NCBI GenBank assembly: GCA_944387405.1
Contig: CALXET010000003.1
Location: forward strand, 143,758-207,757
Length of the DNA stretch: 64,000 nucleotides
DNA from: an uncultured Clostridia bacterium
Lineage (GTDB): Bacteria; Bacillota; Clostridia; TANB77; CAG-508
Reading direction: 5' to 3'
Shown here: one piece after another, positions 1 through 64,000 of the stretch
Position numbering within the stretch: the stretch's first letter is position 1
Layout: every line of letters begins with the position of its first letter
Made by a program: the position numbers and the translations under genes
Notes under the pieces: generated by a model
What the model was told of the DNA's origin: nothing
Database searches by the model: none
Seen by the model: the letters and a program-made list of their open reading frames with translations, nothing else

Positions 1-112
1 CTTCTTTTGCCTTATCATATATTTTTCTTACTTCTTCAAAACTTTCATATAAATCTTTTCCCATTCCTACTGTTTGAGCACCTTGTCCTGGAAATACAAA
101 TCCTAATTTCAT
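1..112 (-). CDS. fabD: Malonyl CoA-ACP transacylase, N-terminal fragment (the gene continues beyond the window start)
   Basis: Reverse translation from the ATG at 110-112 gives MKLGFVFPGQGAQTVGMGKDLYESFEEVRKIYDKAKE, which carries the FPGQGAQ acyltransferase signature. An RBS (GGAGGA) lies at 118-123. The gene sits downstream of fabH in the usual fabH-fabD order. Confidence 0.8.
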   Translation of the reverse strand, partial: MKLGFVFPGQGAQTVGMGKDLYESFEEVRKIYDKAKE

Positions 113-177
113 AATATCCTCCTGACTCTAATTTACTTTATTTTTATTAATTATTATTTTCTCTTGAATTTTTTAAA

Positions 178-1110
178 TTATATTTCTAGTAAAATACAAC
201 TAATATTTAATCCACCGCCATAACCTAGCAAAATTATTTTATCATTTTTATTAATTTTATTTTGATTAAAAATTTCGCTAAAAGCAATAGGTATACTTGC
301 ACAAAAAGTATTTCCTACATTAGATAAATTTGTATATACTTTTTCTTGAGGTATATTTAGCCTTTTGGAAATGCTATCTAATATTCTTTGATTAGATTGA
401 TGTGGAATAATATATTTAATATCATCGATATTTAATTTGTTCTCTTCTAATATTTCTTTTATTATTCTAACTGTTTCTGTCACAGCAAATTTATATATAG
501 CTGTTCCGTCCATATAAATTTTTTTATTTATATTATCACATGTTAGGATGTCTGAATTTTTAGAAATATTTCTTATCTTACTTTTATATAATTTATCTTT
601 GTTTTCATCTTCTTTACCTATAAGTATGCATCCAGCTCCATCTCCAAATAATATAGAAGTATTTATATCATCATCATTTATGTAATCTGACAATTTTTCT
701 ACTCCAATTACTAGTGCTTTTCTCGCTTCACCTAATTCTATATACTTTGCCGCAATATCAAAAGCATTTGGATATCCACCACATCCTGCTAAAATATCTA
801 AGCAAATACATTCATCTATGTCTAGTTTTTTTTGAATATAATGAGATATTCCTGGCATTAAATTATTTGTACTAGTAGTTGCTACAATAATTAAATCTAT
901 CTCATTAACATCTTCTAAATTTTTCACTATATTTTTGCATGAATTATATGCCATTAATTCTATCTTCTCATCTGCAAAAAATCTTGTTTTTATTCCTGTT
1001 CTCTTTTCAATCCAATTTTCATCTAATTTAAATTTTTTATTAAAATAATCATTATTTATCTTATTGTTTGGTAAATAACTATCGCTTGCCAAAACTTTTA
1101 TTGAATTCAT
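178..1110 (-). CDS. fabH: 3-oxoacyl-ACP synthase III (KAS III)
   Basis: 310 aa. The active-site Cys context AGCGGYPNAFD and the C-terminal NVGNTFCASIPIAF...LLGYGGGL motif are typical of FabH. The gene is adjacent to fabD. Confidence 0.9.
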   Translation of the reverse strand: MNSIKVLASDSYLPNNKINNDYFNKKFKLDENWIEKRTGIKTRFFADEKIELMAYNSCKNIVKNLEDVNEIDLIIVATTSTNNLMPGISHYIQKKLDIDECICLDILAGCGGYPNAFDIAAKYIELGEARKALVIGVEKLSDYINDDDINTSILFGDGAGCILIGKEDENKDKLYKSKIRNISKNSDILTCDNINKKIYMDGTAIYKFAVTETVRIIKEILEENKLNIDDIKYIIPHQSNQRILDSISKRLNIPQEKVYTNLSNVGNTFCASIPIAFSEIFNQNKINKNDKIILLGYGGGLNISCILLEI

Positions 1111-1171
1111 AAAATTTATCTCCTATACACTAGTACATATTTTATATTTTTTTGCTAAAAATTTCATTAGT

Positions 1172-1183
1172 CTGACTGGTCAG
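1172..1183. promoter_or_regulatory. Perfect 12-bp palindrome (CTGACTGGTCAG, with TAGT/TT flanks) about 60 bp upstream of the fabH start. It is a candidate operator for a fatty-acid-synthesis repressor of the FapR/FabT type.
   Basis: The inverted repeat ctgac-tg-gtcag is visible in the fabH 5' region. No regulator gene is present in the window, so the family is not assigned. Confidence 0.3.
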
Positions 1184-1293
1184 TTTTGTTTTGGGAAATT
1201 TAAACTAAATTTTAATCTATATATAAAAATGATTCTTTCTATTATAATATTTTTTTCATAAAAAGAACCATTTTTAATATTTTTTATCTATTA

Positions 1294-1860
1294 TTAAAAT
1301 TCACTATCTATTTCATTTATTATATTAATTAACACTTTTTCTATGTCTTCTTTTCTATTTGTTTCCTTATACATAGAAGTTGCTATATCCACTATTTCTT
1401 CATCAAAAACATCTTGATTTATATTAATTCCTATTCCTATATAAAGATTTTTTACTAGTTCACCTTTTACTTCTGTTTCTGTTAAAATGCCACAAACTTT
1501 TTTATTATTTATAATAATGTCATTTGGAACTTTTATATCTGCTGTAATATTATAAATATTTTTAATAACATGAATTATTTTTTCTGCTAATTTAATTGTC
1601 AAATATTCATATTCATTTACACTTTTATTTGGTTTTAAAACAATTGTAAAAGTTAGATTTTCATTTTTAGTAGAATACCATTTTTGATTTTTCGTTCCTA
1701 TTCCTTTTGTTTGATTATTCACTAAAATAACTGTACCACTATCAATATTATTAATATTTTCTTTTGCATAAATCTGAGTAGATGGCAATTCTTCAAAAAA
1801 TACTAGTTTGTTTATTGTTTTATTTTTGCTTATTTCTTTTTTTATTTCTTCAATATTCAT
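1294..1860 (-). CDS. Biotin/lipoate protein ligase family protein (BirA-like catalytic domain only, glycine-rich motif degenerate)
   Basis: 188 aa. The layout resembles the BPL_LplA_LipB catalytic domain. The motif KGIGTKNQKWYS stands in the position of the BirA GRGRxGRxW motif, and most of the arginines are replaced. Confidence 0.45.
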   Translation of the reverse strand: MNIEEIKKEISKNKTINKLVFFEELPSTQIYAKENINNIDSGTVILVNNQTKGIGTKNQKWYSTKNENLTFTIVLKPNKSVNEYEYLTIKLAEKIIHVIKNIYNITADIKVPNDIIINNKKVCGILTETEVKGELVKNLYIGIGININQDVFDEEIVDIATSMYKETNRKEDIEKVLINIINEIDSEF

Positions 1861-1892
1861 AATTTAATCTTCACCTTAATTTTATTTATTTA

Positions 1893-3656
1893 TTATTTTT
1901 TTAAATCTTCTAAATCTTCTTTAAATATATTAAATGATTCTTCATACAATTTTTCATCTAATGGATCTACTCCAGCTATTTTAAGTGATTCTACTGGGCT
2001 TTTTGTACATCCCAATTTTAAGAATTTAAAATAATTTTCAAGCTGTTTTTTATCATTATTTCTTAGTCTGTTTGCAATTACAGTAGCACAGCACATTCCT
2101 ATTGTATACTTATATACATAGTAATTATAATAAAAATGTGGTACTCCATAACAAGAATATTTTTCATACTCATGAAGTTTTACTTTTCCGCCGTAATATT
2201 CATTAATTAATTTTTCATATAAAGATGTAATTACTTCACTAGAAAGTCCTTCATTATTTTCTACCATTTTATGAAGTTTATCTTCAAAGTTTGCAAAAAA
2301 TGGTTGTCTATAACAAGTTCCAACAAATTCATCTAACTTTTTATACAATAAATATTTTTTCTCATCATCTGATGCAGCATTATCTATTAAATATTTCATC
2401 AGAAGCATTTCATTTGTCGTTGAAGCTACTTCTGCAACAAATATCCTATAATCACTATCTACATATGATTGATTATTATGAGCTAAATATGAATGAACAG
2501 AATGACCAAGTTCATGTATCATAGTAAATACTGAATCCAAATCTCCTGTAAAGCTCATTAAAATATATGGTCTTGTGTCATAACATCCACTAGAATATGC
2601 ACCATGTCTTTTTCCTTCATGAGGCATATAATCAATCCATCTTTCATTTTTTGCTTTTTCTAATATTTCTCTATATTCAGGTCCATATACTTCAGTAACT
2701 TTGAATATCAAATCCCATGCTTCATCTATTGTGAATTTTCTAGACTCTTTTTCTTTTACTGCTGGGTATCTTACATCATATGAATCAAGTTTTTCTTTTC
2801 CAATTAGTTTTGCAGATAGTTCCATAAAATCTACAAAGTAATTATGATATTTTTTATTTGCAGTATCTAATATCATATAAAATAATTTCTCATCTACTTC
2901 ATCGCTAAATGTTGCAGCTTCTAAAGAATCCTTAAATTTTCTTACTTTAGAATAAAAAACATCTTTTTTTAAGTTTCCTTCCAATGTACATGCAAAAACA
3001 TTTTCTCTATTTTTATATTCTATTTTAATATTTTCATAAGCTTGTTTTCTTATACTTTCATCATCATTTTTATAAAATACTCTTGCTGTTTCTTCATTTA
3101 AAAACTCTTCTTTTCCGTTTACAATTACAGGTTTAAAATTAGGTCTTATATTTGTATATGTTTTGTAAGATGAATCTAAAGCTCCTCCAGCTAATGCTAA
3201 AACTTCCTCTACCTCATCAGATGCCATATGTGGTTTCATTCTTAAAGTATGTTTAATCATTCTTTCATATTCTTTAGCTTTATTATCTTTAACAAATTCT
3301 AAAACCTTTTCAGAATTTTTCAAAATCATTATACGTACAAATACAGTTTTATTATTATATTCTTCAATTAATCCTTGAACATTAGAATATAATCTCTGTT
3401 TTTCTCCATTTGTTGGTTCTGTATCTATACTTAAATGCGTATAAGTGTACATCTTTTCTAATTTTCTATCAATACTTTCTGAAAATTTCATAAAATTCAC
3501 AAATGAATCAACATCATTTAAAAAAGTATCTTTATATTTTTCTATATCTTTAATTTTATCTTTTACTTCACTAAAATCTTTGTCAAATTCTTCAGAATTT
3601 TGATATATATCTTCTATGCTCCATTTATACTTTTGCTCAATCTCTTCTCTTTTCAT
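1893..3656 (-). CDS. pepF: Oligoendopeptidase F (M3 family metallopeptidase)
   Basis: 587 aa. The HEXXH zinc motif is present in IHELGHSVHS, and the overall length and composition fit PepF/M3B. Confidence 0.9.
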   Translation of the reverse strand: MKREEIEQKYKWSIEDIYQNSEEFDKDFSEVKDKIKDIEKYKDTFLNDVDSFVNFMKFSESIDRKLEKMYTYTHLSIDTEPTNGEKQRLYSNVQGLIEEYNNKTVFVRIMILKNSEKVLEFVKDNKAKEYERMIKHTLRMKPHMASDEVEEVLALAGGALDSSYKTYTNIRPNFKPVIVNGKEEFLNEETARVFYKNDDESIRKQAYENIKIEYKNRENVFACTLEGNLKKDVFYSKVRKFKDSLEAATFSDEVDEKLFYMILDTANKKYHNYFVDFMELSAKLIGKEKLDSYDVRYPAVKEKESRKFTIDEAWDLIFKVTEVYGPEYREILEKAKNERWIDYMPHEGKRHGAYSSGCYDTRPYILMSFTGDLDSVFTMIHELGHSVHSYLAHNNQSYVDSDYRIFVAEVASTTNEMLLMKYLIDNAASDDEKKYLLYKKLDEFVGTCYRQPFFANFEDKLHKMVENNEGLSSEVITSLYEKLINEYYGGKVKLHEYEKYSCYGVPHFYYNYYVYKYTIGMCCATVIANRLRNNDKKQLENYFKFLKLGCTKSPVESLKIAGVDPLDEKLYEESFNIFKEDLEDLKK

Positions 3657-3782
3657 TTTATCCCTCCTAATAAATATTCTTAATCATTGTATCACAATTA
3701 TTCTAAATTTCATAATATTATCTAATATTTTTGAATATATATTAATATCTGTTATTTGTATTTTTTTATTTAGGAGGTTTTT

Positions 3783-3950
3783 ATGGAAAAAAATAATGAA
3801 TGGCCATTTGACATGCAAGACCCTTTTAACCCACTTTCACAATATGAACAAGGATATATGTATTATAAGTTTCTAACTCAACAAATAGAATATAAAATTA
3901 AATGTAAAGAATTAGAAAATTTAAATTATAATTCTAAAAAAGTTGGTTAA
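3783..3950 (+). CDS. Small hypothetical protein of 55 aa (MEKNNEWPFDMQDPFNPLSQYEQGYMYYKFLTQQIEYKIKCKELENLNYNSKKVG)
   Basis: A strong RBS AGGAGG lies 5 nt upstream of the ATG at 3783. The frame is open to the TAA at 3948-3950. It is followed 20 nt later by a palindromic terminator. It falls below the 60-aa cutoff of the ORF track. Confidence 0.35.
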   Translation: MEKNNEWPFDMQDPFNPLSQYEQGYMYYKFLTQQIEYKIKCKELENLNYNSKKVG

Positions 3951-3970
3951 ATATTTATAATACAAAAGAT

Positions 3971-3996
3971 CTAAGATAAGTTATAACTTACCTTAG
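3971..3996. terminator. Bidirectional intrinsic terminator hairpin (ctaagat-AAGTTATAACTT-accttag) followed by a T-run
   Basis: There is a perfect 12-nt core palindrome with extended arms and a T-rich tract on both sides. It sits just after the anti-sigma gene stop (minus strand) and after the 55-aa ORF (plus strand). Confidence 0.5.
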
Positions 3997-4019
3997 TTCT
4001 TTTATTATTTTTATAATTA

Positions 4020-6080
4020 TTATAATTCAATTTTATCTACTACTTTATATGTATCCATATCTATAATATTTATATTTGTATCTGCAAGTGTATATAAATA
4101 ATCACCAATATAAATTATTCTTCTTATTTCATCATTATATTTATATGATGAATTTTCTGATTTTATTTTTTCACTCTTTACTTTTATCTCTTCTATAAAT
4201 TTATTATTTTCTAAATCTACTTTAAATATAATTGCTCCATTAAATGTATCATCATAACTTTCATCAGAAATATTAGCTGGCAAAGCTAGCAACTCTTTTT
4301 CTTTTGAACATAGCACTGCTTTATGATTATTTAAAGCTTCTGAATATCCGTAGTTTTCCCCTAATATAGTATTAAATAATTCTTTTGGATTATTTAAATC
4401 ACTTACATCAAACATACTGATCTTGATACCTTTTGTTGTTACTGATCCATATTTAGTAACTTCTGTATTCATTCCTATACCAATTATATGAGTATCATCA
4501 TAAGGATGCAGATAGCTACTATATCCTGGAATTTTTAATTCTCCTTTAATTTCTGGATTTACTGGATCTTTCAAATCTATTACAAATAGTGGGTCTACTT
4601 GTTCAAATGTTACTACATATCCAATATCATTCATAAATCTAACTGAATATATTTTCTCTCCTTCTGCTAAACCTTTAAGACTTCCTACTTCTTTTAAATT
4701 CTCATCTAATATAAATACATTATTTACTGTATCATTTTTTTCATTATATCCTGTAGTCGCAATTCTAAAATATCCATTATATTCATCCATAGAAAATTGA
4801 TTTAATACTGTTCCATCTACTGTTCCTTTTCCTAAAAATTCTATATTATTATCTAGTAATTTAAATTTAAATATGTCAGTCTCTGAATTATAATCATAAG
4901 TTCCAAATACTCTACTGTATTGTGAATCATATTTTGCTTTTGTTACATATATATTATTTTCACTACAATAAATTTCATTCCCAAGTCCTAAAAATGTTTC
5001 CACATTTGCTTCTTCATTTTTATTAATATTTACAGCTGTAACTAATGTATATGAAGAATCTTCAGAACCTTTAATATAGTAAATATCTGTACATTCTATA
5101 GTCTTATAGTCATCTCCTGATATAGTATCTTTATATGTTGGAAGTTCTATCTCTACCTCTTGTTCTTCATAATTTCCAGTTACATCATTATATACATAAT
5201 TATACATGTTATTATATTTTTGTGAAATTATATATAAATTATCTTCTATCATTCTTGAATCTGTATAATCACCTACTGATATAACTTCTCTTTCTTTTTG
5301 TATATTATCTTTATTTTCTATATTATAAATCACAGCTACTGTCTCTGTTGTAGATTCTTTTTTCTCATCTTTATTGTTTACTCTTGTTTCCATTACAATT
5401 AATTTATTGTTGTATAAATACATTTCACTGGCATATAAATATTTATATCCTTCTTCATTAATATTAATTTCAGAAATAACTTTTCTTGAATCTACATCTA
5501 TTATTTTTATCACATTCTTATTTTCATAACTTTTTGTATTTGAATGATTTATTAGATAATAAATATATTTTCCATCTGTTTTTACAATATCTGCTTCATC
5601 TACATTTTCATGTTGTACATTTGTCTTAGAAAAATCTGTAGAGCTATTTGATTCTTCTTTTGTACTTTCTGTAGTTGTAGTAGCATCATTAATAATTACA
5701 CTTCCTTCTAGAGCAGAATTATAATATCTATCATTACTTGACGCATCTTTTATTATCTTTTCTAATTCTTCTATATTTTTAATTTTTTCTATACCAGCTT
5801 CTTGAAGGTCAGCTTTAGCTATTATTTCATGATTTTTAACTATATTTTGATTAAGATTTTCATTTTCTGTTTTATTTAATTTTAACTTATTAGTTGCTAT
5901 AAATGCTCCAGTAAGTATTACTACTAAACAAGCTGCACAAGAAATTAATCTTTTTAAAACTATTTTTGATTTATTATTTTTATTGTAATTTTCAATAGAG
6001 GCTTTTATGACTTTTTCTTTTAAATCTTCAGGAGCTTTTATTTCATTTACTTTTTTTATGTACTTTTCTTTATTATTCAT
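4020..6080 (-). CDS. Membrane-anchored anti-sigma factor with a large extracellular beta-propeller-like domain
   Basis: 686 aa. It has a short N-terminal cytoplasmic region, one TM helix (LISCAACLVVILTGAFIA), then a long Asn/Tyr-rich extracellular domain. Its start overlaps the stop of the ECF sigma gene by 8 nt, which suggests translational coupling. Confidence 0.55.
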   Translation of the reverse strand: MNNKEKYIKKVNEIKAPEDLKEKVIKASIENYNKNNKSKIVLKRLISCAACLVVILTGAFIATNKLKLNKTENENLNQNIVKNHEIIAKADLQEAGIEKIKNIEELEKIIKDASSNDRYYNSALEGSVIINDATTTTESTKEESNSSTDFSKTNVQHENVDEADIVKTDGKYIYYLINHSNTKSYENKNVIKIIDVDSRKVISEININEEGYKYLYASEMYLYNNKLIVMETRVNNKDEKKESTTETVAVIYNIENKDNIQKEREVISVGDYTDSRMIEDNLYIISQKYNNMYNYVYNDVTGNYEEQEVEIELPTYKDTISGDDYKTIECTDIYYIKGSEDSSYTLVTAVNINKNEEANVETFLGLGNEIYCSENNIYVTKAKYDSQYSRVFGTYDYNSETDIFKFKLLDNNIEFLGKGTVDGTVLNQFSMDEYNGYFRIATTGYNEKNDTVNNVFILDENLKEVGSLKGLAEGEKIYSVRFMNDIGYVVTFEQVDPLFVIDLKDPVNPEIKGELKIPGYSSYLHPYDDTHIIGIGMNTEVTKYGSVTTKGIKISMFDVSDLNNPKELFNTILGENYGYSEALNNHKAVLCSKEKELLALPANISDESYDDTFNGAIIFKVDLENNKFIEEIKVKSEKIKSENSSYKYNDEIRRIIYIGDYLYTLADTNINIIDMDTYKVVDKIEL

Positions 6081-6558
6081 CTTCGAATCCTCCTTTCAAT
6101 CTTTCTTTTAGGATTTCTCTTGCTCTATAAAGCCACGTCTTTACTGTACCTTCTTTTTTCGAAATAATCTTAGATATCTCATTTACCTTATAACCTTCAT
6201 AGTAATACAAGTAAATGACAAGTTGATAATCTTCTGGTAATTTTTTCACTTCTTCTAGTACATTATCCATATTTTCTATTTTCTCTTCTTCGTATTTTAT
6301 ATTTTCATCTAATTCAATATTTCTTTTGTTCCATGGAGCTTTAAGATAATTATTTGATGTATTTATTGTTACTCTTATAAGCCATGCTTTTTTGTGTTCT
6401 TCTGATTTAAATTTTGGAAGTTTTGAACTAAATTTTAAAAACACATCTTGATATATATCTTCAGCTATATCTTTTGTTTTTACTCTTGTAAGGGCAATTC
6501 TATATACCATATCAGAATACATATTAATTGTATTTACAATATAATCTTGACTAGTCAT
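6073..6558 (-). CDS. ECF-type RNA polymerase sigma factor (sigma-70 regions 2 and 4)
   Basis: 161 aa. Region 2 is DVFLKF...AWLIRVTIN. Region 4 contains the HTH EGYKVNEISKIISKKEGTVKTWLYRAREILKERL. Confidence 0.8.
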   Translation of the reverse strand: MTSQDYIVNTINMYSDMVYRIALTRVKTKDIAEDIYQDVFLKFSSKLPKFKSEEHKKAWLIRVTINTSNNYLKAPWNKRNIELDENIKYEEEKIENMDNVLEEVKKLPEDYQLVIYLYYYEGYKVNEISKIISKKEGTVKTWLYRAREILKERLKGGFEDE

Positions 6559-6799
6559 TTTTTACCTCCTTACTATTAATACAATCTATTTTAATCTTTG
6601 GTTTCAACTTTCTTTGTTTTCTTTCTATTTTTTAAATTTTACTTCTATTTTTTATTTTTTATTTTTAATTTTTAATTTGAAGCAATTTAAAATAAATTCA
6701 TAAATTAATAAATTCACAAAAAATAAAAGCATTATAAATTACTTTTCAGCAATCACTAATAAATTACTGTAAGTTTTTATAATGCTTATACAATATTTT

Positions 6800-8596
6800 T
6801 TATTCTTCCTCAGATTTATATTTTTCTTTCATTCTAACATATCCAAGCTCAATCCACTCATTGTATGCTAAATTCAATTTAAATAATAATTTAGGTTTAG
6901 CGCCTGCTCTGTTTTTATCTACTACGCAAACATAATATCTTAAATCTGGATCATCAGAATCTTCTAAATCATGACATTCTATAAATCTATCAGAATCAGA
7001 ATATTCATATTCAGAATAATTTCTTCTATGAATCTGCTTAAATAAAGAAAGTGTATCAAATACTTCTTTTACATTTTTACTTACAGATAAATCATTAATT
7101 GTTAAGTTTATAGGTAATGTAGTATTTTCTAATAACTGAAGTGATGCTCCAATAAATATATTAAATTTTTGTGTAAGTTCTGATAGTAAAGTAGCTGTTT
7201 TCTTAAGTTCTTCATAATTTCCAATATTATTTACATCTGTTTTTAATGTATCATAAAATACATATTCAATACCATCTTTATACATGTAGTTAGATATAAC
7301 TTCATGAAGGTCATTATTTGTATATTCTGTTAAATGAACAAAATATACAGAATTATCTATTTGCTCATTAACCCAATTTGTAACTTCCATAATTTGATTA
7401 AATTCTGAAGATTCTTCTGCTAATCTTTTTATAAAATCTGTATGTGATTCATTATCTAATTTCTTAATAAAACCTTGTTCATCTAATAAAACTTCTTTTG
7501 GATTGTCAGCTCTAAATTTAAATTCAAGTAATTCTCCTTCATTTTTTCTCATTACTTGTTTATGAAATTTTTGCATTTCCGGGTTATTAATAATAGTAGT
7601 AAGCAAACAAAGTCTCATTTTATCTTCAGTCATTTCGTTTGAAACTATTAAGACTTTTTTCTTATGCAAGAATGCAATATTTGCTGCTAAATTTACTGCG
7701 AACCTACTTTTACCAGCATTAGATGGCATAGCATATGCCATAATTTCACCTTTTCTAAATCCCTTAAAAACTTTAGTCATAATAGGAAATGGAGTTGGTA
7801 TACCTTCTCTTAATTGATTTTTATCATCAAGCCAGAATTTTGCTATATCTTTATTTAATACAGCTTGGCTTAATCTATTTGTTACATTTAATTGCTTTAT
7901 AGCCGCTTCAACTTCTTCTGCAGTCATATCTTTATATCTATCATAACTTTTGATTTCAAGAATCTTTTCTTGCATTACTCTTGTTGGAGCTTTCATATAA
8001 TTTTTCTTTAAAATAAATAATTTCTTTAATTCCCTATATATTAATTCAAAATCGTATTTTTGATCTAATGGAGCCTGTGCCATTGCATATTTTATATCAT
8101 ATAATTCTGGAATAGCTTTTGGAAAGTTAAACTCTTCTTTTAATTGTGGTGGGGCACTTTTTTCTCCTTCTTTGAAGATTACACTTTTATATAAATTCAT
8201 TATAATTATACTTGAAAAGAAACATGTGTCTTTCTCAAAATAATATTTTGATATTGCATTTGGTGTTCCATATAAAAGAGCAATATATAATGTTTCTAAT
8301 GTCATATTTTCAAGCTCTTTTGGAAATTCTATGTCTGGAATATCTTCTGGTATTCCAACATTTGACATCTCTTGAGCTTTTCTTTCTCTTTCCTCTAAAA
8401 CATTAATTTGACCTTGTATCTGATATATAAATTCATCTTTGTCAAATTCTTTTTCTTCTACTTCTTCTTTTTTTAACCTTTCAGCTTCTTCTTCAGCTTT
8501 TCCTTTATTCAATATTTTAGTAAGATTCATCTCTAGTTCTTTATATTTTCTTTGTTCTTCTGTTTCTTCTTCGTATCTCACTCTTACTTCCTCCAA
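6800..8596 (-). CDS. DnaB-family helicase C-terminal (RecA-like) domain protein with an uncharacterised charged N-terminal region of about 300 aa
   Basis: 598 aa. The Walker A resembles DnaB (GEIMAYAMPSNAGKS), the H2/Walker B motif is VLIVSNEMTEDKMRL, and the C-terminal VCVVDKNRAGAKP resembles the DnaB KNRNG motif. There is no DnaB N-terminal domain. The gene lies 11 nt downstream of pdp. Confidence 0.6.
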   Translation of the reverse strand: MEEVRVRYEEETEEQRKYKELEMNLTKILNKGKAEEEAERLKKEEVEEKEFDKDEFIYQIQGQINVLEERERKAQEMSNVGIPEDIPDIEFPKELENMTLETLYIALLYGTPNAISKYYFEKDTCFFSSIIIMNLYKSVIFKEGEKSAPPQLKEEFNFPKAIPELYDIKYAMAQAPLDQKYDFELIYRELKKLFILKKNYMKAPTRVMQEKILEIKSYDRYKDMTAEEVEAAIKQLNVTNRLSQAVLNKDIAKFWLDDKNQLREGIPTPFPIMTKVFKGFRKGEIMAYAMPSNAGKSRFAVNLAANIAFLHKKKVLIVSNEMTEDKMRLCLLTTIINNPEMQKFHKQVMRKNEGELLEFKFRADNPKEVLLDEQGFIKKLDNESHTDFIKRLAEESSEFNQIMEVTNWVNEQIDNSVYFVHLTEYTNNDLHEVISNYMYKDGIEYVFYDTLKTDVNNIGNYEELKKTATLLSELTQKFNIFIGASLQLLENTTLPINLTINDLSVSKNVKEVFDTLSLFKQIHRRNYSEYEYSDSDRFIECHDLEDSDDPDLRYYVCVVDKNRAGAKPKLLFKLNLAYNEWIELGYVRMKEKYKSEEE

Positions 8597-8607
8597 TATA
8601 TAAAAAA

Positions 8608-9915
8608 TTATTTTGTCATAACTGCTAAAATTGCACTTCCTTTACTAAACATCTTTTTACCTATCATATAAGATTCAATTATATTTTTTGAAGCTCCATT
8701 TATTTTTGACTCATCATTTGTATAAATATACGCAATAGTATCTCCTTCTTTAATGTAATCATCCATTTTCTTTTCTAGTACTATACCTGATGTATAATCC
8801 ATTTCGTCTGATGCAGTTTTTCTTCCAGCACCTAGATATATAGCAATATTTCCTATTCTCTCTGCATCTAGCATTTGAACATATCCAGAATAAGGTGATT
8901 TTACTTCGAATTTATATTTTGCCTCTCCTAGTTTTGAATAATCTTCAATAAAAGATATATCTCCACCTTGTATTTCAATAAGTTTTTTAAATTTCTCGAG
9001 TGCTTTTCCTGATTTAATTGCTTCATCTATCATTTTTTTTGCATCTTTTTCATTTTTTGCTATACCATACATTAATATCATTTGACTTCCCACAGTATAA
9101 ACAACTTCTTTTACATCTTTTTCAAAGTTTCCTTTTAAAGCCTCTACAGCTTCTATTACCTCTAATGAATTACCAATACTCTTTCCTTGTGGTTCATACA
9201 TTTTTGATATGACGCACCTTACTTCTTTTCCAGCTAATTTTCCCGAATCCATTAATAATCTTGCAAGTATTCTAGCATCTTTATAATTTTTGATTGAAGA
9301 GCCATATCCACATTCGATATTTATTAGTAATTTATTTGCTCCAGATGCTATTTTTCTACTCATTACACTTGCAGCAACTAAATTTAAATTATCCATGCAA
9401 TCAATTTTTCTTCTTAAATCATATAGTCTTTTCTCTGCTGGTGCTATATCTAATAAATTAGTAGTTACACTAATTTTTTCATCTTTTAGATTATCCTTAT
9501 ATTCTTCAATTGTTATATCTGATCTAAATCCAGGAATTGATAATAGTTTGTCTCCTGTACTTCCACCAAGTCCAATTCCTTTTGATGTAAGCTTTCCAGC
9601 AGGAATATCTAAAGATGCAAGTATAGGAAGAAGTATTAATGTTACTTTATCTCCAACTCCTCCTATAGAATATTTTTCCACAAAGTTTTCTGAAACCTCT
9701 GACATGTCAATCTGATCACCAGACTCAGCCATTGCTATAGTTAAATCTTTTATTTCTTCTTTTGTAAGTCCATTTATACACATTGCCATTACAAGTCCAG
9801 TAGCTTGATAATCTTCTATATTTCCTTTTCCATATTCTTTAACAAAGTATTCTATTTCTTCTTTTGTCAATATTCCTTTTTTTCGTTTCTTCGTTAGTAA
9901 ACTAATAATATTCAT
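8608..9915 (-). CDS. pdp: Pyrimidine-nucleoside (thymidine) phosphorylase
   Basis: 435 aa. It has the glycosyl transferase family 3 layout, the N-terminal LTKEEIEYFV...ATGLVMAMCINGLT and the SIGGVGDKVTL phosphate-binding motif. Confidence 0.9.
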   Translation of the reverse strand: MNIISLLTKKRKKGILTKEEIEYFVKEYGKGNIEDYQATGLVMAMCINGLTKEEIKDLTIAMAESGDQIDMSEVSENFVEKYSIGGVGDKVTLILLPILASLDIPAGKLTSKGIGLGGSTGDKLLSIPGFRSDITIEEYKDNLKDEKISVTTNLLDIAPAEKRLYDLRRKIDCMDNLNLVAASVMSRKIASGANKLLINIECGYGSSIKNYKDARILARLLMDSGKLAGKEVRCVISKMYEPQGKSIGNSLEVIEAVEALKGNFEKDVKEVVYTVGSQMILMYGIAKNEKDAKKMIDEAIKSGKALEKFKKLIEIQGGDISFIEDYSKLGEAKYKFEVKSPYSGYVQMLDAERIGNIAIYLGAGRKTASDEMDYTSGIVLEKKMDDYIKEGDTIAYIYTNDESKINGASKNIIESYMIGKKMFSKGSAILAVMTK

Positions 9916-9939
9916 ATTAGAAACCCTTTCTCTATAATT

Positions 9940-10572
9940 TTATTTATTTATAAAATTTTTAATAAAAGTTTTTCTATGTAACATACATGGTCCATATTCT
10001 TTGATAGCTTCAATATGTTTTTTTGTACCGTATCCTTTATGTCCTTTAAATCCATACTCCGGAAACACTTCATCCCACTGCCTCATTATCCTATCTCTTG
10101 TAACTTTTGCTATTATTGATGCTGCAGCAATACTATATTCCTTAGCGTCTCCTTTTATTATAGATTTATAAGGAATTCCTAAAGTATCTATATTTGTAAG
10201 TGCATCAACTAATATTAAATCAGGTTTAACTTTAAGTGAAGATATTGCCATTGTAACAGCCTCTTTTGTAGCATTTAATATATTTATTTCATCTATTCTG
10301 TTTTGATCTACTATTCCTACTCCCCATGCAATAGCTTCATTTGTTATTTCATCATATAATTTTTCTCTTTTCTTTTCAGAAACTTTTTTTGAGTCATTAA
10401 CGCCTTCAATCATTGAGTCTTTAGGCATTATTACTACGCCCACAACAACAGGACCAGCTAATGGACCTCTACCTGCTTCATCTATTCCTGCTATATATTC
10501 AATATTCTTTTCATGTAATTTTTCTTCATCTGCCTTTAATAATTTTAATCTTTCTTCTTCTTTTTCTTTCAT
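9940..10572 (-). CDS. rnhB: Ribonuclease HII
   Basis: 210 aa. The catalytic motif GIDEAGRGPLAGPVVVGVV and the DSK...E residues are present. Confidence 0.9.
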   Translation of the reverse strand: MKEKEEERLKLLKADEEKLHEKNIEYIAGIDEAGRGPLAGPVVVGVVIMPKDSMIEGVNDSKKVSEKKREKLYDEITNEAIAWGVGIVDQNRIDEINILNATKEAVTMAISSLKVKPDLILVDALTNIDTLGIPYKSIIKGDAKEYSIAAASIIAKVTRDRIMRQWDEVFPEYGFKGHKGYGTKKHIEAIKEYGPCMLHRKTFIKNFINK

Positions 10573-10573
10573 T

Positions 10574-11053
10574 TTATGACTCCAAATCTTTTAATTTTCC
10601 TAAAGTATAATACATATTTCCATTTGTACTTTCATATCCTCCTGAATAATATACATCAATTGGATCAATATCTTCTTTATCTACCCCTTCTTCGCTATTT
10701 TCTTCTGTTAAATCATATTTAACACAATAATAATATTCATCTGTTGGAGTAAAATCTATTCCCATACTCTTCATATCTTCACTACTTAGTTTATACCATT
10801 TTTCATTTCTTATTTCATCGCCTTCATTTAAAGTAACTTCTTGTCCTAATAATTTTGAACCCTTGTATAAATGTTCATTATATATTTCTTCTGCTTTTGC
10901 TTGTATTAATTGCATTTGAGAAACTCTATCTGCAAGCTCTGTCTTTTTCCTTAAATTACTACCTGCAGTCATCGCAATACTTGCTACTACAACCATTACG
11001 ATTACAGTAATTATAAGCATTGCCATAGTAACGCCTTTTTCATTTCTTAACAT
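10574..11053 (-). CDS. Hypothetical protein with a prepilin-like N-terminal hydrophobic segment
   Basis: 159 aa. NEKG-VTMAMLIITVIVMVVVASIA resembles a class III (type IV pilin) leader but lacks the conserved Phe at +1 and Glu at +5. It is immediately upstream of rnhB. Confidence 0.3.
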   Translation of the reverse strand: MLRNEKGVTMAMLIITVIVMVVVASIAMTAGSNLRKKTELADRVSQMQLIQAKAEEIYNEHLYKGSKLLGQEVTLNEGDEIRNEKWYKLSSEDMKSMGIDFTPTDEYYYCVKYDLTEENSEEGVDKEDIDPIDVYYSGGYESTNGNMYYTLGKLKDLES

Positions 11054-11400
11054 CTTAATCCTCCGTACTTTACTTTTTATCTTTTATTTTATCTTTTATT
11101 TAAGTTATATTTAACATTATAATTGTATTATATATTTACATTATGATTTTTTCAACAAAAAAACACTTTATAATTTAATTTTTTAAACTTAATTATTTTA
11201 CTCGTATTTTTATCGTTTTTAATTAAATTTATTTACAATTTTTAATATAATTTTAATTTTACAAATATTATAATTAAATTATAGAAAAAATTATTTATTA
11301 ATTTATTAATTTTAATTTTATTTTATTTTTGTATATGATATTATTTATAATATAGATTATAATATTGTATAAAAATATTATTTAAATTCTTAAGGAGGAT

Positions 11401-12708
11401 ATGAATAAAATGGATAATGATTCAAACAATAAAGAAGTAAAAGATGATGTTTTTGTAAATTCAAGTTCAGATAACGGATTTCAAAAAGTAAAAATGTCAG
11501 ATAAAAAGAAAAAATCAGTAAATTCATATTATTCTGGAAAGCCAAAAAGTGGATTTATTAAAAGCGTTTTTGTTCCATTTGTAAGTGGTATTGTTGGAGC
11601 ATCTCTAGTTCTTGGAATTTGCCTTTACGTTCCAGCAGTAAATGAAAAAGTATTTAATAAATCTACTTCAGGAGATAATAAAAGTGCTGTAATCAATTAT
11701 CAAGCTGGTAAAGTTTCAAACAGTGTAAATTTAGCCGATTATTCAAATACTGCAATATCTGTTGCAAACAAGGTATTACCTTCTGTTGTTAGTATAGAAA
11801 TTGAATATACTGTAAGTTCTCCATCATTTTATGGAAGAGGAACTAATTCGTCAACTTCTGTAGCTTCAGGATCTGGTGTAATAATCACAACTGATGGTTA
11901 TATTTTAACTAATAATCATGTAGTAAGTGAAGATTCTTCTAATTCATACTATCAAGTATCTACTGCAAATAAGATAACTGTACATTTATATAATGATGAT
12001 AAATCTTATGAAGCTCAAATAGTTGGAACAGACGATGTTACTGATTTAGCTGTTTTAAAAATTGATGCTACAAATTTAACTGCAGCCGAACTTGGGGACT
12101 CTTCAGAACTTTCAGTAGGTGAATTTGTAATGGCAGTTGGTAATCCATTAGATATGAACAATACAGTTACAGCAGGAATTGTAAGTGCTTTAAATCGTGA
12201 AATTACTGATGAAAACAATACAACTTATAACTTAATTCAAACTGATGCAGCTATTAATGCTGGTAATAGTGGTGGTGCTCTAGTAAATGCTGATGGTAAA
12301 GTTATAGGAATAAATACTTTAAAATTATATGGTACTTCAGTTGAAGGAATGGGATTTGCTATTCCAATAAATGATACTTTAGATATTATTGATCAATTAA
12401 TTACTTTTAATAAAGTAAAAAGACCTTATATAGGAATTTCAGGAAGTGATATTTCTGAAGAATACTCAAAATACTACGACCTTCCACAAGGTGTATATGT
12501 TAATAGTGTTGAAAAAGATGGTCCTGCTGAAGCTGCTGGATTAAAAACTGGAGATATTATTACTAAATTAAATGATACAGAAGTTAAGAATATGACAGAA
12601 CTTACAAAAGCAAAAAATGAATGTAAAATTGGAGATACTGTTTCTATTACAATCAATAGAAATGGCAAAAACCAAACTCTTACATTAACTTTAGGTGAAA
12701 CACCTTAA
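11401..12708 (+). CDS. htrA: HtrA/DegP-family serine protease with a C-terminal PDZ domain
   Basis: 435 aa. The catalytic triad contexts are TNNHVV (His), DLAVLKI (Asp) and GNSGGALVN (Ser). There is an N-terminal TM anchor and a C-terminal PDZ-like domain. The RBS AAGGAGGA lies directly upstream of the ATG at 11401. Confidence 0.9.
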   Translation: MNKMDNDSNNKEVKDDVFVNSSSDNGFQKVKMSDKKKKSVNSYYSGKPKSGFIKSVFVPFVSGIVGASLVLGICLYVPAVNEKVFNKSTSGDNKSAVINYQAGKVSNSVNLADYSNTAISVANKVLPSVVSIEIEYTVSSPSFYGRGTNSSTSVASGSGVIITTDGYILTNNHVVSEDSSNSYYQVSTANKITVHLYNDDKSYEAQIVGTDDVTDLAVLKIDATNLTAAELGDSSELSVGEFVMAVGNPLDMNNTVTAGIVSALNREITDENNTTYNLIQTDAAINAGNSGGALVNADGKVIGINTLKLYGTSVEGMGFAIPINDTLDIIDQLITFNKVKRPYIGISGSDISEEYSKYYDLPQGVYVNSVEKDGPAEAAGLKTGDIITKLNDTEVKNMTELTKAKNECKIGDTVSITINRNGKNQTLTLTLGETP

Positions 12709-12746
12709 TAAATCAAATATATTTTTAATTTATTATTAATCAAAAT

Positions 12747-12774
12747 AAAAGCTGATATTTAAATATCAGCTTTT
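12747..12774. terminator. Bidirectional intrinsic terminator (aaaagctgatattt / aaatatcagctttt) with flanking T-runs
   Basis: A perfect 14-nt inverted repeat is followed by TTTTTATTTT. It lies between the convergent htrA (+) and the membrane protein gene (-). Confidence 0.6.
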
Positions 12775-12862
12775 TATTTTTTCTATATTATATTATTTTT
12801 TATTTTATTTTATTCTATTCTATTTTATTATATTATATTTTATTTTTTTATTTGTTTTTTAT

Positions 12863-14140
12863 TTAAATTTTTAGAGTTCTCTTTCCTTCTACTATATTAT
12901 CAGACTTAACCTTATAAATTGCTTTATCTTTATAGAAAAATGCAAACACTATAGAACTTATAGGAATTACAAATACTATTCCAATGAAACATGATATCAA
13001 ACTCATTATTACTGGACTAACTATTCCAGAATTAATTAAGTCAATAAAACTTGATGAAGATTTCATTGAAAAGACTATTGATGTTAAAAGAGTTCCTAAA
13101 TAAACAAATAATAAAGTATATAAAATGTTACCTATCTCTTCTCTTCCTATTTCCATTCCGTTTTTAAATAAGTCTTTTAATCCCATCGTTGGATTTTCTA
13201 TCTTTATTCTGCCTAGATTATTTACTATTTTTAATGATAAACTTATGCATCCACCAAGAGCAGCTATTAATGTTCCAGAAACATATAAACTCATCATATT
13301 AATTCCTTCATCCATTTTGAATAATGACATAAAGTACATTGTAAGATCTCCATCTAATCTTGCAAAATACCATACTAATAACATAAGTCCTGTAGCAATT
13401 ACTATTCCGCTACCTGTCCCTATAATTCCAGATAAAGCCATTTTATTTAATCCTATATTAATAAAGAATATAAGCGCTGTTATGACTATTGCTGTAATTA
13501 AAGAAAATAATATTGCATTATATCCTTTTGAAACATTAAGTCCATATATTAAATAGATTGCTAAAAATATTATTGCTAAACATATTATAGGTTTTATAGC
13601 TTTTTTTCTGCATATAGCTATAATGCTAATTAAAAATATTGCTAAAAGTCCTAACAAATAATATTGTCTTACATAATCTCCAACTTGTATATTTGAAATT
13701 TCTCCATCCTTTTCTATATATCTAATATATACAATATCACCCTCATTTAACTTTCTTTCGTCTTTTTTGTTAATAGAATCATATTCTATTTTCTTTGTTG
13801 TTTCTACTTTTTCTTCTTTTCTATTTCCATCTAATATTCTTAATGTCAAGTCTTGATATTTTCCATTTATCCCATTTTCTTCTTTTTCGTAAACATCCCC
13901 TGCTTCTATAATTTTTGCCCTAACATTTACTGAATTTTCATTAGATTCAAATATAAAAGTAGATTCTTTATTATCATTTTCATTATTTTCTTTATCTTTT
14001 GTTTCTTCTTTTTCTTGTGACTTAGAACTCTCCTCTTTTTTATCTTCCTCTTTCTCATTTGCTGCATATGCTTGACCAATAAATATTTGTAATATTATCA
14101 ATACTATTACTAATATCTTGGAAAATGTCTTGGTTTTCAC
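12863..14140 (-). CDS. Polytopic membrane protein with an N-terminal signal peptide and an acidic extracellular domain (YibE/F-like topology)
   Basis: 425 aa. The signal peptide ends at AYA-AN. A Lys/Glu-rich soluble segment follows, then about 8 predicted TM helices. No catalytic motif was recognised. Confidence 0.35.
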   Translation of the reverse strand: MKTKTFSKILVIVLIILQIFIGQAYAANEKEEDKKEESSKSQEKEETKDKENNENDNKESTFIFESNENSVNVRAKIIEAGDVYEKEENGINGKYQDLTLRILDGNRKEEKVETTKKIEYDSINKKDERKLNEGDIVYIRYIEKDGEISNIQVGDYVRQYYLLGLLAIFLISIIAICRKKAIKPIICLAIIFLAIYLIYGLNVSKGYNAILFSLITAIVITALIFFINIGLNKMALSGIIGTGSGIVIATGLMLLVWYFARLDGDLTMYFMSLFKMDEGINMMSLYVSGTLIAALGGCISLSLKIVNNLGRIKIENPTMGLKDLFKNGMEIGREEIGNILYTLLFVYLGTLLTSIVFSMKSSSSFIDLINSGIVSPVIMSLISCFIGIVFVIPISSIVFAFFYKDKAIYKVKSDNIVEGKRTLKI

Positions 14141-14159
14141 TTCTTTTCCTCCTTAAATT

Positions 14160-15014
14160 TTAGTATACTAATACATCTAGTTTTGTATCATAATTATAAA
14201 TAATATATATATCGCTTTCATTCGAAACTAGAAAGTTATTTGTGTTTTCTATCTTATACATATCACTATTTAAGTCTCTCACTACAGATGCATATCCTGT
14301 TTCAGCCTCTTTTTCATTTAAAGCTTTTAGTTTATTATTAATATCTATTTGTACATTATCTGGAGTTAATCCTTTTGCATTCATTACATCACTTAATGTT
14401 ACACTTGTCTGTTTTGATAAATTATAATTATATGTTTTTAATATTATAGTTTGATTAGCATTATCCCCTTGTTTATAATGAGTTGCTTTAATTGCTAAAG
14501 ATAATAGATCTCCATTTACATATGAAATATAATCTACTGTATATACTGTATATAGCTCTGTACTTCCTTTAATTTTGGCAATTTCATCACTGAAAGTTTT
14601 AGCTATATCATCATTCATTGATTTTGCAGTATCATTATTAATATTGATAACTGGAATTTGAGCATTTATATTATATAACCCTTCTGAATTTTCTACTACA
14701 TCTTCACTTGTATACACAAGAGCTTGGCTTTCATCAATTTTACTCACTCCAATTTCTGTTTGACCTATTAATTGATTTGTAAATATAGTATCAAAACTAC
14801 TAGCTAACTTATCCTTTTCTTCCTCTTCTTTTGCATTTGCCACAGCACCAAGCATAAATGGATCAGCATCTGAATATTTATAAAAAAATTGTGCATATAT
14901 ACCGACACATATTGAAAGCACACATAATAGTGCAACAATTACTAAAAATAAAGTTCTATTAAGTCCTAAAACTTTATCTGATTCATTCTTTGGATTATTA
15001 ATATTTGTATCCAT
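14160..15014 (-). CDS. Membrane-anchored hypothetical protein (single N-terminal TM helix, extracellular domain)
   Basis: 284 aa. TM helix LFLVIVALLCVLSICVGIYAQFF. The overall layout resembles DUF3298/DUF4163-type extracytoplasmic proteins but has no cytoplasmic anti-sigma domain. Confidence 0.3.
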   Translation of the reverse strand: MDTNINNPKNESDKVLGLNRTLFLVIVALLCVLSICVGIYAQFFYKYSDADPFMLGAVANAKEEEEKDKLASSFDTIFTNQLIGQTEIGVSKIDESQALVYTSEDVVENSEGLYNINAQIPVININNDTAKSMNDDIAKTFSDEIAKIKGSTELYTVYTVDYISYVNGDLLSLAIKATHYKQGDNANQTIILKTYNYNLSKQTSVTLSDVMNAKGLTPDNVQIDINNKLKALNEKEAETGYASVVRDLNSDMYKIENTNNFLVSNESDIYIIYNYDTKLDVLVY

Positions 15015-15133
15015 ATTTATAGTCCTTTCTTCTCATTTGTACTCATAAAATTTTAATTTATTATATCATTGTTAATAAATAATTTCAAACCTTAATTTTT
15101 ATTAAAAAATGAATAGTTTAGAAGTTTTTGTTA

Positions 15134-15162
15134 TTGACTATTAAACACTTTTGATGTATTAT
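15134..15162 (+). promoter_or_regulatory. Sigma-A-type promoter for clpE (TTGACT, 17-nt spacer, TATTAT)
   Basis: TTGACT at 15134-15139, a 17-nt spacer, TATTAT at 15157-15162, about 60 nt upstream of the clpE start. No convincing CtsR heptad repeat was seen. Confidence 0.4.
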
Positions 15163-15219
15163 ATTATGTACGAAAAAAAGGTTTTTCGTAAGTTTAATTT
15201 AAGGAGTGTAAAAAAATAT

Positions 15220-17640
15220 ATGTTATGTTCAGTATGTAATAAAAACACAGCAGTTATTTTTATTAATAAAATAGAGAACAATAAAAGTAAAGTCGAAGGT
15301 CTTTGCTATAATTGTGCTAAAGAAAAAGGCATCAATCCTCTAGAAGTTCTTGCAAAACAAGCTCATTTATCTGACGAAGAATTAAATGATATGTCAGAAC
15401 AACTAGAAAATATATTTAATGATATTTCTGAAAATTTATCTGAAGAAGATTTGGAGAATTTCGATAAAAAAGATCCTTCAATTGGGCCATTTTTAAATTC
15501 AATATTCGGATTTAATAGTACAAACAATCAAGACTCAACTTCAGCAGAATCTGCTTCAGATCAATCTAGAGAAAGGAAAAAAGTAAAAACAGAAAAAAGA
15601 CCTAAAGATAAAAAGAAAAAATTTTTAGATTCTTTTGGTACTAACCTTACAGAAAAAGCATCTCAAGGTAAATTAGATAAAGTTATTGGTAGAAATAAAG
15701 AAATTGAAAGAATTACACAAATATTAAATAGACGTTCTAAAAATAATCCTTGTTTAATTGGTGAACCTGGAGTTGGTAAAACTGCAATTGCACAAGGTTT
15801 AGCAATTAGGATTGCTGAAGGCAAAGTTCCTGCTAAATTACTTAATAAAGAAGTTTATCTTTTAGATATGACTAGTATTATAGCTGGAACACAATTTAGA
15901 GGTCAATTTGAAGCTAGAATGAAATCTTTAATAGATGAATGTAAAACTTATGGAAATATCATTTTAGTAATAGACGAGATTCATAATATTATAGGTGCAG
16001 GTGATGCAGAACATTCTATGAATGCTGCAAACATTTTAAAGCCTTCTCTTTCAAATGGTGAAGTTCAAATTATAGGTACTACAACATTAAAAGAATATAG
16101 AAAATACATAGAGAAAGATTCAGCTTTAGAAAGAAGATTTCAACCAGTTTTAGTTGAAGAACCTGATATTAATGAAACAATAGAAATAATAAAAGGAATA
16201 AAAAAATATTATGAAGATTTTCATAAAGTTTTAATTTCTAATGACGTTATTGAAAAAACAGTAAAAATGTCTGAGAAATACATTCATGACAGATTTTTAC
16301 CAGATAAAGCAATAGATTTAATAGATGAGGCTTGTTCAAGAATTAATTTAAATAACAAAGAATTATATGAAATTCAGATAATAAAAAATAAACTTGCAAA
16401 AATAGCAGAAGAAAAAGAAGAAGCTGTTTCTTCTGATTCAATTGAAGATTATCAAAAAGCAGCTGATTTAAAAACTAAAGAATGCAATTTGAATGATAGA
16501 TTAACAGAACTTACAGAAAATTTAAAACTAACAGAACTTACTGTTCAAGATATAGCAGAAGTTATTGAAAGTTGGACTAAAATTCCTGTTACAAAAATAA
16601 CTGAAGCTGAAACACAAAAATTATTAAATCTAGAAACAAATCTACATAAGAGAATAATCGGACAAAATGAAGCTGTATCTGCTGTTGCAAAAGCAATTAG
16701 AAGAAATCGTGCAGGACTTCAAAGCACAAAACGTCCACCTTCATTTATATTTGTTGGACCTACTGGTGTTGGTAAAACAGAACTTGCAAAAGCTTTAGCA
16801 TATGAAATGTTTGGTGATGAAGATTCAATAATTAGAATAGATATGTCTGAATATATGGAGAGTCACTCTACTTCTAAATTAATTGGTTCTCCTCCAGGAT
16901 ATGTAGGATATGATGATGCAGGTCAATTAACTGAAAAAGTTAAAAGAAAACCTTATTCAATTATCCTTTTAGACGAGATTGAAAAAGCTCATCCAGATGT
17001 ATTTAATATTTTATTGCAAGTATTAGATGATGGTAAATTAACAGATTCTCAAGGTAATACTACAAACTTTGAAAACACTATAATTATTATGACTTCTAAT
17101 GCTGGTTCAAATTTAAATACAAATTCAATTGGATTTGCTAAAGATACTGTAAGTAAAAATAAAATTAATGATGCTCTAAAAGAATTATTTAGACCTGAAT
17201 TTTTAAATAGAGTTGATGAAATTGTAACATTTGATAGCTTAACTAAAGATGATTTATTACAAATTGTTGATTTATTATTAAAGAATACTGAAGAAGCTCT
17301 TGATAATAAAGAAATCAAATTTCAAATTTCAAAAGCTGCTAAATTATATATTCTTGAAAAAGGTACAGATTTAAAATATGGTGCTAGACCTTTAAGAAGA
17401 GCTATTCAACGTTATATCGAAGATGAAATATCTGATATGATATTAAGATCAGAAGTTTCTGCTGGTGATACAATATGTGTAGATTTTAAGAAAGATAATC
17501 TAACATTTAAAGTAAAAAAGAATGTAGATATAAAAAGACCTACTAGAAAAGAAACATTAAAAGAAATGGTAAAAGAAGAAAATAAAAAGAATTTAGAAGT
17601 TCAAGAAAAATTAGAAGATAAAGAAACTAAAAATAAATAA
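15220..17640 (+). CDS. clpE: ATP-dependent Clp protease ATP-binding subunit ClpE (N-terminal zinc finger, two AAA+ modules)
   Basis: The likely start is the ATG at 15220, 9 nt after the RBS AGGAGTG. The track ORF begins upstream at 15151. The N-terminal C4 zinc finger is CSVCNK...CYNCAK, which marks ClpE rather than ClpC. D1 has GEPGVGKT and D2 has GPTGVGKT. The linker is LKTKECNL...LTEL. Confidence 0.8.
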   Translation: MLCSVCNKNTAVIFINKIENNKSKVEGLCYNCAKEKGINPLEVLAKQAHLSDEELNDMSEQLENIFNDISENLSEEDLENFDKKDPSIGPFLNSIFGFNSTNNQDSTSAESASDQSRERKKVKTEKRPKDKKKKFLDSFGTNLTEKASQGKLDKVIGRNKEIERITQILNRRSKNNPCLIGEPGVGKTAIAQGLAIRIAEGKVPAKLLNKEVYLLDMTSIIAGTQFRGQFEARMKSLIDECKTYGNIILVIDEIHNIIGAGDAEHSMNAANILKPSLSNGEVQIIGTTTLKEYRKYIEKDSALERRFQPVLVEEPDINETIEIIKGIKKYYEDFHKVLISNDVIEKTVKMSEKYIHDRFLPDKAIDLIDEACSRINLNNKELYEIQIIKNKLAKIAEEKEEAVSSDSIEDYQKAADLKTKECNLNDRLTELTENLKLTELTVQDIAEVIESWTKIPVTKITEAETQKLLNLETNLHKRIIGQNEAVSAVAKAIRRNRAGLQSTKRPPSFIFVGPTGVGKTELAKALAYEMFGDEDSIIRIDMSEYMESHSTSKLIGSPPGYVGYDDAGQLTEKVKRKPYSIILLDEIEKAHPDVFNILLQVLDDGKLTDSQGNTTNFENTIIIMTSNAGSNLNTNSIGFAKDTVSKNKINDALKELFRPEFLNRVDEIVTFDSLTKDDLLQIVDLLLKNTEEALDNKEIKFQISKAAKLYILEKGTDLKYGARPLRRAIQRYIEDEISDMILRSEVSAGDTICVDFKKDNLTFKVKKNVDIKRPTRKETLKEMVKEENKKNLEVQEKLEDKETKNK

Positions 17641-17704
17641 AATTATTTATACTTTAAATAACTAATTTAATTAATTAAATAACTGCAAAAAATAAGAAAA
17701 AAAT

Positions 17705-17729
17705 AAATGTAGCTTTGCTACATTTATTT
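17705..17729 (+). terminator. Intrinsic terminator after clpE (aaatgtagc-ttt-gctacattt, then a T-run)
   Basis: A 9-bp perfect stem is followed by TTATTTTTTATTT. Confidence 0.6.
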
Positions 17730-17843
17730 TTTATTTCTATTTAATTTAATTTTTATTTTATTTAATTTCTATTTTATTTTTTTGTTTCTATCCTGTTTTT
17801 ATCTTATTTTTATTTTCATATTATCATAATATTATTAAATATT

Positions 17844-18423
17844 TTACTCATAATTTTCAAGAAGAGCATTCAAATTTGAATATCCCTCTACATTAATTCC
17901 TTTATATAGTTCCTCTCTATCTTCATCAGTTAAATATTCTATATCTATATCTGTTTTATCATATAATTTTTTTTCATTATTTTCATTCAAGTTATAAATT
18001 ACAATATAACCATTCTCAACTCCGCACTAAATAATGCTCATTACATATTCCATCAAATTCTTTAAACAAAGATATTTTATTTTCAGAAAACTCAACAATT
18101 CTCCATCCAGCATATTGTTTTTCTAGTTCTTCTTTTGTTAAATTAATCATATCATATGGAACATCTACTGAACTTGTAATTGTATGTTTGCATTTTTTAT
18201 AATACTTATTTAGTATTATCGTAGCCGAATGTGAAATCTTCTTTTCTTCAGACGAAGTCTCTAAAGTAGTTTCATTAACTTCATTTACAATATTTTCTTC
18301 TACCCTATTATTTATAGAAATAGAATTATTGTTATCCCCTTCTGGAATAATAAATTTATAAATCAAAAAAATAAAAATTAAACATATTGAAAAAAAACAT
18401 GTTACAATAAAAAACTTTTTCAT
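17844..18423 (-). pseudogene. Frameshifted gene for a small membrane-anchored protein (the 135-aa ORF plus about 60 codons in the +1 frame)
   Basis: The ORF at 18016-18423 ends in ...CNEHYLVRS*. The adjacent +1 frame stays open for 60 codons with a protein-like sequence (VENGYIVIYNLNENNEKKLYDKTDIDIEYLTDEDREELYKGINVEGYSNLNALLENYE) to the TAA at 17844-17846. That frame has no start codon. An open stretch of 60 codons by chance at about 75% AT is unlikely (roughly 0.4%). Confidence 0.4.
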
Positions 18424-18495
18424 AATACCAATCCTCTTTTTTCTTATTATTGGTATTATTTTCTTTTATTATTCATTTTATTATTATTATTTTTT

Positions 18496-20883
18496 TTACT
18501 TATATTTTTCTATTTTCTCAATAATTCCATATTTATTTACTATAATTATAATTTCACCATCTAAATCTGTCCTATATATTTTACTTTTTAACTTTTTTAA
18601 CCTTTCTAAAACAGAACTACTTGGATGTCCATAATTATTGTTTTTTCCTACTCCAATTAATGATATTTTAGGAGATACTAAATCTATTAATTTCTGTATA
18701 GACGAAGTATCTGCACCATGATGAGCTACTTTTAATACAGTAGACTTAAAAGTACCTTTCGAACTTTTATATTTATCAATTATTGCATTTTCTGCTTCAT
18801 ACTCTATATCTCCTGTAAATAACATACTAAATTTTTCATAATTTAATTTAAATACTAATGCATTATTATTAATACTATTTTCTAAAACTTTATTTTCTTT
18901 ATCTGGCCATAATACATCAATATATGTTTCTTCATCAAGTAAAATCCTATCCCCTGCATCTAGTAATATTAATTCTATATTATTTTCTTTTATTTTTTCC
19001 ACTAGAGAAATCAAATTATTACTCTTTTCAAATTGAATTGGTAATATTATTTTATCTACTTTGATATAATCTAATAAAGTTATAATTCCTCCTACATGAT
19101 CATAATCTAGATGAGAAATAATTATATAATCTAGTTTTTTTATTTTTCTTTTTAAAAAATATGGTTTTAATATTTTTTCTCCAATGTCATAGTTTTCATT
19201 TCCTCCGCCATCTATTAAAATTTTTTTAGAATTTTTTGTTTTAATAAATGTACAATCTCCTTGTCCTACGTCTATAAAAGAAATCTCCATTTTATTTTGA
19301 ACGAATAATATATTTTTACAATGGAAAAACATATAAATAAAACAAGGAATAAATATGGATAATATAATTATTTTAGAAAGATTTTTATTTATGCATGTTA
19401 AAAAATATTTTTTTATTTCTTCTATTTTAGATATTAACTGTTTTTTTGAATATTTACTTAAAATAATATAAAATGCTAAAATTCCAAGATAAAAAATAAA
19501 AATTTCTAAAAGATTAAAACTAGAAATTGTAATAGATGATAATGGTATTTTCGAACAAAATAGTGCTATATAATCTACAAGATATAAAATTAATTCTATA
19601 GAAAAATTTAAAAGAAAGAAATTTGGAAAAATCAAATATATTATTCCTAAAATCTCCAATAAAATAACTAGTGGTCCTATAAGTAAATTTGGTATTATAT
19701 ATGTAAAAGAAATAGTATTCATGCTGTAACTCATAATTGGAATAATCATAATATTAGCACTTATACTAATTATTACTGAGATTTTAATATACTCTTTAAT
19801 TTTATATATAATATTTTTTCCTTTAATTTTTGAAAACATTTTTTCTATATTTGAAGAAAACATAATTATTCCCATAGTAGTAAGATATGATAATAAAAAT
19901 CCCATATCAAATATAAAATATGGATTAATAATTAATAAAATAACTCCTGAGAGCAATAAATTGTTTAATACATCACTCTTTCTATAAAAAAGTTTACTAA
20001 GTAATAATAATATTCCCATAATAACAGCTCTTGCTACCGATGCTGAAAATCCTATTATATATAAAAACATTATCAATATTATAATTAAAATTATTTTCTT
20101 AAACTTATAATTATTTATAAACTTATCAATTATGACTCCGACAAAAACTATTATAAATGATACATGTGTTCCTGAAACTGCAAGAATATGAGATATATTA
20201 CTTTTATTAAAATTTTCTACTACTTCATCTTCTATTAAATCTGTATTTCCAATCAATATGCCAATCATAATTCCCGGATGAACTCTAATATTCTTTGTAA
20301 CTCTGTCTATAACAAAATCTATAATCTTATATCTATATAAGATTAACTTGTTATACTCTTTTTCTATAATTTTAATATCTTGACTTTTTTCTATATTAAT
20401 ACTTCCATATATATTTTTCCTTTTCATATAATCTTCATAATTAAATATTTTAAAATTATTATATGATGATATAGTATCTAATTTTCCCAAAATGCATACA
20501 TAATCTCCTGGAAATATGTCAAGAATCTCATTTTTGTTTATGTAACTATTAAACTTTACATTTTTATCTTTGAAATTAATAATATTATCTTTATCAATTA
20601 CTATATAATCTACTCTAATTTCAAATGATGCTTTAAATTCTGATGTAGTAATATTACTTACAACTTCTCCATAAAAAAATATATTCTGATAATCTTTTTC
20701 TACTATATTTTCAATATTTGCTTTTAAAATAGATTTACTATTTTCTATCATAAAAAAATATATATTACTAATCATTATAATTATCAGAAAAAAAATTACG
20801 CCTTTAAATAAATAAGATCTTATATTCTTTTTAATATTTACTATAATTATTAAGATTATGATTAATATAATAATTAAATTCAC
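18496..20883 (-). CDS. comEC: DNA internalization-related competence protein ComEC/Rec2 (competence domain plus C-terminal metallo-beta-lactamase domain)
   Basis: 795 aa. There are many TM helices. The C-terminal MBL motif is HLDYDHVGG ... VAHHGADTSS. The true start may be internal, because a terminator hairpin lies only 13 nt upstream of the annotated start. Confidence 0.85.
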   Translation of the reverse strand: MNLIIILIIILIIIVNIKKNIRSYLFKGVIFFLIIIMISNIYFFMIENSKSILKANIENIVEKDYQNIFFYGEVVSNITTSEFKASFEIRVDYIVIDKDNIINFKDKNVKFNSYINKNEILDIFPGDYVCILGKLDTISSYNNFKIFNYEDYMKRKNIYGSINIEKSQDIKIIEKEYNKLILYRYKIIDFVIDRVTKNIRVHPGIMIGILIGNTDLIEDEVVENFNKSNISHILAVSGTHVSFIIVFVGVIIDKFINNYKFKKIILIIILIMFLYIIGFSASVARAVIMGILLLLSKLFYRKSDVLNNLLLSGVILLIINPYFIFDMGFLLSYLTTMGIIMFSSNIEKMFSKIKGKNIIYKIKEYIKISVIISISANIMIIPIMSYSMNTISFTYIIPNLLIGPLVILLEILGIIYLIFPNFFLLNFSIELILYLVDYIALFCSKIPLSSITISSFNLLEIFIFYLGILAFYIILSKYSKKQLISKIEEIKKYFLTCINKNLSKIIILSIFIPCFIYMFFHCKNILFVQNKMEISFIDVGQGDCTFIKTKNSKKILIDGGGNENYDIGEKILKPYFLKRKIKKLDYIIISHLDYDHVGGIITLLDYIKVDKIILPIQFEKSNNLISLVEKIKENNIELILLDAGDRILLDEETYIDVLWPDKENKVLENSINNNALVFKLNYEKFSMLFTGDIEYEAENAIIDKYKSSKGTFKSTVLKVAHHGADTSSIQKLIDLVSPKISLIGVGKNNNYGHPSSSVLERLKKLKSKIYRTDLDGEIIIIVNKYGIIEKIEKYK

Positions 20884-20895
20884 TGCAACAAAAAA

Positions 20896-20918
20896 GACTA
20901 TACTTTTAAAGTATAGTC
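20896..20918 (-). terminator. Intrinsic terminator of the upstream P60 gene (gactatactttt / aaagtatagtc, then a T-run on the minus strand)
   Basis: An 11-bp perfect inverted repeat. The run A6 on the plus strand at 20890-20895 gives a U-run on the minus-strand transcript. Confidence 0.5.
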
Positions 20919-20982
20919 CAATAATAATCCCAATAATAAATCCCGTCGCTAAAATTTCTATATTTTTAATATTTATCTACTC

Positions 20983-22293
20983 CTATTTTATTATTCTTCT
21001 TGCTTCTTTATAATTTCTTACATAGTAGCTATCAGATAAACTTGTTATCTTAACTCCATCTGATGGATTTGATGCATGTATAAATTTATTATCTCCAATA
21101 TATATTCCAACATGTCCTGTAAATATTAATAAATCTCCAACCTTCAAATTAGATTTCTTAACATATGTTCCATTATTTGCTTGTGCTGATGAAGATCTAT
21201 TTAATTTATATCCAAAATGTCCATATACATATTTAGTAAATCCAGAACAGTCAAATCCAGTCTTTGGAGAAGATCCTCCACTTACATATTTATAACCTAA
21301 ATATTTTTTTGCATATGCAACTAATTCTTTTCTCTTTTTATCTGCTGAAGAAGATGATGATGAACTTGTTTCTTTTTTAGTAGTATCTTCTTTTTTTTCT
21401 TCTTTAGAAGACTCTTTTTTATCTTCCTCTTCTAATTTATTTAAATCTACTATTTCAATTTTTCTTGATCCAGATCTAGAAGTTCCTTTGACATCATCTA
21501 ATGTAACTAATGATTTTAATACATATCCTTCTAAATCATCTGATGTTTTTACCTTATACCACCCATTTTCCTCTTCTAATACTGTAAAAACTTCATTTTC
21601 TGCTAAACCACCTATTGATTTATACTCAGTACTTGGTCCTTCTCTTAAATTAGCAGCACTTGCAGATAAATATGCTGTTTTATTAATTTCTTTAGTTGAA
21701 GATTCTTCTTTGCTATCTTCTTCTGTATTATTAGTAGATTCTAATAATTTATAATTTGGCATCCAACCTGATAAATTTTTATAAGTAATATATGACCAAT
21801 TAGATATTGTTTTCTCAACTTTTATTTTTGTGTTACTTTTTATTTGGCCTATCTGTGAAGATGATAATGTAGGCATTAAATATAAATTAGAATCTGAATT
21901 TACTGTATCTCCTATTTTAGTATCTTCTTCTGTATCTGTTTGCTCGCTTTTTTCTTCATCTTCATTATTGTTATCCACATTTTCTTCACTTTCTGTAGTC
22001 TTGTTTTCAGAAGTATCATTCTCTTCTTCAGTATTCTCAACTTCTACATAATCTTTATGAATATATCCGTCTTTATCATCATAACTTACTTTGTAAAAAT
22101 CTCCTTCTTCGGAAATTACTTCTACTTCTGTATTTTTGGATACTGTTTCTATTATAGATGAATCTGTACTTGCTTCTTCTCTTATACGTACTGAATTTCC
22201 AGTAACTTTTCCTGTTGCTGCAAAAACTGTTGAAGTACTAATTGCGCATGTCATAGCAGCTCCTAATAAAGTTATAGCTATTTTTTTATTCAT
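20983..22293 (-). CDS. Secreted cell-wall hydrolase with three SH3b domains and a C-terminal NlpC/P60 endopeptidase domain
   Basis: 436 aa. The signal peptide is MNKKIAITLLGAAMTCAISTSTVFA. There are three repeats of the SH3_3 pattern (G.V....NLREGPST...G...E.FTV.EE.NGWYKV). The C-terminal catalytic Cys context is TGFDCSGFTKYVY and the His context is HVGIYIGDNKFIHA. Confidence 0.85.
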   Translation of the reverse strand: MNKKIAITLLGAAMTCAISTSTVFAATGKVTGNSVRIREEASTDSSIIETVSKNTEVEVISEEGDFYKVSYDDKDGYIHKDYVEVENTEEENDTSENKTTESEENVDNNNEDEEKSEQTDTEEDTKIGDTVNSDSNLYLMPTLSSSQIGQIKSNTKIKVEKTISNWSYITYKNLSGWMPNYKLLESTNNTEEDSKEESSTKEINKTAYLSASAANLREGPSTEYKSIGGLAENEVFTVLEEENGWYKVKTSDDLEGYVLKSLVTLDDVKGTSRSGSRKIEIVDLNKLEEEDKKESSKEEKKEDTTKKETSSSSSSSADKKRKELVAYAKKYLGYKYVSGGSSPKTGFDCSGFTKYVYGHFGYKLNRSSSAQANNGTYVKKSNLKVGDLLIFTGHVGIYIGDNKFIHASNPSDGVKITSLSDSYYVRNYKEARRIIK

Positions 22294-22375
22294 ACTTTAT
22301 TAAAACCTCACTTTTTTATTAACAGATTTAGTATATATTATTTCTTATCTCTTTGTCAATCAGCATAAATCAAAA

Positions 22376-22420
22376 AACTCATAGCATTCTATCAAAATAC
22401 TATGAGTTTCTTCGTTTTTT
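22376..22420. terminator. Intrinsic terminator downstream of aspS (aactcatag ... ctatgagtt, then a T-run), bidirectional in appearance
   Basis: A 9-bp stem with a 15-nt loop is followed by TCTTCGTTTTTT. An A-run lies on the other side. Confidence 0.5.
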
Positions 22421-22432
22421 ATCATCTATTTA

Positions 22433-24223
22433 TTAATTTTCATATTCTTTAGAATCTTTTACATCTTCTAAATCAAGTTTAATATGAACATCTTTTAATT
22501 GTTCTTCTGTTACTTTAGAAGGAGCTCTCATTAATAAATCTCTTGCTTTCTTATTTTTTGGGAAGGCTATAACTTCTCTTATATTATCCTCTCCTGCAAT
22601 AAGCATTACAATTCTATCAATACCTGGAGCTGCTCCTGCATGTGGAGGTGTTCCATAACTAAATGCATTATATAAAGCACCAAATCTATTTTTTACATCT
22701 TCTTCTTTATATCCTGCAATCTCAAAAGCTCTAATCATAATTTCTTGATCATGGTTTCTAACAGCACCTGAAGCTATTTCATATCCATTACATACCAAAT
22801 CATATTGATATGCATATATATCTAATGGATCTTTAGTATTTAATGCTTCTAATCCTCCTTGAGGCATTGAAAATGGATTATGATTAAAATCTATTGTTCC
22901 TTCATCTGATAATTCATACATTGGAAAATCTACTATCCAACAGAATTTGAATATATCTTTTTCTATTAAGTCTAATCTTTTTCCAAGTTCTATTCTAACA
23001 TTTCCAGCTATTTTTTGAGCTTTTTCAAATTCATCTGCGACAAAGAATATAGCAGAATTTTTACTAGCACCTACAAGATTCATTAATTTATTTTTTTGTT
23101 CTTCTGTAATAAATTTAGAAATACCACCTGTCAAATTAGATTCTTCATCTACTTTAACCCATGCTAAACCTTTAGCTCCAAATTCTTCTACCGCATATTC
23201 AGACATTTGATCAAAGAACTTTCTTGGTCTATCTTGCATATTATCTGTTTTTATCACTTTGATTGTCTTTCCTTTAAAAGCATTAAATTCAGTATCTTTA
23301 AAAATCTCTGTAGCGTCTTCTATTACTAAAGGATTTCTCAAATCTGGTTTATCTGTACCGTACTTATCCATAGCTTCTTTAAATGGAATACGTACAAATG
23401 GAGCTTCAGTAATCTTTAATTTACTATTTTTCTTAAATACATTTGGTATTACCCTTTCTAGTACTTCAAAAACATCTTCTTGTGTCGCAAAAGACATCTC
23501 TAAATCTAATTGATAAAATTCTCCTGGTGATCTATCAGCTCTTGGATCCTCATCTCTAAAACAAGGTGCAATTTGATAATATTTATTAAATCCAGATATC
23601 ATTAATAATTGTTTAAATTGTTGTGGAGCCTGTGGAAGTGCATAAAATTCTCCTGGATGCAATCTACTTGGAACTAAAAAGTCTCTTGCTCCTTCTGGAG
23701 ATGAATTTGCTAAAATTGGTGTTTGTATTTCAGTAAACCCTTCTTTATCCATTTCATCTCTCATTGTTTTTAATATTCTAGATCTAAGTAAAATATTTTT
23801 ATGAATTTTATCATTTCTTAAATCTAAAAATCTATACTCTAATCTTAAATCTTCTCTTACAGAACCTTCATTTTGCTTTTGATTTATCTCAAAAGGTAAT
23901 ACATTTCTACATTTTCCAAGTACTCTTACATCAGAAGCAATAATCTCTATATCTCCTGTTGGAATTTCTTTATTTTTACTACTTCTTTCTGATACTTTCC
24001 CAGAAAAAGAAACTGCACATTCTGTTGTAAGATCTTTAGTTTTCTTATCCATTTCTTCATTATCAGAAATAATAATTTGTGTAATTCCGAATTCATCTCT
24101 TAGATCAATAAATTTCATTTTTCCTAAATTTCTAATTTTTTGTACCCATCCTGCAAGTCTTACTTCTTGTCCTACATTTTCAATTCTTAATTCACCGCAA
24201 TTATGTGTTCTGTATTCGTTCAT
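22433..24223 (-). CDS. aspS: Aspartate--tRNA ligase
   Basis: 596 aa. Class II aaRS motifs are present: FRDEDPRADRSPGEFYQLDLEMSF, GGLEALN...GxGIDR and the C-terminal GAAPGIDRIVMLIAGE. There is an N-terminal OB-fold anticodon-binding domain. Confidence 0.95.
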   Translation of the reverse strand: MNEYRTHNCGELRIENVGQEVRLAGWVQKIRNLGKMKFIDLRDEFGITQIIISDNEEMDKKTKDLTTECAVSFSGKVSERSSKNKEIPTGDIEIIASDVRVLGKCRNVLPFEINQKQNEGSVREDLRLEYRFLDLRNDKIHKNILLRSRILKTMRDEMDKEGFTEIQTPILANSSPEGARDFLVPSRLHPGEFYALPQAPQQFKQLLMISGFNKYYQIAPCFRDEDPRADRSPGEFYQLDLEMSFATQEDVFEVLERVIPNVFKKNSKLKITEAPFVRIPFKEAMDKYGTDKPDLRNPLVIEDATEIFKDTEFNAFKGKTIKVIKTDNMQDRPRKFFDQMSEYAVEEFGAKGLAWVKVDEESNLTGGISKFITEEQKNKLMNLVGASKNSAIFFVADEFEKAQKIAGNVRIELGKRLDLIEKDIFKFCWIVDFPMYELSDEGTIDFNHNPFSMPQGGLEALNTKDPLDIYAYQYDLVCNGYEIASGAVRNHDQEIMIRAFEIAGYKEEDVKNRFGALYNAFSYGTPPHAGAAPGIDRIVMLIAGEDNIREVIAFPKNKKARDLLMRAPSKVTEEQLKDVHIKLDLEDVKDSKEYEN

Positions 24224-24412
24224 AAAAATTCCTCTTTTCCACTAAAATGTTGATTAAAATTATATACCAAAAACACTAATATATCAATACTTTTATAAAC
24301 TTATTAAAATTCATTTAATTATTTTATTAATTTTTTGTATTGTACATTATTTTTATTATTTGTTATAATATATTTGTAGTTTTACACATTTATTTAAAAG
24401 GAGGAGAACATT

Positions 24413-24985
24413 ATGAAGAACTACGAAATTGCTAATGAGGAAAGAGTTTTTAAGACACCGAGGATGGAAGGCGTAAAGCGGACTTTGAGAGCTGCTGACG
24501 GTGATGAGTTCACTCACACTATCATCAAATCTCAGCCCAGCGTGGCAATTATCGTCCGCAAGGATGGTAAGATTGCATTCATTCGCCAGCTCCGGAGCAC
24601 TACAAATCAGTATTACATTGAAATTCCGGCCGGACTTTTAAATGAGGGTGAAGACTCCATTCTGGACGCTGCAAAGCGTGAAGTCCGTGAGGAAACTGGT
24701 CTTATTGCTAAGAATGTCAAAATTCTGGTGCAGGGGCCGTCTCTGCTGGATCCGAGTAAGTCTGATGAGGACTTCGGAGTTGCAATTGCTGATGTCTGCG
24801 GTCATAAAAAACAGATTCTGGACGAGAACGAACGTATCGATTCTGAGCTGATTTGGCTGCCTGAAGACGAGGTCTTCTCCAGGCTCCGCCAGCAGATGAA
24901 CGAAGGCGTGCCGTTCTACGATGGACTGTTCCTTTCCGGGCACACCATGTACGCACTTCTTGCGTACAGCTTCCTGCGCAAATAA
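24413..24985 (+). CDS. Nudix hydrolase (ADP-ribose pyrophosphatase-like); the gene is strongly GC-rich relative to the genome
   Basis: 190 aa. The Nudix box is GLLNEGEDSILDAAKREVREETGL (G-x5-E-x7/8-REVxEExGL). The CDS is about 50% GC, against roughly 25% around it, by eye. The 5' UTR and RBS (AAAGGAGGAGAACATT-ATG) are native-looking and AT-rich. Confidence 0.8.
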   Translation: MKNYEIANEERVFKTPRMEGVKRTLRAADGDEFTHTIIKSQPSVAIIVRKDGKIAFIRQLRSTTNQYYIEIPAGLLNEGEDSILDAAKREVREETGLIAKNVKILVQGPSLLDPSKSDEDFGVAIADVCGHKKQILDENERIDSELIWLPEDEVFSRLRQQMNEGVPFYDGLFLSGHTMYALLAYSFLRK

Positions 24986-25009
24986 CGCGCTTACGGAAGT
25001 GGTCCTTTT

Positions 25010-25046
25010 CGAGGCTTGGGTCTTCCCGAGCCTCGCCATTTTTATT
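25010..25046 (+). terminator. GC-rich intrinsic terminator of the Nudix gene (cgaggcttgg-gtcttc-ccgagcctcg, then TTTTTATTTATT)
   Basis: A 10-bp stem with one G-U pair and a 6-nt loop, followed by a T-run. It has the same foreign (GC-rich) composition as the gene. Confidence 0.6.
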
Positions 25047-25116
25047 TATTATTTAATTATTCTTTATGTTTTTGGTTTTATAATTTTTAACATTTCTATA
25101 ATTTTGTTTTTATTAT

Positions 25117-25668
25117 TTATTTAATTTTTTCTAGGCACTCTATTAAACATTCTTTAGTAAATCTATTTAGTTCATTAAAATCTTCACTAGATTTATATTT
25201 TTTTATTATGTTATCCTTAACACAATATGCTAATTTATAATCTTCTTTCGTTATTTCTCCTCTATCTAAAGATTCTTTTAATTCATCCTCATCTAATATT
25301 ATAAAATTATTCTCTTTTGTTTGTACAACATCTAAATATAAATCTTCTGCATATGGCACATCTTCCATATATATTTTTCTTGCTATATCAAAATATGTTT
25401 CTACAAAATTATTATTTTCGTCAAATATTGCACTAACAACAACATTAGATTCTAAACCATATATTTGTAACCATCTATATCCATCTGCGTGCATACATTC
25501 TTCTCCGTCTTTTCTTGGAACATACCACTCTTTTTTTACCTTATCTGAAATAACAAGGTAAGCTATTATATTTTTTTCATTATAGTTTTTTTCTATTTTA
25601 GAACATCTCTTACTTATTATATTTTTATGATTTCTATAATCTGCATATTTTATTTTCATATTAATCAT
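25117..25668 (-). CDS. DUF402-like protein (possible Ntdp-type nucleoside tri/diphosphatase)
   Basis: 183 aa. The segments WYVPRKDGE...YGLESNVVVSAIFDENNNFVETYFDIA...YAEDLYLDVVQ...IILDEDEL resemble the DUF402 fold signature. This is a weak recognition. Confidence 0.35.
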   Translation of the reverse strand: MINMKIKYADYRNHKNIISKRCSKIEKNYNEKNIIAYLVISDKVKKEWYVPRKDGEECMHADGYRWLQIYGLESNVVVSAIFDENNNFVETYFDIARKIYMEDVPYAEDLYLDVVQTKENNFIILDEDELKESLDRGEITKEDYKLAYCVKDNIIKKYKSSEDFNELNRFTKECLIECLEKIK

Positions 25669-25785
25669 CTCTTTTTTATTTTTCAGTTATTAATTTTTAA
25701 ATTTTCTTTTTTATTTATTATTTAAAAAAAGTTAAAGCAAGTAATAATATTTATTACCTGCTTTAAAAATTAACTATAGAAATTA

Positions 25786-27393
25786 TTATTCAACTATTGT
25801 CATTATCATTCCAGCTTGATCTACATAATTATCTCCATCTTTAATAGAAAATCCATCTTCATATAAAGTCATTGATTCAGCATTATATAATTTTTGACCT
25901 TTTTCATCACATACGTATTTATCAAATCCTGTATCATTAGAATATGAAATAAAGAATCTTCCTTCACCTAGATATGTGCATTCTTCAGCACCTTTTATTG
26001 GATCAAATTGTTTATTTCCTTCTTTATCACATATTGTAACAAATTTTGTTCCACTATCATTTGAAGTTATGACTCCATAATAGCCTTCATCAGACATAGT
26101 TGTTAATGATTCAACATTTTCCTCTTTTATAGAAACTTGTTTTTTACCATTTACATCATAATATCCATAACTTATATCATAATCTCTAGTTTTATCATTG
26201 TATTTTCTAATTTTTACTGCTAATAAATCATTATTAAGTTTTCCATATACTGAATCTACATTTTTTACTATAGTTGTTGTTTTTCCTGATTCTTCGTTAA
26301 TTTTTACTAATTGATCATCATAATCTAATATTATTATACTATCATCATCTTCTGCTATTATTTCTTTAATCAATCCTTTAATTGTTACATTTTTAGCAAC
26401 ATCAACTAAATAAACTTTATCATATCCATCTGTAATTATGTTTTCACCAATACCTTCCGTCATTTTATTTAATTTTTCATTATCTGCAGATAATTTTAAA
26501 ATCCAATTTCCTTCAAAATCTATTATTCCATATTGAGTTTCTGCTTTATCATACTCATCTATTTTTTTACTTACAAGAGCACAATCAGCAAGAGCATCTT
26601 CAGAAATGATTTCATCAAAAGCTTCATTATTTTCATCAGTTGTTATTATTCTTCCTGTTTTATCTATAATTGCTTTTTTATAATTATTTTTTGTAATTAA
26701 AGCAAATCCTTCGTCTGAAAAGTCAGTAACTTGTTCATATTCTTCTGGTAATTTAAATACTACTTTTCCTTCTGTATTTATACATACCCACTGATTATTT
26801 AATTTGCTCCATGCCACATCATTTCTAAATTCTCTTTTATCAGTAGTAACAATTGTAGTAGGAGTAGATTCTGTTACAGTATTTTGTACAGAAACATTTT
26901 CTTCCATATTTCCAGAAATATCATTCATCGCTTCTTCTACGTCCTCTTCTAATTTGTCACTCTTTTCTTCATTTTCAAAATACTCTTCAATCTCTTCTCT
27001 AAATACTAGATAAAATCCTCCTGCTAAAAGAATTAATATTATGATTATGATTAAAAAAATCTTTAATTTTGATTTTTTCTTTTTTGGCTTTTCTGAACCT
27101 GATTCTTTTTTTACTTCTTCCTTCTTAGGAGTTTCTGAAATTGCTTCATCTTTTTTAGGTTCTTCTTTTACTTCTTTTTTTTCTTCTTTAGTTTCTTTTG
27201 GCTCTATTTTTTCATCTTCCTTAGATTCTTCTGTAGTTTCAACCTTATCATTATTTTCTTTAACATCTTCTGAAATATTTTCAACTTGTTTTTCTTCTTT
27301 AGGTTCATCTACTTGTTCTGATAATTTTGATCCACATTTTGTGCAAAACAAGCTGTTTTCTGGTACTTCTTCTCCACATTTTTTACACTTCAT
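25786..27393 (-). CDS. Membrane protein with an N-terminal zinc-ribbon, a Lys/Glu-rich linker, one TM helix and extracellular WG-like repeats
   Basis: 535 aa. The zinc ribbon is CKKCGEEVPENSLFCTKCG. The TM helix is IFLIIIIILILLAGGFYLVF. Repeated motifs include KAIIDKTGRI / YGIIDFEGNWILK / YDVNGKKQV. Confidence 0.4.
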   Translation of the reverse strand: MKCKKCGEEVPENSLFCTKCGSKLSEQVDEPKEEKQVENISEDVKENNDKVETTEESKEDEKIEPKETKEEKKEVKEEPKKDEAISETPKKEEVKKESGSEKPKKKKSKLKIFLIIIIILILLAGGFYLVFREEIEEYFENEEKSDKLEEDVEEAMNDISGNMEENVSVQNTVTESTPTTIVTTDKREFRNDVAWSKLNNQWVCINTEGKVVFKLPEEYEQVTDFSDEGFALITKNNYKKAIIDKTGRIITTDENNEAFDEIISEDALADCALVSKKIDEYDKAETQYGIIDFEGNWILKLSADNEKLNKMTEGIGENIITDGYDKVYLVDVAKNVTIKGLIKEIIAEDDDSIIILDYDDQLVKINEESGKTTTIVKNVDSVYGKLNNDLLAVKIRKYNDKTRDYDISYGYYDVNGKKQVSIKEENVESLTTMSDEGYYGVITSNDSGTKFVTICDKEGNKQFDPIKGAEECTYLGEGRFFISYSNDTGFDKYVCDEKGQKLYNAESMTLYEDGFSIKDGDNYVDQAGMIMTIVE

Positions 27394-27485
27394 ATCTCAT
27401 ATCTCCTTTATAAGATTTAAAATTTTAAAATATAATTTTTAATAATTATATAATAAAACTATATTAAATTCTACTACTCTAATAA

Positions 27486-29135
27486 TTATTTTATATTATT
27501 TTTATTCTTATTATATTCTTTACTTGCTTTTATAAAAGCTACAAATAAAGGAGCTGGTCTATCTGGTCTTGATTTAAATTCAGGATGAAATTGTCCTGCT
27601 ATAAAAAATGGATGTTTATTATATTCTACAATTTCTACTAATTCACCATCAGGTGATGTTCCTGAGCAGATTAATCCTTCTTTTTCAAACATTTCCTTAT
27701 AGTCATTGTTATATTCATATCTATGTCTATGTCTTTCTTCAATATTTTCTGTTTTATATATTTTATATGCTAATGAATTTTTCTTTATTTTGCAAGGATA
27801 TTTTCCAAGTCTCATTGTACCACCTTTTTTAGTAATTCCTTTTTGATTTTCCATTATATGAATTACAGGATGTCTTGTATTTTTATCAAATTCAGCAGAG
27901 GAAGCATCTTTTAAATTTAGTACATCCCTTGCAAATTCAATTACTGCAAGTTGCATTCCAAGACATATTCCTAGAAATGGAACATTATTTTCTCTTGCAT
28001 ATCTGATTGCTTCTATCTTACCTTCTATTCCCCTATTTCCAAATCCACCTGGAACTAAAATTCCATCATATTTTCCAAGTATTTCTTTTACATTATCTTT
28101 ATTAATTTTTCCAGAATCGACAAATCCAACTTTTACATTCACATTATTTGCAAATCCACCATGTTTTAAACTTTCTGCAACTGATAAATAAGAATCTTCA
28201 AGTTTCATATATTTTCCTACAATAGCAATATTTATCTCATCTTTAATCTTTCTAATCTTATTTATCATTGATTCCCATTTGTTATTATCTGGTTTTGTTT
28301 TTTTAAGCTTTAGCTTTCTGCATATTGCATCTCCTAATCCTTCTTTTTCTAACATTAATGGTACAGCATATAAATTATCTGCAGTTAAGTTTTGAATAAC
28401 ATCTTCTTTTCTAACATTACAAAATAATGCAAGTTTCTCTTTGATTTCCTCTGGAATTTTTTCATCAGATCTACAAACTAATATATCTGGTTTAATTCCC
28501 ATTGATTGTAAGTCTTTAACTGAATGTTGAGTTGGTTTAGATTTTATTTCTTTTGAACCTGAAATATAAGGAAGCAATGTTACATGTACATATGCAACAT
28601 CACCATCTTCTTTTTCAAGTCCTATTTGTCTAATAGCTTCAACTAAAGCTAATCCTTCAATATCTCCAATAGTTCCACCTAATTCAACTATTGAAATATC
28701 TATATCTGTTCCCTCTATTGAATATATATTCTCTTTAATTTCATTTGTTATATGTGGTATTACTTGAATTGTTTTTCCTAAATATTTTCCTTCTCTTTCT
28801 TTATTTATAACACTTTGATAAATTTGACCTGAACTAACTGATGATTTCTTGCTCAAATTTTCATCAATGAATCTTTCATAATGTCCCAAATCTAAATCTG
28901 TTTCTGCACCATCATCAGTAACAAATACCTCCCCATGCTCATAAGGGCTCATTGTTCCAGGATCTATATTTATATAAGGATCAAATTTTTGTATTGTTAC
29001 CTTATATCCCCTATTTTTTAGTAATCTTCCAAGTGATGCCGCAGTAATACCTTTTCCTAGCCCTGATACTACTCCACCAGTTACAAATACGTATTTTTTG
29101 TTCATATCGTAATACCTCTCTTTCTCCAAAAACAA
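27486..29135 (-). CDS. pyrG: CTP synthase
   Basis: 549 aa. The N-terminal synthetase domain starts [15 protein letters not shown]. The C-terminal glutamine amidotransferase has the catalytic triad contexts GICLGMQ and GQFHPEFKS. Confidence 0.95.
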
Positions 29136-29137
29136 AA

Positions 29138-29177
29138 AAACAGATTAAAAAAATTGGTTTTTTTTTTAATCTGTTTC
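29138..29177 (-). terminator. Hairpin plus U-run in the pyrG 5' leader; a candidate transcription attenuator (and/or terminator of the upstream gene)
   Basis: The minus-strand RNA reads aaacagattaaaaaaaaaaa-cca-atttttttaatctgttt followed by TTTTGTTTTTGG, then the RBS GGAGAAAGAGAGG, and then the pyrG ATG about 35 nt downstream. Confidence 0.4.
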
Positions 29178-29253
29178 GCACAAAATTAATATGAATTTAT
29201 CTTAACACTTAATATAAATTAATTCAATAGTTTTATAAAATTTATTTTTAAAT

Positions 29254-29844
29254 TTAATTTACTTGTAACATTGCATTCTTATCTATAGTAAGAATCTCAT
29301 TTCCGTTTTTTCCGATTGAAAATGAAACATTATAAGTTCCTCTATTTTGTTCAGCTTCTATTTCAGCCATATAACTTCTTATTACATTAACATATTCTTC
29401 TGTTTTATCTTCTGGAGTAATTTTTGAAAATTCTATTGCCAATATATCTCCATCTGAAGCGATATCTGCTATATCTTGATCATACTCATTTATTACAAGT
29501 TCCATTAATTCTTTTGTAATATCATAATTAATATTTGTACCTTCATAATTTTTAAGTGCTGATAAATCTATTGCTCTATTTTCATTTAGTACATATTCTC
29601 CTGTCCCATTTGTAACTTCATTTGAAGCAGTATTTGTCTCATTTGATACTTCATTTACTTGTGAAGTTGAATCAGCTGCATCAGATGTTTCTTCATTTTG
29701 ATCTTGATTGCCTTTTATATATTCTATTACTTCATTAAAAGAATATCCTTGAACAACAATTTTAAATCCAAAAAAACCTATAATTCCTACTATTAAAATT
29801 ATAATTAAAACTAAAAATATAGTAATAAGTCTATCTTTTATCAT
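29254..29844 (-). CDS. Membrane-anchored hypothetical protein
   Basis: 196 aa. The N-terminal TM helix is ITIFLVLIIILIVGIIGFFGF. An acidic Ser/Thr/Asn-rich linker is followed by a small C-terminal domain. Confidence 0.35.
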   Translation of the reverse strand: MIKDRLITIFLVLIIILIVGIIGFFGFKIVVQGYSFNEVIEYIKGNQDQNEETSDAADSTSQVNEVSNETNTASNEVTNGTGEYVLNENRAIDLSALKNYEGTNINYDITKELMELVINEYDQDIADIASDGDILAIEFSKITPEDKTEEYVNVIRSYMAEIEAEQNRGTYNVSFSIGKNGNEILTIDKNAMLQVN

Positions 29845-29934
29845 AATTAATTCCTCCTTAAATAAATTATTAAATTTATTTTAATTATATTTTTTTAATT
29901 ATTTTTAAATCATTTTATTATTTTTAATTGTTAA

Positions 29935-30798
29935 TTAATTTCTGTTTCTTTGTTTTACCGCTTCATAAATAATTATTCCTGCTGAAACTGAAGCATTTAA
30001 AGAAGTAATTTTTCCTTTCATAGGAATCTTTACTAGCATATCACAATTTTCTTTTACAAGTCTACTTATTCCAAAACCTTCACTTCCTATTACAATAGCT
30101 ATATCTCCTTTTAAATCTTGATTATAATAATATGTATTAGTATTCATATCTGTACCAATTATCCATAAACCATGTTCTTTTAATTTTCTTATAGTCTCAT
30201 TAATATTATTAACCCTAGCAATTTTCATATGCTCTACAGCTCCTGCTGATACTTTGCTTACTGTGCTATTTACAGTAACAGATCTTCTTTTAGGAATAAT
30301 TATACCATGTACTCCTGCTGTTTCTGCAGTTCTTATTATAGATCCCAAATTATGAGGATCTTCTATACCATCTAATATTAGTACGAATGCATCTTCATTT
30401 CTTTGCTTAGCTAAATCTAAAATATCTTCCACTTCACAATAATTAAATGGTGGTACTACAGCAATTACTCCTTGATGATTATTAGTTTTTGACATAAAAT
30501 CCAATTTTGATTTTTCAACTTCTGTAACTACTACTCTATTTTCTTTTGCAATGGCAATAATCTTATTGATTGAACCATGTTTTTCTCCTGCTTGTACAAA
30601 TATCTTATTTATATCCCTATCTGAATTTAGTAACTCTAATACTGCATTTCTTCCTTCCACAATATCATCATATGAATTTTCGTCATTTTCATAATAATTT
30701 CTTTTTTCATTATTATCATATGATTTATGCTTTCTATATCCATTATCATTTTGTCTTTTCTTATTTTTGCCTTCTTTAATATTATTTTTCATAAACAC
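29935..30798 (-). CDS. rlmB: 23S rRNA (guanosine-2'-O)-methyltransferase, SpoU/TrmH family (RlmB-like)
   Basis: SpoU motifs are present: LILDGIEDPHNLGSIIRTAETAGV, IVIGSEGFGISRL and KIPMKGKITSLNASVSAGIIIYE. There is a Lys/Asn-rich N-terminal extension. The ATG at 30792, 5 nt after the RBS AGGTAGAGG, is a more likely start than the GTG at 30798. Confidence 0.8.
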   Translation of the reverse strand: MFMKNNIKEGKNKKRQNDNGYRKHKSYDNNEKRNYYENDENSYDDIVEGRNAVLELLNSDRDINKIFVQAGEKHGSINKIIAIAKENRVVVTEVEKSKLDFMSKTNNHQGVIAVVPPFNYCEVEDILDLAKQRNEDAFVLILDGIEDPHNLGSIIRTAETAGVHGIIIPKRRSVTVNSTVSKVSAGAVEHMKIARVNNINETIRKLKEHGLWIIGTDMNTNTYYYNQDLKGDIAIVIGSEGFGISRLVKENCDMLVKIPMKGKITSLNASVSAGIIIYEAVKQRNRN

Positions 30799-30804
30799 CT
30801 CTAC

Positions 30805-31192
30805 CTATTTTTTAATTTGTTTAAAAGCTAAATCTAAATCTCCTTTTAAAGGAATTACATCCCATCCAATAAGTTCTTCTTCATATGGTTTATATATATC
30901 ATTTTTTAAAAAAACTTTTTTTCCGTTTAAAGAAGCCCATTGCAACTTCTGCAAAGCTATTAGCACCTATATAATTTTCTAAATCACCTTTTGTCTCATT
31001 TACGACTAATACTGCATCAGTTCTATCATCTGATATTTCTTTAAAATGTAACATTGAAGCATCTTTTTTACTCATGTCTACAATAAATTCTCTTGGCACT
31101 ACTGCTTCATATCCTCTATTTTTTAATTCTTCTCCTAGTCTTAATACTTCATCTTTAAATCTCTTACTTCCACATAAAACAACTCTTTTCAT
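30805..31192 (-). pseudogene. Small Rossmann-like protein (nucleoside 2-deoxyribosyltransferase-like fold, tentative) interrupted by a frameshift in an A7-G-T7 homopolymer
   Basis: The 97-aa ORF (MKRVVLCGSKRF...YIGANSFAEVAMGFFKRKKSFFKK*) stops inside the run AAAAAAAGTTTTTTT at about 30903-30917 (minus strand). The adjacent frame continues with a protein-like sequence (...NDIYKPYEEELIGWDVIPLKGDLDLAFKQIKK) to a TAG at 30805-30807, 10 nt before the rlmB RBS. Confidence 0.4.
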
Positions 31193-31195
31193 ATA

Positions 31196-33055
31196 TTATT
31201 CCTCCTCATCTAATTTTAGTACTGATAAAAATGCCTCTTGTGGAATTTCTACATTTCCAATTTGTCTCATTTTCTTCTTACCTTTTTTCTGCTTTTCTAA
31301 TAATTTTTTCTTTCTAGTTATATCTCCACCATAGCATTTTGCAAGTACATCTTTTCTCATTGCAGATAATGTTTCTCTTGCAATTATTTTTCCACTTACA
31401 ACTGCTTGGATTGGAATTTCAAATAGTTGTCTAGGAATTACTGTTTTTAATTTTTCTGCCATTTTTCTACCTCTTGTATAAGCAGAATCTTTATGAACAA
31501 TAAATGAAAGCGCATCTACTGCTTCATTATTAATATAAATATCTAATTTAACAAGCTCTGCTCTTCTGTACTCTTTAAATTCATAATCTACCGATGCATA
31601 TCCTTTTGTTTTTGATTTTAATGTATCAAAAAAGTCATATATTATTTCATTTAGAGGAAGTTCATATTCTAAAGTTACTCTATTTGAATCTAAATATTTC
31701 ATATCTATGTATTTTCCTCTTCTTTTTTGACATATATCCATTACATTTCCAACAAACTCTTTAGGAAGCATAATTTCTGCCTTTACTATTGGTTCTTCTA
31801 TATAACTTATTTCTTGAGTAGGAGGAAGATCTGTTGGATTATACAATTCTATAATATCACCATTGGTTTTATGTACTTTATATATAACAGATGGTGCAGT
31901 CGTAATTAGACCTAAATCAAACTCTCTTTCTAATCTTTCAATTACAATTTCTAAGTGTAACAATCCTAAAAATCCACATCTAAATCCAAATCCAAGTGCT
32001 ACAGATGTTTCTGGTTCATATTCTAATGCAGCATCATTTAATTTTAATTTTTCTAAAGCTGTTTTCAAATTCTCATATTCACTACCATCTAATGGATACA
32101 TTCCGCAATATACCATTGAATTTGCCTTCTTATATCCAGGAAGTGGTTTATCTGCTCTATCTAACTTATGTGTTATAGTATCTCCAACATGCAAATCTGA
32201 TACAGTTTTAACACTAGCCGCTATATAGCCTACTTCACCTGCTTTTAATTCTTTTGCAGGAATATATTCTCCTGCACCGAAATATCCTACTTCAGTAACA
32301 GTAAAAGATTTATTAGTTGCCATAAATAAAATTTCGTCTCCTTCTTTTACAGTACCTTCTTTTACTCTTACATAACTTATTGCACCTTTATAATTATCAT
32401 AAAAAGAATCAAATATTAAGCATTGTAATTTTCCATTCTCGTCTCCATCTGGTGGTCTAATATCAGTAACTATTCTTTCTAGCACTTCTTCAACATTTAG
32501 TCCAGATTTTGCAGATATACATGGTGCATCTTCTGCTGGAATTCCTATTATGTCTTCAATCTCTTTTTTTACTTCATCAGGCCTTGCGTTTGGCAAATCA
32601 ATTTTATTTATAACTGGAAGTATTTCTAAATTATTATCTAATGCTAGATATACATTTGCAAGAGTCTGTGCTTCTACACCTTGACTACTATCTACTACTA
32701 AAATTGCTCCTTCACATGCAGCTAAACTTCTTGATACTTCGTAATTAAAATCTACATGTCCTGGAGTATCTATTAAATTTAATATGTAAGTCTTTCCATC
32801 TTTTGCTTTATACTCCATTCTTACAGCTTGTGATTTAATAGTAATTCCTCTTTCTTTTTCTATATCCATATTATCTAACACTTGACTTTCCATTTCTCTT
32901 TTAGATAATACTCCTGTCATTTCTATTAACCTATCTGCTAAAGTTGATTTCCCATGATCAATATGTGCTATTATACTAAAATTTCTGATTAACTCTTGTT
33001 TATGCACTTTATATCCCTTTCCTTGATTTAAACTTTTGCTATTATATTTTAACAT
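31196..33055 (-). CDS. lepA: Elongation factor 4 (LepA)
   Basis: The G domain motifs are [17 protein letters not shown] and NKID. The LepA-specific C-terminal domain is present. The annotated ORF probably starts about 20 codons too early. Confidence 0.9.
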
Positions 33056-33087
33056 AGTATTTCGATAAATGGCAATATATCAATAAT

Positions 33088-33139
33088 AAATAAAAATAAA
33101 AATATTCTAATCATATTTATTTATAATTAGAATATTTTT
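33088..33139. terminator. Inverted repeat (aaaaatattctaat ... attagaatattttt) with a 24-nt loop; a possible terminator between the 190-aa gene and lepA
   Basis: A 13/14-bp AT-rich stem. The long loop makes a functional call uncertain. Confidence 0.3.
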
Positions 33140-33178
33140 ATTTAATTTTATCTTATTTTCTTATTTATTTTTACCAAT

Positions 33179-33751
33179 TTATATTATAAACCAAATTGCC
33201 CCACTTGGAATTGCATATAATACCCATCCAGCTGCAACAACCCAAGCCCAACCTGGAATATTATAGTCATTAACATCTATTGGTTTGAATCCTTCACTCT
33301 CATCAATTAAAGATTTAATTTTATCAATTGCATCATCTATAATTGTTCTTTCAATTGGAGCTTCATCAGTAAAGTCTACCTTATAATTATCTATTCCATC
33401 TGCAGTAAATTTTGTTGTAAATTCCCTAGATTCTCCTGGTGCTATATCATTTACTGTCATATATCTTGTTTGAAGTAATATATCTCCATCATAAGCTCTA
33501 ATTCTAATATATTTTCTTGCAATTGTAGAAGATGAGGTATTTACTACTCTACCTGTAAAACTACCTTGTCTTCTATTTGCCTTTACCTCCACTGTTTCTA
33601 CATTTAATCCTTCTTCTGATTTTGTAATTTCTGTAGTGTTTGACAAATTATTATATGAATTATTAAGGATTACATCTGCTGCAAATGTTGAGAAAAAGAA
33701 AAACGCTACTACTACAAGTACATATGTCCCCAACGTTTTTAATCTACTCAT
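33179..33751 (-). CDS. Secreted or membrane-anchored hypothetical protein
   Basis: 190 aa. There is an N-terminal signal/TM segment (LGTYVLVVVAFFFFSTFA) and a C-terminal hydrophobic Trp-rich tail (GWAWVVAAGWVLYAIPSGAIWFII). Confidence 0.35.
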   Translation of the reverse strand: MSRLKTLGTYVLVVVAFFFFSTFAADVILNNSYNNLSNTTEITKSEEGLNVETVEVKANRRQGSFTGRVVNTSSSTIARKYIRIRAYDGDILLQTRYMTVNDIAPGESREFTTKFTADGIDNYKVDFTDEAPIERTIIDDAIDKIKSLIDESEGFKPIDVNDYNIPGWAWVVAAGWVLYAIPSGAIWFII

Positions 33752-33888
33752 AAAAACTCCTCCCGATTTTTTCCAAATACTATTTAATTATACCACACTT
33801 TTACCTATTTTTCAATAATTTTACTTTATACACGTAGTATATTAGATATTGTTTTATATTTCTCTTTATTTCTCTTTAATTTTATAAT

Positions 33889-36800
33889 TTATATTAATTT
33901 AATTTCTCTACTTTGTGAAATAGAATAAATATATACATCCTTAATTTCAGTACTTAAAGCACTTTCAAGAGCCTTTCTATAAAGATCTAATTGAATTTTA
34001 TATTTTTCTTTTATTTCTAAATCATCTTTAAAATAATCAGTCTTATAATCAACTAAAACAATATTACCATCTTTTTCTTTAAAATATAAATCAATAATAC
34101 CTTGAACTAATATATTTTCTTTAGAATTATTTTCAAAAACTTCAGAAGCTTTAACATATGTATAAAAAGGTTTTTCTTTTTCTATAATTTCTGCTTTTCT
34201 TATTCTTTCTGCAAAGTCTGAATTTACAAATTTATATATTTTATCTATTTGTATAGTATTTTTTTCTTCTTCTGTAATTATTTTATCATGAACCATTTTA
34301 TTAACAAACTCTTTTATTTCGTCTAAAGAATATTTTCTTTTTAAATCTAACTTTTGAAAACATAAATGCATCAAAGTACCTCTCTGTGCTGCTGTAATCT
34401 TACTATCTTGCATAAATTTTGGTTTAATCTCTAAAACTTCTTTTTCAAATTTATCTATTACATCATCACTTAAGTTTCCTATATTGCTTTCTAGTTCATC
34501 TTTATTTTCTAAACTTTCCTTTATAACTTGTTCTTTATTTTCTGCATTTATTATTTCTTTAATCTTTGTAATTGAAGTTTTACTAGGAATAAGTGTATCT
34601 TCTATATTTTCATATTTCCAATTCAAAAGTTCATCTACTTTTTCAAGATTTTTATTATCAGAAAAAGCTATTCTAGTAATACTTTTATTCTCTTCTGTTT
34701 CAAAAGTAATTTCTTTTTCATTTATAACTTTAAGATCTATATAATCTCCTATATTATCTTTATTATTTAAATAAACAAGCTCTATCCAATCTAGATATGA
34801 AATATATTTTTGAATTAATAAATGATTAATCTTATTATTATCATTTTCGTAAATATTTAATAATTCCTTTTTATTTTCAAAGTCTTTTTCGAAATCGTTT
34901 TTTACTCCTGTAATAATTAGTTTTTCTTTTGCTCTTGTTAAAGCAACATATAAAACTCTCATCTCTTCTGATATGCTATCTATTTTAGATTTTAATCTGA
35001 TTGATTCTCTAGCTAAAGTATTATATTCAATCTTTCTTTCATAATTTATATATTTAGGTCCAAGCCCTATATCTTGATCTAATAAAATATTTTCATTTAA
35101 AGACCTCATATTAATTTGTTTGTCACTTCTTGCTAAAAAAACTACAGGGAATTCTAATCCTTTACTTTTATGGATACTCATTATTCTTACTACATTTTCG
35201 TTTTCTCCAATAATCTTAGCAGCTCCCATATCATTATTTGATTTCTTTATCTTCTCTAAATATTTAATAAAATTAAATAATCCTTTAAAACTTACTTTTT
35301 CATAATCTTTAGCTTTCTCAAATAAAAGTTTAAGATTTGCTTGCTTTAATTCTCCATTTTTAGTAAGCCCAACATAACTATAATATCCAGTATCTATATA
35401 TATTTTCCAGATAAGTTCATTTAAACTTAGATATTTTTCTTCTTCTCTCCATTTTCTTAGATTTTTGATAAAATTATCAATTTTTGTTTTAGTTATATTT
35501 TCTATATCCTTACTATTTAATGCTTCTTCTAATGAAGTATAAAAATAACAATTTCTATTTACTAGTCTAATTGATGTAATTTCATCATCAGAAAAATCAC
35601 ATATTGGTGATCTTAGTACAGATAAAAGTGGAATATCTTGATATGGATTATCTATTACTTTTAAAAGTGAAATTACCTTTTGTATCTCTAAAGATTCTAA
35701 ATAGTCATCACTTGTATCACTAAAAACAGGGATTCCAATATCGTATAATTCTTTTTCAAAAATATTGCTAACAGAAGATGTTGCTCTTAACAAGATTACA
35801 ATATCTCTATATTTTATATTTCTATATCCTTCTTTTTTATCAAAAACTTTATAATTGCTATCAATTAATTTCTTTATTTCGTAAGCAACATATTTTGCTT
35901 CAAGTTCTGCCTTTTCTAGTTTTCTTTCTTCATTGCTTTCATCTACACTTATAGAATCTTTTATTTCTTCATCTTCTAAGTCTTTATAAATATCTTCTTT
36001 TTCTTCGTCTTGTTTTAAATCTATTACATGTAATTCTACTTTTCCTGCATAATTAATATCTTCTTCAGGATCTTCAAAATTAGCTGAAAAATTAAGATAT
36101 TCTTCTTCATTATAATCAATATCTCCTAAACTTTTACTCATTATATTGCTAAAGATTAAGTTTGTAATATCTAATATAGATTTTCTACTTCTAAAGTTTT
36201 TAAAAAGCTGAATTTTAGTTCCATACTCATTTGTATCTACACCATATTTTTCGTATTTATCTAAGAATAATTCTGGTCTGGCTTGTCTAAATTTATAGAT
36301 ACTTTGCTTTACATCTCCTACCATAAATATATTTTTTCCATTAGAAATTGATGTTAATATATATTCTTGAACTAAATTACTATCTTGGTATTCATCGATT
36401 GCTATTTCTTCAAATTTATCTCTTAATTTTAAAGCCACATCACTTGGTTTTCTTTTTCCTGAATCATCTTTTTTCATCAATATATTTAATGCACTATGTT
36501 CAATATCACCAAATTCCATTATGTTTTTTTCTTTTTTCTTCTCATTATAAATATTAGTAAATTTATTTACTAATTCTCCTATTGACTTTAAAGTACTATA
36601 CATTGAATATATATCCTCATAAGCTTCTTTTGATTTATATACAAATGTTTTTCCTGTTATTTTTTTAAATTTATCTTTTATGTGATCTCTTGCAGATTTT
36701 GCAATATCTTTTATATCCATAACTATTTTCTTATCTGAAGGCCAAGTTTTAAATTTTAAATTATTTACAACTTCATAAGCTTCATCCCATGAATATAATG

Positions 36801-37587
36801 AATTCACTACATTTTCTAAAGATTCTATATCATCTAGAAGTACTAATACATATTTTTCAAGTTCTGCGTATTTGGAAATTTTTGATTTAATCAATTTCAA
36901 ATTATTAATTTCATCTATAATTTCATTCTTATAATTTTCAATTAAAATTTTACCCCAAATAGAATCTATAAAATCTTTATCTATTTTACTTTCAACATTA
37001 AATTCTTCAATTTTAGAATTCAACCATTCTTCAGGATATGGATTACTTTGTATTTGATCATATATTCTAAGTACTAAATCTTTTAAATTTTCATCTCCTC
37101 TATATGTTGCATATGTATTAATTAAGTCAATAAAGTTATTATCTTTGTTTAAATATAATTCTTCAAATAAATCTTCTAAAGCCTCTTGCTTTAGAATTTC
37201 TAATTCTGTATTATCAGCAATTCTGAAATTAGGTGATATTCCTATTTCATAAAAATTATTTTTTACTATATCTAAGCAAAATGAATCTATAGTACAAATA
37301 CTTGCTTTATTTAGAAACACAATTTGTCTTTGTAGATGTATATTGTTAGGATCTTCATCAATTTTCTTATATAGAGCATTTAAAATTCTCTCTCTCATCT
37401 CTGATGCCGCAGCATTAGTAAACGTTACAATTAAAAGTTTATCAATATCTATTCTATTATTTATAATTTTCTGAATAATTCTCTCTACTAATACTGTTGT
37501 TTTACCACTTCCTGCAGCAGCTGCTACTAAAATATTAGAACCATTTTCTTCAATTGCTCTTTTTTGTTCTTTAGTCCACTCTGGCAT
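33889..37587 (-). CDS. addA: ATP-dependent helicase/nuclease subunit A (AddA; UvrD-like helicase with a C-terminal PD-(D/E)xK nuclease)
   Basis: 1232 aa. The N-terminal region is TKEQKRAIEENGSNILVAAAAGSGKTTVLVERI. The UvrD motifs are present throughout. The C-terminal nuclease motif is GIIDLYFKEKDGNIVLVDYKTD. Confidence 0.9.
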   Translation of the reverse strand: MPEWTKEQKRAIEENGSNILVAAAAGSGKTTVLVERIIQKIINNRIDIDKLLIVTFTNAAASEMRERILNALYKKIDEDPNNIHLQRQIVFLNKASICTIDSFCLDIVKNNFYEIGISPNFRIADNTELEILKQEALEDLFEELYLNKDNNFIDLINTYATYRGDENLKDLVLRIYDQIQSNPYPEEWLNSKIEEFNVESKIDKDFIDSIWGKILIENYKNEIIDEINNLKLIKSKISKYAELEKYVLVLLDDIESLENVVNSLYSWDEAYEVVNNLKFKTWPSDKKIVMDIKDIAKSARDHIKDKFKKITGKTFVYKSKEAYEDIYSMYSTLKSIGELVNKFTNIYNEKKKEKNIMEFGDIEHSALNILMKKDDSGKRKPSDVALKLRDKFEEIAIDEYQDSNLVQEYILTSISNGKNIFMVGDVKQSIYKFRQARPELFLDKYEKYGVDTNEYGTKIQLFKNFRSRKSILDITNLIFSNIMSKSLGDIDYNEEEYLNFSANFEDPEEDINYAGKVELHVIDLKQDEEKEDIYKDLEDEEIKDSISVDESNEERKLEKAELEAKYVAYEIKKLIDSNYKVFDKKEGYRNIKYRDIVILLRATSSVSNIFEKELYDIGIPVFSDTSDDYLESLEIQKVISLLKVIDNPYQDIPLLSVLRSPICDFSDDEITSIRLVNRNCYFYTSLEEALNSKDIENITKTKIDNFIKNLRKWREEEKYLSLNELIWKIYIDTGYYSYVGLTKNGELKQANLKLLFEKAKDYEKVSFKGLFNFIKYLEKIKKSNNDMGAAKIIGENENVVRIMSIHKSKGLEFPVVFLARSDKQINMRSLNENILLDQDIGLGPKYINYERKIEYNTLARESIRLKSKIDSISEEMRVLYVALTRAKEKLIITGVKNDFEKDFENKKELLNIYENDNNKINHLLIQKYISYLDWIELVYLNNKDNIGDYIDLKVINEKEITFETEENKSITRIAFSDNKNLEKVDELLNWKYENIEDTLIPSKTSITKIKEIINAENKEQVIKESLENKDELESNIGNLSDDVIDKFEKEVLEIKPKFMQDSKITAAQRGTLMHLCFQKLDLKRKYSLDEIKEFVNKMVHDKIITEEEKNTIQIDKIYKFVNSDFAERIRKAEIIEKEKPFYTYVKASEVFENNSKENILVQGIIDLYFKEKDGNIVLVDYKTDYFKDDLEIKEKYKIQLDLYRKALESALSTEIKDVYIYSISQSREIKLI

Positions 37588-37638
37588 TTTTATCTCCTTA
37601 CTCTAAAAATCATGCTTTTACTAGCTTAATTCATAACA

Positions 37639-37866
37639 TTATTTATCTTTTTTTAACATGTCTTTTAACTTTTTTAATTTCTCTCTTCTTCTTTTTGTTT
37701 CTTCTTTATCAATTGTAATTATATTATCTTCTGAAACAGTTATAATATCTCCATCTTTTGCTTCTTTTGGAAAGTTTGTTCTTTCGATATTTTCTATTTT
37801 TCCTGTATTATAATCTTCTACTACTGCAAAATTTTCTTCAAATCTATCTATTATATATTTTTTCAT
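37639..37866 (-). CDS. DUF3006-family small protein
   Basis: 75 aa. MKKYIIDRFEENFAVVEDYNTGKIENIER resembles the DUF3006 N-terminal pattern. Confidence 0.4.
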   Translation of the reverse strand: MKKYIIDRFEENFAVVEDYNTGKIENIERTNFPKEAKDGDIITVSEDNIITIDKEETKRRREKLKKLKDMLKKDK

Positions 37867-38004
37867 AATATTTTAAATCTCCTTAAATATTATTTATCCT
37901 CATTTTATATCTAAATTTCCTAAACTTCTTTTTCACATTATACTTTATTAACTTTATTTTTTCAATTTATTATTTTTTAATCTAATATCTTATAAATATG
38001 AAAT

Positions 38005-38027
38005 GGGTTCCCTGAACCAGGGAACCC
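38005..38027 (-). terminator. Perfect GC-rich hairpin (gggttccctg-aac-cagggaaccc) 8 nt downstream of the HNH gene stop
   Basis: A 10-bp perfect stem with a 3-nt loop. It is GC-rich in an AT-rich background and is followed by a T-rich stretch on the minus-strand transcript. Confidence 0.5.
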
Positions 38028-38035
38028 ACAAGAAG

Positions 38036-38695
38036 TTAACGCAACTTCACGAAAACATTGTCCAGTTTTATAACTTGGACATACTCAAAACCGAAATCAA
38101 CAGCAACCCAATAAATAGTGTTTCCTTCAAGTAGCACATCATTTGCAGAAACAACAATTGGATTTGGCAAATGACCATACCTCTCAACAAAGTGAGTAAC
38201 TCTTTGGTACTTTTTCTGGTTTCTACCATCATCTGGGATTGGTCTTGCGATGATATCTTTAATATCCATCGAAGTTGTCCAATTCCTTGGAAGATCAAAA
38301 CCTCTTTGAAATCTAATCTTTCTTTTTTTCCGATAGATGCTCATTCTGTAGCGTTTTCCATCTTTTTCGTTCATAGTCCTAAAAACCTTAAACTCATAAT
38401 AGTTCAAGTCGCTTTTTTTATTATTGCAACTCTTACATGCTGGAGTCAGATTTGTAGGAATAGATACACCTCCAAAGAACCTAGGAAACATATGATCCAA
38501 AGTCATCTTTGATTTTTTGACGGTCTTTCCACAGTAAGTGCACACTTTTCTACCATTCAGAGCATAACATAAATCATACGCCAACTTTTCCCAAGAAATT
38601 AAGCCGTTAATATATAAGGTATTTTTTCTTACATAGGCACTTGCGGTCCGGTCATTGGTATAATATATGAATTTGCTCGGTAAAGGTATTTTCAT
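38036..38695 (-). CDS. HNH endonuclease family protein (GC-elevated, probably horizontally acquired)
   Basis: 219 aa. The HNH/zinc motif is CTYCGK...LDHMFPRFFGG...CKSCNNKKSD. The CDS is about 38% GC, above the roughly 25% background, by eye. Confidence 0.75.
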   Translation of the reverse strand: MKIPLPSKFIYYTNDRTASAYVRKNTLYINGLISWEKLAYDLCYALNGRKVCTYCGKTVKKSKMTLDHMFPRFFGGVSIPTNLTPACKSCNNKKSDLNYYEFKVFRTMNEKDGKRYRMSIYRKKRKIRFQRGFDLPRNWTTSMDIKDIIARPIPDDGRNQKKYQRVTHFVERYGHLPNPIVVSANDVLLEGNTIYWVAVDFGFEYVQVIKLDNVFVKLR

Positions 38696-38863
38696 ACATT
38701 ACCACCTCTTTCTATTATTTTCTGCTTGCATAGTATCACGTTTTTATTTTTAATTCAACAATATTCGTCATTATTTTTAATAAAACTTATTAAACAATTT
38801 CTTTTGTTGAATTTATTATAAATTTATAATATACTCTTATATATTTATTATGGAGGAAAATTA

Positions 38864-39502
38864 ATGAACAATTTTGACTTATCTATTTATAATTTTATAT
38901 ACGGATTAAATAGTCCAGGTTTAACAATGTTTATGAGAGTAATTTCCAGTCTTGGATCTGCTATTGTAATAATTACTGCACTTTTGTGTATTTTTTTACT
39001 ATTTAAAGATAAAAAAATATTTTTACAATTTTTCACCTTAACAATAGTTACTAAAGTAATTAATCATATAATTAAAATTATCGTAAAAAGAGAAAGACCT
39101 AATGTTTTAACTTCTATATCTGTAGAATCGGGATATAGCTTTCCTAGCGCTCATACTATGATTTCTACAGTATTCTATGGCTTTATTATTTATTTAATAA
39201 TGAAAAATGTAAAAAATAAAAAAATAAAAAATATTTCTATTATATCTCTTTTTATAATTATATTCTTAATTGGTATTAGTAGGATTTATTTAGGTGTACA
39301 TTATGCAACAGATGTTATCTTCGGATTTATTTTTGGATTTATAATTTTATTTATATTTATAAATTTAATTTATAAGAAAAGTAGAAAAAATATTTCATTT
39401 GAATTAAATAATGATTCAAAAAAATCTGAAAACATAAATAAAATTAATAGAACAATAAAATCAAGTAACAAAAGGGAAAATAAAATTAAGAATAAAAAAT
39501 AA
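38864..39502 (+). CDS. PAP2-family membrane phosphatase (undecaprenyl-diphosphate phosphatase-like)
   Basis: 212 aa. The PAP2 motifs are KxxxxxxRP (KIIVKRERPN), PSGH (SFPSAHT) and SRxxxxxHxxxD (SRIYLGVHYATDV). There are several TM helices. Confidence 0.8.
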   Translation: MNNFDLSIYNFIYGLNSPGLTMFMRVISSLGSAIVIITALLCIFLLFKDKKIFLQFFTLTIVTKVINHIIKIIVKRERPNVLTSISVESGYSFPSAHTMISTVFYGFIIYLIMKNVKNKKIKNISIISLFIIIFLIGISRIYLGVHYATDVIFGFIFGFIILFIFINLIYKKSRKNISFELNNDSKKSENINKINRTIKSSNKRENKIKNKK

Positions 39503-39526
39503 AATTATTAGGCATATATTTCTAAT

Positions 39527-39568
39527 CAAAAAAGAAGATTATAGAATGTTAATCTACAATCTTCTTTT
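39527..39568. terminator. Bidirectional terminator between the PAP2 gene (+) and the M23 gene (-): agaagattatag ... ctacaatcttct
   Basis: A 12-bp stem with one mismatch. There are A/T runs on both sides. Confidence 0.5.
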
Positions 39569-39572
39569 TATT

Positions 39573-40340
39573 TTATTTCCAATATGTTGTTGGATTAACA
39601 TTTTGACTATCTAATAACATTTCAAAATGAAGATGTGGCTCATCCACAATCTCAAAGGCTCCACTACTTCCAACAGTACCAATTGTCTGTCCTTTTTTAA
39701 CACTATCACCTTGTTTTATAAACTCTGCAGATAATAAATTTGAATATACAGTTTCAAAGCCTTGACCATGATCTATAGTAACAGTTAGCCCATATCTTGG
39801 ATCATCTTTGATTGATTTAACTTTTCCATCTTCTGAAGATGCTACTGCACTTCCCTTTTCTGCTTTTATATCTACGCCATAATGAGTTGTCCATTCTTCT
39901 AAAGTCTCAGAATATATTAAATTTGTATCAGAATAATCTCTATATATTTCTCCTTCAAGAGGAACTTCAAATGAAAGTTCTTTTTTCTCCTCTTTTGCTT
40001 TATCACCTTCACTTTTTTTATCTGATTTATTCTCTTCAGTATCTACACTCTTTACTTCATTTTCAACTAGGTTTTCCACTTTTTTTTCACTAGATGTATT
40101 TTCAGTCGTATTTATTTCATTTATTCCCTTATCAGTACTAGATGTCGTACTTTCAATTATTTCTGTTTCCATTGAATTCATCTTTTGTGCCGCTATTTGT
40201 TTATCTGCATCTAATTTATTTTGATATAAAGAAAGTACAAATACAAGTGCTATGGCAGTTATAAATAAAACTATCCCAGAAATATATAAAATAGCTTTTA
40301 GCTTATTTTTATCTTCTACATAATACCTTTTTCCGCTCAT
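39573..40340 (-). CDS. M23/LytM-family peptidase, membrane-anchored; SpoIIQ-like by synteny with spoIID
   Basis: 255 aa. The N-terminal TM helix is ILYISGIVLFITAIALVFVL. The LytM motifs HYGVD (HxxxD) and HLHFEM (HxH) are intact. The gene is immediately downstream of spoIID, as spoIIQ is in other Clostridia. Confidence 0.55.
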   Translation of the reverse strand: MSGKRYYVEDKNKLKAILYISGIVLFITAIALVFVLSLYQNKLDADKQIAAQKMNSMETEIIESTTSSTDKGINEINTTENTSSEKKVENLVENEVKSVDTEENKSDKKSEGDKAKEEKKELSFEVPLEGEIYRDYSDTNLIYSETLEEWTTHYGVDIKAEKGSAVASSEDGKVKSIKDDPRYGLTVTIDHGQGFETVYSNLLSAEFIKQGDSVKKGQTIGTVGSSGAFEIVDEPHLHFEMLLDSQNVNPTTYWK

Positions 40341-40419
40341 TTAAATCCTCCTTATATATTCTAATTTTAATTACAGTATTTGCACTTTTTTATAAAATAT
40401 TCAATTTAACAAATAAATT

Positions 40420-41418
40420 TTAATAACTTGCATTTTGAACATCTACACCTGAATAAAAATGTTTTATTATTTCAATATAATTTTTCCCTTGCTTTGCTAA
40501 TGTGTTACTCCCTGTTTGACTAAGTCCAACTCCATGCCCATATCCTTTAACTATAAATTTAATATTATTCTTTCCTATATCTATAGAAAAATTTGCAGAT
40601 CTTAATTCAAATATTTTCCTTACTTCCACTCCACTTAATGTCTTATTTCCTATCTTTATTTGCTTAATTCTATCTCCTTCTGTATATGAAATAATTTTTA
40701 TACAATCTTTATCATTAAAATCAATTTTAAAATCTTTATATTCTTTTTTCATTTTTTCTATAAATTCATCTTTTTTTAATGAAACTTCTGATGAATATTG
40801 TTTATATGTATCTTCTCCTGAAGTCTCTACACTCTGCAAATATGGATATCCTTCTCCACCCCAAACGTATAATGGTCTTTCAGTTTTTCCGCCGCTATTA
40901 GAATGAAAAAAAGCATTTATCACTTTACCTTTATAAGTTATAATTTTTCCTTTTGTACTATCTACAGCCTCTTTTATTTTCTCCCATTTTTTATCTTTAT
41001 CTGTTTTCCAAGCTTTATATCTTTCGCCTTTAGAAATCCATGCTTGACAACATCCTGAATCATCGCAAATATCAGCATTTTTATGTTTAGATGAATTAAT
41101 TATCTTATATAATGTATATGTCCTTGCTACTGTAGCTTGTGCTTTCAATGCTTCTATTTCATAGTCTACTGGCATTTCAGCTGAAACCACATTATACAAA
41201 TATTCATCTATATTTACACTTTCTATTTTCCCTGTATCAGAATGTAATAATTTTATTTTTTCATATTTTCCATAGTCATAACTTCCATCTACTATTCCCT
41301 CACCGTAATTCTTATTTGCTATTACTTGTTCTATTTTTTCAAATCTAGAAGTAAAAATTATTGGAATCAAAAAAAATAAGATTATTACAATAATCATATA
41401 TATTAATAATCTTTTCAC
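40420..41418 (-). CDS. spoIID: Stage II sporulation protein D (SpoIID-family lytic transglycosylase)
   Basis: 332 aa. There is an N-terminal TM helix and a SpoIID/LytB-type domain. It is positioned 3 nt downstream of sigF. Confidence 0.65.
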   Translation of the reverse strand: MKRLLIYMIIVIILFFLIPIIFTSRFEKIEQVIANKNYGEGIVDGSYDYGKYEKIKLLHSDTGKIESVNIDEYLYNVVSAEMPVDYEIEALKAQATVARTYTLYKIINSSKHKNADICDDSGCCQAWISKGERYKAWKTDKDKKWEKIKEAVDSTKGKIITYKGKVINAFFHSNSGGKTERPLYVWGGEGYPYLQSVETSGEDTYKQYSSEVSLKKDEFIEKMKKEYKDFKIDFNDKDCIKIISYTEGDRIKQIKIGNKTLSGVEVRKIFELRSANFSIDIGKNNIKFIVKGYGHGVGLSQTGSNTLAKQGKNYIEIIKHFYSGVDVQNASY

Positions 41419-41421
41419 TTC

Positions 41422-42129
41422 TTAAATTATCTCCTTTATATCTTCTCTCATTTTTTGAAGTATTTTTTTCTCTAATCTTGATACCTGTACTTGGCTTATT
41501 CCATATATTTTAGCAACTTCACTTTGTGTTTTTTCCTTAAAGTATCTTAATAAAATAATATTTTTTTCTTTTTCATCAAGTTTTTTTAGTGCATCTTTAA
41601 TCATAATTCTTTGAACTATATTATTTTCTGGATTTTCATTTTTTTCTATTATTATTTTTTCTTCTTTTTCTTTTATACTATTTGTAAAACAATACTCATT
41701 AATTGATTCTACACTACTATTAATATTTTGAGCTAATATAAAATCTTCTTTTGATATTTTTAACTCTTTAACAATCTTATCCATTGAAACTTCTTCATTA
41801 TTTTTTTCATACTTTTCTTCTAATAATTTTATCTTATAATTTAACTCTTTTAATCCCCTGCTTACTTTAATCATTCCATCATCTCTTAAAAATATTTTTA
41901 TCTCTCCTATTATATATGGAACTGCATACGTAGATAATTTTGTATCATAAGATAAATCAAATCTCTTTACTGCTTTAATAAACCCTATTGCTCCTATTTG
42001 AAATAAATCATCTAATTCATATCCTCTATTTTTAAATCTTTTTACAATACTCCATATAAGTGCAGAATTTTCTGATACTAGCGTTTCTAAATCTTTTTCT
42101 GTAATATTCTCATCACTTACATTTTTCAC
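41422..42129 (-). CDS. sigF: Sporulation sigma factor F (SpoIIAC)
   Basis: 235 aa. Sigma-70 region 2 is DLFQIGAIGFIKAVKRFD and region 4 is TQSEVAKIYGISQVQVSRLEKK. The gene follows spoIIAA-spoIIAB. Confidence 0.85.
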   Translation of the reverse strand: MKNVSDENITEKDLETLVSENSALIWSIVKRFKNRGYELDDLFQIGAIGFIKAVKRFDLSYDTKLSTYAVPYIIGEIKIFLRDDGMIKVSRGLKELNYKIKLLEEKYEKNNEEVSMDKIVKELKISKEDFILAQNINSSVESINEYCFTNSIKEKEEKIIIEKNENPENNIVQRIMIKDALKKLDEKEKNIILLRYFKEKTQSEVAKIYGISQVQVSRLEKKILQKMREDIKEII

Positions 42130-42153
42130 TAGTTTCTCCTTAAAATTTTATCT

Positions 42154-42624
42154 TTATGTACATAGATCAGTATCTCTTTCAAATTCTTGATCTATTTTTG
42201 AAATTTTCTTTTTCATAGTAATCTTAGTTCCAAGACCAACTATTGATTCTATTTTTAATTCATCCATAAAATTTTCTACGATTGTAAACCCCATACCTGA
42301 TCTCTCCAGCTCAGCTTTCGAAGTATATAAAGGCTTTCTTGCAAGTTCTACATCCTCAATGCCCTTTCCTGTATCTGAAATTTCAATTACAATTGTATTA
42401 TCAATAATTTTAGATATTATCTTTATTATTCCATCAGATGTATCATATGCATGAATAATAGAATTTGTTACAATTTCAGATACTGAAGTTTTAATATCAG
42501 ATAATTCTTCAATAGTTGGATCTAACTGAGAAGCAAAAGCTGCAACTGTTATTCTTGCAAAAGCTTCATTACAAGACTTACTTATAAATTCTAGTTTCAT
42601 TTCATTGTCATACTTATTCTTCAT
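42154..42624 (-). CDS. spoIIAB: Anti-sigma F factor, serine kinase (SpoIIAB)
   Basis: 156 aa with a GHKL ATPase fold ([36 protein letters not shown]). It overlaps spoIIAA by 11 nt. Confidence 0.85.
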
Positions 42625-42952
42625 TACTAACCTCCTCTATATTTAAAGTAGTTATTGGAATAATTTTTAAAACTCCTGTCATCTCAAAGATTCTTCTTAT
42701 ATTTGGCTTTACATTTATCATTTCCATTTTTGCACCTAACATTGCAGCTGTTTTATATCTTCCAATTACCATTCCGATTCCGGCACTATCCATGAAGCTA
42801 ACACTATTAAAATCAAGTATAACTCTTTTAGGATTTCGTCTTTGAATCTCATAATCTGCATCCCTCCTTAATTTTTCTGCCATATGATGATCTATTTCTT
42901 CTGTTATTTCTAAAATTAAAAGCTTGTCCTTTTCTATATATCTCTCGTTCAT
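42614..42952 (-). CDS. spoIIAA: Anti-anti-sigma F factor (SpoIIAA, STAS domain)
   Basis: 112 aa with a STAS fold. The phosphorylatable Ser context is [18 protein letters not shown]. Confidence 0.85.
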
Positions 42953-42992
42953 ATTTTCCCCCTTTAATATTAGAAATTCTTTTATTTTTATT

Positions 42993-43019
42993 ATTCTTTT
43001 ATTTACATTATTTTCCTTT
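42993..43019 (-). promoter_or_regulatory. Candidate sigma-H-type promoter upstream of spoIIAA (AAAGGAAAAT ... GAAT)
   Basis: On the minus strand, AAGGAAAAT (-35-like RNAGGAWWT) is followed about 13 nt later by GAATAAT (-10-like GAAT), roughly 45 nt upstream of the spoIIAA ATG. Confidence 0.3.
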
Positions 43020-43084
43020 GAAGAAAAAATAGAAGTTTTGCCGAATTATGAGAAGTTTTCGACAAAATATTTGATAGATAAATA

Positions 43085-43124
43085 AAAAGAGATAGAATTA
43101 ACTATCTTAACTCTATCTCTTTTA
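43085..43124 (-). terminator. Intrinsic terminator downstream of valS (aaaagagatagaatt ... aactctatctctttt)
   Basis: A 9-bp perfect core stem (agagataga / tctatctct) with extended arms and flanking T/A runs. Confidence 0.5.
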
Positions 43125-43151
43125 ACTTATCTAGTCTTTATTTATCTATGC

Positions 43152-45800
43152 TTATTTTAATTTTTCTAATCTTTCTTTTACTGCTTCTAACTTTTCCTTA
43201 TAATTTGCAAGTTTTTCTTTTTCTTCATTAACTTTAGCTTCAGGTGCTTTTGAAATAAATCCTTGATTAGAAAGCATTTTTTCTCCTCTTAATACTTCTG
43301 CTTCAAGCTTTTTCTTTTCTCCTTCTAATCTTTCTATTTCTTCTTTAATGTCAACTAAATCTCCTGAAGGCATATATACTTCAATTCCACTATTTACAAT
43401 AGCAATAGCATTATCTGGAATATTTTCTTTTTCTTCTTTTACTTCTAATGAACTTCCAAATCCTAGCTTTAATAAAAATCCTTCTGATTCTTTTATTTCG
43501 TCTTTATATTCTTTAGTTACAAATATTAATTTAGCTTTTTTACTAGGATGAGCATTCATATTTGCTCTAACATTTCTAATTTCAGTAATTATATTTTTAA
43601 GAATTTCTATTAAATATTCTTCTTTTTCAAATATGAAATTCTCTGAATAATCTGAATAATTATCAATCATTATACTTTCTTTTACATCATATAATTTTGT
43701 ATAAATCTCTTCTGTTATAAACGGCATAAATGGATGTAATAATTTTAAAGCAGATTTAAGTACTCTGTTTAAAGTATATTGAGCAGCATATCTTGACTCA
43801 TCTTCTTTGTTATATAATCTAGTTTTTACAATCTCTATATACCAATCACAAAACTCATTCCATATAAATGAATATATCTTATCTAAAGCTACTCCTAAAT
43901 CATAGTTATCAATATTATTTTCCACTTCTTTCATAAGTTTTGTTACTTTACTTAATATCCATTTATCTTCAATTTTTAATTCTTTTAAATCTATTTTACT
44001 TAAATCTTTAGCATCTTCTAAATTCATTAAAACAAATTTTGAAGCATTCCATAATTTATTTGAAAAATTTGCTGCTTGTTCTAATTTTTCAGGCATATAT
44101 CTTATATCATTTCCCATTGTAGTACCAGATAAAACTGAAAATCTTAAACTATCTGCACCATATTTATCTATAACATCTAAAGGGTCCACACCATTTCCAA
44201 GAGTTTTTGACATCTTTCTTCCTTGACTATCACGAATAATACCGTGAATTAATACATCTTTAAATGGTTCTTTACCAGTAAATTCTAAGGCCTGAGTCAT
44301 CATTCTAGATACCCAGAAAGTAATAATATCAAATCCTGTAACTAATGTATTAGTTGGATAAAATCTCTTGTAATCTTCATTTTCTGTATTTGGCCAACCA
44401 AGAGTTGAAAATGGCCATAATGCTGAACTAAACCATGTATCTAATGTATCTTCATCTTGTTTTAGATGTGTGCTTCCACACTTTTCACATTTTTCTGGTT
44501 TCGTTTTAGCAACATTAATATGATTACATTCTTCGCAATAATATGCTGGAATTCTATGTCCCCACCATAATTGTCTTGATATACACCAATCTTGTATATT
44601 ATCAAGCCAGTGAAAATATTGTTTCTCATATCTTTTTGGAATAAATCTTGTTTTATCCTCTCTTACACTATCAGCAGCTCTTTTAGCTAAATCCTTCATT
44701 TTTACAAACCATTGTGTAGATATCTTAGGTTCGATTGTATTTTTACATCTTTCACATTTTGCAACATTATGAGTATAATCTTCTTCTTTTACTAAAGCTC
44801 CTATTTCTTTTAATTTTTCTACTATTTTTTCTCTTGCTTCCAATAAATCCATTCCTTTATATTCTGGAACTAAATCACCCATTTTAAAATTATCATCAAA
44901 TACACTTACTATTTCTAGATTATGTCTTAATCCTGCTTGATAATCATTCATATCATGAGCTGGTGTTATTTTAACACATCCTGTTCCAAAATCTTTTTCA
45001 ACAAAATCATCTGCTATAATTGGAATTTCTTTATTCATTATTGGTAATATACATGTTTTTCCTACTAAATCTTTATATCTTTTGTCATCTGGATGTACTG
45101 CTACTGCTGTATCACCAAGCATAGTCTCTGGTCTTGTTGTTGCAACTACAATATACTTATCCTCATCTTTTATCTTATATCTAATATGCCATAAATGAGA
45201 TGGTTCTTCTTTATATTCAACTTCTGCATCAGATATAGATGTATTACAACTTGTACACCAATTAACCATTCTTTTGCCTTTATAAATTAATCCTTTTTCA
45301 TATAATCTAACAAATTGTTCTAATACCGCATCTGACATGCCTTCATCTAAAGTAAATCTATTTCTATCCCAATCACAAGAGCATCCTAGCTTTCTTTGTT
45401 GTTTTTGGATAATTCCACCATATTCATGAGTCCAATTCCAAGCTTCTTCTAAGAATTTTTCTCTTCCTAAATCTTGCTTTGTTTTTCCTTCTTTAGCAAG
45501 TTTTTGTACAACTTTCATTTCAGTAGAAATAGCTGCATGATCTGTACCTGGAAGCCAAAGTACATCATAACCTTTCATCCTTTTATATCTAATTAAAATA
45601 TCTTGTATAGTTCCATCTAATGCGTGCCCCATATGAAGTTTTCCAGTTACATTTGGTGGTGGCATCATTATACAATATGGTTCTTTTGTTTTATCCATAC
45701 TAGGTTTAAAATAACCTTTCTTTTCCCAATTTTCATAGATTTTGTCTTCAAAATCTTTTGGATTAAATTTGTCATTTAATTTATGTTTGTTTTCTTCCAT
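43152..45800 (-). CDS. valS: Valine--tRNA ligase
   Basis: 882 aa. The HIGH motif is PPNVTGKLHMGHAL and the KMSKS motif is GRKMSKTLGN. There is a C-terminal coiled coil. The zinc knuckle is CTSCNT...CEKCGS. Confidence 0.95.
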   Translation of the reverse strand: MEENKHKLNDKFNPKDFEDKIYENWEKKGYFKPSMDKTKEPYCIMMPPPNVTGKLHMGHALDGTIQDILIRYKRMKGYDVLWLPGTDHAAISTEMKVVQKLAKEGKTKQDLGREKFLEEAWNWTHEYGGIIQKQQRKLGCSCDWDRNRFTLDEGMSDAVLEQFVRLYEKGLIYKGKRMVNWCTSCNTSISDAEVEYKEEPSHLWHIRYKIKDEDKYIVVATTRPETMLGDTAVAVHPDDKRYKDLVGKTCILPIMNKEIPIIADDFVEKDFGTGCVKITPAHDMNDYQAGLRHNLEIVSVFDDNFKMGDLVPEYKGMDLLEAREKIVEKLKEIGALVKEEDYTHNVAKCERCKNTIEPKISTQWFVKMKDLAKRAADSVREDKTRFIPKRYEKQYFHWLDNIQDWCISRQLWWGHRIPAYYCEECNHINVAKTKPEKCEKCGSTHLKQDEDTLDTWFSSALWPFSTLGWPNTENEDYKRFYPTNTLVTGFDIITFWVSRMMTQALEFTGKEPFKDVLIHGIIRDSQGRKMSKTLGNGVDPLDVIDKYGADSLRFSVLSGTTMGNDIRYMPEKLEQAANFSNKLWNASKFVLMNLEDAKDLSKIDLKELKIEDKWILSKVTKLMKEVENNIDNYDLGVALDKIYSFIWNEFCDWYIEIVKTRLYNKEDESRYAAQYTLNRVLKSALKLLHPFMPFITEEIYTKLYDVKESIMIDNYSDYSENFIFEKEEYLIEILKNIITEIRNVRANMNAHPSKKAKLIFVTKEYKDEIKESEGFLLKLGFGSSLEVKEEKENIPDNAIAIVNSGIEVYMPSGDLVDIKEEIERLEGEKKKLEAEVLRGEKMLSNQGFISKAPEAKVNEEKEKLANYKEKLEAVKERLEKLK

Positions 45801-45810
45801 AAATAACCTC

Positions 45811-46659
45811 CTAAAATAATTTTACTTTATATTCACTTTTAAATATTTTTCCTGGTTTTAATTCAATTAGATCTTCTTTTTCTTCAAATATTCGATTTGA
45901 ATCTATTTTATCTGCTGTATTAAACCATGGTTCAATACAGACAAATGGAGCTCCTTTTTTAGACCATATTGCAAGATAAGGAAATCCTGTAAAATCAAAT
46001 TCTAAAATCTCTTTATCTTCTTTTTTATTAATTAATTTTAATTTATTTGATTTTATATTTGTCATAATAATCGCATCTTTATCAAAAGTATCTTTTCTAA
46101 GTTCTATAATATTATTTTTTATAATACTTCTTGCATCAATGCTAGTATTATTTATTAATCCATCTGTTAATTGCTCTATTTTAATATTTTCATCTTCATG
46201 TTCTTCTTCAAATTTTAAATAATAATCTCCTGAAGAATAATCACATTTAAAAGCAGGATGAGCACCAAGTCCGAATATTATCTCTTTGTCATCTATATTT
46301 TTTACTTCATAAATTGTACTAATACTGTTTTCTAAATTATCTATTTTATATGTAATATTTAATTCGAATTTAAATGGGTATTTTTTTAAGGTTTCTTCAT
46401 TATACTTTAAACAATATTTTACTTCGTCTTCACTTTTAAAAACTTCTTCGAACTTCATATCTCTTGCAAAACCATGTTGTTTCATTTCATATGTGTTTCC
46501 TAAAATACTAGTTTTATTATCTTTAAGCATTCCTACTATTGGAAATAATATTGGGGCATGTCTATTCCAAAATTCTTTTCCATCATGAAGATATTCTTTT
46601 CCATCTTTTTTTATAGAAGTTAATTCTCCTCCTTCTTTTTTTGACTCTATTTTAATCAC
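45811..46659 (-). CDS. Aldose 1-epimerase-family protein (GTG start)
   Basis: 282 aa. The mutarotase-like pattern is FWNRHAPILFPIVGMLKDN...HGFAR...GAHPAF...FVCIEPW. The gene is 10 nt upstream of valS and directly downstream of the T-box terminator. Confidence 0.5.
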   Translation of the reverse strand: MIKIESKKEGGELTSIKKDGKEYLHDGKEFWNRHAPILFPIVGMLKDNKTSILGNTYEMKQHGFARDMKFEEVFKSEDEVKYCLKYNEETLKKYPFKFELNITYKIDNLENSISTIYEVKNIDDKEIIFGLGAHPAFKCDYSSGDYYLKFEEEHEDENIKIEQLTDGLINNTSIDARSIIKNNIIELRKDTFDKDAIIMTNIKSNKLKLINKKEDKEILEFDFTGFPYLAIWSKKGAPFVCIEPWFNTADKIDSNRIFEEKEDLIELKPGKIFKSEYKVKLF

Positions 46660-46680
46660 TTTTTTCCCACCTTTCTATAA

Positions 46681-46990
46681 ACAAAAAAACCTCACCCAGA
46701 AATAAGGGCGAGGTCTAAATCGCGGTACCACCTTAATTATATATTTTTTTATAAAACTAATATAATCAAAATTTCTATAATTAAAAATAATAATATCAAT
46801 TTTATTTTAATATACATCTTAAATTAGATTTTAACGTATCTTACACGGATATATTTACTAATAATTCAATATATCAGCTCCAAAGCTACTTCAATTTATC
46901 TTTTCTACTAGAAGCTTCCAGCGTAATCACTTCTATTCTCTATTAGATAGTGTTAAATTTACTACTCTTTTTCATTGCTTTTTTATTAAT
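46681..46990 (-). promoter_or_regulatory. T-box riboswitch leader (probable Val specifier) controlling the epimerase-like gene and valS
   Basis: The minus-strand RNA contains the T-box consensus AATTAAGGTGGTACCGCG (plus 46720-46737) immediately followed by the terminator acctcgccc-ttatttct-gggtgaggt plus a U-run (plus 46681-46714). Candidate specifier codons GTG or GTA (Val) lie in the stem I region. An AGAGTAGTA-type stem I element is present. Confidence 0.65.
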
Positions 46991-46997
46991 ATAAATA

Positions 46998-47026
46998 TTT
47001 ATAGCATATAATTATGCAATTGTCAA
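46998..47026 (-). promoter_or_regulatory. Sigma-A-type promoter for the T-box leader (TTGACA, 17-nt spacer, TATAAA)
   Basis: On the minus strand, TTGACA (plus 47021-47026), a 17-nt spacer and TATAAA (plus 46998-47003). Confidence 0.45.
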
Positions 47027-47063
47027 CGTTATGTTTACTTTGTAATAACTAATTTTTATTACT

Positions 47064-48782
47064 TTATTTATAAATTCTATAAATCTTATTATTTATATCT
47101 TGCACTTCTCCAGGTTCTATTAATACTTCATATTTATCAAATCCTGTATAATCTAATACTGTTTGTAAAACCTGTTCATCGTTTGCAGCAGTAACTTCTA
47201 CTCCTAAAATAAATTCATCTTTATTCTTTAATTCTTCATCATCTTTAATCCACCATAAATCTTCTTGTGCCATAAGCATCGTGTTTTCATAAGTCATAAA
47301 TTCTGGTAAAAATTGAATATGATTAAATAATAAATATCCTACATATACATAATCACAATCTCTGTGTTCCTCTGCAACCTCTAAATACTTATTATATCCT
47401 TCATACAAATAAGATGGTTTTTGTGTAATAAATCCATATCCAGTAAGTCCAATAACCATTGCAGCTACAAGTAATATCTCATAAGTCCTGTTATCAAACA
47501 TACTTCCTACCATCATTACAACAAATATTGTTGCTATTGGAAGTACATTCATTATATATCTAAGTTCGACATATGGAGCAATTTTAGCAATTATCATTAT
47601 ATAGCAAACTACTGGTATTGATATTAAACAAAATATTGGTAAGTTTTCTTTTTTCTTAACAATTATTACTACAAATATTGATAATATTATAAGTGCAATT
47701 CCAATAATATTATTAGCTCCAAAATTATTTAATATTAATTCTGCAAAAGCTTTTAATCTTGGTCCATATAATTCATTAGCGAAAAATCCAACTCCTCTTT
47801 CACCAAAGAACATATGATATAAAGACATTGGGAATATTAAAATTCCTATAATAGCTGAAACTGCAAATATTCCAACATATTTTGCTAGTTCCTTATATTT
47901 TTTCTTTATTAAGAAAATTATTCCCATTATAATAACAACAAGCAAAGCATAGAAACAGAAGAAATACTGTGTTAAAAATCCTCCCACCGTCGTTAATATC
48001 AGTTCTATAATTTTTCGTTTATCTATATGATAATCATTTTTTACAATCTTAATATTTAAATATAAAAATACTATTGTAAAAAATGTAAGCATCATATACA
48101 TTCTTAAAAACACAACTGTTGAAATTCCTGCAATACTTAAGCCATATAATAATACAGTAAGTATTGAAAGTTCTTTCTTATCTATTTCAATTAATATTTT
48201 TCTCATAAAATATGCTGTAAGTATAAAAAATGCAACATTTATACCAAAAATAATATATTTACTACTATTATTTTGAAATATTGAAGAAACCGTATTCACT
48301 ATTAAATAAAATAGTGGGGGATGAACATCACTTATTTGATTCCAGTATACAGATGAAAAATTAAATGCATCTCCATTTCCTGTTACCTGCATATAATCTA
48401 TTGCCTCTTCCCTTGTTCTCCAAGTATTTTCTTGTTCATCTGCTTTTTCTTTAATTAACCTGTCCTTTTCTTCAGTATTGTCTATATAATATTTTTTAAC
48501 ATTTCCTATAATGTCAAAAATATTTCCTTGCATTATATATTCATCAAAGAAAACTTTTTCAGGATCTATTTTCCAATCTGAATAAAACACATTTGAATAT
48601 GTTGAATTTGATGATCCATATGAAAATATTTCATCACAATGGAAACCTTCTTTTTTATTTATAAAGAAAAGCATTACTAATAATATTAAAACTAGTGAAA
48701 CACCAAATAATATTCTTTCAATTAGTACTGCTTTTGTTTTTACAGCAAGGCTCTCTTCTTGCTCTTTGTTTATCTCTTCCAT
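47064..48782 (-). CDS. GT-C-fold membrane glycosyltransferase (ArnT/PMT-like)
   Basis: 572 aa with about 12 TM helices. The early DE motif is FHCDEIFSYG and the HPPL motif is HPPLFYLIVN, both typical of the PMT_2/ArnT families. Confidence 0.5.
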   Translation of the reverse strand: MEEINKEQEESLAVKTKAVLIERILFGVSLVLILLVMLFFINKKEGFHCDEIFSYGSSNSTYSNVFYSDWKIDPEKVFFDEYIMQGNIFDIIGNVKKYYIDNTEEKDRLIKEKADEQENTWRTREEAIDYMQVTGNGDAFNFSSVYWNQISDVHPPLFYLIVNTVSSIFQNNSSKYIIFGINVAFFILTAYFMRKILIEIDKKELSILTVLLYGLSIAGISTVVFLRMYMMLTFFTIVFLYLNIKIVKNDYHIDKRKIIELILTTVGGFLTQYFFCFYALLVVIIMGIIFLIKKKYKELAKYVGIFAVSAIIGILIFPMSLYHMFFGERGVGFFANELYGPRLKAFAELILNNFGANNIIGIALIILSIFVVIIVKKKENLPIFCLISIPVVCYIMIIAKIAPYVELRYIMNVLPIATIFVVMMVGSMFDNRTYEILLVAAMVIGLTGYGFITQKPSYLYEGYNKYLEVAEEHRDCDYVYVGYLLFNHIQFLPEFMTYENTMLMAQEDLWWIKDDEELKNKDEFILGVEVTAANDEQVLQTVLDYTGFDKYEVLIEPGEVQDINNKIYRIYK

Positions 48783-48866
48783 TTTATTCTCCTAGTTTTT
48801 TTATTTTTTTGCTATTTAAAGCTTTTTAAATTATACTTTTTTATTTTACCACATATTTTAAAATAA

Positions 48867-51800
48867 TCATACTATTTCAACATTATTTTCTCCAACAATT
48901 TCTTTAAATACATTTACAATCTCTTCTGTTAAATAAATTGCTCCACATGGTTTTACTTGAGCTTTGTCTACAACTTGAACTTTAACATTAACTCTATCTC
49001 CACTAAAGAACTTAATTGCCCCTCTTAATCTTTTTTTAGTTTTTTCATCTAGTTCAGTAATATCTATTTGCATTGTTGTATATCTTTTCTTTTGTTTATC
49101 AATTTCGTTTTCATTAAATTCTCTTATGTCTCTTACTACAATTTTAGGAGTATCATCTTCTTTTATACTTAATCTTCCATCTATTAATACAATATTTTCA
49201 TCAAAAAGAATATTACTTACTCTATTATATACACTATCGAATATTATTATTTCTACACTTCCATATAAATCTTCTACCGTAACAAATGCCATAATTGTAT
49301 TCTTCTTAGTATATTTTTTCTTTACAGAGGTTATTGTTCCAGCATATTTTACATTTTGTCCATCTTTAAAATTTGTATCACTGTCGTTATCTCCTATTTT
49401 CTTTAAATCTAATGAATTAATATTAGTATTTTTAATAATACTTTCTCTAATTGAATCTAAAGGGTGTCCTGATATATATATTCCAAGCATTTCTTTTTCT
49501 TGTGATAATAATTCTTTTTTATCAAGTTCTGGTAAAACTGTATAATTATATTTTATCTCATCTGACGCCTCATCTGATACTATATCAAACATAGTAACCT
49601 GATTTGCTAGCGAATTTCTATTCTGATTATTTATTGTATCTAATATTCCCTCAAATGAAGCTAAAAGAGTGTTTCTTGTCTGTTCCATATCATCAAAACA
49701 ACCTGCTTTAATAAGAGATTCTACACACTTTTTATTTATATTTTCATCTTTAATTCTTTCACAAAAATCAGTAAAACTCTTAAACTCTCCATTCTTATTT
49801 CTTTCATTTACAATATTATTTACAGCAGCTACACCAACATTTTTAATACTTCCCATTCCAAATCTTATCTTTCCATCTTGTACTGTAAATTTAGTAAAAC
49901 TTTTATTTATATTTGGTTTTAATATTTCTATATTTAATCTTCTGCATTCATCAATATATACAGGAACTTTATCTAAATTTCCTAAAAAACTATTTAATGT
50001 TGCTGCCATAAATTCTTCAGTATAATAATATTTTAAATATGCTGTCCTATATGATACTACAGAATATGCAGCAGCATGTGATTTATTAAAAGCATATTTT
50101 GCAAACTCTGCCATCTCATCAAATATCTTATTAGCAGATGCTTCATCTATACCGTTTCTTATACACCCTGGAACTATAATATTTCCATTTTCATCTACTT
50201 GTCCATGAATAAAATATTCTCTTTCTTTTGCCATTACATCTAACTTCTTCTTACCCATTGCTCTTCTTACTAAGTCAGCTCTACCTAGAGAATATCCTGC
50301 TAAATCTCTTACTATTTGCATAACTTGTTCTTGGTATACCATACAACCATAAGTTACATTTAATATTGGTTCTAATGCTGGATGAGTATATTCATTATGT
50401 CCTGGATGTCTCTTTCCTTTAATATACCTCGGAATTTGATCCATCGGACCTGGTCTATATAATGAAACACCAGCAATTATATCTTCTAAACAATCTGGCT
50501 TTAATTCTTTCATGAAATTAGTCATTCCTGCACTTTCAAATTGGAATATTCCGCATGTATTTCCATCTGCCCATTGTTTATAAACATTTTGATCATTCAT
50601 ATCTTTGTCAAATTCAACATTTATGCCTCTTGTTTGTTTAACAAGTTTTATACAATCTGATATAACAGTTAAAGTTCTTAATCCTAAAAAGTCCATCTTT
50701 AAAAGTCCAAGTTCTTCTAAAAGAGTCATTGTATATTGTGTTGAAACATTACCATCGTTCAAATATAGGGGTACATACGTATCTACTGGATCTTTTGTAA
50801 TTACTACTCCACAAGCATGTGTTGAAGCTTGTCTTGGAAGTCCTTCAAGTGAAATTGCAATATCTATTAATTGTTTAACATTTGGATCTGAATCATACCA
50901 TTCTTTAAGCTCTCTATTTTGCTCTAAAGCTTTTTTAATCGTTATATGAATCTCCATTGGAATCATTTTTGCAAGTTTATCTGTCTCAGAATATGGAAAA
51001 TCTAACACTCTTCCTACGTCTCTAATTACCATTCTTGCTGCCATTGTACCAAATGTTATAATTTGTGATACATGATCATTTCCATATTTTCTCCCAACAT
51101 AATCTATAACCTCTTGTCTTCTTTCATAGCAAAAATCAACATCAAAATCTGGCATACTAATTCTTTCAGGATTTAAAAATCTTTCAAAAATTAAATTATA
51201 CTTTATAGGATCTATGTCAGTTATTCCAATACAATATGCTGCCATAGAACCTGCACCTGATCCTCTTCCTGGTCCTACTGGAATTCCTACACTTTTAGCA
51301 TAATTTATAAAATCCCAAACTATTAAGAAATAATCTACATATCCCATCTTTTCAATTATTGAGATTTCATACTCTAATCTATCTTTTAATTCTTTAGATG
51401 GATTTTCTCCATATCTATTTTTAAAACCATCATAGCAAAGTTTTTTAAAGTAATCTGCATGTGTTGCAAACTCTTCTGGAACATCATAATTTGGAAGTTT
51501 TGTAACACCAAATTCAAAATCATAATTACATTTTTCTGCTATTTTTACTGTATTTGATACAGCTTCTGGTATGTTTTCAAAATAATCAGACATCTCTTCT
51601 TTAGATTTTATATAAAATTCATCTGTCTCAAATCTCATTCTGTCTTCATCAGACATCTTTTTACCTGTCTGAATACATAATAAAACTTCATGATTATATG
51701 CATCTTCTCTTTTTAAATAATGTGCATCATTCGTGCCAACTAATGGAATATCTAATTTTCTTGCAAGTTCTATTAATTTTTGATTTACCATTATTTGCTC

Positions 51801-52340
51801 TCTTAGTCCATTATTTTGAATTTCTATATAATAATCATCTTTAAATAAATTTTTATACCATAAAGCAATCTCTTCAGCTTTTTCCATATTATTTTGAATA
51901 ATAGCTTGTGGCACCTCTCCCGCTAAACATGCACTTAGACATACTAATCCTTCACTATATTTTTCAAGAATTTCTTTATCTATTCTTGGTTTATAATAAA
52001 AGCCTTCAACAAAAGAAAGGGATACTAGTTTAATTAAATTTTGATACCCTTTTTTATTTTTTACTAACAATATTAAATGATTATATCCTGCATCAATTGA
52101 AGCTTCTTTATCAAATCTAGTTCTTCTTGCTACATAAACTTCACATCCAATAATAGGTTTTATATCATTTTTCTTGCATTCCTTATAAAATTCAACTGCA
52201 CCATACATTACTCCATGATCAGTAAGAGCAATAGCATTCATACCAAGTTCTTTTGCTCTTTTAGGTAAATCTTTAATTCTACTCATTCCATCTAATAAAC
52301 TATATTCACTGTGGACATGTAAGTGCACAAAATCAGACAT
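48867..52340 (-). CDS. dnaE: DNA polymerase III alpha subunit (DnaE type)
   Basis: The N-terminal PHP domain starts HLHVHSEYSLLDG. The polymerase core and the C-terminal OB domain are present. The likely start is the ATG at 52338-52340 (MSDFVHLH) with the RBS AAGGAGAAGG. The track ORF extends upstream to 52373. Confidence 0.9.
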   Translation of the reverse strand: MSDFVHLHVHSEYSLLDGMSRIKDLPKRAKELGMNAIALTDHGVMYGAVEFYKECKKNDIKPIIGCEVYVARRTRFDKEASIDAGYNHLILLVKNKKGYQNLIKLVSLSFVEGFYYKPRIDKEILEKYSEGLVCLSACLAGEVPQAIIQNNMEKAEEIALWYKNLFKDDYYIEIQNNGLREQIMVNQKLIELARKLDIPLVGTNDAHYLKREDAYNHEVLLCIQTGKKMSDEDRMRFETDEFYIKSKEEMSDYFENIPEAVSNTVKIAEKCNYDFEFGVTKLPNYDVPEEFATHADYFKKLCYDGFKNRYGENPSKELKDRLEYEISIIEKMGYVDYFLIVWDFINYAKSVGIPVGPGRGSGAGSMAAYCIGITDIDPIKYNLIFERFLNPERISMPDFDVDFCYERRQEVIDYVGRKYGNDHVSQIITFGTMAARMVIRDVGRVLDFPYSETDKLAKMIPMEIHITIKKALEQNRELKEWYDSDPNVKQLIDIAISLEGLPRQASTHACGVVITKDPVDTYVPLYLNDGNVSTQYTMTLLEELGLLKMDFLGLRTLTVISDCIKLVKQTRGINVEFDKDMNDQNVYKQWADGNTCGIFQFESAGMTNFMKELKPDCLEDIIAGVSLYRPGPMDQIPRYIKGKRHPGHNEYTHPALEPILNVTYGCMVYQEQVMQIVRDLAGYSLGRADLVRRAMGKKKLDVMAKEREYFIHGQVDENGNIIVPGCIRNGIDEASANKIFDEMAEFAKYAFNKSHAAAYSVVSYRTAYLKYYYTEEFMAATLNSFLGNLDKVPVYIDECRRLNIEILKPNINKSFTKFTVQDGKIRFGMGSIKNVGVAAVNNIVNERNKNGEFKSFTDFCERIKDENINKKCVESLIKAGCFDDMEQTRNTLLASFEGILDTINNQNRNSLANQVTMFDIVSDEASDEIKYNYTVLPELDKKELLSQEKEMLGIYISGHPLDSIRESIIKNTNINSLDLKKIGDNDSDTNFKDGQNVKYAGTITSVKKKYTKKNTIMAFVTVEDLYGSVEIIIFDSVYNRVSNILFDENIVLIDGRLSIKEDDTPKIVVRDIREFNENEIDKQKKRYTTMQIDITELDEKTKKRLRGAIKFFSGDRVNVKVQVVDKAQVKPCGAIYLTEEIVNVFKEIVGENNVEIV

Positions 52341-52426
52341 AATCCTTCTCCTTTTTTTACGTAAATATATCACACTATCCCCAATTTATCAACATAATTT
52401 GGAAAGTTACAAACACTTAATTTTTC

Positions 52427-52455
52427 TTGACAATGTTATATTTCTGTATTATACT
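52427..52455 (+). promoter_or_regulatory. Near-consensus sigma-A promoter on the plus strand (TTGACA, 17-nt spacer, TATACT)
   Basis: TTGACA at 52427-52432, a 17-nt spacer and TATACT at 52450-52455. The reverse complement of the same region contains TATAAT, which could serve dnaE on the minus strand. Confidence 0.45.
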
Positions 52456-52461
52456 TAAGCT

Positions 52462-52676
52462 CCAATAAGTAAGCCTTACCACATCTAAAAAAGGTGTTTA
52501 AATAAGGAGGCATTGCTTTTGTGATAGTTGCTTAGCAATCCCATGCTACACCCTGCGACTATTACAAGTATATATTTTTGAGAAATAATATTCTAGTTGA
52601 ATTTATTTTTTATAATATATATTTAGGAGCAATAAACCGACCTCTTGGATCTTTCCAAGAGGTCTTACCTTTTTAT
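52462..52676 (+). ncRNA. Candidate small RNA of about 215 nt, of unknown family
   Basis: It is bounded by the plus-strand promoter above and by an intrinsic terminator (gacctcttgga-tctt-tccaagaggtc, then TTACCTTTTTATT) at 52639-52676. There is no plus-strand CDS for more than 5 kb downstream. The interior contains a GGAGG element and several short hairpins (attgct...agcaat). Confidence 0.3.
52639..52676. terminator. Bidirectional intrinsic terminator (11-bp perfect stem) shared by the S4-domain gene (-) and the candidate sRNA (+)
   Basis: gacctcttgga / tccaagaggtc with a 4-nt loop. The T-run is on the plus side. The stop codon of the S4-domain gene is at 52680. Confidence 0.6.
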
Positions 52677-52679
52677 TAT

Positions 52680-52916
52680 TTATAATAATTTTATTATATC
52701 TGAAATATTTCCATTTTGAACTTTTGGAATCGATATAATCTCAAATTTAGATACTTTGTCTCCAAATTGTATTTCTACAACATCTCCAACTTTTACATCA
52801 AAACTTGGTTTAACAACCTTTCCATTAATTGATACTCTTCCCATATCTATAACCTCATTTGCAACACTTCTTCTTTTTATTACTCTACTCATTTTTAAAA
52901 ATTTGTCTATTCTCAT
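52680..52916 (-). CDS. S4-domain RNA-binding protein (Hsp15/YabO/RqcP-like)
   Basis: 78 aa. The S4 fold pattern is [49 protein letters not shown]. Confidence 0.6.
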
Positions 52917-52953
52917 ACATTCTCCTTTATTCTTTTAATAATAAATATTAAAT

Positions 52954-53694
52954 TTAATATTCAACCTTTACTAGATATAATCCATGTGGTGGCAAGGTCT
53001 TACCTGCTCTTTTTCTATCTTTTGATTCAATAATTTCAGGAATAGATTTTTCATCTATTTTTCCAAGTCCTACGTCTACTAGTGTCCCAGCAATTATTCT
53101 AACCATATTATATAAAAATCCGCTTCCCGTTAAAGAAATTATTATTCTATCTCCATCTTTTGTAACATCTGCATCAAAAATAGTTCTAACACTGCTTTTA
53201 CTACTTGTACCACTAGCTTTAAATCCTTTAAAATCATGTTCTCCTATAAAATGTTTTACTGCTTTTTTCATTTCTTCTACATTTAATTTTTGTGGCACAT
53301 GATATTCTAAGGCTCTATATATTGCTGTTCCAGTTTCTGAATTATTTATTACATATTTATATGTTTTTGATTTAACACAATATCTACTATGAAACCTTTC
53401 ATCGACTTCTTCTGCTGATTTTATTACAATACTCTTTTTTAATTTTGAATTAATTGCTATAGCAAATTTTTCTATTGGAATCTTATCATTATTAGTTACA
53501 AAATTTGCTGTCTGACCAAAACTATGTACACCTGCATCAGTTCTTCCAGAAGCTATTAAATTTACTTTTTCATCCCCTGTAACTTCGCAAATTGCCCTTT
53601 CAATTTCTCCTTGTATATTCAATTTATCTGGCTGTTTTTGCCATCCATTAAAATTCTTACCATCATATTCTATTATTAATTTAATATTTCTCAT
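52954..53694 (-). CDS. truA: tRNA pseudouridine(38-40) synthase
   Basis: 246 aa. The catalytic Asp context is IASGRTDAGVHSFGQ. The C-terminal LYNMVRIIAGTL is present. Confidence 0.9.
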   Translation of the reverse strand: MRNIKLIIEYDGKNFNGWQKQPDKLNIQGEIERAICEVTGDEKVNLIASGRTDAGVHSFGQTANFVTNNDKIPIEKFAIAINSKLKKSIVIKSAEEVDERFHSRYCVKSKTYKYVINNSETGTAIYRALEYHVPQKLNVEEMKKAVKHFIGEHDFKGFKASGTSSKSSVRTIFDADVTKDGDRIIISLTGSGFLYNMVRIIAGTLVDVGLGKIDEKSIPEIIESKDRKRAGKTLPPHGLYLVKVEY

Positions 53695-53870
53695 TTTATT
53701 AGTACCTCATATTTTAAATCTATCAAAAGCTATTATATTACATATTTATACCATTCTTAAGTCATTTTGTAAACAAATAAAAATTACAAATATCGTAATT
53801 AATTTATTTTAAGATAATAAATAAATCATCGGATCACCTTCTCTTGGCGACCCGACTTTATTCATCACAT

Positions 53871-54287
53871 TTAATGAATAATTTTATCAATGTAGAAATT
53901 TTTTAAATCTATAATATATTCCACATTGACAGGAGTTGATATTGCGCACTCTCTGAGCACCGCTTCGAAAAAACCAGTTTCTGCAGTAATACTGAGTTTG
54001 TTTTTTTCTCTTCCAAAAAATCTTTTTCTCGGATGAAACTTCTTGTTTTCCGGAGCATCTGCATTCTGCATTATTGACAGAACCTCACTATAGACGACTT
54101 TCTTTACAATAGAAGGTTCTTTCTTCATCCTCTGATTCCAGTACTCCACTTCACCTAAGTCATCCATAGCAGTTGCTCTCCAGAATTCGAGATTTTCTAA
54201 ATGATTCCGGCTAACACATTCTGCAAAAGCAGTAGCTACATCTTCTAAAGACTTTCCTTCAAAGATTCTTCCTTCTCTTCTTTCCAT
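53871..54287 (-). CDS. Hypothetical protein with a GC-rich N-terminal two-thirds (last gene of the three-gene cassette)
   Basis: 138 aa. The RBS is AAGGAGAAGG. The first roughly 300 nt are about 40% GC, against roughly 25% around it, by eye, and the 3' end reverts to AT-rich. No recognisable motif. Confidence 0.5.
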   Translation of the reverse strand: MERREGRIFEGKSLEDVATAFAECVSRNHLENLEFWRATAMDDLGEVEYWNQRMKKEPSIVKKVVYSEVLSIMQNADAPENKKFHPRKRFFGREKNKLSITAETGFFEAVLRECAISTPVNVEYIIDLKNFYIDKIIH

Positions 54288-54369
54288 ACATCCTTCTCCT
54301 TACTAAAGCATCTCTGTGACATGATTATTATATCATCAATACAATTTTTAATCAATTATGTAAACAGCT

Positions 54370-55068
54370 TTACTTGCTTAATATCCAATCTACAATTACT
54401 TTTTTTATTTCATAGTATTCTTGTTCTGTAAATTGCATATTAGCAATACAAAATCTTCTACTTGATATGTGAGAACAAAACATACATTCATATAAATTAT
54501 TACAATCTTGAATAAAATATGAATTTACTATTTTAGCAGAACATATTACATTATAACTATTAGAACAAGCTGTGGAATCATCTACTCTAATACAATTTAT
54601 TGAATTTCCTGTTCTTTGAGAAGCAATTACTCCTTCACAATCTCCACATCCATCTGAGAAAATCATGTTTTTACATTTTCTGCAATCTGTTGATCTAAAT
54701 ATATTTTCCGAATCATATATAGTATCACTTTCAGATACATTTATTGAATTATATATTCTCTCTGTCGTTGTAAAATTAATTCTATTCCATATATTTATTA
54801 TGTCTTCTAAAGACTTTATTTCTCTTTTAGAAACCATCCACCCTTTCGCTTTATCATATTTTCTCATTGTATCTTGCTTAATATATTTTTTAGAATTTTC
54901 CATTTCAGACCATGTTATTTCTCCTGTCACGCTGTCTTTAACTTGTTTTGGGAGTTTAACATCAAAAGCAAATTTTTCCTCTAGTTCCTCAATTGTAAAT
55001 GGACATTCTCTTCCAAATATATTAAAAAATACCTTTGAAATTTCTTTTTCTACTTCTAATCTATTCAT
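54370..55068 (-). CDS. Cys-rich hypothetical protein (multiple CxxC pairs in the C-terminal half; possible metal-binding domain)
   Basis: 232 aa. The C-terminal roughly 100 residues contain 14 Cys, including CRKC, CGDC and CMFC. The start ATG overlaps the stop of the upstream ATPase gene by 8 nt (ATGAATAG). Confidence 0.5.
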   Translation of the reverse strand: MNRLEVEKEISKVFFNIFGRECPFTIEELEEKFAFDVKLPKQVKDSVTGEITWSEMENSKKYIKQDTMRKYDKAKGWMVSKREIKSLEDIINIWNRINFTTTERIYNSINVSESDTIYDSENIFRSTDCRKCKNMIFSDGCGDCEGVIASQRTGNSINCIRVDDSTACSNSYNVICSAKIVNSYFIQDCNNLYECMFCSHISSRRFCIANMQFTEQEYYEIKKVIVDWILSK

Positions 55069-56947
55069 ATCTTATTTTTCTCCTACTCGTAGATTGTGAT
55101 TCCATTAATTTTTTTATATCAAACTTATTATCACCAATTTTAAATCCTATATTTTTTAATAACTTATTTTTTCTGTTATCATCTTTAGCATCTGGCTTCA
55201 TTAATATTTGATTTTTATTTTTGGGGATTGGTTTAAAATCTATTGTTCTAGCTCTAAATGCAGGAATAAGAACTCCATTTTTAGTTATTCTTACTATACA
55301 ATCTCTATTTGGTAGTTCTGTTAAAAGTTTAATCCTATTATGATATGTATTTTTTACCGCCATTTCCATTTGTAATTGATTATTTAAAATCATAGCATCT
55401 TCTCTAGAAATTCTAAATGAATAATAATTCATTACATTTGAAAAAATCGCATCTTGTAAATCTTCACTTATTTGTCCAAAATATTGCCCTGCAAGTATTA
55501 TTGACAAATTATATTTTCTAGCTTCAGAAAGTAAATTTTTAAGTATTGGATTTTCTACTACAGCAACTTCATCAATTATTAAAATTAAATGTTCTAAAAA
55601 AGCATGTCTTTGAACTAATTGAAATATTACTCCCATTATAAGTCCCGCTATTGTTTTAGTAACTTTTTCTCCAAGTTCTGCTTGATTTAAAGAAAATATA
55701 GTTAAAAAATTATTTCTAATCTCATTTTCAATGTTTTTTTCATTTTTTTCTCTAAAGCATGGCAACATTTGCATTTCATCAATAAGAGCAATTATCGGAG
55801 ATATAGCTTCAGTATATGAATTTGTCTTTATCTCATTAAAATCAGAACCAAAAAACTCTTTGATATGTGATTCTACATCATCAGATTCTCTTAACAATTT
55901 ATTTCTAAATTCAGTATCTATTATTAATTTTCTTAAATTTTCAAAATCTAATTTCTCCTTTTTAAGTAATAAATAAATACTATGTCTTAACACTCTTTCA
56001 AGCTTTGAATTAAATTCTTCTCCAAACACACTTTTTAATACAGTAAGTAATATTTCTGTTCCACTACTTACATTTTTATTTGAATTAATTAGGAGGTCAA
56101 CACTACTAGATTTTTTCTTCATATCAATTACTTGTGTTTCATCCAATCCACCTATATCATTTTCTATTGAACTATGTGGATCTATCATCACAATTTTGTA
56201 ATCTGCTTTAAAATTTTTATTATCATAAATATTTTTTATCATTTGCGCTATAAGTTTAGATTTTCCAGTTCCACTTCCACCTACTATCAATGAATGTTTA
56301 TCAAAATCATAATTTTCAATATTTAAAAAATATTTATTCTGTGAATATGGAAAAGTATTTACTTCTAGCATATTGTCTTTCTTTTCATCTGTTTCAAACA
56401 TATGTATAGATTTTTGAATTTGCAAATATTTACTTCCTTCTTTTACATATGAAAATCTAGTATGCTTTGAAAAATCAACACTAAGTTGAATATGAGGAAT
56501 AAAAAATATAGTTCTTCCTTTTGATTTATTCCCCCTTTCATGTTCAAAATATAATTTAGCCTTAGTAAAATAATTAGTTTTAGAAAAAGATGTAAAAGTA
56601 ATTTCAACTTGCTTTAAAAACTGTCTATATTTTGATTCATTTCTATCATAAATATCTACCAAGTTGTTTTCATATTTTCTTACTAAATATAAATATTCTA
56701 TTAAAGTCTTTTCTCTCTTAAAAGAATCTATTTTTTTTATCAGAAAACTACCTGAACAACTAAGAACAGTAGGAAGTTTTTTTCTAGATACTATATAATA
56801 TTTAATTACACTTCTTTCGATTTTTACATATAACTTCCAACTTCTAAAAAATCCATTTAGATTTGAAATCTCTAATAAAAATTTTAACCATTCATTTTCA
56901 TCTATATAGTCAGAAGTTAAATATATTTCATACATATATCTCTTCAT
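55061..56947 (-). CDS. P-loop NTPase of the FtsK/HerA/TraG (AAA-like, DUF87-type) superfamily with an uncharacterised N-terminal domain of about 220 aa
   Basis: 628 aa. The Walker A is SLIVGGSGTGKSKLI (about residues 220-234). The Walker B is HLILIIDEVAVVEN. No TM segments. Confidence 0.6.
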   Translation of the reverse strand: MKRYMYEIYLTSDYIDENEWLKFLLEISNLNGFFRSWKLYVKIERSVIKYYIVSRKKLPTVLSCSGSFLIKKIDSFKREKTLIEYLYLVRKYENNLVDIYDRNESKYRQFLKQVEITFTSFSKTNYFTKAKLYFEHERGNKSKGRTIFFIPHIQLSVDFSKHTRFSYVKEGSKYLQIQKSIHMFETDEKKDNMLEVNTFPYSQNKYFLNIENYDFDKHSLIVGGSGTGKSKLIAQMIKNIYDNKNFKADYKIVMIDPHSSIENDIGGLDETQVIDMKKKSSSVDLLINSNKNVSSGTEILLTVLKSVFGEEFNSKLERVLRHSIYLLLKKEKLDFENLRKLIIDTEFRNKLLRESDDVESHIKEFFGSDFNEIKTNSYTEAISPIIALIDEMQMLPCFREKNEKNIENEIRNNFLTIFSLNQAELGEKVTKTIAGLIMGVIFQLVQRHAFLEHLILIIDEVAVVENPILKNLLSEARKYNLSIILAGQYFGQISEDLQDAIFSNVMNYYSFRISREDAMILNNQLQMEMAVKNTYHNRIKLLTELPNRDCIVRITKNGVLIPAFRARTIDFKPIPKNKNQILMKPDAKDDNRKNKLLKNIGFKIGDNKFDIKKLMESQSTSRRKIRYE

Positions 56948-56987
56948 ACAGAATCACCATCTTAATATTACTACACAAATTAAAAAT

Positions 56988-57023
56988 AAGACTGACTTTT
57001 TCTGTATGAAAAAAATCAGTCTT
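56988..57023. terminator. Intrinsic terminator downstream of the AraC/GyrI gene (aagactgactttttc ... aaaaaaatcagtctt) that insulates the ATPase cassette
   Basis: An inverted repeat of about 14 bp with flanking T-runs on both strands, 40 nt upstream of the ATPase start. Confidence 0.5.
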
Positions 57024-57058
57024 AAATTTTTATTTATCATCTTTAATTTATTTTATAA

Positions 57059-57868
57059 TTAATTTTCTATTGGAATTAAAAACTCTACTATATTATCATG
57101 ATAATACTCTAGCTCTGGAAGCTCTCTAAATTTATATTTAGTACTAGGAATAAACTCTTTATAAAATCGTTGTGTCACATTTTGAATATCTTCAGTTTCT
57201 TGAGAGTTTATTTTAAATACAATCCATTTAGATTTTGGTATTACTATTTTAGAAAATCCTTTTTTATTTATTTTTTTATCAGTCAATACCCAATATGCAC
57301 ATTCTTTTTGATTAAATCTATCTTTATACGATGTCATCCCATAATTAAAATTATCATATATATCTTTATATTTCTTTTCTAAGTCTATCCATAATCTAGG
57401 AGCTATCTCTTTTATATGTCCTATATCTGTTTTTTCGCAAACACCATATAATATAAATTCATCCTTTTCTATAATACTATATTCTATACTCTGTCTTTGT
57501 TCTACGTTTTCATTAAATGATATTCTTGAAAAAACTTTTAATCCATCAGGATGTTTTTTTACCTGACTTGGTTTTATACCATGATATTTTTCAAATGCCC
57601 TTGAAAATGATGTTGCATTATTGTATTGATATTTTATTGCAATATCCATTACTGTTTCATTCGTATTATATAAATCATATCCTGCATTTGATAATCTTCT
57701 TTTTCTAATATATTCTGATATTGATATATTACACAAAACATAAAAAATATTTTGAGCAGAATATTCATTCATCTCTAAAATTTGTGATATTTTTTTATAA
57801 TCAATCTTATCTTCCAAATTACTTTCTATATAGTCTATTGCTTTGTTTAATAAAGTATAAATATTCAT
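57059..57868 (-). CDS. AraC-family transcriptional regulator with a C-terminal GyrI-like effector-binding domain
   Basis: 269 aa. The N-terminal AraC HTH is ISQILEMNEYSAQNIFYVLCNISISEYIRKRRLSNAGYDL...YNNATSFSRAFEKYHGIKPSQ. The C-terminal half fits the GyrI-like fold. Confidence 0.7.
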   Translation of the reverse strand: MNIYTLLNKAIDYIESNLEDKIDYKKISQILEMNEYSAQNIFYVLCNISISEYIRKRRLSNAGYDLYNTNETVMDIAIKYQYNNATSFSRAFEKYHGIKPSQVKKHPDGLKVFSRISFNENVEQRQSIEYSIIEKDEFILYGVCEKTDIGHIKEIAPRLWIDLEKKYKDIYDNFNYGMTSYKDRFNQKECAYWVLTDKKINKKGFSKIVIPKSKWIVFKINSQETEDIQNVTQRFYKEFIPSTKYKFRELPELEYYHDNIVEFLIPIEN

Positions 57869-58060
57869 TATTCTTCTCCAATTTTTATAACTTTTTTCTC
57901 TAAAAATTAATTTTATTATCTTTTATTTTTTCTTTTATTCTTTTTTAATTAATTTTACCAATTTATAAATAATTGATAAAATTCTAATTCTATTGTATAA
58001 TTATACAATAATAATTAATAAAAATCTATAAATTATAAAAATTAAGAGAGGATAAAAAAT

Positions 58061-58927
58061 ATGGCTATCAAGTTAATCGCAAGCGATTTAGATGGTACTA
58101 TTATAGATGAACATAATTTTATATCTCCTAGTAATCTAAACGCTATTAAAGATATAAATACTAAAAAAATTAACTTTGCTGTTTGCACTGGAAAGTCATA
58201 TTCTATCGGCAAATCTCTATGTAATAATTTTAATGCTACCTATGGAGTATTTGGAAACGGTTCTCAAATTGTTGATCTTACTACTGGGAAGTCTATATAT
58301 AAACATGTCATTCCAAATGATGATATAAAACTTTGTATTGATATTGCTGAAAAATATAATTTACATGTACATGCATATACTGATAAAGAAATTATAACAA
58401 CAAACTTAAAATATATGGATCTTAGAAATTATAAATTAAATCCTACTTCTGGATCAAAATTTTTAATTACAGATAATTTATATAAATGTATTTTAGATAA
58501 TAATTTAGAAATACTTCAACTTATAATCTCTAGTGATAATCATTTAAATATTGTAAGAAGTGAAATAGAAGATTTGTCAAACTTATCTATTACTACATTT
58601 TCTAAATTTGGCAAATATAAAGATATGATAATAAATAAAGAATATGAATATTTATCTATTGCTCCTCAGAATACAAATAAAGAAGAAGCATTATCATTTT
58701 TAAAAAAATATCTGCATTTATCTAATGATGAAGTTATGGCTGTGGGAGATAATTTAAATGATTTAGAAATGCTAAAAAATTCTGGAATAAGTATTGCTGT
58801 CGCAAACGCTTATGATGAAGTTAAACAAATTGCAAAATATACTACTCAAAAAGATGTTTCTCAAGGAGCTTTTGCTGAAGCTGTTTATAAATTTATTGAT
58901 TTTGATAATCCAAATATTACTACATAA
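58061..58927 (+). CDS. Cof-type HAD-IIB family phosphatase
   Basis: 288 aa. HAD motif I is LIASDLDGTIID, motif II is AVCTGKS and motifs III/IV are GDNLNDLEMLKNSGISIAVANA. Confidence 0.8.
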   Translation: MAIKLIASDLDGTIIDEHNFISPSNLNAIKDINTKKINFAVCTGKSYSIGKSLCNNFNATYGVFGNGSQIVDLTTGKSIYKHVIPNDDIKLCIDIAEKYNLHVHAYTDKEIITTNLKYMDLRNYKLNPTSGSKFLITDNLYKCILDNNLEILQLIISSDNHLNIVRSEIEDLSNLSITTFSKFGKYKDMIINKEYEYLSIAPQNTNKEEALSFLKKYLHLSNDEVMAVGDNLNDLEMLKNSGISIAVANAYDEVKQIAKYTTQKDVSQGAFAEAVYKFIDFDNPNITT

Positions 58928-58992
58928 GTTTTTAAAATCTTTACATTATTTTTTTCTTATCAAAATAAAAAATTAATACGAAAAATATAAAA

Positions 58993-59017
58993 AGCAGATG
59001 ATTTAATTTCATCTGCT
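58993..59017. terminator. Bidirectional intrinsic terminator (agcagatga / tcatctgct) between the Cof gene (+) and cdaA (-)
   Basis: A 9-bp stem with a 7-nt loop, followed by TTTTATTTTTAC. Confidence 0.6.
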
Positions 59018-59048
59018 TTTATTTTTACTACTTTTCATATTTTTTATT

Positions 59049-59939
59049 TTAATCTTGTGATTGCTTTGGAAGAGCTTTTTTCTTTTTGTCGTCATTTTCT
59101 TTTGGTTCAACAATTAAATTTTTAATTAATATTTTCTTTAAAGTCTCATCTTTTACATCTGCAATTAAAGTTCCATCTTTTGCAATTGATATTTTTCCTG
59201 TTTCCTCAGAAACTACTACAACAATAGCATCTGATTCTTTTGAAATACCAATAGCTGCTCTATGTCTCGTTCCAAGTTCTTGTGGAATACTTGGATCATT
59301 TGAAAGTGGAAGCATACAAGATGCAGCCGCAATTTTATTATTACTTATTATTACAGCACCGTCATGTAGTGGTGTTCTAGTAACAAATATATTACATAAT
59401 AATTGTGGAGATATTTCTGCATTAAGTTCAATTCCCGTATTAATTATATCATTTAATCTTATATCTCTTTCAAAAACTATTAAAGCTCCTGTTTTTGTAT
59501 TAGACATCTCTTGAGCTGCTATTACAACTTTATATATTTGCTCTTTAGTTCTAATTTCTTTATCTTTCATTTCAAGCTTGAATATTTTTCTTATGCTACC
59601 TGTTCCAAGCTCTTCTAACACCCTTCTAATCTCTGGTTGAAAAATAACTACTATTGCAAATACAAAACCTGTCATAAATTGTGTTAATATAAAATTAACA
59701 ATTGTTAATTTTAATATTCCACTTATTACTGTTGCAATCAATATTATAATGATACCCTTTATTAATTGCCACACTCTAGTATCTTTTATAAAAGTTGCCA
59801 TTTTCAATATACAAAATACAACTATAGAAATATCTAATATAAACATAGCAAGTTCAAATGGATGGCTTAATAAATTTTGCACATATCCTATTATATTAAC
59901 ATCTACAAATTTCTCGAAATCATTTATAAAAGACTCCAT
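59049..59939 (-). CDS. cdaA: Diadenylate cyclase CdaA (DisA_N/DAC domain, membrane-anchored)
   Basis: 296 aa. There are three N-terminal TM helices. The DAC motifs are HDGAVIISNNKIAAASC (DGA) and GTRHRAAIGISKESDAIVVVVSEETGKISIA (RHR). Confidence 0.85.
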   Translation of the reverse strand: MESFINDFEKFVDVNIIGYVQNLLSHPFELAMFILDISIVVFCILKMATFIKDTRVWQLIKGIIIILIATVISGILKLTIVNFILTQFMTGFVFAIVVIFQPEIRRVLEELGTGSIRKIFKLEMKDKEIRTKEQIYKVVIAAQEMSNTKTGALIVFERDIRLNDIINTGIELNAEISPQLLCNIFVTRTPLHDGAVIISNNKIAAASCMLPLSNDPSIPQELGTRHRAAIGISKESDAIVVVVSEETGKISIAKDGTLIADVKDETLKKILIKNLIVEPKENDDKKKKALPKQSQD

Positions 59940-59962
59940 TATACACCTCTTTTACTAATTTA

Positions 59963-60073
59963 TTATCTTAAATATATTACAAGTGGATATACAATTGATG
60001 CAATTAATCCTAATACTAATATACCTATAATTATTCCTGATACGATTTTTGTAATTAATTTTCTTTTATCCAT
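59963..60073 (-). CDS. Small hydrophobic peptide of 36 aa (MDKRKLITKIVSGIIIGILVLGLIASIVYPLVIYLR) immediately upstream of cdaA
   Basis: The RBS GAGGGAAAG lies 7 nt before the ATG (plus 60071-60073). The peptide has a single predicted TM helix. The stop is 24 nt before the cdaA start. It falls below the ORF-track cutoff. Confidence 0.3.
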   Translation of the reverse strand: MDKRKLITKIVSGIIIGILVLGLIASIVYPLVIYLR

Positions 60074-60305
60074 ATTTACTTTCCCTCTTTCTTATGTATA
60101 TAAATTCACATCATATAAAATTTATATCATATTACATATATTTTTTCAATAGTATTTACTTGTTATTTCTGCCTATTTTTGTTACTTTTAGGATTTAAAA
60201 ATACTTTAGAAAATAAAATTTAAAATTCTCAAATTTAATTAAATTTTTATATTTTTTTATCATTTTTTTGTATTTTTTATTTTTTTCTACGTTTTTTATG
60301 GATGT

Positions 60306-60334
60306 TGTCTTTTAAAAAGAACTATGCTATAATG
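60306..60334 (+). promoter_or_regulatory. Sigma-A-type promoter for pflB (TTGTCT, 17-nt spacer, TGC-TATAAT)
   Basis: TTGTCT at 60306-60311 and TATAAT at 60329-60334 with an upstream TGC, about 140 nt before the pflB ATG. Confidence 0.45.
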
Positions 60335-60476
60335 TGTATGCTTAAATTTGTGCCTTGAAAATTTAATTATAAATATTAATAATTTTCTTAAAATATTTCA
60401 TAGTTAATTTTTCATGTATAAATTATAAATTGTATATAAAACTATTTATATAAATAATTATTTAAGGAGGTTTTTT

Positions 60477-62711
60477 ATGAAATTTGACGAATGGAAAGAC
60501 TTCGCAGGTGGCGAATGGCAAGATGAAATTAATGTTAGAGATTTCATTCAAAAAAATTACACTCCATATGAAGGAGATGCTTCTTTCCTAGCAGATGCTA
60601 CTGAAGCTACAAAGAAATTATGGAATGAAGTTTTAGATCTTTACCAAAAAGAAAGAGATAATGGTGGCGTACTTGCTATATCAAGTGATGTTGCTTCAAC
60701 AATAACGAGCCATGGTGCTGGATATATTGATAAAGACTTAGAAAAAATAGTTGGACTTCAAACTGATGCTCCTCTTAAGAGAGCAATCATGCCAAATGGT
60801 GGTATAAGAATAGTTGAAAAATCTTGTGCTGCTTATAATCAAAAAGTTTCAGATAAAATAGAAGAAATATATCACAAATATAGAAGAACTCATAATGATG
60901 GTGTATTTATGGCGTATACTCCAGAAATAAGAGCTTGTAGATCAGCTCATATTTTAACAGGTCTTCCTGATGGATATGGTCGTGGAAGAATAATAGGAGA
61001 TTACAGAAGAGTTGCTCTATACGGTATTGATGCTTTAATAGAAGATAGACAAAAAATATTTGCTGATACTATTGCAAATGACTTAACAGAAGATATCATA
61101 AGAGAAAGAGAAGAAATTGCTGAACAAATTTCTGCTTTAAACGAATTAAAAGAAATGGCTCAAATGTATGGTATAGATATCTCTAAACCTGCAAAAGATG
61201 CAAGAGAAGCTGTTCAATGGTTATACTTTGGTTATTTAGGAGCTATTAAGCAACAAAATGGTGCAGCTATGAGTATTGGTAGAACTTCTACTTTCTTAGA
61301 CATTTATTTTGAAAGAGATATTAAAGCAGGAAAATTAACTGAAGCAGAAGCTCAAGAAATAATGGATCATTTTGTTATGAAATTAAGACTTGTTAGATTC
61401 TTAAGAACACCTGAATATGATGAATTATTTAGTGGTGATCCAGTTTGGGTTACAGAATCAATCGGTGGTATGGGAATTGATGGTAGAACATTAGTTACAA
61501 AAAACTCATTTAGAGTATTACACACATTAACAACTTTAGGACCTGCTCCAGAGCCAAACCTAACAGTTCTTTGGTCTACTCGTCTTCCAGAAGGATTTAA
61601 AAATTATTGTACAGAAATGTCTATAAAGACAAGTTCAATACAATATGAAAACGATGACTTAATGAGAGAATACTGGGGAGATGATTATGGAATTGCTTGT
61701 TGTGTATCTGCTATGAGAATTGGTAAACAAATGCAATTCTTTGGTGCTAGATGTAATTTAGCTAAAACTTTATTATATGCTATAAATGGTGGTAGAGATG
61801 AAATTACTGGAAAACAAGTTTCTCCAAGATTTGAACCTATTACATCTGAATATCTAGATTATGATGAAGTTATGGCAAAATTTGATACAATGATGGATTG
61901 GATAGCAAGAGTTTATATAAATGCTCTAAATATTATCCACTACATGCATGATAAATATTGTTATGAATCTCTAGAAATGGCTCTTCATGACAAAGACATT
62001 TTAAGAACTATGGCTTGTGGTATTGCTGGTCTATCTGTTGTTGCTGATTCATTATCTGCAATTAAATATGCAAAAGTAAAAGTTATAAGAGATGAAACAG
62101 GTTTAGCTACAGATTATGAAATTGAGGGAGATTTCCCTAAATACGGTAATGATGATGACAGAGTTGATCAAATTGCTGTAGATATTCAAAAGAGATTTAT
62201 GGATAAATTAAGAAAACAAAAAACATATAGAAATTCAAAACCAACAATGTCAATATTAACAATCACATCTAATGTTGTATATGGTAAGAAAACAGGTAAC
62301 ACTCCTGATGGAAGAAGAGCTGGTGCTCCATTTGGACCTGGTGCAAACCCTATCCATGGTAGAGATGTAAATGGTGCTTTAGCAGTATTAAACACTATTG
62401 CAAAACTTCCATACAGACATTCTGAAGATGGTATCTCATATACATTTGCTATTACTCCTGCTACTCTTGGAAAGACAATGGAAGAAAGAGTTAAAAACTT
62501 AACTGCTTTATTAGATGGTTACTTTGTACAATTAAGTCACCACATAAATGTAAATGTATTTGATAGATCTTTATTATTAGATGCTATGGATCATCCAGAA
62601 AAATATCCTCAACTTACAATTAGAGTGTCTGGATATGCTGTTAACTTTGTAAAATTAACAAGAGAACAACAATTAGATGTTATAAATAGAACTATTCATG
62701 AAAAAATATAA
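60477..62711 (+). CDS. pflB: Pyruvate formate-lyase (formate C-acetyltransferase)
   Basis: 744 aa. The glycyl radical motif is [14 protein letters not shown]. The active-site CC is GIACCVSAM. The RBS is AAGGAGG. Confidence 0.95.
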
Positions 62712-62893
62712 GATATTATACTTTAATAACATTTGATTAATAAAAATAATTTTTATATAATATGAAGTGTCTTCTTATATTAGGACACTTCATATTTTTT
62801 AATTAAGTATATTTAAATTTATTAATAAAAAAACTAGTAAAATAAATAATTATCAAAATGTATTTAATTAAGAAATATTAGGAGGATTTTTTT

Positions 62894-63622
62894 ATGGGAA
62901 TATTAGATACAACATTAAAGGTTCATTCATTCGAAAGTCTTGGAACGGTTGACGGTCCTGGTCTTAGATATATTATTTTTCTTCAAGGATGTCCTTTAAA
63001 ATGTAAATTTTGTCACAATAGAGATACTTGGGAATTTAAAAATGCTGGTACGGAATATTCTATATCTTTTTTAATTAATAAAATAAATAGATTTACAAGT
63101 TATATAAAAGCCTCTAATGGTGGTGTTACAATATCTGGTGGAGAACCTTTACTTCAAGCTAAAAATTTAACAGTATTATTTAAGACATTAAAAAAGATGG
63201 GAATACACACTTGCCTTGATACTTCTGGAGCACTTCCTATAAATGATGAAATTAAAGAATTACTAAATTATACTGATTTAGTGTTATTAGATATAAAACA
63301 AATAGATGATGAAAAAGCGAAATCTTTAACAGGTGTATCTAATAAAAATGAATTAGCATTTGCAAGATATTTAAGTGATAATAATATACCAATGTGGATT
63401 AGACAAGTCTTAATTCCTGGATATACTGATGATGAAAATGATTTATTAAAATTAAAAGAATTTATTAATACTTTATCTGGTGTTGAAAGAATTGAACTTC
63501 TTCCTTACCATGATTATGGCAAGTTCAAATGGAAGGAACTTGGCGAAAAATATGAATTAGATGATGTAAAAGCCCCTACTCAAGAAGAAATTGATAGAGC
63601 TAAAAAAATATTAGGAATTTAA
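62894..63622 (+). CDS. pflA: Pyruvate formate-lyase activating enzyme (radical SAM)
   Basis: 242 aa. The radical SAM cluster motif is CPLKCKFCHN. The RBS is AGGAGG. The gene is directly downstream of pflB. Confidence 0.9.
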   Translation: MGILDTTLKVHSFESLGTVDGPGLRYIIFLQGCPLKCKFCHNRDTWEFKNAGTEYSISFLINKINRFTSYIKASNGGVTISGGEPLLQAKNLTVLFKTLKKMGIHTCLDTSGALPINDEIKELLNYTDLVLLDIKQIDDEKAKSLTGVSNKNELAFARYLSDNNIPMWIRQVLIPGYTDDENDLLKLKEFINTLSGVERIELLPYHDYGKFKWKELGEKYELDDVKAPTQEEIDRAKKILGI

Positions 63623-63688
63623 GTTATTTTAAGAAATAAAAAAATAAAATTATTATTAAACAAAATATTTTATAAATATAAAAGTATA

Positions 63689-63720
63689 AAGACTAGGCAC
63701 CCGCATGGGTGCCTAGTCTT
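63689..63720. terminator. Perfect GC-rich palindrome (aagactaggcaccc-gcat-gggtgcctagtctt) between the convergent pflA and the 77-aa gene; it overlaps that gene's stop codon
   Basis: A 14-bp perfect stem with a 4-nt loop. The TAG stop of the minus-strand ORF (plus 63713-63715) lies inside the 3' arm. Confidence 0.5.
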
Positions 63721-63946
63721 TATAGCATATAAACATATCATATATGCCTTCATTATTTAATTTTTTCATTTGTTTAAATTCCCGAATATTCGCAGCTTCC
63801 AAGAATTCTCTCCGCCGTACTCGAACAATTACGTTCTTTCCACTTTCAATCATCTCGCAAGCCTCTTCTTCAGAAATTTTAGTTAACCTACCTTTTTTTG
63901 TATCAATTTCATCGTAGGTTGTCGCTCTCATATTCAACCCTCCCAT
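63713..63946 (-). CDS. Small hypothetical protein of 72-77 aa with GC-elevated composition
   Basis: The likely start is the second ATG (plus 63928-63930, MRATTYDEID...), preceded by GGGAGGG. The body is about 38% GC, by eye. No recognisable motif (…VIVRVRRREFLEAANIREFKQM…). Confidence 0.4.
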   Translation of the reverse strand: MGGLNMRATTYDEIDTKKGRLTKISEEEACEMIESGKNVIVRVRRREFLEAANIREFKQMKKLNNEGIYDMFICYKD

Positions 63947-64000
63947 TGGATGTAAATATTTGAAGCTTGGTTTATACGTTTCTGACAGTATTATACATTC

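Follow-up and report, generated by a model that had tools for sequence, protein, structure and literature searches.

Is the divergent helicase encoded at this locus a second, non-canonical DnaB-like ATPase, as first suggested, or could it be the enzyme that replicates the chromosome of its host? The bacterial replisome is built around DnaB, a protein generally held to be universal and easy to recognise, and every bacterium requires one DnaB-type replicative helicase. The gene lies in a 64,000-nt stretch of DNA from an uncultured Clostridia bacterium, referred to here as the window; all coordinates are positions within it. An uninterrupted ORF at 6800-8596 on the minus strand encodes 598 aa when read from TTG 8596, which lies 11 nt past the stop codon of pdp. 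The ORF had been described in these terms, and it is real; the TTG, however, is probably not where translation begins. The true start is most likely GTG 8581, giving 593 aa, because the TTG overlaps a ribosome-binding site, GGAGGA (8594-8589, 7 nt before the GTG), and because a 99% identical database protein (P0001) is also 593 aa long and has its N-terminus at the same residue. The pdp stop is 26 nt from this GTG. Features are collected in Table 1, with residues numbered along the 598-aa ORF.

Table 1. Features in and around the helicase gene
Feature	Position	Strand	Remarks
Helicase gene	6800..8581	-	593 aa from GTG 8581 (longest ORF to TTG 8596); full-length DnaB-family protein
Charged (Glu/Lys-rich) N-terminal extension	8324..8581	-	ORF residues 6-91; lineage-variable, outside the DnaB fold
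DnaB N-terminal domain (globular head, helical hairpin) and linker helix	7811..8323	-	ORF residues 92-262
RecA-like ATPase (DnaB C-terminal) domain	6803..7810	-	ORF residues 263-598; Pfam DnaB_C and PHROG_19 matches
Walker A / H1, AMPSNAGKS (aa 289-297)	7706..7732	-	G295, K296 and S297 invariant; aligns with GKT of E. coli DnaB
Structured ~55-aa insertion between H1a and H2	7409..7585	-	Residues 338-396; pLDDT 89-93
Walker B / H2, YVFYDTLK	7241..7264	-	D449 invariant; VFYDTLK identical in phage E3 gp100
H4 / arginine finger, VVDKNRAGAKP (aa 558-568)	6893..6925	-	K561, N562 and R563 invariant; aligns with KQRNG of E. coli DnaB
Intrinsic terminator of the helicase gene	6718..6791	-	Long AT-rich hairpin, then UUUUAUUUUUU
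AT-rich imperfect tandem repeats	6608..6720	.	TRF scores 38-76; species-specific low-complexity spacer
Promoter-like block and RBS of downstream ECF sigma gene	6561..6607	-	TTGAAACC, 15-17 nt spacer, TTGTATTAATAG, GGAGG
Pilin-like gene	10574-11053	-	Pfam hit
rnhB	9940-10572	-	Pfam hit
pdp	8608-9915	-	Pfam hit
Best sigma-70-like promoter	11155-11127	-	Match 11/12

What kind of protein does the gene encode? The RecA-like domain had been called clearly DnaB-type on the strength of three motifs, and all three are present, including IVSNEMTEDKMRL at aa 317-329. The helicase motifs align with those of E. coli DnaB, and in an alignment of 35 diverse family members (A1) the H1a glutamate (E321), the H3 glutamine (Q487) and the H1, H2 and H4 residues marked in Table 1 are all invariant, so that the Walker motifs are intact rather than degenerate. 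Profile searches are consistent with this assignment in part: the Pfam DnaB_C model (cutoff 27 bits) matches with 34.3 bits, only over aa 265-361, while AAA_25 stays below its Pfam cutoff (21.5 bits against 27), and KaiC and RadA give no match. By its fold, the N-domain is of the DnaB type. That last point overturns the earlier proposal that the protein lacks the DnaB N-terminal domain and carries instead a charged region of about 300 aa and unknown fold. Only the first ~91 residues are charged and poorly conserved; in the AlphaFold2 model (pLDDT 80) they have low pLDDT and two long predicted helices, and the well-conserved residues 92-262 fold as a DnaB N-domain. Every one of the top 50 Foldseek matches in the PDB is a full-length DnaB, G40P or gp41 chain; the alignments span ~510 columns on chains of ~420 residues, and 4esv is matched with E = 3.6e-16. 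A library of viral structures returned only generic DnaB-like matches, no better than those in the PDB. The arrangement that defines the DnaB family, an N-terminal helical domain (head plus hairpin) joined by a linker helix to the ATPase domain, is therefore present, and the gene encodes a complete, very divergent DnaB-family (superfamily 4) helicase with N-domain, hairpin, linker and RecA-like domain.

How divergent the protein is becomes apparent when it is set beside known helicases. Bacterial DnaB proteins (E. coli DnaB, Geobacillus/Bacillus DnaC; PDB 4esv, 2r6a, 6qel) share its two-domain architecture and motifs H1, H1a, H2, H3 and H4/Arg finger, and structural matches to them run full length, but identity is only ~15%. 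The protein scores 34.4 bits (E = 1e-8) against the 385.25-bit cutoff of TIGR00665 and 32.1 against 525 for NF004384, and PF00772 does not match it. In this sense the label "non-canonical" was well chosen. It also differs from bacterial DnaB in its ~55-aa H1a-H2 insertion, its extra charged or acidic N-terminal tail, and the absence of an adjacent rplI. Compared by sequence, the closest relatives outside the clade are not bacterial DnaB but the replicative helicases of large Firmicute phages. For example, the best solved bacterial DnaB scores 27 bits, whereas gp100 of Geobacillus virus E3 scores 116 bits, being similar over the whole C-domain (29% identity over aa 269-591; pairwise E = 4e-32). 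The phage helicase profile PHROG_19 matches aa 216-591 with E = 1.9e-22. The next-nearest full-length relatives, uncultured-phage proteins of the P0176 type, lie in phage replication modules and score 278 bits to the family profile over both N- and C-domains. The H1a-H2 insertion is common to these ~515-aa phage proteins (P0176, P0183 and others) and absent from E. coli DnaB and from E3 gp100, whose pairwise alignment with the protein is gapped over this stretch. The phage relatives compared here lack the long N-terminal tail of the bacterial family, and they adjoin genes for a primase, a RecJ-like exonuclease and a DNA polymerase, whereas the bacterial gene stands alone in housekeeping surroundings. 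Better-known phage helicases are more distant: SPP1 G40P (3bgw) and T4 gp41 (8dtp) have the same fold and domain order and are both among the Foldseek matches, but neither is the closest phage relative, and sequence similarity to them is detectable only in the P-loop region. T7 gp4 and mitochondrial Twinkle have the SF4 RecA-like core in common with the family (a weak Twinkle profile match, E = 0.015) but carry a primase or primase-like N-terminus in place of a DnaB-type N-domain.

Despite this phage affinity, the gene belongs to bacterial chromosomes. Family matches number >3790 database clusters, and we compared 53 species-level loci, each with one copy, and 80 metagenome loci, with identities of 47-98%. 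The family is compact and restricted to metagenome-assembled genomes (MAGs) of uncultured, low-GC gut Clostridia. In the window and at all inspected loci the gene is chromosomal and bacterial in setting, its neighbours being housekeeping genes, and in the window it is not surrounded by an integrase or by phage genes. Judged by percent identity, the helicase is about as conserved as its neighbours: against the orthologues in three related species (L002, L011, L014) it is 76-80% identical, compared with 70-73% for pdp and 73-76% for pepF. It is thus a single-copy, vertically inherited chromosomal gene of this clade, set among housekeeping genes that vary from lineage to lineage. The neighbours include UvrC, MurT/GatD, Lgt, CarD/DisA/RadA, sporulation sigma factors, PheST, a serpin-like protein (recognised by eye), an antiporter, a deacetylase, ClpX-like and SpoVK-like proteins, and others. 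Replisome or phage-module partners were sought beside the helicase in other lineages and none was found; homologues of phage primase, RecJ and gp99 were likewise absent near the helicase loci, and no conserved partner gene or operon there points to a separate pathway.

Does the immediate surrounding of the gene say anything about its function? The gene order originally given, pilin-like gene, rnhB, pdp, helicase, is correct, and in this species only, the three upstream genes, together with the promoter before them (8608..11155, minus strand), probably form one transcription unit with the helicase. The linkage to RNase HII and a nucleoside phosphorylase had been singled out as unusual. Of the 53 species-level loci, only 4 retain it (L001, L002, L011 and L014), and because it is so rarely conserved, the rnhB-pdp adjacency appears to be uninformative about what the helicase does. 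The AT-rich tandem repeats said to flank the gene fare similarly. Imperfect repeats do exist downstream of it, but they do not rise above the local background: across the window, Tandem Repeats Finder reports 36 rows that score at least 50, nearly all of them between genes in AT-rich DNA, similar arrays occupy most intergenic regions of the window, and the block is absent from the orthologous spacers of L002, L011 and L014. The RNA of the neighbouring terminator folds with -21.6 kcal/mol (z = -4.15; none of 200 shuffles is as stable), and a hairpin with a T-run, of different sequence, stands at the same position in the same three species. A GC-based terminator scan missed this hairpin. The downstream "repeats" are thus a terminator hairpin plus AT-rich low-complexity DNA, with no apparent bearing on helicase function. 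The block beyond them is conserved in the window, L001, L002 and L014 and is not part of the helicase gene; TGAAAC within it may be an ECF-type -35 element. A replication origin was also considered at ~59 kb, where the GC skew changes sign; it would have put the helicase gene close to oriC. It was rejected: the skew tracks the coding strand, and in place of dnaA or dnaN the genes nearby encode an AraC-family regulator (HTH_18/GyrI-like), a HAD-family hydrolase, CdaA and PFL.

What, then, is the role of this helicase? Our main reading, to which we assign a probability of roughly 50%, is that the phage-type DnaB is the clade's own chromosomal replicative helicase. Under this reading, a phage-type lineage would have been acquired at the base of the clade and would have replaced canonical DnaB (the protein might instead be an extreme derivative of canonical DnaB). 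Given the fold and the conserved motifs, the helicase would form a two-tier hexameric ring and translocate 5'->3' on the lagging-strand template, driven by ATP, as DnaB does. We know of no precedent for a phage-type helicase replacing the hub of a bacterial replisome, a demanding change that needs a fit with the host primase, loader and clamp-loader. Twinkle does show that a helicase of phage type can assume a replication role in the cell. A canonical dnaB was absent from about 2 Mb of fetched flanking sequence, which is weak evidence, as each flank covers ~1% of a genome. The only other DnaB-type gene in those flanks, a canonical-type one 8 kb from the homologue at L056, was considered as proof that the two types coexist; it belongs to an integrated prophage (integrase, ImmA/XRE, DnaD-like gene).

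The leading alternative is that the protein is an accessory, domesticated phage-derived helicase that works beside a canonical DnaB encoded elsewhere in the genome and has a second conserved task, for example in restarting replication, in repair or in a DNA transaction tied to sporulation. We lean away from this reading, while regarding it as well short of improbable. That the closest relatives are phage helicases fits it, as does a hypervariable acidic tail, which would be unusual for an essential replisome hub, and the gene is probably co-transcribed here with rnhB, whose product acts in the removal of RNA primers or ribonucleotides. Against this, the rnhB linkage extends to only those 4 of 53 species, and no partner gene or operon is conserved. 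To our knowledge, a vertically conserved second full-length DnaB is essentially without precedent in bacteria, and a spare DnaB is unlikely because the genome is small (a clade genome, OZ006973.1, has a streamlined 1.8 Mb).

Gene order at canonical dnaB loci bears on the same choice. In Firmicutes, the usual upstream neighbour of dnaB is rplI, which encodes ribosomal protein L9. No L9 homologue was found within +-10 kb of the helicase, whether in the window, at the 53 genome loci or at the 80 metagenome loci, a weak negative for rplI-dnaB synteny, with an L9 query of uncertain sensitivity. Three observations run against a sole replicative role: the gene is never beside rplI (as judged with this L9 seed), the protein scores far below the cutoffs of all curated models of replicative DnaB, and it is called a "hypothetical protein" at NCBI. 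The first two also favour an accessory helicase.

A second alternative, which we consider unlikely, is that the protein is a vertically inherited bacterial DnaB orthologue that passed through a burst of divergence, with similar phage helicases having been captured from such bacteria. Its DnaB domain architecture and its status as a single-copy core gene would fit, and the family-specific insertion, being found in the phage relatives too, implies gene flow in one direction or the other. The distribution of relatives favours transfer from phage to bacterium, however: on the phage side, relatives occur in phages of Geobacillus, Lactococcus, Bacillus, Lysinibacillus and Psychrobacillus, whereas on the bacterial side the family is narrow, with 4 full-length clusters at 50% identity among the top profile matches. 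The loss of rplI synteny also speaks against orthology.

It is very improbable that the gene was left behind by a prophage, plasmid or integrative element, or that it is an anti-phage defence component: its sequence affinity is phage-like and one homologue (L056) lies beside an integrated prophage, but the gene is intact, encodes catalytic motifs that are invariant, and is present in one copy at 53/53 species-level loci among housekeeping genes, and at L056, on the one contig examined, it stands just outside the prophage. Reading it as a phage gene was rejected, as a family member occurs on only 4 contigs among 2.9 million viral ones, always near a contig end. The defence reading was rejected as well, since PADLOC models gave no match at E <= 0.001 and the neighbours are not defence genes. 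The suggestion that it is a remnant replication or defence protein is therefore not supported for a gene that is conserved, intact and outside any phage or island context.

The charged N-terminal tail is the most variable part of the protein. Its mean identity is 30%, compared with 60-75% for the rest (60% for residues 92-262), its length in relatives ranges from 1 to 568 aa with up to 67% Asp/Glu, and within a single 90% cluster proteins run from 578 to 1075 aa. The tail may be an accessory appendage, perhaps one that mimics DNA or recruits partners. In T7 gp4, an acidic tail recruits the polymerase; that tail is C-terminal and short. Whether the protein is replicative or accessory, the presence on a ring helicase of a polyacidic tail that differs from strain to strain is as yet unexplained. 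Combining tail and role, we tentatively propose, at somewhat less than even odds, an order-level clade of small-genome gut Clostridia that lacks canonical DnaB and in which a helicase of phage ancestry replicates the chromosome, with a repeat-driven polyacidic tail (~570 aa at most, about two-thirds Asp/Glu) modulating its interaction with DNA or replisome partners.

What are the implications of these findings? The practical outcome is a correction of annotation: proteins labelled "hypothetical protein" at NCBI are full-length DnaB-family helicases, of a family for which we found no description in the literature. If the clade carries a conserved second DnaB, that would lack a clear precedent. 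If it does depend on the phage-type helicase for replication, a core cellular replication protein would have been displaced by a viral one, a rare event with parallels in mitochondrial Twinkle and in the phage origin of the DnaC/DnaI loaders. Such a displacement would explain the apparent "missing DnaB" in these MAGs, and one would then have to ask how the primase, loader and polymerase of the host came to fit a helicase of viral origin.

The divergent helicase was originally predicted to lack the DnaB N-terminal domain and to carry a novel charged N-terminus of ~300 aa in its place. Sequence models detect only part of the protein (residue numbers refer to the 598-aa ORF). Of the Pfam models named at that stage, DnaB_C did match (34 bits, residues 265–361 only), and AAA_25 stayed under its cutoff. 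The curated bacterial replicative-DnaB model TIGR00665 reaches 34 bits where its cutoff is 385, the best solved DnaB gives 27 bits, and PHROG_19, which groups DnaB-like replicative helicases of phages, matches far better (E = 1.9e-22, residues 216–591). We built an AlphaFold2 model from 35 diverse homologues (mean pLDDT 80), and each of its 50 top Foldseek hits in the PDB is a full-length chain of DnaB, SPP1 G40P or T4 gp41. Because these alignments span ~510 columns against chains of ~420 residues, both DnaB domains are matched. Hence, contrary to the original prediction, the helicase has a complete DnaB architecture, with an N-domain (head and helical hairpin), a linker helix and an ATPase domain, leaving residues 1–~91 as the sole segment outside the fold. 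Weak PF00772 matches in 2 of 10 scanned relatives tie the N-domain to DnaB by sequence too. A well-modelled insertion of ~55 aa (residues 338–396) separates H1a from Walker B. The three motifs originally quoted are present; the catalytic positions line up with the corresponding E. coli DnaB motifs, and G295/K296/S297, E321, D449, Q487 and K561/N562/R563 are invariant among the 35 aligned homologues, so the Walker motifs are not degenerate and the ATPase and arginine-finger residues are intact. The protein belongs to the DnaB family by fold and motifs; by score and synteny it falls outside the curated bacterial equivalog.

How widespread is this helicase? A circular 1.8-Mb MAG (OZ006973.1, labelled “uncultured Clostridia bacterium”) matches the window at 98% identity, and each of 53 species-representative genomes has a single homologue (47–98% identical). 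All 53 are Clostridia or Eubacteriales MAGs; wherever the record title gives a source, the sample is animal or human. More than 3790 clusters of a large protein collection and at least 488 stretches of metagenome contigs match the helicase. A family-profile search of 1.84 billion cluster representatives returned 542 proteins at E <= 1e-3 and 108 at 1e-30; the family is compact, with canonical DnaBs out of range of the profile. NCBI labels the protein “hypothetical protein”, and no description of the family was found in the searchable literature. The single copy in 53 species-level loci, the housekeeping-level conservation and the small genome favor the reading that this is the clade's sole replicative helicase, of phage-type ancestry (probability roughly 0.5). 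A somewhat less probable reading is a conserved accessory helicase working alongside a canonical DnaB. The flanks of the homologues (~2 Mb in all) contain no canonical dnaB or rplI except a prophage-borne DnaB in L056, a relative's locus; this is a weak indication, as each flank covers ~1% of a genome.

Sequence groups the helicase with phage replicative helicases, but the gene is not phage-encoded. Among the nearest relatives outside the family, gp100 of Geobacillus virus E3, annotated “putative replicative DNA helicase” and adjoining a primase and an ssDNA exonuclease, aligns with the entire C-domain (29% identity, E = 4e-32) and has an identical Walker B, VFYDTLK. The family profile next matches, at full length, P0176 and other proteins of ~515 aa (E ~1e-77), which share the ~55-aa insertion. 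P0176 is 34% identical to gp100 across 98% of its own length, and viral contigs carry its close homologues within a module of helicase, primase, RecJ-like exonuclease and DNA polymerase. Hosts of the phage relatives span the Firmicutes (Geobacillus, Lactococcus, Bacillus, Lysinibacillus, Psychrobacillus and Thomasclavelia). No homologues of the phage partner genes were found near the bacterial helicase genes. Since the phage relatives are widespread in Firmicutes and the bacterial family is narrow, a phage-type origin is the more economical reading; a fast-evolved DnaB orthologue that phages captured afterwards is unlikely.

The original prediction also called the linkage with rnhB and pdp unusual. 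The rnhB-pdp-helicase order is limited to four loci (L001, L002, L011 and L014); in other species, likewise at 78% identity, the upstream genes are MurT/GatD, Lgt or others, and in remoter lineages the neighbors include UvrC, CarD (after RadA-DisA), sigma factors and PheST. No neighbor in the loci inspected is conserved family-wide or belongs to the replisome. The helicase is about as conserved (76–80% identity) as the neighboring pdp (70–73%) and pepF (73–76%). It occurs on 4 of 2.9 million viral contigs, every time close to the contig end; in L056, the one of the four inspected, it lies just outside an integrated prophage. PADLOC gives no match to the helicase. With its conservation, varied neighbors and near-absence from viral contigs, the gene behaves like part of the chromosomal core, passed on vertically; the idea that it belongs to an island, a prophage or a defence system was rejected, and a mobile-element or defence remnant is very improbable. 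The L056 prophage (1991–9752, immediately downstream of the homologue) is temperate and encodes a tyrosine integrase, an ImmA-like protease, XRE/Cro-like regulators, a DnaD-like replication protein and a canonical-type DnaB, indicating that phages of the clade bear ordinary DnaB-type helicases.

The window is bacterial chromosome with a GC content of ~25%. The predicted ORF exists, but its TTG is most likely not the start: the sole ribosome-binding site, GGAGGA (8594–8589), overlaps the TTG, a GTG at 8581 follows 7 nt beyond it, and P0001, a 99% identical database protein of 593 aa, begins exactly there. The gene is therefore 6800–8581, encoding 593 aa. This GTG follows the pdp stop after just 26 nt, and in this species the helicase is probably cotranscribed with the three genes upstream from the promoter-like site listed below. 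The pilin-like protein has a hydrophobic, prepilin-like N-terminus (KGVTMAMLIITVIVM), with no Glu at the usual +5 position and no Pfam match.

Features of the helicase region and dnaE (window coordinates)
Feature	Position	Strand	Remark
Promoter, best sigma-70-like of region	11155–11127	minus	TTGAAA-17-TATAAT, upstream of pilin-like gene
Pilin-like gene	10574–11053	minus	159 aa, first of string, upstream of rnhB
rnhB	9940–10572	minus	upstream of pdp
pdp	8608–9915	minus	directly upstream of helicase gene
Helicase ORF	6800–8596	minus	598 aa when read from TTG
N-terminal tail	8324–8581	minus	short local version
Terminator hairpin	6723–6791	minus	directly after helicase stop codon, then UUUUAUUUUUU
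ECF sigma factor	6073–6558	minus	next gene downstream of helicase
Beta-propeller-domain protein	4020–6080	minus	686 aa, N-terminal membrane segment, overlaps ECF sigma gene
dnaE	48867–52373	–	

The hairpin (-21.6 kcal/mol, z = -4.15, 0 of 200 shuffles as stable) and UUUUAUUUUUU form an AT-rich intrinsic terminator that a GC-based scan overlooked. The orthologous spacers in L002, L011 and L014 (just 61–115 bp) retain a hairpin and T-run of different sequence, and all three lack the repeat block. AT-rich TRF arrays of a comparable kind are present in most of the window's intergenic regions (36 rows with score >=50), one of them at 60239–60299. The flanking repeats, once thought meaningful, are ordinary low-complexity spacer. 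A TTGAAACC...TTGTATTAATAG...GGAGG block ahead of the ECF sigma gene (6561–6607) is retained in L002 and L014 and looks like an ECF-type promoter under autoregulation. The sigma factor and the beta-propeller protein are likely a sigma/anti-sigma pair.

Elsewhere in the window, the stretch 53871–56947 (minus) encodes a 628-aa HerA/FtsK-like ATPase (Pfam DUF87, PADLOC mad8 E = 2.3e-17, weak HerA models) followed by two ORFs of 232 and 138 aa that neither Pfam nor PADLOC matches; together they could form a small module for DNA translocation or of a defence-like kind. Pfam and PADLOC likewise give no match to the 572-aa ORF immediately after dnaE (47064–48782, minus), and a 535-aa ORF (25786–27393, minus) has an N-terminal zinc-ribbon match only. 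GC skew switches sign at 58000–60500; an origin there was rejected because the skew mirrors only the coding-strand change and no dnaA or dnaN is nearby.

The N-terminal tail (residues 1–91) is Glu/Lys-rich, poorly modelled and only 30% conserved, vs 60–75% for the remaining protein. Among 147 family members, between 1 and 568 aa precede the conserved “YPxEL..LE” anchor, and this segment is often 55–67% Asp/Glu. P0089, P0083, P0078 and P0153, related proteins from outside the window, illustrate this hypervariability; the tail of P0089 (1020 aa) has a 28-residue periodicity. Lengths of 578, 580, 848 and 1075 aa occur inside one 90%-identity cluster, which suggests that the tail varies at strain level through repeat expansion and contraction. 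In several related species, the gene directly 3' of the helicase homologue encodes a protein of 400–680 aa with long acidic repeats and no family recognized by eye (L050 1058–3067, with PEAE/EVIPE-type repeats; L007 12059–13405); its position beside an acidic-tailed helicase may or may not be coincidence.

What might the helicase do in the cell? By analogy with DnaB-family helicases, it would form a two-tier hexamer around the lagging-strand template and translocate 5'->3' with ATP, and primase would dock on its N-domain collar. From this collar the acidic tail would project. T7 gp4, T7 gp2.5 and SSB have acidic tails, and by analogy the tail could mimic DNA or recruit basic surfaces of partners. 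What stands is a phage-like DnaB that has become fixed among the core genes of a clade of uncultured Clostridia, with a hypervariable polyacidic tail, a combination that merits biochemistry and a whole-genome check.

Follow-up and report, generated by a model that had tools for sequence, protein, structure and literature searches.

Compositional islands in bacterial genomes are routinely taken for horizontal transfer. In the 64,000-nt stretch of DNA from an uncultured Clostridia bacterium analyzed here (referred to as the window), such an island is formed by a single gene encoding a Nudix hydrolase, and the question arises whether this gene is a recent acquisition, a product of faulty assembly, or a resident of the genome whose composition is maintained. 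The initial annotation had described the sharp, unameliorated boundary of an acquired gene, and had listed very recent transfer, a gene-sized recombination patch and an assembly chimera as possible explanations.

A sliding-window analysis confirmed that the Nudix gene is a single-gene GC island in AT-rich DNA. The GC content of the window is 0.260 (200-nt windows: mean 0.259, SD 0.053), and the sole stretch exceeding 0.45 in 200-nt windows over this whole length was 24401-25100, with a maximum of 0.535 (∼+5 SD). The GC content of the Nudix coding sequence (573 nt) is 0.485, and that of the 3′UTR with the terminator (24986-25046) is 0.541. Values of 0.159 and 0.10 were obtained for the 5′ (24224-24412) and 3′ (25047-25116) intergenic regions, respectively, and of 0.292 and 0.232 for the flanking genes aspS and DUF402. 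The codon usage of the gene is foreign to the host: its three codon positions have GC contents of 0.57, 0.35 and 0.54, compared to means of 0.39, 0.29 and 0.125 for the 42 other ORFs of the window (GC3 SD 0.04, maximum 0.34). Codons CTG, CTC, CGC, CGG, CCC and ACC, essentially absent from host genes, are used freely.

The boundaries of the island were also defined. On the 5′ side, the switch in composition, which had been placed within the first codons, was located inside the first ∼11 codons, with 30-nt windows at ≥0.47 from position 24446 on. On the 3′ side, the GC block ends with the terminator stem (25035), which is followed by a T-run; the stem-loop comprises 26 nt (25010-25035) and not the 37 nt originally assigned to it. 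As had been noted, the GC-rich coding sequence is preceded by an AT-rich native promoter and ribosome-binding site, and there are no mobility genes within ±10 kb. The antisense ORFs, already suspected of being spurious, do not exceed in length those found in synonymous shuffles. A hidden overlapping or antisense gene was rejected, since none of the five alternative frames differed from synonymous shuffles in its stop-free runs.

The Nudix gene forms a monocistronic unit that comprises an AT-rich promoter, a ribosome-binding site and a terminator (Table 1). The predicted promoter gave 10/12 matches in a consensus scan, plus TG ahead of the −10 element, and the intergenic region that bears it is 98–99% identical between strains with different Nudix alleles. 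The ribosome-binding site is conserved in the related loci L011, L013 and L015.

Table 1. Features of the Nudix locus and its transcript (positions within the window)
Feature	Position	Strand	Description
Sigma-70-type promoter (predicted)	24341..24369	+	TGTACA, 17-nt spacer, TG-extended TATAAT; in AT-rich intergenic DNA
Ribosome-binding site	24397..24406	+	AAAGGAGGAG; 3′ end 6 nt before ATG; read from sequence
Nudix hydrolase CDS (putative ADP-ribose-pyrophosphatase type)	24413..24985	+	190 aa; GC 48.5%, GC3 0.54
AT-rich unstructured ramp	24413..24448	+	first ∼12 codons; 30-nt GC ≤0.40 until ∼24446
CDS-internal hairpin	24948..24968	+	TGTACGCA-cttct-TGCGTACA; encodes MYALLAY; hairpin map, family-wide alifold
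Small hairpin across the stop codon	24976..24990	+	GCGC-aaataac-GCGC; MFE structure; helix 25 of clade consensus
Intrinsic terminator (predicted)	25010..25046	+	11-bp GC-rich stem, 4-nt loop (25010-25035), T-run; terminator scan
DUF402 gene, convergent	25117..25668	-	host composition (23% GC); Pfam PF04167, E 1.2e-11

An assembly chimera was refuted by comparison with other assemblies. The exact Nudix protein was found in the aspS|Nudix|DUF402 context in 23 or more independently assembled contigs, which stem from at least two projects. The junctions were identical in all of them, and strains of ∼99% identity differ by 10 synonymous SNPs within the island. The same aspS slot of the same and sister species is occupied by eight alleles or orthologues with 60–89% nucleotide identity, all of 44–52.5% GC, within flanks of 21–27% GC. 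Their synonymous sites are saturated (pS 0.59–0.93), and DUF402, which diverges together with the Nudix gene, keeps a GC3 of 0.12. The Nudix gene was present in this slot in every relative recovered (L001-L016, L108-L111), and none of them had an empty aspS|DUF402 site. The dN/dS ratio of ∼0.07–0.10 argues that the protein works, and the earlier assumption of a functional enzyme probably holds.

These data left the sharpness of the boundary standing, but not the recent acquisition. The locus resembles a horizontally acquired genomic islet in its abrupt, gene-sized departure from host GC content and codon usage. It differs from one in that the slot is shared by all relatives examined, mobility genes, tRNA genes and repeats are lacking (no tRNA gene lies within the window, and a search for flanking direct repeats gave AT-rich low-complexity matches only), GC3 is kept at saturated synonymous sites, and moderate-GC donors are nearly absent. 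Since no member of the Nudix family was found in viral contigs, a phage vector is unlikely. Slow evolution preserving an ancestral composition and conserved sequence at synonymous sites were both rejected because of the pS values of 0.6–0.9. The sharp composition boundaries speak for a chimera or a very recent single-gene transfer; the identical junctions in independent assemblies, the internal SNPs and the GC-rich syntenic orthologues with saturated divergence in sister species make such an origin extremely improbable. The island is very probably an old resident gene with maintained GC-richness. A textbook-looking compositional island may therefore be an old resident, and reliance on outliers in GC content and codon usage can lead to false predictions of transfer where genomes are AT-rich.

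Recombination has nevertheless occurred at this locus. The Nudix and DUF402 genes (∼24400-25670) show 74–78% identity in strains that are 99.4% identical in the flanks. For DUF402, the nucleotide identity between such strains is 77.7%, compared to 94.7% to a different species. The window species carries two deeply divergent alleles of the Nudix + DUF402 pair, which are exchanged jointly as one allelic cassette. Strain diversity was also found to be elevated in aspS and pyrG. The proposed recombination patch thus exists, comprising both genes, but leaves the composition of the island unexplained, because the co-transferred DUF402 is AT-rich and both Nudix alleles are GC-rich.

A gene-specific neutral bias, such as a deviating local spectrum of mutations or GC-biased gene conversion at a hot spot of recombination, would find some support in the recombinogenic nature of the locus, with its divergent alleles in one species, its mosaic similarity to another and the elevated diversity of aspS and pyrG. 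However, DUF402 and the intergenic DNA of the same recombination tract have GC contents of only 10–23%, the boundaries of the GC block track the transcript rather than the tract, and the same anomaly recurs in five unrelated contexts (see below). Neither covariation nor an excess of hairpins is predicted by a neutral bias, which we consider very unlikely.

The distribution of the GC excess was analyzed in the whole Nudix family, for which about 144 homologues were identified. Family loci were collected by a codon-blind motif scan combined with contig look-ups, which gave 26 loci with at least 2 kb of flanking sequence. The hosts have GC contents of 0.24–0.31, and the genes a mean GC of 0.44 and a mean GC3 of 0.46. 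Among 326 ORFs from 363 kb of host DNA, the top 17 GC3 values all belonged to Nudix family members. Third codon positions in the family are near equimolar and include codons that the host never uses. The family was found in at least five genomic contexts, each conserved within a clade and differing between clades. Copies of clade B adjoin a relaxase/MobC module, and most contexts are without mobility genes. A scan of GTDB genomes with the family alignment yielded at least one true family member (L017) among the matches listed. No earlier report of a Nudix gene that is conserved and GC-rich in AT-rich bacteria was found in our literature searches.

Such a pattern might still arise by repeated import from a moderate-GC bacterial reservoir, with the gene or cassette being replaced before amelioration. 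The history of the cassette is decoupled from that of the genome in the window species, one clade lies beside mobilisation genes, and the flanks of two family members are richer in GC (L097, 45%; L088, 39%), both on short contigs. However, 22–23 of 25 codon-blind matches, and all of the homologues that were looked up, were located in hosts of ≤32% GC, and the genomic context is conserved within clades. The exchanged cassette includes the AT-rich DUF402 and AT-rich spacers, which indicates that the donors are AT-rich relatives and counts against a moderate-GC source. Moreover, there are no flanking repeats and no copies in viral contigs, and import would not make hairpins at synonymous sites. 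Repeated import is therefore improbable.

The folding of the transcripts was examined by comparing the MFE with that of synonymous-codon shuffles and, for some genes, also of dinucleotide shuffles. Most family members gave z-scores of −4 to −12 against synonymous-codon shuffles, compared to +0.3 to −2.2 for host genes. In the window clade the folding excess was modest (codon-shuffle z −0.15 to −3.1). The window gene itself had z −3.06 on the sense strand, a value reached by 0/60 shuffles, and z −0.58 on the antisense strand. With dinucleotide shuffles, z was −4.7 for the window transcript versus −3.3 for the host DUF402 gene, and −11 for L086. Genes of clade A contain 6–9 perfect stems of ≥7 bp, compared to 1.7 expected. 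The MFE density of the family (−0.31 to −0.39 kcal/mol/nt) lies well apart from that of host genes (∼−0.16 to −0.20), and it converges via high GC in the window clade and via engineered hairpins in clade A. The same folding stability is thus attained by different routes, GC content in one clade and hairpins at synonymous sites in another.

The strand on which the excess resides bears on whether RNA or DNA is the paired molecule. If pairing mattered at the DNA level, the palindromes would form hairpins or cruciforms while the DNA is single-stranded or supercoiled (in replication, transformation or conjugation); alternatively, they would be generated by template-switch mutation. The stems of clade A form perfect Watson-Crick palindromes, and the excess stability is equally high on the antisense strand (L086, z −9.7; L102, z −7.5), so a DNA-level cause is still a candidate in this clade, and the relaxase/MobC module beside the clade B copies would also fit. 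In contrast, owing to G·U pairs, the sense strand shows the larger excess in the window gene, L094, L083, L095 and L082. The GC block coincides with the body of the transcript, from the ramp to the terminator, and mobility genes are absent from most contexts. Taken together, pairing of DNA has a low probability as the explanation.

To look for conservation of the RNA structure, compensatory double changes were counted in an alignment of eight alleles. There were 37 such pairs, compared to 17.2±2.9 in shuffles (0/500) and 7–16 in slid controls, a count based on eight related sequences only and on a consensus structure derived from the same alignment. The CDS-internal hairpin corresponds to helix 22 of the clade consensus and contains three compensatory pairs; it is the single helix common to almost all Nudix family members, the others being clade-specific. 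The terminator stem (helix 26) contains four compensatory pairs among the eight alleles. This 3′ hairpin was also considered as an attC-like site, which was rejected: it is an ordinary terminator. Of 11 strain SNPs, seven are in unpaired positions (32% of positions), and the four located in stems all keep the pair. A search of Rfam gave no match better than E 0.28. It should be noted that GC3 is 0.51 in unpaired and 0.58 in paired columns; specific helices cannot account for the whole GC excess, because GC3 is high in the unpaired columns too.

The high GC3 of unpaired positions would also be expected if selection acted at the level of translation. Host-rare or unused codons (CTG, CTC, CGC, CGG, CCG, CAG) would slow or limit translation, keeping the enzyme scarce or aiding its folding. 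The gene does make free use of codons that the host nearly never employs, and experiments in E. coli have shown that genic GC affects fitness via translation rate and folding (PMC5774297). However, this type of selection does not predict the excess folding, the compensatory changes, the sense-strand bias or the GC-rich 3′UTR, and the third positions are equimolar, without a skew to the rarest codons. We regard it as unlikely, though less so than a cause at the DNA level.

The GC excess of the Nudix gene persists through saturating synonymous divergence and is family-wide, and it is accompanied by excess folding stability, apparent covariation and a sense-strand bias. From this we infer that the excess is caused by selection and not by a gene-specific mutational bias, that RNA is the target, and that the cell derives a benefit. 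The Nudix gene is very probably a resident, vertically inherited, functional gene whose ∼50% GC body is a conserved family property in uncultured Clostridia of 24–31% GC. A force on the nucleic acid itself would hold this GC content against the strong AT mutation pressure of the hosts, and the likeliest such force may be selection for a stably and extensively base-paired transcript. We give about even chances to transcript folding being the selected trait. A folded transcript fits the data, since the GC block also spans the 3′UTR and terminator and spares the first codons. The AT-rich first ∼12 codons would keep the start site open; family-wide, codons 2–9 have GC3 values of 0.13–0.48 versus ∼0.5 in later codons. 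The benefit may lie in a message that is long-lived or resists nucleases, or in a throttling of translation.

By our own rough estimate, S≈2 per site would be required to hold GC3 at ∼0.5 with the equilibrium at ∼0.125, which is strong selection for a gene encoding a small enzyme. The locus may thus be a natural example of selection acting strongly on nucleotides, with GC3 of ∼0.5 held against an equilibrium near 0.12, and this selection would be strong enough to shift the Arg/Lys usage of the protein. The long retention of a conserved, GC-rich, strongly self-pairing coding sequence in AT-rich Clostridia is unusual for a protein-coding gene.

Two known situations offer parallels. GC-rich structured RNA genes (rRNA, tRNA, tmRNA, riboswitches) likewise form GC islands in AT-rich genomes, with boundaries equal to those of the transcript and with compensatory changes, and the folding stability of the Nudix gene is ∼2× that of host genes. 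Stable RNA structure in AT-rich genomes requires higher GC, and GC content serves to find structured RNA genes in such genomes (PMC2704228; Klein et al. 2002 cited there). By analogy, the Nudix mRNA could be GC-rich for the same reason as rRNA, tRNA and other structured RNAs. Unlike these, it codes for a conserved protein on which purifying selection is strong, belongs to no Rfam family, and has only one family-wide helix, the remaining ones being clade-specific.

Rare-codon control of expression is represented by bldA/TTA in GC-rich Streptomyces. The Nudix gene, with its codons that the host hardly uses, is a mirror image of that system (GC-ending codons in an AT-rich host). However, the whole coding sequence is affected instead of one or a few codons, and no dedicated tRNA was identified, the window being devoid of tRNA genes.

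A more specific form of the folded-transcript explanation, which we put forward as a tentative and rather doubtful suggestion, is that an rRNA-like GC content and dense hairpins let the mRNA survive, or remain available for translation, while most of the AU-rich transcriptome is broken down or blocked. This might happen in dormancy, under the action of toxin or abortive-infection RNases or of RNA-modifying toxins, or in NAD+/ADP-ribose crises, which an ADP-ribose hydrolase would help to resolve. If this were true, coding GC islands in AT-rich genomes would be a genomic signature of stability-selected mRNAs or dual-function RNAs. The Nudix case is testable: recoding of the gene would show the importance of mRNA structure and its gain to the cell.

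Finally, the Nudix protein was compared with known families and structures. It matches Pfam PF00293 (NUDIX) over residues 41-160 with 57 bits against a curated cut-off of 21.1 (E 2.7e-15). All NCBIfam equivalog or curated cut-offs were missed (NudE, 37.6 versus 169; TIGR00052 (YffH/AdpP), 23.4 versus 79.55; PRK10729, 19.2 versus 248). In PDB, the closest relatives of the family profile are ADP-ribose pyrophosphatases (ADPRases), headed by T. thermophilus Ndx4 (1v8i, E 5e-20); the protein is therefore predicted to be an ADPRase-type hydrolase. The DUF402 partner gave no sequence match in PDB. A role as an anti-phage defence component was rejected, as among PADLOC defence models the Nudix protein gave only a weak generic match (PDC-S07, E 9e-5), and DUF402 and a zinc-ribbon neighbour gave none.

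To our knowledge, no ADPRase with a compositionally anomalous gene has been reported, and none was found in our literature searches. The window family shares with characterized ADPRases (T. thermophilus Ndx4, NudF/YqkG, B. methanolicus Act, human NUDT5) the Nudix fold, the catalytic REx2EE motif, a similar size (∼190 aa) and an N-terminal extension. It differs from them in the sub-threshold equivalog scores given above. The sequence REVREETGL, previously annotated as an intact Nudix box, is present, and residues G74, E80, R89, E90, E93, E94 and G96 are invariant across 20 homologues; the window clade, however, has an x8 spacer from E80 to R89, instead of the canonical x7 of the other clades (pattern Gx5Ex7REUxEExGU). 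The window family is further distinguished from these enzymes by a motif of its own, LLDPSKSDE.

The initial annotation had described the Nudix hydrolase gene as a single-gene GC-rich island, which was confirmed by a GC scan of the window, by codon positions, by the composition of the parts of the gene and by a match to Pfam NUDIX (E 2.7e-15). The GC content of the window is 26.0% (200-nt windows: mean 0.259, SD 0.053), and 24401-25100 is the sole stretch exceeding 0.45 in 200-nt windows, with a peak of 0.535. GC by codon position is 0.57/0.35/0.54 in the Nudix gene and averages 0.39/0.29/0.125 in the other window ORFs (n = 42; SD of GC at third codon positions, GC3, 0.04). One switch in composition falls inside the first ~11 codons and the other at the base of the terminator stem, whose stem-loop measures 26 nt and not the 37 nt previously assigned to it. 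After the Nudix gene, the strongest GC3 outlier in the window is an ORF for a 219-aa HNH endonuclease (Pfam HNH_5, E 1.3e-11; GC 0.35, GC3 0.34), possibly mobile or of foreign origin. Another ORF, of 138 aa (GC 0.36, GC3 0.30), overlaps the one other 200-nt window at 0.40 GC.

Coordinates of the features discussed in the text
Feature	Sequence	Position (strand)	GC
aspS	window	22433-24223	
5' intergenic	window	24224-24412	15.9%
TG-extended sigma-70-type promoter of the Nudix gene	window	24341-24369	
GGAGG ribosome-binding site of the Nudix gene	window		
Divergent tract, Nudix + DUF402	window	~24400-25670	
Nudix CDS	window	24413-24985 (+)	48.5%
Nudix box, residues 74-97	window	24632-24703	
MYALLAY hairpin	window	24948-24968	
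3'UTR + terminator	window	24986-25046	54%
Terminator stem, 11 bp	window	25010-25035	
3' intergenic	window	25047-25116	10%
DUF402 gene	window	25117-25668 (-)	
pyrG	window	27486-29135	
HNH endonuclease ORF	window	38036-38695 (-)	0.35
138-aa ORF	window	53871-54287 (-)	0.36
200-nt window overlapped by the 138-aa ORF	window	54051-54250	0.40
Clade A Nudix CDS	L086	8697-9254	
Relaxed Nudix copy	L091	11646-12224	
Neighbours with raised GC3	L091	8758-10263, 11140-11481	
DapD-like acyltransferase	L015	1279-2061	
GC3 outlier	L084	13457-13813	

With the family profile, the closest solved structures were ADP-ribose pyrophosphatases, T. thermophilus Ndx4 being the best match (E 5e-20), followed by other ADPRases, B. 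methanolicus Act, NudF and NUDT5. None of the NCBIfam equivalog cut-offs was reached, and the Nudix box of the window clade (eight alleles from the slot downstream of aspS) reads G-x5-E-x8-REVREETGL, with the canonical x7 spacer in other clades. The protein is therefore called an ADPRase-type Nudix hydrolase, a putative substrate class read from sequence. It matched none of the defence-system models.

Of the causes originally proposed for the island, an assembly chimera was excluded. The assembly collection lists the exact protein in 71 blocks, and the order aspS/Nudix/DUF402 was found in 23 of the 23 contigs read, which belong to independent assemblies (ENA ERZ2477…, 'BRZ', and ERZ2861…, 'ONAT22'). 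One locus (L004) is identical to the window, while nine further loci are ~99% identical, with 10 synonymous SNPs within the island plus a single SNP in the 3'UTR. Since the assemblies are independent and SNPs lie inside the island, the junctions are real and the island is older than strain diversification. Among these strains (L001-L010), variable sites amount to 8.4% in aspS, 11.7% in pyrG (a value inflated in part by a broken assembly in L007) and 1.4-4% in the neighbours of the two genes, which suggests that the aspS and pyrG diversity represents imported recombination tracts.

A very recent transfer was not supported either. Contigs were located for homologues with 91, 91, 88, 85, 77, 74 and 73% protein identity; wherever flanks are present, the gene occupies the slot directly downstream of aspS. 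These genes have a GC content of 44-52.5% (GC3 0.38-0.62) in flanks of 21-27% GC, and the synonymous difference between Nudix alleles (pS) is 0.59-0.93. Together with this high pS, the low dN/dS (about 0.07-0.10) places the protein under strong purifying selection; to judge from the alleles, its synonymous sequence is free to change, composition alone being retained. The adjacent DUF402 gene diverged alongside it, its two main alleles differing by dN 0.19, and is nonetheless at host composition (GC3 0.12).

The third proposed cause, a recombination patch, does exist but does not explain the GC content. Two loci of the same species as the window (L013 and L014; comEC, SH3-NlpC/P60 and zinc-ribbon genes 99.4% identical, both outer intergenic regions 98-99% identical) show 74.2% nucleotide identity in the Nudix CDS and 77.7% in DUF402, and the edges of the divergent tract coincide with the outer start codon on either side. 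At L011, from a different species (comEC 68.6%), DUF402 is 94.7% and Nudix 80.3% identical to the window. The closeness of the L011 DUF402 and the divergence of L013 and L014 indicate that a two-gene cassette was swapped between related AT-rich lineages. Both Nudix alleles are GC-rich and both DUF402 alleles AT-rich; recombination relocates the anomaly without creating it. The two cassette alleles are both common (71 blocks for the window allele, 39 for that of the second Nudix protein, P0009), and such deep alleles in one species could reflect co-adapted partners, balanced polymorphism or plain inter-species recombination.

Distant homologues (54-74% identity) in quite different contexts are also single-gene GC islands, for example L081 (Nudix 48% GC, host 27%; adjoining relaxase and MobC genes) and L082 (50% and 25%; between mscS and a two-component system). 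A scan of metagenome contigs with a degenerate, codon-choice-blind pattern built on the family's LLDPSKS[DN]E[DN][FY]xV motif identified 25 further members; a degenerate-pattern scan of viral contigs identified none. The known hosts are uncultured Clostridia, represented by MAGs only. At the 26 loci with at least 2 kb of flank, host GC is 0.24-0.31 (mean 0.268) and the Nudix gene averages 0.44 GC and 0.46 GC3, and among 326 ORFs (363 kb of host DNA) the top 17 GC3 values all belong to the family. The long-branch copy L091 is an exception, wholly relaxed to host composition (GC3 0.14), and the only candidate moderate-GC hosts are L097 (45% GC flank) and L088 (39%), both short contigs. The gene context is constant inside each clade and differs among clades (aspS slot; thyA-folA or thyX; relaxase + MobC; response regulator/histidine kinase pair; P-type ATPase), which fits long vertical residence. 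We are confident that the gene in the island is a long-standing resident whose GC-rich composition is actively maintained, and that it is not an artefact or a recent acquisition.

The codons CTG, CTC, CGC, CGG, CCC and ACC are virtually absent from host genes; in the window Nudix gene, 9 of 18 Leu codons are CTG, 6 of 13 Arg codons CGC or CGG, 7 of 7 Gln codons CAG and 5 of 7 Pro codons CCG. Selection of rare codons for slow or limited translation (compare PMC5774297) is an unlikely explanation of this usage. Third positions are near-equimolar in the family (A 0.21, C 0.24, G 0.26, T 0.28; host 0.49, 0.04, 0.07 and 0.40), and invariant Arg positions encoded by CGN indicate the standard genetic code. 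GC1 follows GC3 across the family (Spearman 0.68) and R/(R+K) is 0.2 in AT-rich copies and climbs to about 0.6 in the GC-rich copies; the composition pressure extends to the protein sequence. Codons 2-9 are AT-rich throughout the family.

When MFE was compared with synonymous-codon shuffles, z was -4 to -12 in most family members (-6 to -9 in L102, L094 and L095) and +0.3 to -2.2 in host genes (n = 5). L086 folds at -216 vs -147 kcal/mol in the shuffles, and its z is -11 with dinucleotide-preserving shuffles. The excess stability comes from local, near-perfect hairpins at synonymous positions; clade A of the family has 6-9 stems of at least 7 bp vs 1.7 expected, reached by 0 of 200 shuffles. 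Absolute stability converges across the family at about -0.31 to -0.39 kcal/mol/nt (host genes, -0.16 to -0.20), attained by clade A at GC3 about 0.45 via hairpins and by the window clade at GC3 0.51-0.62 with little added arrangement. The signal of the window gene is modest (sense z -3.06, 0 of 60 shuffles; antisense z -0.58), the remaining seven alleles of its clade give z -0.15 to -2.9, and with dinucleotide shuffles the whole window transcript scores -4.7, yet the host DUF402 gene -3.3.

In the clade A CDSs (L086, L102, L098, L103, L084), 6-9 hairpins with stems 7-15 bp long are perfect palindromes, such as TCAAAAAGTTGC-gaga-GCAACTTTTTGA; the folding energy is -0.32 to -0.39 kcal/mol/nt, with z as low as -12, and is equally good on either strand. 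That palindromes act at the DNA level seems improbable. A hidden overlapping gene was rejected, as alternative-frame and antisense ORFs are not longer than in synonymous shuffles.

Covariation was tested in the alignment of eight related alleles with an RNAalifold consensus of 138 pairs derived from the same sequences. Compensatory double changes were found in 37 pairs, compared to 17.2±2.9 in shuffled alignments (0 of 500 reached 37) and 7-16 in slid-partner controls; the respective covariation scores were 0.245, 0.178±0.009 and 0.058-0.103. Candidate helices with this support include that of the MYALLAY hairpin, which is the sole helix common to the whole family, a hairpin formed across the stop codon, and the terminator stem. 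Unpaired positions make up 32% of the total and hold seven of the 11 strain SNPs (binomial estimate, p≈0.03); the pair is kept in all four SNPs located in stems. GC3 is 0.51 in unpaired and 0.58 in paired columns, which counts against a purely helix-based explanation.

We propose, with moderate confidence, that the most likely mechanism is selection for a transcript that pairs stably and extensively. GC-richness would be the means to such pairing, the AT-rich first codons would keep initiation open, and the benefit to the cell may be, for instance, a message that lasts longer or withstands nucleases, or a throttling of translation. GC-richness likewise serves base pairing in structural RNA genes when the genome is AT-rich (PMC2704228). 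Repeated import from moderate-GC donors is an improbable alternative, and a local neutral bias, e.g., biased gene conversion, a very improbable one: both are poorly compatible with the AT-rich DUF402 gene and spacers within the exchanged tract, with the constant context inside each clade and with the excess of hairpins and covariation. The Nudix island is akin to known compositional islands, GC-rich structured RNAs and coding-region structure. No account of such a GC-rich gene family was found in the searchable literature, and we know of no prior description. It is unusual as a protein-coding family that, in genomes of about 26% GC, keeps to an rRNA-like level of both composition and folding stability.

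The slot directly downstream of Nudix in clade A holds thyA-folA (L084, L086, L090, L106) or thyX (L098, L102, L103, L107), which looks like a thymidylate-synthase-type swap, the neighbours being named from N-terminal sequences only. In clade B (L081, L087, L093, L094, L101), Nudix lies beside a small mobilisation/replication module (relaxase, MobC/NikA, RepA_N, TnpV) and a GIY-YIG gene, all AT-rich. Two neighbours of the L091 copy have raised GC3 (0.36, 0.39), and one of them resembles adenylosuccinate synthetase. Sporadic GC3 outliers were also found in L015 (0.41) and L084 (0.45).

Follow-up and report, generated by a model that had tools for sequence, protein, structure and literature searches.

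A compact HNH–ParB/Srx nuclease gene beside addA is probably a long-standing resident in a clade of AT-rich gut Clostridia

A free-standing gene for an HNH nuclease lies upstream of addA in an uncultured Clostridia bacterium, at the place where addB normally sits and with a non-native base composition. An earlier note on this DNA had described the gene in those terms, and rightly so, but had gone on to read it as an acquired unit, possibly linked to a rearrangement that split addA from addB. Comparison with related loci supports neither a recent acquisition nor such a link. We conclude that the gene is probably an old, vertically inherited, separately transcribed and compact stand-alone nuclease gene, not an insertion that displaced addB. 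The 64-kb stretch of DNA that was analysed is referred to throughout as the window.

The gene (38036-38695, − strand) is a 219-amino-acid open reading frame, and its product combines an N-terminal beta/alpha element, an HNH (His-Me finger) core, a long basic helix and a C-terminal domain of the ParB/Srx fold. The core (residues ~49-105; 38381-38551, −) carries the motifs CTYCGK (C52, C55), DHMFP (D67, H68) and CKSCNNKK (C87, C90, N91) from which the gene had originally been recognized; C52/C55/C87/C90 are the putative zinc ligands, and D67-H68, N82 and N91 the putative catalytic residues. C52, C55, D67, H68, N82, C87, C90 and N91 are invariant among 23 sequences and at least 90% conserved among 62. 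Pfam HNH_5 (PF14279; residues 52-96) matches at 44.7 bits against a cutoff of 27.5, and HNH (PF01844) at 40.3 bits against 21.4. An AF2 model of the whole protein (pLDDT 95.8, pTM 0.90) has a core that matches the beta-beta-alpha-metal fold and a C-terminal domain (residues ~138-217; 38045-38284, −) that matches the ParB/Srx fold. In this domain LLEGNT replaces the phosphate-binding arginines of GxxR/GERR: the GERRxR/GxxR box of ParB CTPases is absent, the family has L-L-[ED]-G-x at the aligned position and conserves no arginine there (examples are LLEGNT, LLDGRI, LLDGFT and VFKGKH), and Pfam ParBc does not match the protein. Because the arginine-rich NTP-binding motif is lacking, nucleotide gating is doubtful. 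The protein is thus a zinc-stabilized HNH domain, predicted to be a nuclease, fused to a C-terminal ParB/Srx-fold domain.

The gene appears to have expression signals of its own. Upstream, it shares a divergent intergenic region (38696-38863, assigned to neither strand) with a PAP2 gene; read from the sequence, this region contains the HNH Shine–Dalgarno motif AGAGGTGG (38702-38709) and, as a suggestion only, a weak extended −10 promoter candidate, TTGAAT-N17-(TG)TACTAT (38730-38758), that scored under the scan threshold. Downstream, a predicted intrinsic (Rho-independent) terminator of the HNH transcript (37990-38029, −) has an 11–12-bp GC-rich stem, a 3-nt loop and a T-rich tail. Its hairpin, TGGGTTCCCTG / CAGGGAACCCA at 38004-38028, begins 7 nt past the HNH stop codon, pairs perfectly over 11 bp (the earlier note had seen the perfect hairpin, although it had put the stem at 10 bp) around the 3-nt loop, and is followed by the T-rich tract on the − strand. 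A scan that would be expected to yield 0.3 terminator-like sites returned 2, the second of which falls within the same hairpin; the minimum free energy of the terminator is −21 kcal/mol. GC-rich hairpins of differing sequence occupy the same place in all 11 of the syntenic orthologues that were folded, so that the structure is kept and the sequence is not. The hairpin thus has the form expected of an intrinsic terminator. With a Shine–Dalgarno motif and terminator of its own, and with no match to Rfam families (introns included) and no tRNA anywhere in the window, the gene sits in neither an intron nor an intein.

Between the HNH terminator and the next gene lies the top-scoring promoter-like site of the scan, TTGAAA-17-TATAAT (11/12; 37937-37965, −), which implies that DUF3006 and addA form a separate transcription unit. 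The DUF3006 gene (37639-37866, −; 75 amino acids; Pfam PF11213, 77 bits) is directly upstream of addA, as had been noted, at a distance of 51 nt, and is conserved there across the clade with the exception of one locus (L053); it is missing from every HNH context that is not linked to addA. The addA gene (33889-37587, −) encodes 1,232 amino acids (TIGR02785, 1091.5 bits; Pfam UvrD-helicase, UvrD_C and PDDEXK_1) with both the helicase and the PD-(D/E)XK nuclease domains present, and has a dN/dS of 0.11.

The absence of addB from the window, claimed earlier, stands: the only other open reading frame of more than 1,000 amino acids is DnaE, and tblastn with 8 AddB proteins gave matches limited to the helicase part of addA. 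The same 8 queries did locate addB in 27 distant loci, all with the Firmicute addBA arrangement in which addB lies immediately upstream and overlaps the addA start. The window and the clade loci do not have this arrangement, and addB adjoins addA at none of the clade loci, including those of two lineages without the HNH gene (L017 and L019). As these two also lack an adjacent addB, the separation of addA from addB is old and independent of the HNH gene; the lack of addB beside addA is a clade-wide trait. There is precedent for unlinked addA and addB in Clostridium tetani (PMC1193525).

Conservation of the locus points the same way. The order PAP2(−)-HNH-DUF3006-addA-hyp190-lepA recurs in every relative recovered, apart from the missing DUF3006 of L053, over identities that fall from 78% to 34% for the HNH protein, from 84% to 56% for AddA and from 98% to 75% for ValS. 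All close relatives carry the gene at the same position, and no empty-site alleles were found among them; in L017 and L019, where addA is present and the HNH gene absent, no HNH remnants were found. The HNH tree agrees with the AddA tree, and within the wider family the HNH genes linked to addA form a single clade, although the claim of vertical inheritance rests on neighbour-joining trees of short proteins. The gene is under purifying selection (dN/dS 0.07-0.20), and its synonymous sites are saturated between species, from which it follows that the gene is old. Flanking target-site duplications, which the earlier note had proposed as a check, and terminal repeats were not found beyond chance matches in AT-rich sequence. 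Taken together, the common gene order, the matching trees, the dN/dS values and the lack of an adjacent addB in relatives indicate an ancient arrangement, in which the HNH gene has stood between PAP2 and (DUF3006-)addA since before the lineages at 56% AddA identity split.

Some strains of the same species have frameshifted or deleted alleles, which represent at least three independent loss-of-function lesions, and the frameshifted strains retain an intact addA. One such site is an A7 run (38323-38329, −; T7 on the + strand) in the codons for R-K-K-R, which shortens to A6 in other strains of the species: the frameshift shows in a protein alignment, and in the DNA alignment L051/L052 are 99% identical to the window copy, with a single 1-nt gap. 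Programmed frameshifting at the run was ruled out, as the run is species-specific and shrinks to A5 in the sister species (L001/L005/L007). We infer that the enzyme is conditionally dispensable.

The composition of the gene is atypical. The excess in GC reported earlier is real, although the figure of about 38% is too high: the open reading frame has 35.3% GC against a window mean of 26.0%, and the excess is at third positions. GC3 is 0.341, compared with 0.120 ± 0.026 in the 43 other open reading frames of the window (z = 8.6), whereas GC1 (0.368) is not above that of other genes and GC2 (0.350) is mildly raised (z 1.4). The compositional step coincides with the open reading frame plus the hairpin, and GC3 is low on both sides (DUF3006, 0.09; PAP2, 0.13). 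The same holds among relatives, with a GC3 of 0.20-0.52 against 0.11-0.15 in neighbouring genes in 13 of the 13 syntenic orthologues measured, and raised values also in most non-syntenic members of the family. The earlier note had paired clade-wide conservation with native composition as grounds against its reading; the position is conserved and the composition is not native. Codons ending in C and codons ending in G are both enriched, which fits poorly with ordinary translational selection. At depth, the weak/strong 'memory' of synonymous third positions is ~0 in the HNH gene and 0.05-0.10 in neighbouring genes. The GC excess is therefore a gene-specific equilibrium at synonymous sites. In the same window, a NUDIX gene (24413-24985) has the same raised-GC3 behaviour.

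Three sources of the excess were rejected. Amino-acid composition is out given the GC1 and GC2 values; a relic of ancient transfer is out because the weak/strong state of synonymous sites has been re-randomized; and a conserved nucleotide element (RNA or DNA) within the open reading frame is out because synonymous sites are saturated and their weak/strong state is not kept at depth.

Homologues of the gene form a family of ~135 clusters at 50% identity; with a cutoff of E ≤ 1e-30 there are 135 representatives, nearly all of 208-240 amino acids and aligning over their full length. The family is chromosomal and so far confined to AT-rich gut Clostridia; outside the clade its members stand alone among housekeeping genes of various kinds, and most family members are not near addA. 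No full-length copy was found by tblastn (at least 80% coverage) in 50,697 phage (INPHARED) and 72,556 plasmid (PLSDB) records, where matches were restricted to the HNH core, and a pattern scan of IMG/VR found no relative of the protein. PADLOC gave no full-length match, the HNH core alone resembling PDC-M01B and PtuB, and no meaningful match among the neighbours of three other family members; no surrounding defence island was apparent. Neighbours vary by context, and no conserved partner gene (methyltransferase or antitoxin) accompanies the HNH gene. Defence genes are not usually retained in synteny for so long.

Among PDB entries, the protein is closest in sequence to the Gme HNH nicking endonuclease (Gmet_0936, PDB 4h9d; E 3.6e-10, ~39% core identity), which, like the small phage-type GVE2 HNHE (5h0o), has the same CxxC...DH...N...CxxC-N zinc-stabilized beta-beta-alpha-metal core. 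Both are single-domain proteins of ~100 amino acids, of a kind often encoded by phages next to terminase, whereas the protein described here adds the N-terminal element, the basic helix and the ParB/Srx domain, and is chromosomal and absent from phage collections. In overall design it recalls GmrSD, BrxU and SspE, stand-alone type IV restriction nucleases that consist of a DUF262 ParB/Srx NTPase and a DUF1524 His-Me nuclease and that likewise join the two folds in a single chain acting without a methyltransferase partner (PMC4619093, PMC5714182). It differs from them in its reversed domain order (nuclease first), in being one third to one half of their size, in matching neither DUF262 nor DUF1524 in Pfam, in not conserving their DGQQR/GERR-type NTP motif and in lying outside any defence island. 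A 2025 survey of the ParB-CTPase fold (PMC12704722) describes fusions of that fold with HNH domains as bacterial, chromosomal and uncharacterized, a 'novel fusion'; the domain pairing is the same, the survey neither defines a family nor assigns a function, and the ParB-like domain here is by comparison reduced to a minimal Srx-like module that lacks the CTP-binding arginines.

By these likenesses, the protein would act as a self-contained, metal-dependent DNA nickase or endonuclease, and its ParB/Srx domain probably provides DNA or ligand gating of the GmrSD/BrxU/SspE type. As to its role, we lean towards a genome-conflict or restriction-type nuclease, at somewhat less than an even chance; some other role is possible, an accessory function in recombination or repair a little less so, and a selfish nuclease the least probable of these.

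A role tied to the neighbouring gene seems unlikely. The HNH–ParB/Srx protein would then be a partner of AddA, either working on AddAB intermediates in the manner of HlpB/YisB or serving as a second nuclease in place of the missing AddB. In support, the HNH gene remains next to addA, on its upstream side, in the locus that has lost DUF3006 (L053), addB is nowhere beside addA in the clade, and one family member (L080) has sbcD/sbcC-like or yhaO/yhaN-like genes ~2 kb away. Bacillus provides a precedent: yisB, also a small stand-alone HNH-type gene adjoining add genes in a Firmicute, is beside addAB-sbcCD (PMC5714182), and, as PMC3765158 relays from Pediaditakis 2012, deletion of hlpB in B. subtilis is lethal unless addA or addAB is deleted. 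HlpB is the only experimentally supported tie between such an HNH gene and AddAB. However, the HNH gene adjoins addA in the clade and most family members do not, and as the whole valS-lepA region is collinear throughout the clade, adjacency alone says little. The terminator and the promoter-like site part the gene from DUF3006-addA; L017 and L019 have addA without it; and strains with a frameshifted HNH gene keep addA intact. HlpB is also a different protein, of 100 amino acids and a single domain, with no detectable nuclease activity; it belongs to His-Me group 15, as against group 1 for 4h9d (PMC5714182), the HNH core described here being of the 4h9d/Cas9 group, and YisB is only 11% identical to 4h9d (PMC3765158), compared with the ~39% of the HNH core. 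A Gracilibacillus locus (L022) has no yisB orthologue, and gerP genes rather than sbcDC-yisB are downstream of its addA. The specific proposal that AddA in this clade dispenses with a canonical AddB, its second nuclease or DNA-handling subunit being the HNH–ParB/Srx protein (perhaps together with DUF3006), is very improbable; if true, the two would constitute a non-canonical end-resection machine.

We give still less credit than to a partnership with AddA in general to a selfish origin, in which a free-standing homing endonuclease cuts HNH-less alleles and is copied into them by recombination, with GC-biased gene conversion at what would be a recombination hotspot producing the GC3 excess. Homing genes such as T4 mob/seg are likewise lone nuclease genes set among conserved ones; they carry expression signals of their own, have an atypical composition and tend to decay, and the gene resembles them in its isolation among housekeeping genes, its terminator, its several contexts across lineages and its composition. 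The lesions within one species are what a homing cycle would produce in its decay phase, and synonymous sites look highly diverged (pS 0.63-0.71, with most neighbours at 0.2-0.55), although this is in part a compositional artefact: the gene uses the four bases more evenly, which inflates its NG86 dS, so a '2-3 times higher' dS is not relied on, and its weak/strong memory at shallow depth is not below that of neighbours. Homing genes show presence/absence polymorphism and horizontal spread; this locus, unlike those of the mob/seg type, yielded no mobility, no empty sites and no tree incongruence, its tree instead matching that of the host under strong purifying selection over deep time. Co-conversion tracts would also be expected to spread, whereas the GC excess ends at the boundary of the open reading frame, and the phages and plasmids searched hold no copies.

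Recent acquisition of a homing-type HNH gene, or of a toxin or anti-phage cassette, together with a rearrangement that removed addB, is scarcely credible: foreign-looking codon usage with a sharp edge at the open reading frame, a private terminator and a window without addB had suggested it, but relatives down to 34% HNH and 56% AddA identity have the same position filled, the trees are congruent, synonymous sites are saturated, insertion scars are lacking, and L017 and L019 have neither the HNH gene nor an adjacent addB.

Under the preferred reading of an old, vertically inherited nuclease gene, much of the locus is ordinary: a gene long in place, a terminator hairpin and a clade-wide separation of addA and addB that has precedent. 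The HNH–ParB/Srx family is compact, confidently modelled and without a characterized member, and it adds a minimal, reversed-order case to the ParB/Srx-plus-His-Me theme of type IV restriction enzymes. Among the ideas tested for the persistent GC3, none accounts for it, including one in which, speculatively, GC-rich rare codons may throttle translation of a hazardous HNH enzyme. Both the HNH and the NUDIX genes may encode hazardous enzymes held down in this way in extremely AT-rich genomes, with a composition that would be maintained by selection at synonymous sites equivalent to a population-scaled coefficient of roughly 1.5; we judge this more likely than a role of the HNH protein as the second nuclease subunit of AddA. 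A GC3 at 2-4 times the genomic value, kept through vertical descent after synonymous turnover, is a clean natural example, and the HNH/NUDIX pattern is relevant to what governs codon composition where genomes are extremely AT-rich, be it rare-codon selection, biased gene conversion or another process.

Along the minus strand, the window carries valS (43152-45800), spoIIAA, spoIIAB and sigF (41422-42952), spoIID (40420-41418), an M23 peptidase gene (39573-40340), the HNH ORF (38036-38695), a DUF3006 gene (37639-37866) and addA (33889-37587; TIGR02785, 1091 bits), followed by genes for a 190-aa membrane protein (hyp190) and lepA; a plus-strand PAP2 gene (38864-39502) lies between the M23 peptidase and HNH genes. 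The HNH ORF contains the motifs quoted in the earlier note and passes both Pfam HNH models. Elsewhere (54370-56947, minus strand), a 232-aa ORF without a Pfam match is overlapped by the gene for a 628-aa ATPase of the HerA/DUF87 type, which has weak TrwB/TraG-like matches; the pair might be what is left of a conjugation or defence module.

The HNH gene is an ancient resident, in a clade in which addA has long been separated from addB. Searches with the HNH protein returned relatives at 78, 68, 59 and 50% identity, all with the order PAP2(-)-HNH-DUF3006-addA-hyp190-lepA and with valS-spoIIA-sigF-spoIID-M23 upstream. A scan for AddA across GTDB species representatives yielded 39 loci. Where AddA identity was at least 56% and the sequence reached far enough upstream, the order matched that of the window in all loci but one (L019), and it was kept down to HNH identities of 34-43%, with ValS still at 75-86%. 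In one lineage (L053), DUF3006 has been lost and HNH still lies directly upstream of addA. Two lineages lack HNH: in L019 a two-component system precedes DUF3006-addA, and L017 has neither HNH nor DUF3006; searches of both loci revealed no HNH remnants. Neighbour-joining trees of HNH and AddA agree in their main groups, and in a tree built from every recovered family member those linked to addA group together as a single clade. Against three sister species, dN/dS is 0.07-0.20, which indicates that purifying selection acts on the protein; synonymous sites approach saturation (pS 0.63-0.71). Kept position, concordant trees and the absence of flanking repeats suggestive of insertion, including target-site duplications, all speak against the recently acquired unit proposed in the earlier note.

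The same note had recorded the absence of addB from the window, which holds: the only other ORF of more than 1000 aa in the 64 kb is DnaE, and eight AddB proteins from distant loci matched the window solely in the helicase region of addA. In 27 of 28 distant loci (AddA identity ≤37%), addB (about 1110-1165 aa) directly precedes addA, the start of which it overlaps, whereas the clade loci contain no AddB-like match. The lost adjacency is clade-wide and, because lineages without HNH also lack an adjacent addB, it is not tied to the HNH gene through a linked rearrangement, as had been suggested. The original observation is for the most part accounted for and unremarkable.

Several relatives (L051, 5748-6081; L005, 5602-5899; L009, 5860-8350; L011, 1804-2259) have sporulation genes that look fragmentary, with spoIIAA split or truncated, spoIID split into 116 + 214 aa and sigF shortened; the copies in the window are intact. 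Parts of the clade may be in the course of losing sporulation, or the assemblies may be in error.

The HNH gene is kept from species to species, but some strains can dispense with it. Seven truncated protein clusters (P0005-P0010 and P0013), the in-frame portions of which are 95-100% identical to the window protein, represent loss-of-function alleles in other strains of the same species, in which the flanking genes, including addA, are intact. Five of the seven share a frameshift, caused by contraction of an A7 run (38323-38329) to A6 in contigs that are otherwise 99% identical (L051 and L052); their out-of-frame tail is the 76-aa alternative-frame ORF at 38068-38298. The other two carry different deletions. 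The intact allele is commoner (cluster P0001, 47 member sequences). The run is A5 in the sister species; it is therefore a mutational hotspot, and a programmed frameshift site is ruled out.

The elevated GC content of the gene is real, although slightly overstated in the earlier note: 35.3% compared with 26.0% for the window. Nearly all of the excess lies at third codon positions (GC3 of 0.341 compared with 0.120 ± 0.026 in 43 other ORFs; z = 8.6); GC1 is not above that of other genes and GC2 is mildly so. A-ending codons are halved, C-ending and G-ending codons are both enriched, and codons such as CTG, CGG, CGC and ACC, from which background genes are nearly free, occur several times. The compositional step has the same limits as the ORF plus the hairpin that follows it. 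Two long alternative-frame ORFs within the gene (38171-38512, plus strand, 113 aa; 38068-38298, minus strand, 76 aa) arise because higher GC content leaves fewer stop codons.

This composition persists. GC3 is raised in all 13 syntenic orthologs measured (0.20-0.52 compared with 0.11-0.15 in neighbours) and in most family members from other contexts (0.20-0.46 compared with 0.10-0.28), so that, of a gene conserved in place with native composition, only the conserved position is found in the clade (L017 and L019 excepted). We calculated, between the window and each relative, the share of the weak or strong state at synonymous third positions that survives. In neighbouring genes this memory falls from 0.22 in the closest species to 0.05-0.10 in deeper ones, the depth at which it has dropped to around zero in HNH (-0.04 to 0.09). 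Third positions have thus been overwritten repeatedly; the positions that end in G or C differ among lineages, while GC3 holds at 2-4 times the genomic value. This turnover at sustained GC3 excludes both a leftover of an old transfer and conservation of an element at the nucleotide level, for instance an RNA structure or DNA site. Under a two-state model, GC3 of 0.34 rather than 0.10 would correspond to an extra population-scaled push towards G/C of roughly ln(9/1.9), about 1.5.

A NUDIX hydrolase gene (24413-24985, plus strand) behaves in the same way. It is a single-gene GC-rich island (GC 48.5%; GC3 0.54, z of 16 against other ORFs) with its own Shine-Dalgarno sequence and a GC-rich terminator-like hairpin (about 25009-25034). 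The identical protein recurs in the context aspS-NUDIX-DUF402 in at least 22 other contigs, and an ortholog in another species (74% identity) also follows aspS, with GC3 of 0.38 compared with about 0.10. A 63%-identical relative (GC3 0.53) is the sole strongly GC-rich gene of an AT-rich mobilisable element with relaxase, MobC, RepA_N and TnpV genes.

Among candidate causes, selection could favour rare codons as a throttle on a hazardous enzyme, or AT-rich motifs or slippery runs could be avoided. A recombination-prone locus might also undergo GC-biased gene conversion, although the excess ends at the ORF boundary (GC3 is 0.09 in DUF3006 and 0.13 in PAP2). Ordinary translational selection is argued against by the rise in G-ending codons. 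The persistent GC-rich codon composition common to the HNH and NUDIX genes is the one feature still without explanation.

The perfect GC-rich hairpin noted downstream of HNH has an 11-bp stem and a 3-nt loop (38004-38028; minimum free energy -21 kcal/mol), starts 7 nt past the stop codon, is followed by a T-rich tail and scores as an intrinsic terminator; a terminator scan gave two sites compared with 0.3 expected from shuffles, the second inside this hairpin. In each of the 11 syntenic orthologs folded, the HNH stop codon is directly followed by a GC-rich stem-loop, and in most a T-rich tract comes next. Their hairpin sequences are unrelated, and the conservation is therefore structural. The region's best promoter-like site (TTGAAA-17-TATAAT, 37965-37937, 11/12) lies between the terminator and DUF3006, and HNH is preceded by a good Shine-Dalgarno sequence (AGAGGTGG) and by a weak candidate for an extended -10 element. 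Judged by the terminator and promoter-like site, HNH appears to be monocistronic and DUF3006-addA to form a unit of its own.

AlphaFold2, supplied with 23 homologs, produced a single compact and very confident model (pLDDT 95.8, pTM 0.90) comprising a small N-terminal beta/alpha element, the HNH core (residues about 49-105), a long basic helix (110-131) and a C-terminal ParB/Srx domain (about 138-217). Neither the zinc cysteines nor the catalytic D-H, N and N residues vary. The ParB/Srx domain retains Srx-like 'I-x-R-P' and 'LP-x-P-I-V' segments and has 'LLEGN/LLDGx' in place of the arginine-rich GERR/GxxR box, which makes nucleotide binding doubtful. At E≤1e-30, a full HMMER search against 1.84 billion representatives identified 135 proteins; almost all of them are 208-240 aa long and align from end to end. 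Among 59 metagenome loci matching most or all of the protein, DUF3006-addA adjoins HNH only in this clade; the others are solitary genes in genomes of 24-36% GC, placed between varied housekeeping genes (for example fba-smpB, prfA, hpt and spoVG). One group has fba-smpB immediately downstream in each case, with upstream neighbours that vary by locus. Family members have no recurrent partner gene, and defence models gave no meaningful match to the neighbours tested. No full-length HNH-ParB/Srx copy was found in 50,697 phage and 72,556 plasmid records or, within the reach of a pattern scan, in IMG/VR.

In a single case of nearness to double-strand-break processing genes (L080, 4976-7943), a family member lies about 2 kb downstream of Metallophos nuclease and AAA_27/AAA_23 ATPase genes resembling SbcD/SbcC or YhaO/YhaN; a gene for a peptide chain release factor (PCRF/RF-1 domains) separates it from them. 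In a related lineage, represented by two loci with valS 73-82% identical to that of the window (L099 and L102), a family member that belongs to another subfamily directly follows a DpaA-like gene, some 4 kb downstream of valS, with neither spoIIA-spoIID nor addA nearby.

The nearest functional analogues are GmrSD, BrxU and SspE, stand-alone restriction nucleases that join ParB/Srx and His-Me domains (PMC4619093, PMC5714182). They share this theme, but the HNH protein has the reversed domain order, no DUF262 or DUF1524 match and no NTP motif, and membership in their family is rejected on these grounds. Fusions of HNH and ParB-CTPase-fold domains appear in a recent list of novel, uncharacterised bacterial architectures (PMC12704722).

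Alternatively, HNH might be functionally linked to AddA by analogy with HlpB/YisB of Bacillus subtilis, which offers some experimental precedent: this stand-alone HNH-like protein has its gene beside addBA-sbcDC (PMC5714182), and deleting it is lethal unless addA or addAB is removed (PMC3765158). Against such a link, HNH and DUF3006-addA appear to be separate transcription units, the whole region is collinear, many family members are far from addA, and genomes in which HNH is missing or frameshifted keep an intact addA.

Architecture, conserved catalytic residues, purifying selection, a solitary chromosomal location and conditional dispensability are established for HNH. A conflict or restriction-type nuclease is our leading, if tentative, estimate of its role; a role outside those considered here is a lesser possibility, a repair accessory is unlikely and a selfish nuclease more unlikely still. 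This uncharacterised family varies a known theme and is predicted to act as a self-contained, metal-dependent DNA nickase or endonuclease in which the ParB/Srx domain would provide DNA or ligand gating.

Follow-up and report, generated by a model that had tools for sequence, protein, structure and literature searches.

The Locus Between dnaE and an S4-Domain Gene

The window, i.e., the whole 64-kb stretch of DNA that was analysed, has a GC content of 29%. The candidate sRNA is found on its plus strand, in a gap of 339 bp that separates dnaE from a short gene encoding an S4-domain protein. The gap and its flanking genes contain the following features:

48867-52340, minus strand: dnaE, with the Pfam domains PHP and DNA_pol3_alpha and related domains
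52392-52364, minus strand: dnaE promoter TTGATA-17-(TG)TATATT, conserved in all lineages, including those lacking the sRNA
52427-52432, plus strand: -35 hexamer TTGACA of the sRNA promoter, invariant in 8/8 lineages
52450-52455, plus strand: -10 hexamer TATACT of the sRNA promoter, invariant in 8/8 lineages
52462-52676, plus strand: predicted sRNA transcript of about 215 nt, its ends placed from the promoter and the terminator
52639-52676, plus strand: intrinsic terminator, an 11-bp stem and the U-tract UUACCUUUUUAU
52680-52916, minus strand: S4-domain gene, 78 aa, convergent with the sRNA

The sequence-only reading had proposed a plus-strand sRNA of about 215 nt at this site, with no sizeable ORF inside it and no plus-strand coding sequence for more than 5 kb beyond it. 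All three parts of this proposal are supported. The promoter and the terminator delimit a unit that has homologs in 7 other lineages, with the predicted 5′ end about 7 nt past the -10 hexamer and the predicted 3′ end within the U-tract. The longest ORF inside the sRNA stretch is 35 aa and none is 36 aa or longer, while the first credible coding sequence on the plus strand 3′ of the sRNA begins at 58061; the plus-strand ORFs before this position are short, or lie antisense within minus-strand genes. A cis-regulatory leader or riboswitch was rejected, since the RNA runs into a terminator opposite the 3′ end of the S4 gene and the next plus-strand coding sequence is the distant one at 58061. The 64-kb window contains no second copy of the sRNA.

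Promoters and Terminator

The sRNA promoter, TTGACA-17-TATACT at 52427-52455 on the plus strand, is present as described earlier and matches the consensus at 11 of 12 positions. As 13 sites in the window reach 11 or more of the 12 matches, compared to 8.1 ± 2.8 in Markov-1 random sequence, the promoter is unremarkable when considered alone, and it is the relatives that settle the question. The spacer is 17 nt in every lineage; its -35-proximal half varies, while the -10-proximal half, ATTTC(T/C)GTAT, is conserved. The DNA upstream of the promoter also varies between lineages while the hexamers stay fixed.

The promoters of the sRNA and of dnaE are found back to back with 34 bp between their -35 boxes. 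It had been suggested that a TATAAT, read from the opposite strand at the sRNA -10 region, could drive dnaE. This hexamer has no -35 partner, and the dnaE promoter is found at 52392-52364, so the suggestion was abandoned. What had been considered a possible bidirectional promoter consists of two separate elements placed back to back.

The terminator stem GACCTCTTGGA/TCCAAGAGGTC comprises 11 perfect base pairs and a 4-nt loop (52639-52664) and is followed by TTACCTTTTTAT on the plus strand, in agreement with the earlier description of a perfect 11-bp stem with a plus-strand U-run. Two terminator-like sites were counted, both from this one hairpin read on the two strands, against 0.1 expected from shuffles. 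On the minus strand the hairpin lies 15 nt past the stop codon of the S4 gene, and it is indeed common to the two convergent genes, as had been claimed. Across the lineages 100% of the terminator cells are paired, and 3 pairs are changed on both sides. The distance from the terminator to the RNA body is constant, while that to the S4 stop codon ranges from 15 to about 90 nt, indicating that it is in the first place the terminator of the sRNA, which S4 uses as well.

In some lineages an extra 40-90 bp separates the shared hairpin from the stop codon of S4 (L108:2738-2780, L109:2738-2797, and L091:2738-2805). This insert is AT-rich and internally repetitive, with for instance TTATTATTCATTTTTAT units, of which L109 contains one copy more than L108.

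Predicted Transcript and Fold

The predicted fold of the plus strand has a free energy of -69.7 kcal/mol and a z-score of -8.9, while the z-score of the minus strand is -3.8. The plus-strand fold as modelled is far beyond chance. The predicted consensus fold is a 5′ hairpin followed by a three-way junction, whose apical arm bears a C-rich block, and then by the terminator. Its elements are:

52456-52473, plus strand: A-rich single-stranded 5′ leader UAAGCUCYAMUAAGWAAR, conserved in alignments A1 and A2
52474-52507, plus strand: P1 (tentative), CCUUA at 52474-52478 with UAAGG at 52503-52507, enclosing P0
52481-52497, plus strand: P0, the 5′ hairpin, ACAUCU/AGGUGU, 6 bp
52504-52510, plus strand: AAGGAGG element, which is carried as AAGGAGG by three lineages
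52512-52633, plus strand: three-way junction domain with arms P3 and P4, closed by P2 (52512-52520 with 52625-52633)
52521-52565, plus strand: P3 arm (52521-52531 with 52555-52565), which closes the apical module
52534-52553, plus strand: invariant 20-nt module AGCAAUCCCAUGCUACACCC, identical in 14 distinct sequences apart from one insertion
52568-52622, plus strand: P4, a long, variable, AU-rich hairpin arm with 10 pairs changed on both sides (helix 8)

Between lineages, P0 displays exchanges of A-U for C-G and of U-A for C-G, with 2 pairs changed on both sides. Three pairs are changed on both sides in P2 (UUU/AGG, CCC/GGG, and UUUU/AAAA) and five in P3, where 98.6 and 90.2% of the cells are paired in helices 5 and 6, respectively. 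P1 is less certain. Its AAGG has an alternative partner in the CCUUUUU of the 3′ tail, and both pairings are possible in most lineages. As the partners are nearly invariant, covariation cannot choose between the 5′ and the 3′ CCUU, and the covariation counts for P1 are unreliable because the alignment is shifted in some rows.

The AAGGAGG element that had been pointed out inside the RNA is present at 52504-52510 on the plus strand. A role as a Shine-Dalgarno sequence was rejected for lack of conservation, since other lineages have GGAAGGA, AAGAGGA, or CAAGGUG at this place. All that persists of the element across lineages is the potential for CCUU/AAGG pairing.

Distribution in Relatives

Relatives were reached via graded S4 homologs and their contigs; exact copies of the S4 protein itself are found on many metagenome contigs. 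Homologs of the sRNA were found at the same position between the S4 gene and dnaE in 7 further lineages of uncultured gut Clostridia. The S4 identities to the window are:

L108-110: 97%
L091/092: 94%
L093/094/106/107: 88%
L103-105: 86%
L114-116: 81%
L117-121: 79%

Within these groups, substitutions separate L093 from L094 and L114 from L115. Three other lineages that have kept the S4-dnaE synteny lack the sRNA (L096-098/L111-112; L099-101/L113), which indicates that it is dispensable there. In L099-101 and L113 only a spacer of 119-147 bp is found at the locus.

The L096-098 and L111-112 group, whose S4 proteins are 83-85% identical to that of the window, carries a near-consensus TTGACA-17-TATAAT promoter at the same place, followed by a different RNA of about 95 nt (L096:2790-2890, minus strand). 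This RNA has a 5′ hairpin, a C/U-rich loop, its own terminator, and a fold z-score of -3.4; it contains neither the three-way junction nor the invariant module. In L096 and L111 the S4 gene does not share the terminator of the short RNA but ends at a hairpin of its own. Either one sRNA gene has replaced another at a fixed locus, or the short RNA is derived by deletion. That neighbouring lineages have a different short RNA, or none, illustrates how fast sRNA genes may be replaced at a fixed site.

More distant genomes were also searched. The 80 dnaE loci listed, from GTDB species representatives, contain no intergenic homolog by blastn or by the covariance model R1 described below; the dnaE N-termini at these loci are at most 77% identical, and the S4-dnaE synteny is not kept. 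Viral contigs and phage and plasmid collections gave no match to the sRNA, which thus is not an obvious mobile-element RNA. The putative sRNA family is confined to a narrow group of gut Clostridia that are uncultured and low in GC.

A metagenome scan using the invariant 20-mer gave one match, located between genes of a high-GC organism (L102, FXBF010000232.1). It was rejected as a homolog, as R1 matches the 20-mer only and the fold z-score is -0.55. About one chance match to a 20-mer would be expected by a rough estimate that assumes a collection of about 1e12 bases. The strand opposite the 20-mer carries a TTGACA-17-TATACT promoter and a terminator-like hairpin (L102:5336-5450). This suggests that an unrelated sRNA, about 105 nt long, would hold the exact complement of the module there, probably by coincidence.

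Covariation and the Invariant Module

The covariance model R1 comprises 172 positions, with the leader and the terminator left out, and its match in the window covers 52472-52637 with a score of 163 bits. Alignment A4 contains 14 distinct sequences, from about 8 independent lineages, that were realigned by R1. The A4 counts lean toward the model structure, as the alignment was fitted to it, and it is with this leaning that 86.9% of the cells form standard pairs (37-46% in slid controls), 24 pairs are changed on both sides (8-12 in the controls), and the covariation score is 0.332 (0.10-0.13 in the controls). The observed percentage of paired cells and the covariation score are reached by none of 500 shuffles. 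The modelled helices that covary are P0, P2, P3, and P4, while P1 and P3a give no usable support. Three SNPs within species fall in stems, and all three keep the pairing (U·G to C-G in P0, G-C to G·U in P3, and U-A to U·G in P4).

When it comes to the strand, the alignment has 92 G·U cells and 19 A·C cells, and 86.9% of the cells are paired when read on the plus strand compared to 77.7% on the minus strand. The excess of G·U over A·C favours the plus strand. The asymmetry in minimum free energy points to the plus strand in 5 of 7 lineages and to the minus strand in L114 and L117.

The module AGCAAUCCCAUGCUACACCC at the tip of the P3 arm is predicted to consist of a mini-hairpin, P3a (AGCA/UGCU), with the loop AUCCCA, followed by an unpaired ACACCC. 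P3a (helix 7) has 4 base pairs that never vary. The UCCCA of the hairpin loop and the ACACCC of the internal loop are predicted to be unpaired in every lineage. In two lineages (L114-L117) a 19-nt hairpin is inserted in the module after AGCAAU; UCCCAUGCUACACCC is intact in these and is predicted to be unpaired. Otherwise the module has no substitutions in any lineage. For comparison, the identity of the sRNA to the window copy is 86, 87, 70, 74, 60, and 55% in six lineages (range 55-87%), and the third-codon-position identity to the window is 87-59% for S4 and 78-68% for dnaE. The RNA has thus diverged roughly like synonymous positions while the module has remained unsubstituted, which argues for selection on both the fold and the module. 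From its conservation the predicted module marks a functional site.

Examination of the relatives for conservation and structure, by which the original candidate could have fallen, yielded an invariant promoter, covarying helices, and a covarying terminator in 7 other lineages. A candidate proposed from raw sequence has in this way gained comparative support through the conservation of its promoter, the covariation of several helices in its fold, and a 20-nt block free of substitutions. The conserved anatomy and the covariation, together with the lack of a conserved ORF, make it highly probable that the locus encodes a real structured RNA gene.

Comparison With Known RNA Families

To our knowledge, almost no RNA regulators have been described from the uncultured low-GC gut Clostridia with small genomes. 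A cmscan search of the whole window against Rfam 15 gave no matches at the gathering score. At E <= 10, the region 52300-52750 gave two noise matches only, RefA9 (24 bits, at the terminator) and mir-186, and homologs from 5 other loci gave only sub-threshold matches of the terminator type. ARAGORN found no tRNA or tmRNA genes in 52000-53000. The sequence-only reading had seen no match to 6S, SRP, tmRNA, or RNase P RNA, and the Rfam 15 and ARAGORN searches bear this out.

6S RNA forms a rod-like fold with paired 5′ and 3′ ends and a large central bubble. The candidate sRNA resembles it in its size (about 200 nt), in being highly structured, and in having the promoter features of an abundant RNA. 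However, it has a three-way junction, a separate 5′ hairpin, and an intrinsic terminator, and cmscan gave no match between the sRNA and 6S even at E <= 10.

Closer parallels are found among the C-rich regulatory RNAs of the Firmicutes. The Rsa RNAs of S. aureus are characterised by a 5′ hairpin, a classical terminator, and UCCC motifs left unpaired where conservation is highest, and they block ribosome binding at Shine-Dalgarno sequences (PMC2790875). LhrC of Listeria is another precedent for a regulatory sRNA with UCCC or C-rich motifs (PMC4132741). Like RsaE/RoxS, the other Rsa RNAs, RNAIII, and LhrC, the candidate is a stand-alone gene with a sigma-70-type promoter, an intrinsic terminator, and a 5′ hairpin. 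Its most conserved part is predicted to expose UCCCA and CACCC as single strands, as in the UCCC sRNAs of Firmicutes, and its helices vary in sequence while keeping their structure, as do those of the Rsa RNAs (PMC2790875). It differs from RsaE in being about twice as long and in having a three-way junction and an invariant block of 20 nt. RsaE, RNAIII, and LhrC display no homology to the sRNA, either in sequence or by covariance model.

Unnamed candidate structured RNAs have been reported from intergenic regions of the human microbiome (Fremin and Bhatt, 2021; PMC8040213). As far as the covered part of that source goes, these candidates and the sRNA alike are intergenic motifs that covary, stem from uncultured gut bacteria, and have been assigned no function. 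A search of the first 200 of the paper's 408 supplementary files, and of the searchable literature, did not reveal the invariant motif, and the sRNA may be identical to one of these candidates.

Taken by its sequence and anatomy, the sRNA is a new family of a familiar kind that is without a model in Rfam. For now it joins the other orphan families, and specialists will not find it surprising.

Possible Functions of the sRNA

The best explanation of the locus as a whole is a stand-alone structured RNA gene of about 215 nt that may act by base-pairing in trans, a reading to which we give slightly less than an even chance. A sigma-70-type promoter and an intrinsic terminator of its own would give rise to the structured transcript, in which the P3 arm would expose UCCCA and ACACCC as single strands. 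This C-rich module could then pair with G-rich ribosome-binding regions of at least one mRNA and block the initiation of translation, as in RsaE/RoxS, RNAIII, and LhrC, while the 5′ hairpin, the junction, and the terminator would serve as a stabilising scaffold. By analogy to these RNAs, an action in trans through pairing of the module with ribosome-binding regions is a reasonable but tentative proposal.

A search for targets was carried out within the 64-kb window, which makes up about 3% of an assumed genome of 1.8-2 Mb. Two near-complements of the module were found there, both inside ORFs, and the duplex energies of the module against 44 start regions in the window were no better than those of shuffled seeds. 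An invariant block of 20 nt is longer than a seed usually has to be and could likewise be a binding site for a protein.

Owing to the length of this block, a role in protein binding stays a serious rival, even if we consider it somewhat unlikely. The RNA would then sequester, deliver, or scaffold a partner and not pair with mRNA, with the module on its three-way junction recognised by a conserved protein or by the ribosome. The invariance, which includes the never-varying 4 bp of P3a, covers more nucleotides than most seeds do; the fold is more elaborate than one expects of a base-pairing sRNA; and the window contains no mRNA target that could be found. The convergent neighbour is moreover always a gene for an RNA-binding S4-domain protein, but the S4-dnaE synteny persists in lineages without the sRNA, so that this neighbourhood is not specific to it. 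Nor does the RNA match any protein-binding family in Rfam (6S, SRP, CsrB-type, Y RNA, OLE, raiA, and others), and its narrow and patchy distribution would be unusual for a core RNP. The more specific proposal that the sRNA is a subunit or decoy of an unrecognised RNP in small-genome gut Clostridia, in which AGCAAUCCCAUGCUACACCC docks a protein or the ribosome, is doubtful; if true, it would define a new class of structured non-coding RNA.

It is less probable still that the locus works mainly as a device in cis, where the RNA product itself would matter little. Strong convergent transcription and antisense RNA would then block read-through from the truA-S4 operon into dnaE, or divergent transcription would tune the dnaE promoter. 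The geometry is suitable for this, as the sRNA is wholly antisense to any transcript reading from S4 into dnaE, its terminator is bidirectional, and 34 bp separate its promoter from the -35 box of dnaE. L096, L111, and L112 keep a promoter at this place with another, shorter RNA, but L099, L100, and L113 are without any such element. The covariation of P0, P2, P3, and P4 and the invariant unpaired module further point to selection on the folded RNA and not merely on its transcription, which makes a purely cis-acting role less likely.

A small protein, or a dual function, has very little in its favour. The invariant block contains a conserved AUG (MLHPA...) and three lineages have the AAGGAGG, from which translation might be led, but no Shine-Dalgarno sequence precedes the AUG, the peptides following MLHPA differ in sequence and in length (12, 13, 15, and >50 aa by hand translation), the ORF after AAGGAGG in the window is of 4 codons when read by eye and the AAGGAGG is itself not conserved, and the indels between lineages have lengths that are not divisible by three. 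The small-ORF reading was rejected, as no ORF is conserved and both length and sequence differ between lineages. It is equally hard to believe that there is no RNA gene at all and that a conserved DNA element, the S4 terminator, and a chance promoter match make up the locus: about 8 near-consensus promoters per window are expected by chance in DNA this rich in AT, but the hexamers and their spacing are invariant in 8 lineages while neighbouring bases vary, the compensatory changes and the G·U excess indicate an RNA from the plus strand, and the hairpin keeps its distance to the RNA body while that to the S4 stop codon ranges from 15 to about 90 nt. The preferred reading of the locus is still the stand-alone structured RNA, which may base-pair in trans.

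Neighbouring Genes and dnaE in the Relatives

Three genes lie upstream of truA (window 53871-56947, minus strand). One encodes a 628-aa ATPase of the HerA/DUF87 type, with weak TrwB/TraG-like P-loop matches, and the other two, ORFs of 232 and 138 aa, have no match in Pfam. The ATPase and an ORF of 232-234 aa are found in the same order in all lineages with sufficient flank (L091, L096-L101, and L108). The third ORF (137-139 aa) was called only in the window group, L091, L093, and L106-L110, and is missing in L096-L101.

The dnaE gene of the window is intact, while in several relatives a +1 frameshift at a CGG codon is needed to read it. Two sites are found. At site A (L091 at about 4237, L093 at about 4175, L103 at about 1683, L104, L106, and L107) the relatives have GCU-CGG-N where the window has GCA-GGU, and at site B (L096 and L097 at about 3593, L099 at about 3487, L100, L101, and L113) they have GUC/GUU-CGG-A where the window has GUU-GGC. 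If the C of CGG is dropped, glycine and the conserved DnaE sequence are restored. The same insertion is present in independent assemblies (ENA, Logan, and NCBI) and is therefore not an assembly error. Judged from these reading frames, the pattern resembles programmed +1 ribosomal frameshifting at a rare arginine codon in an essential gene, with two sites of origin.
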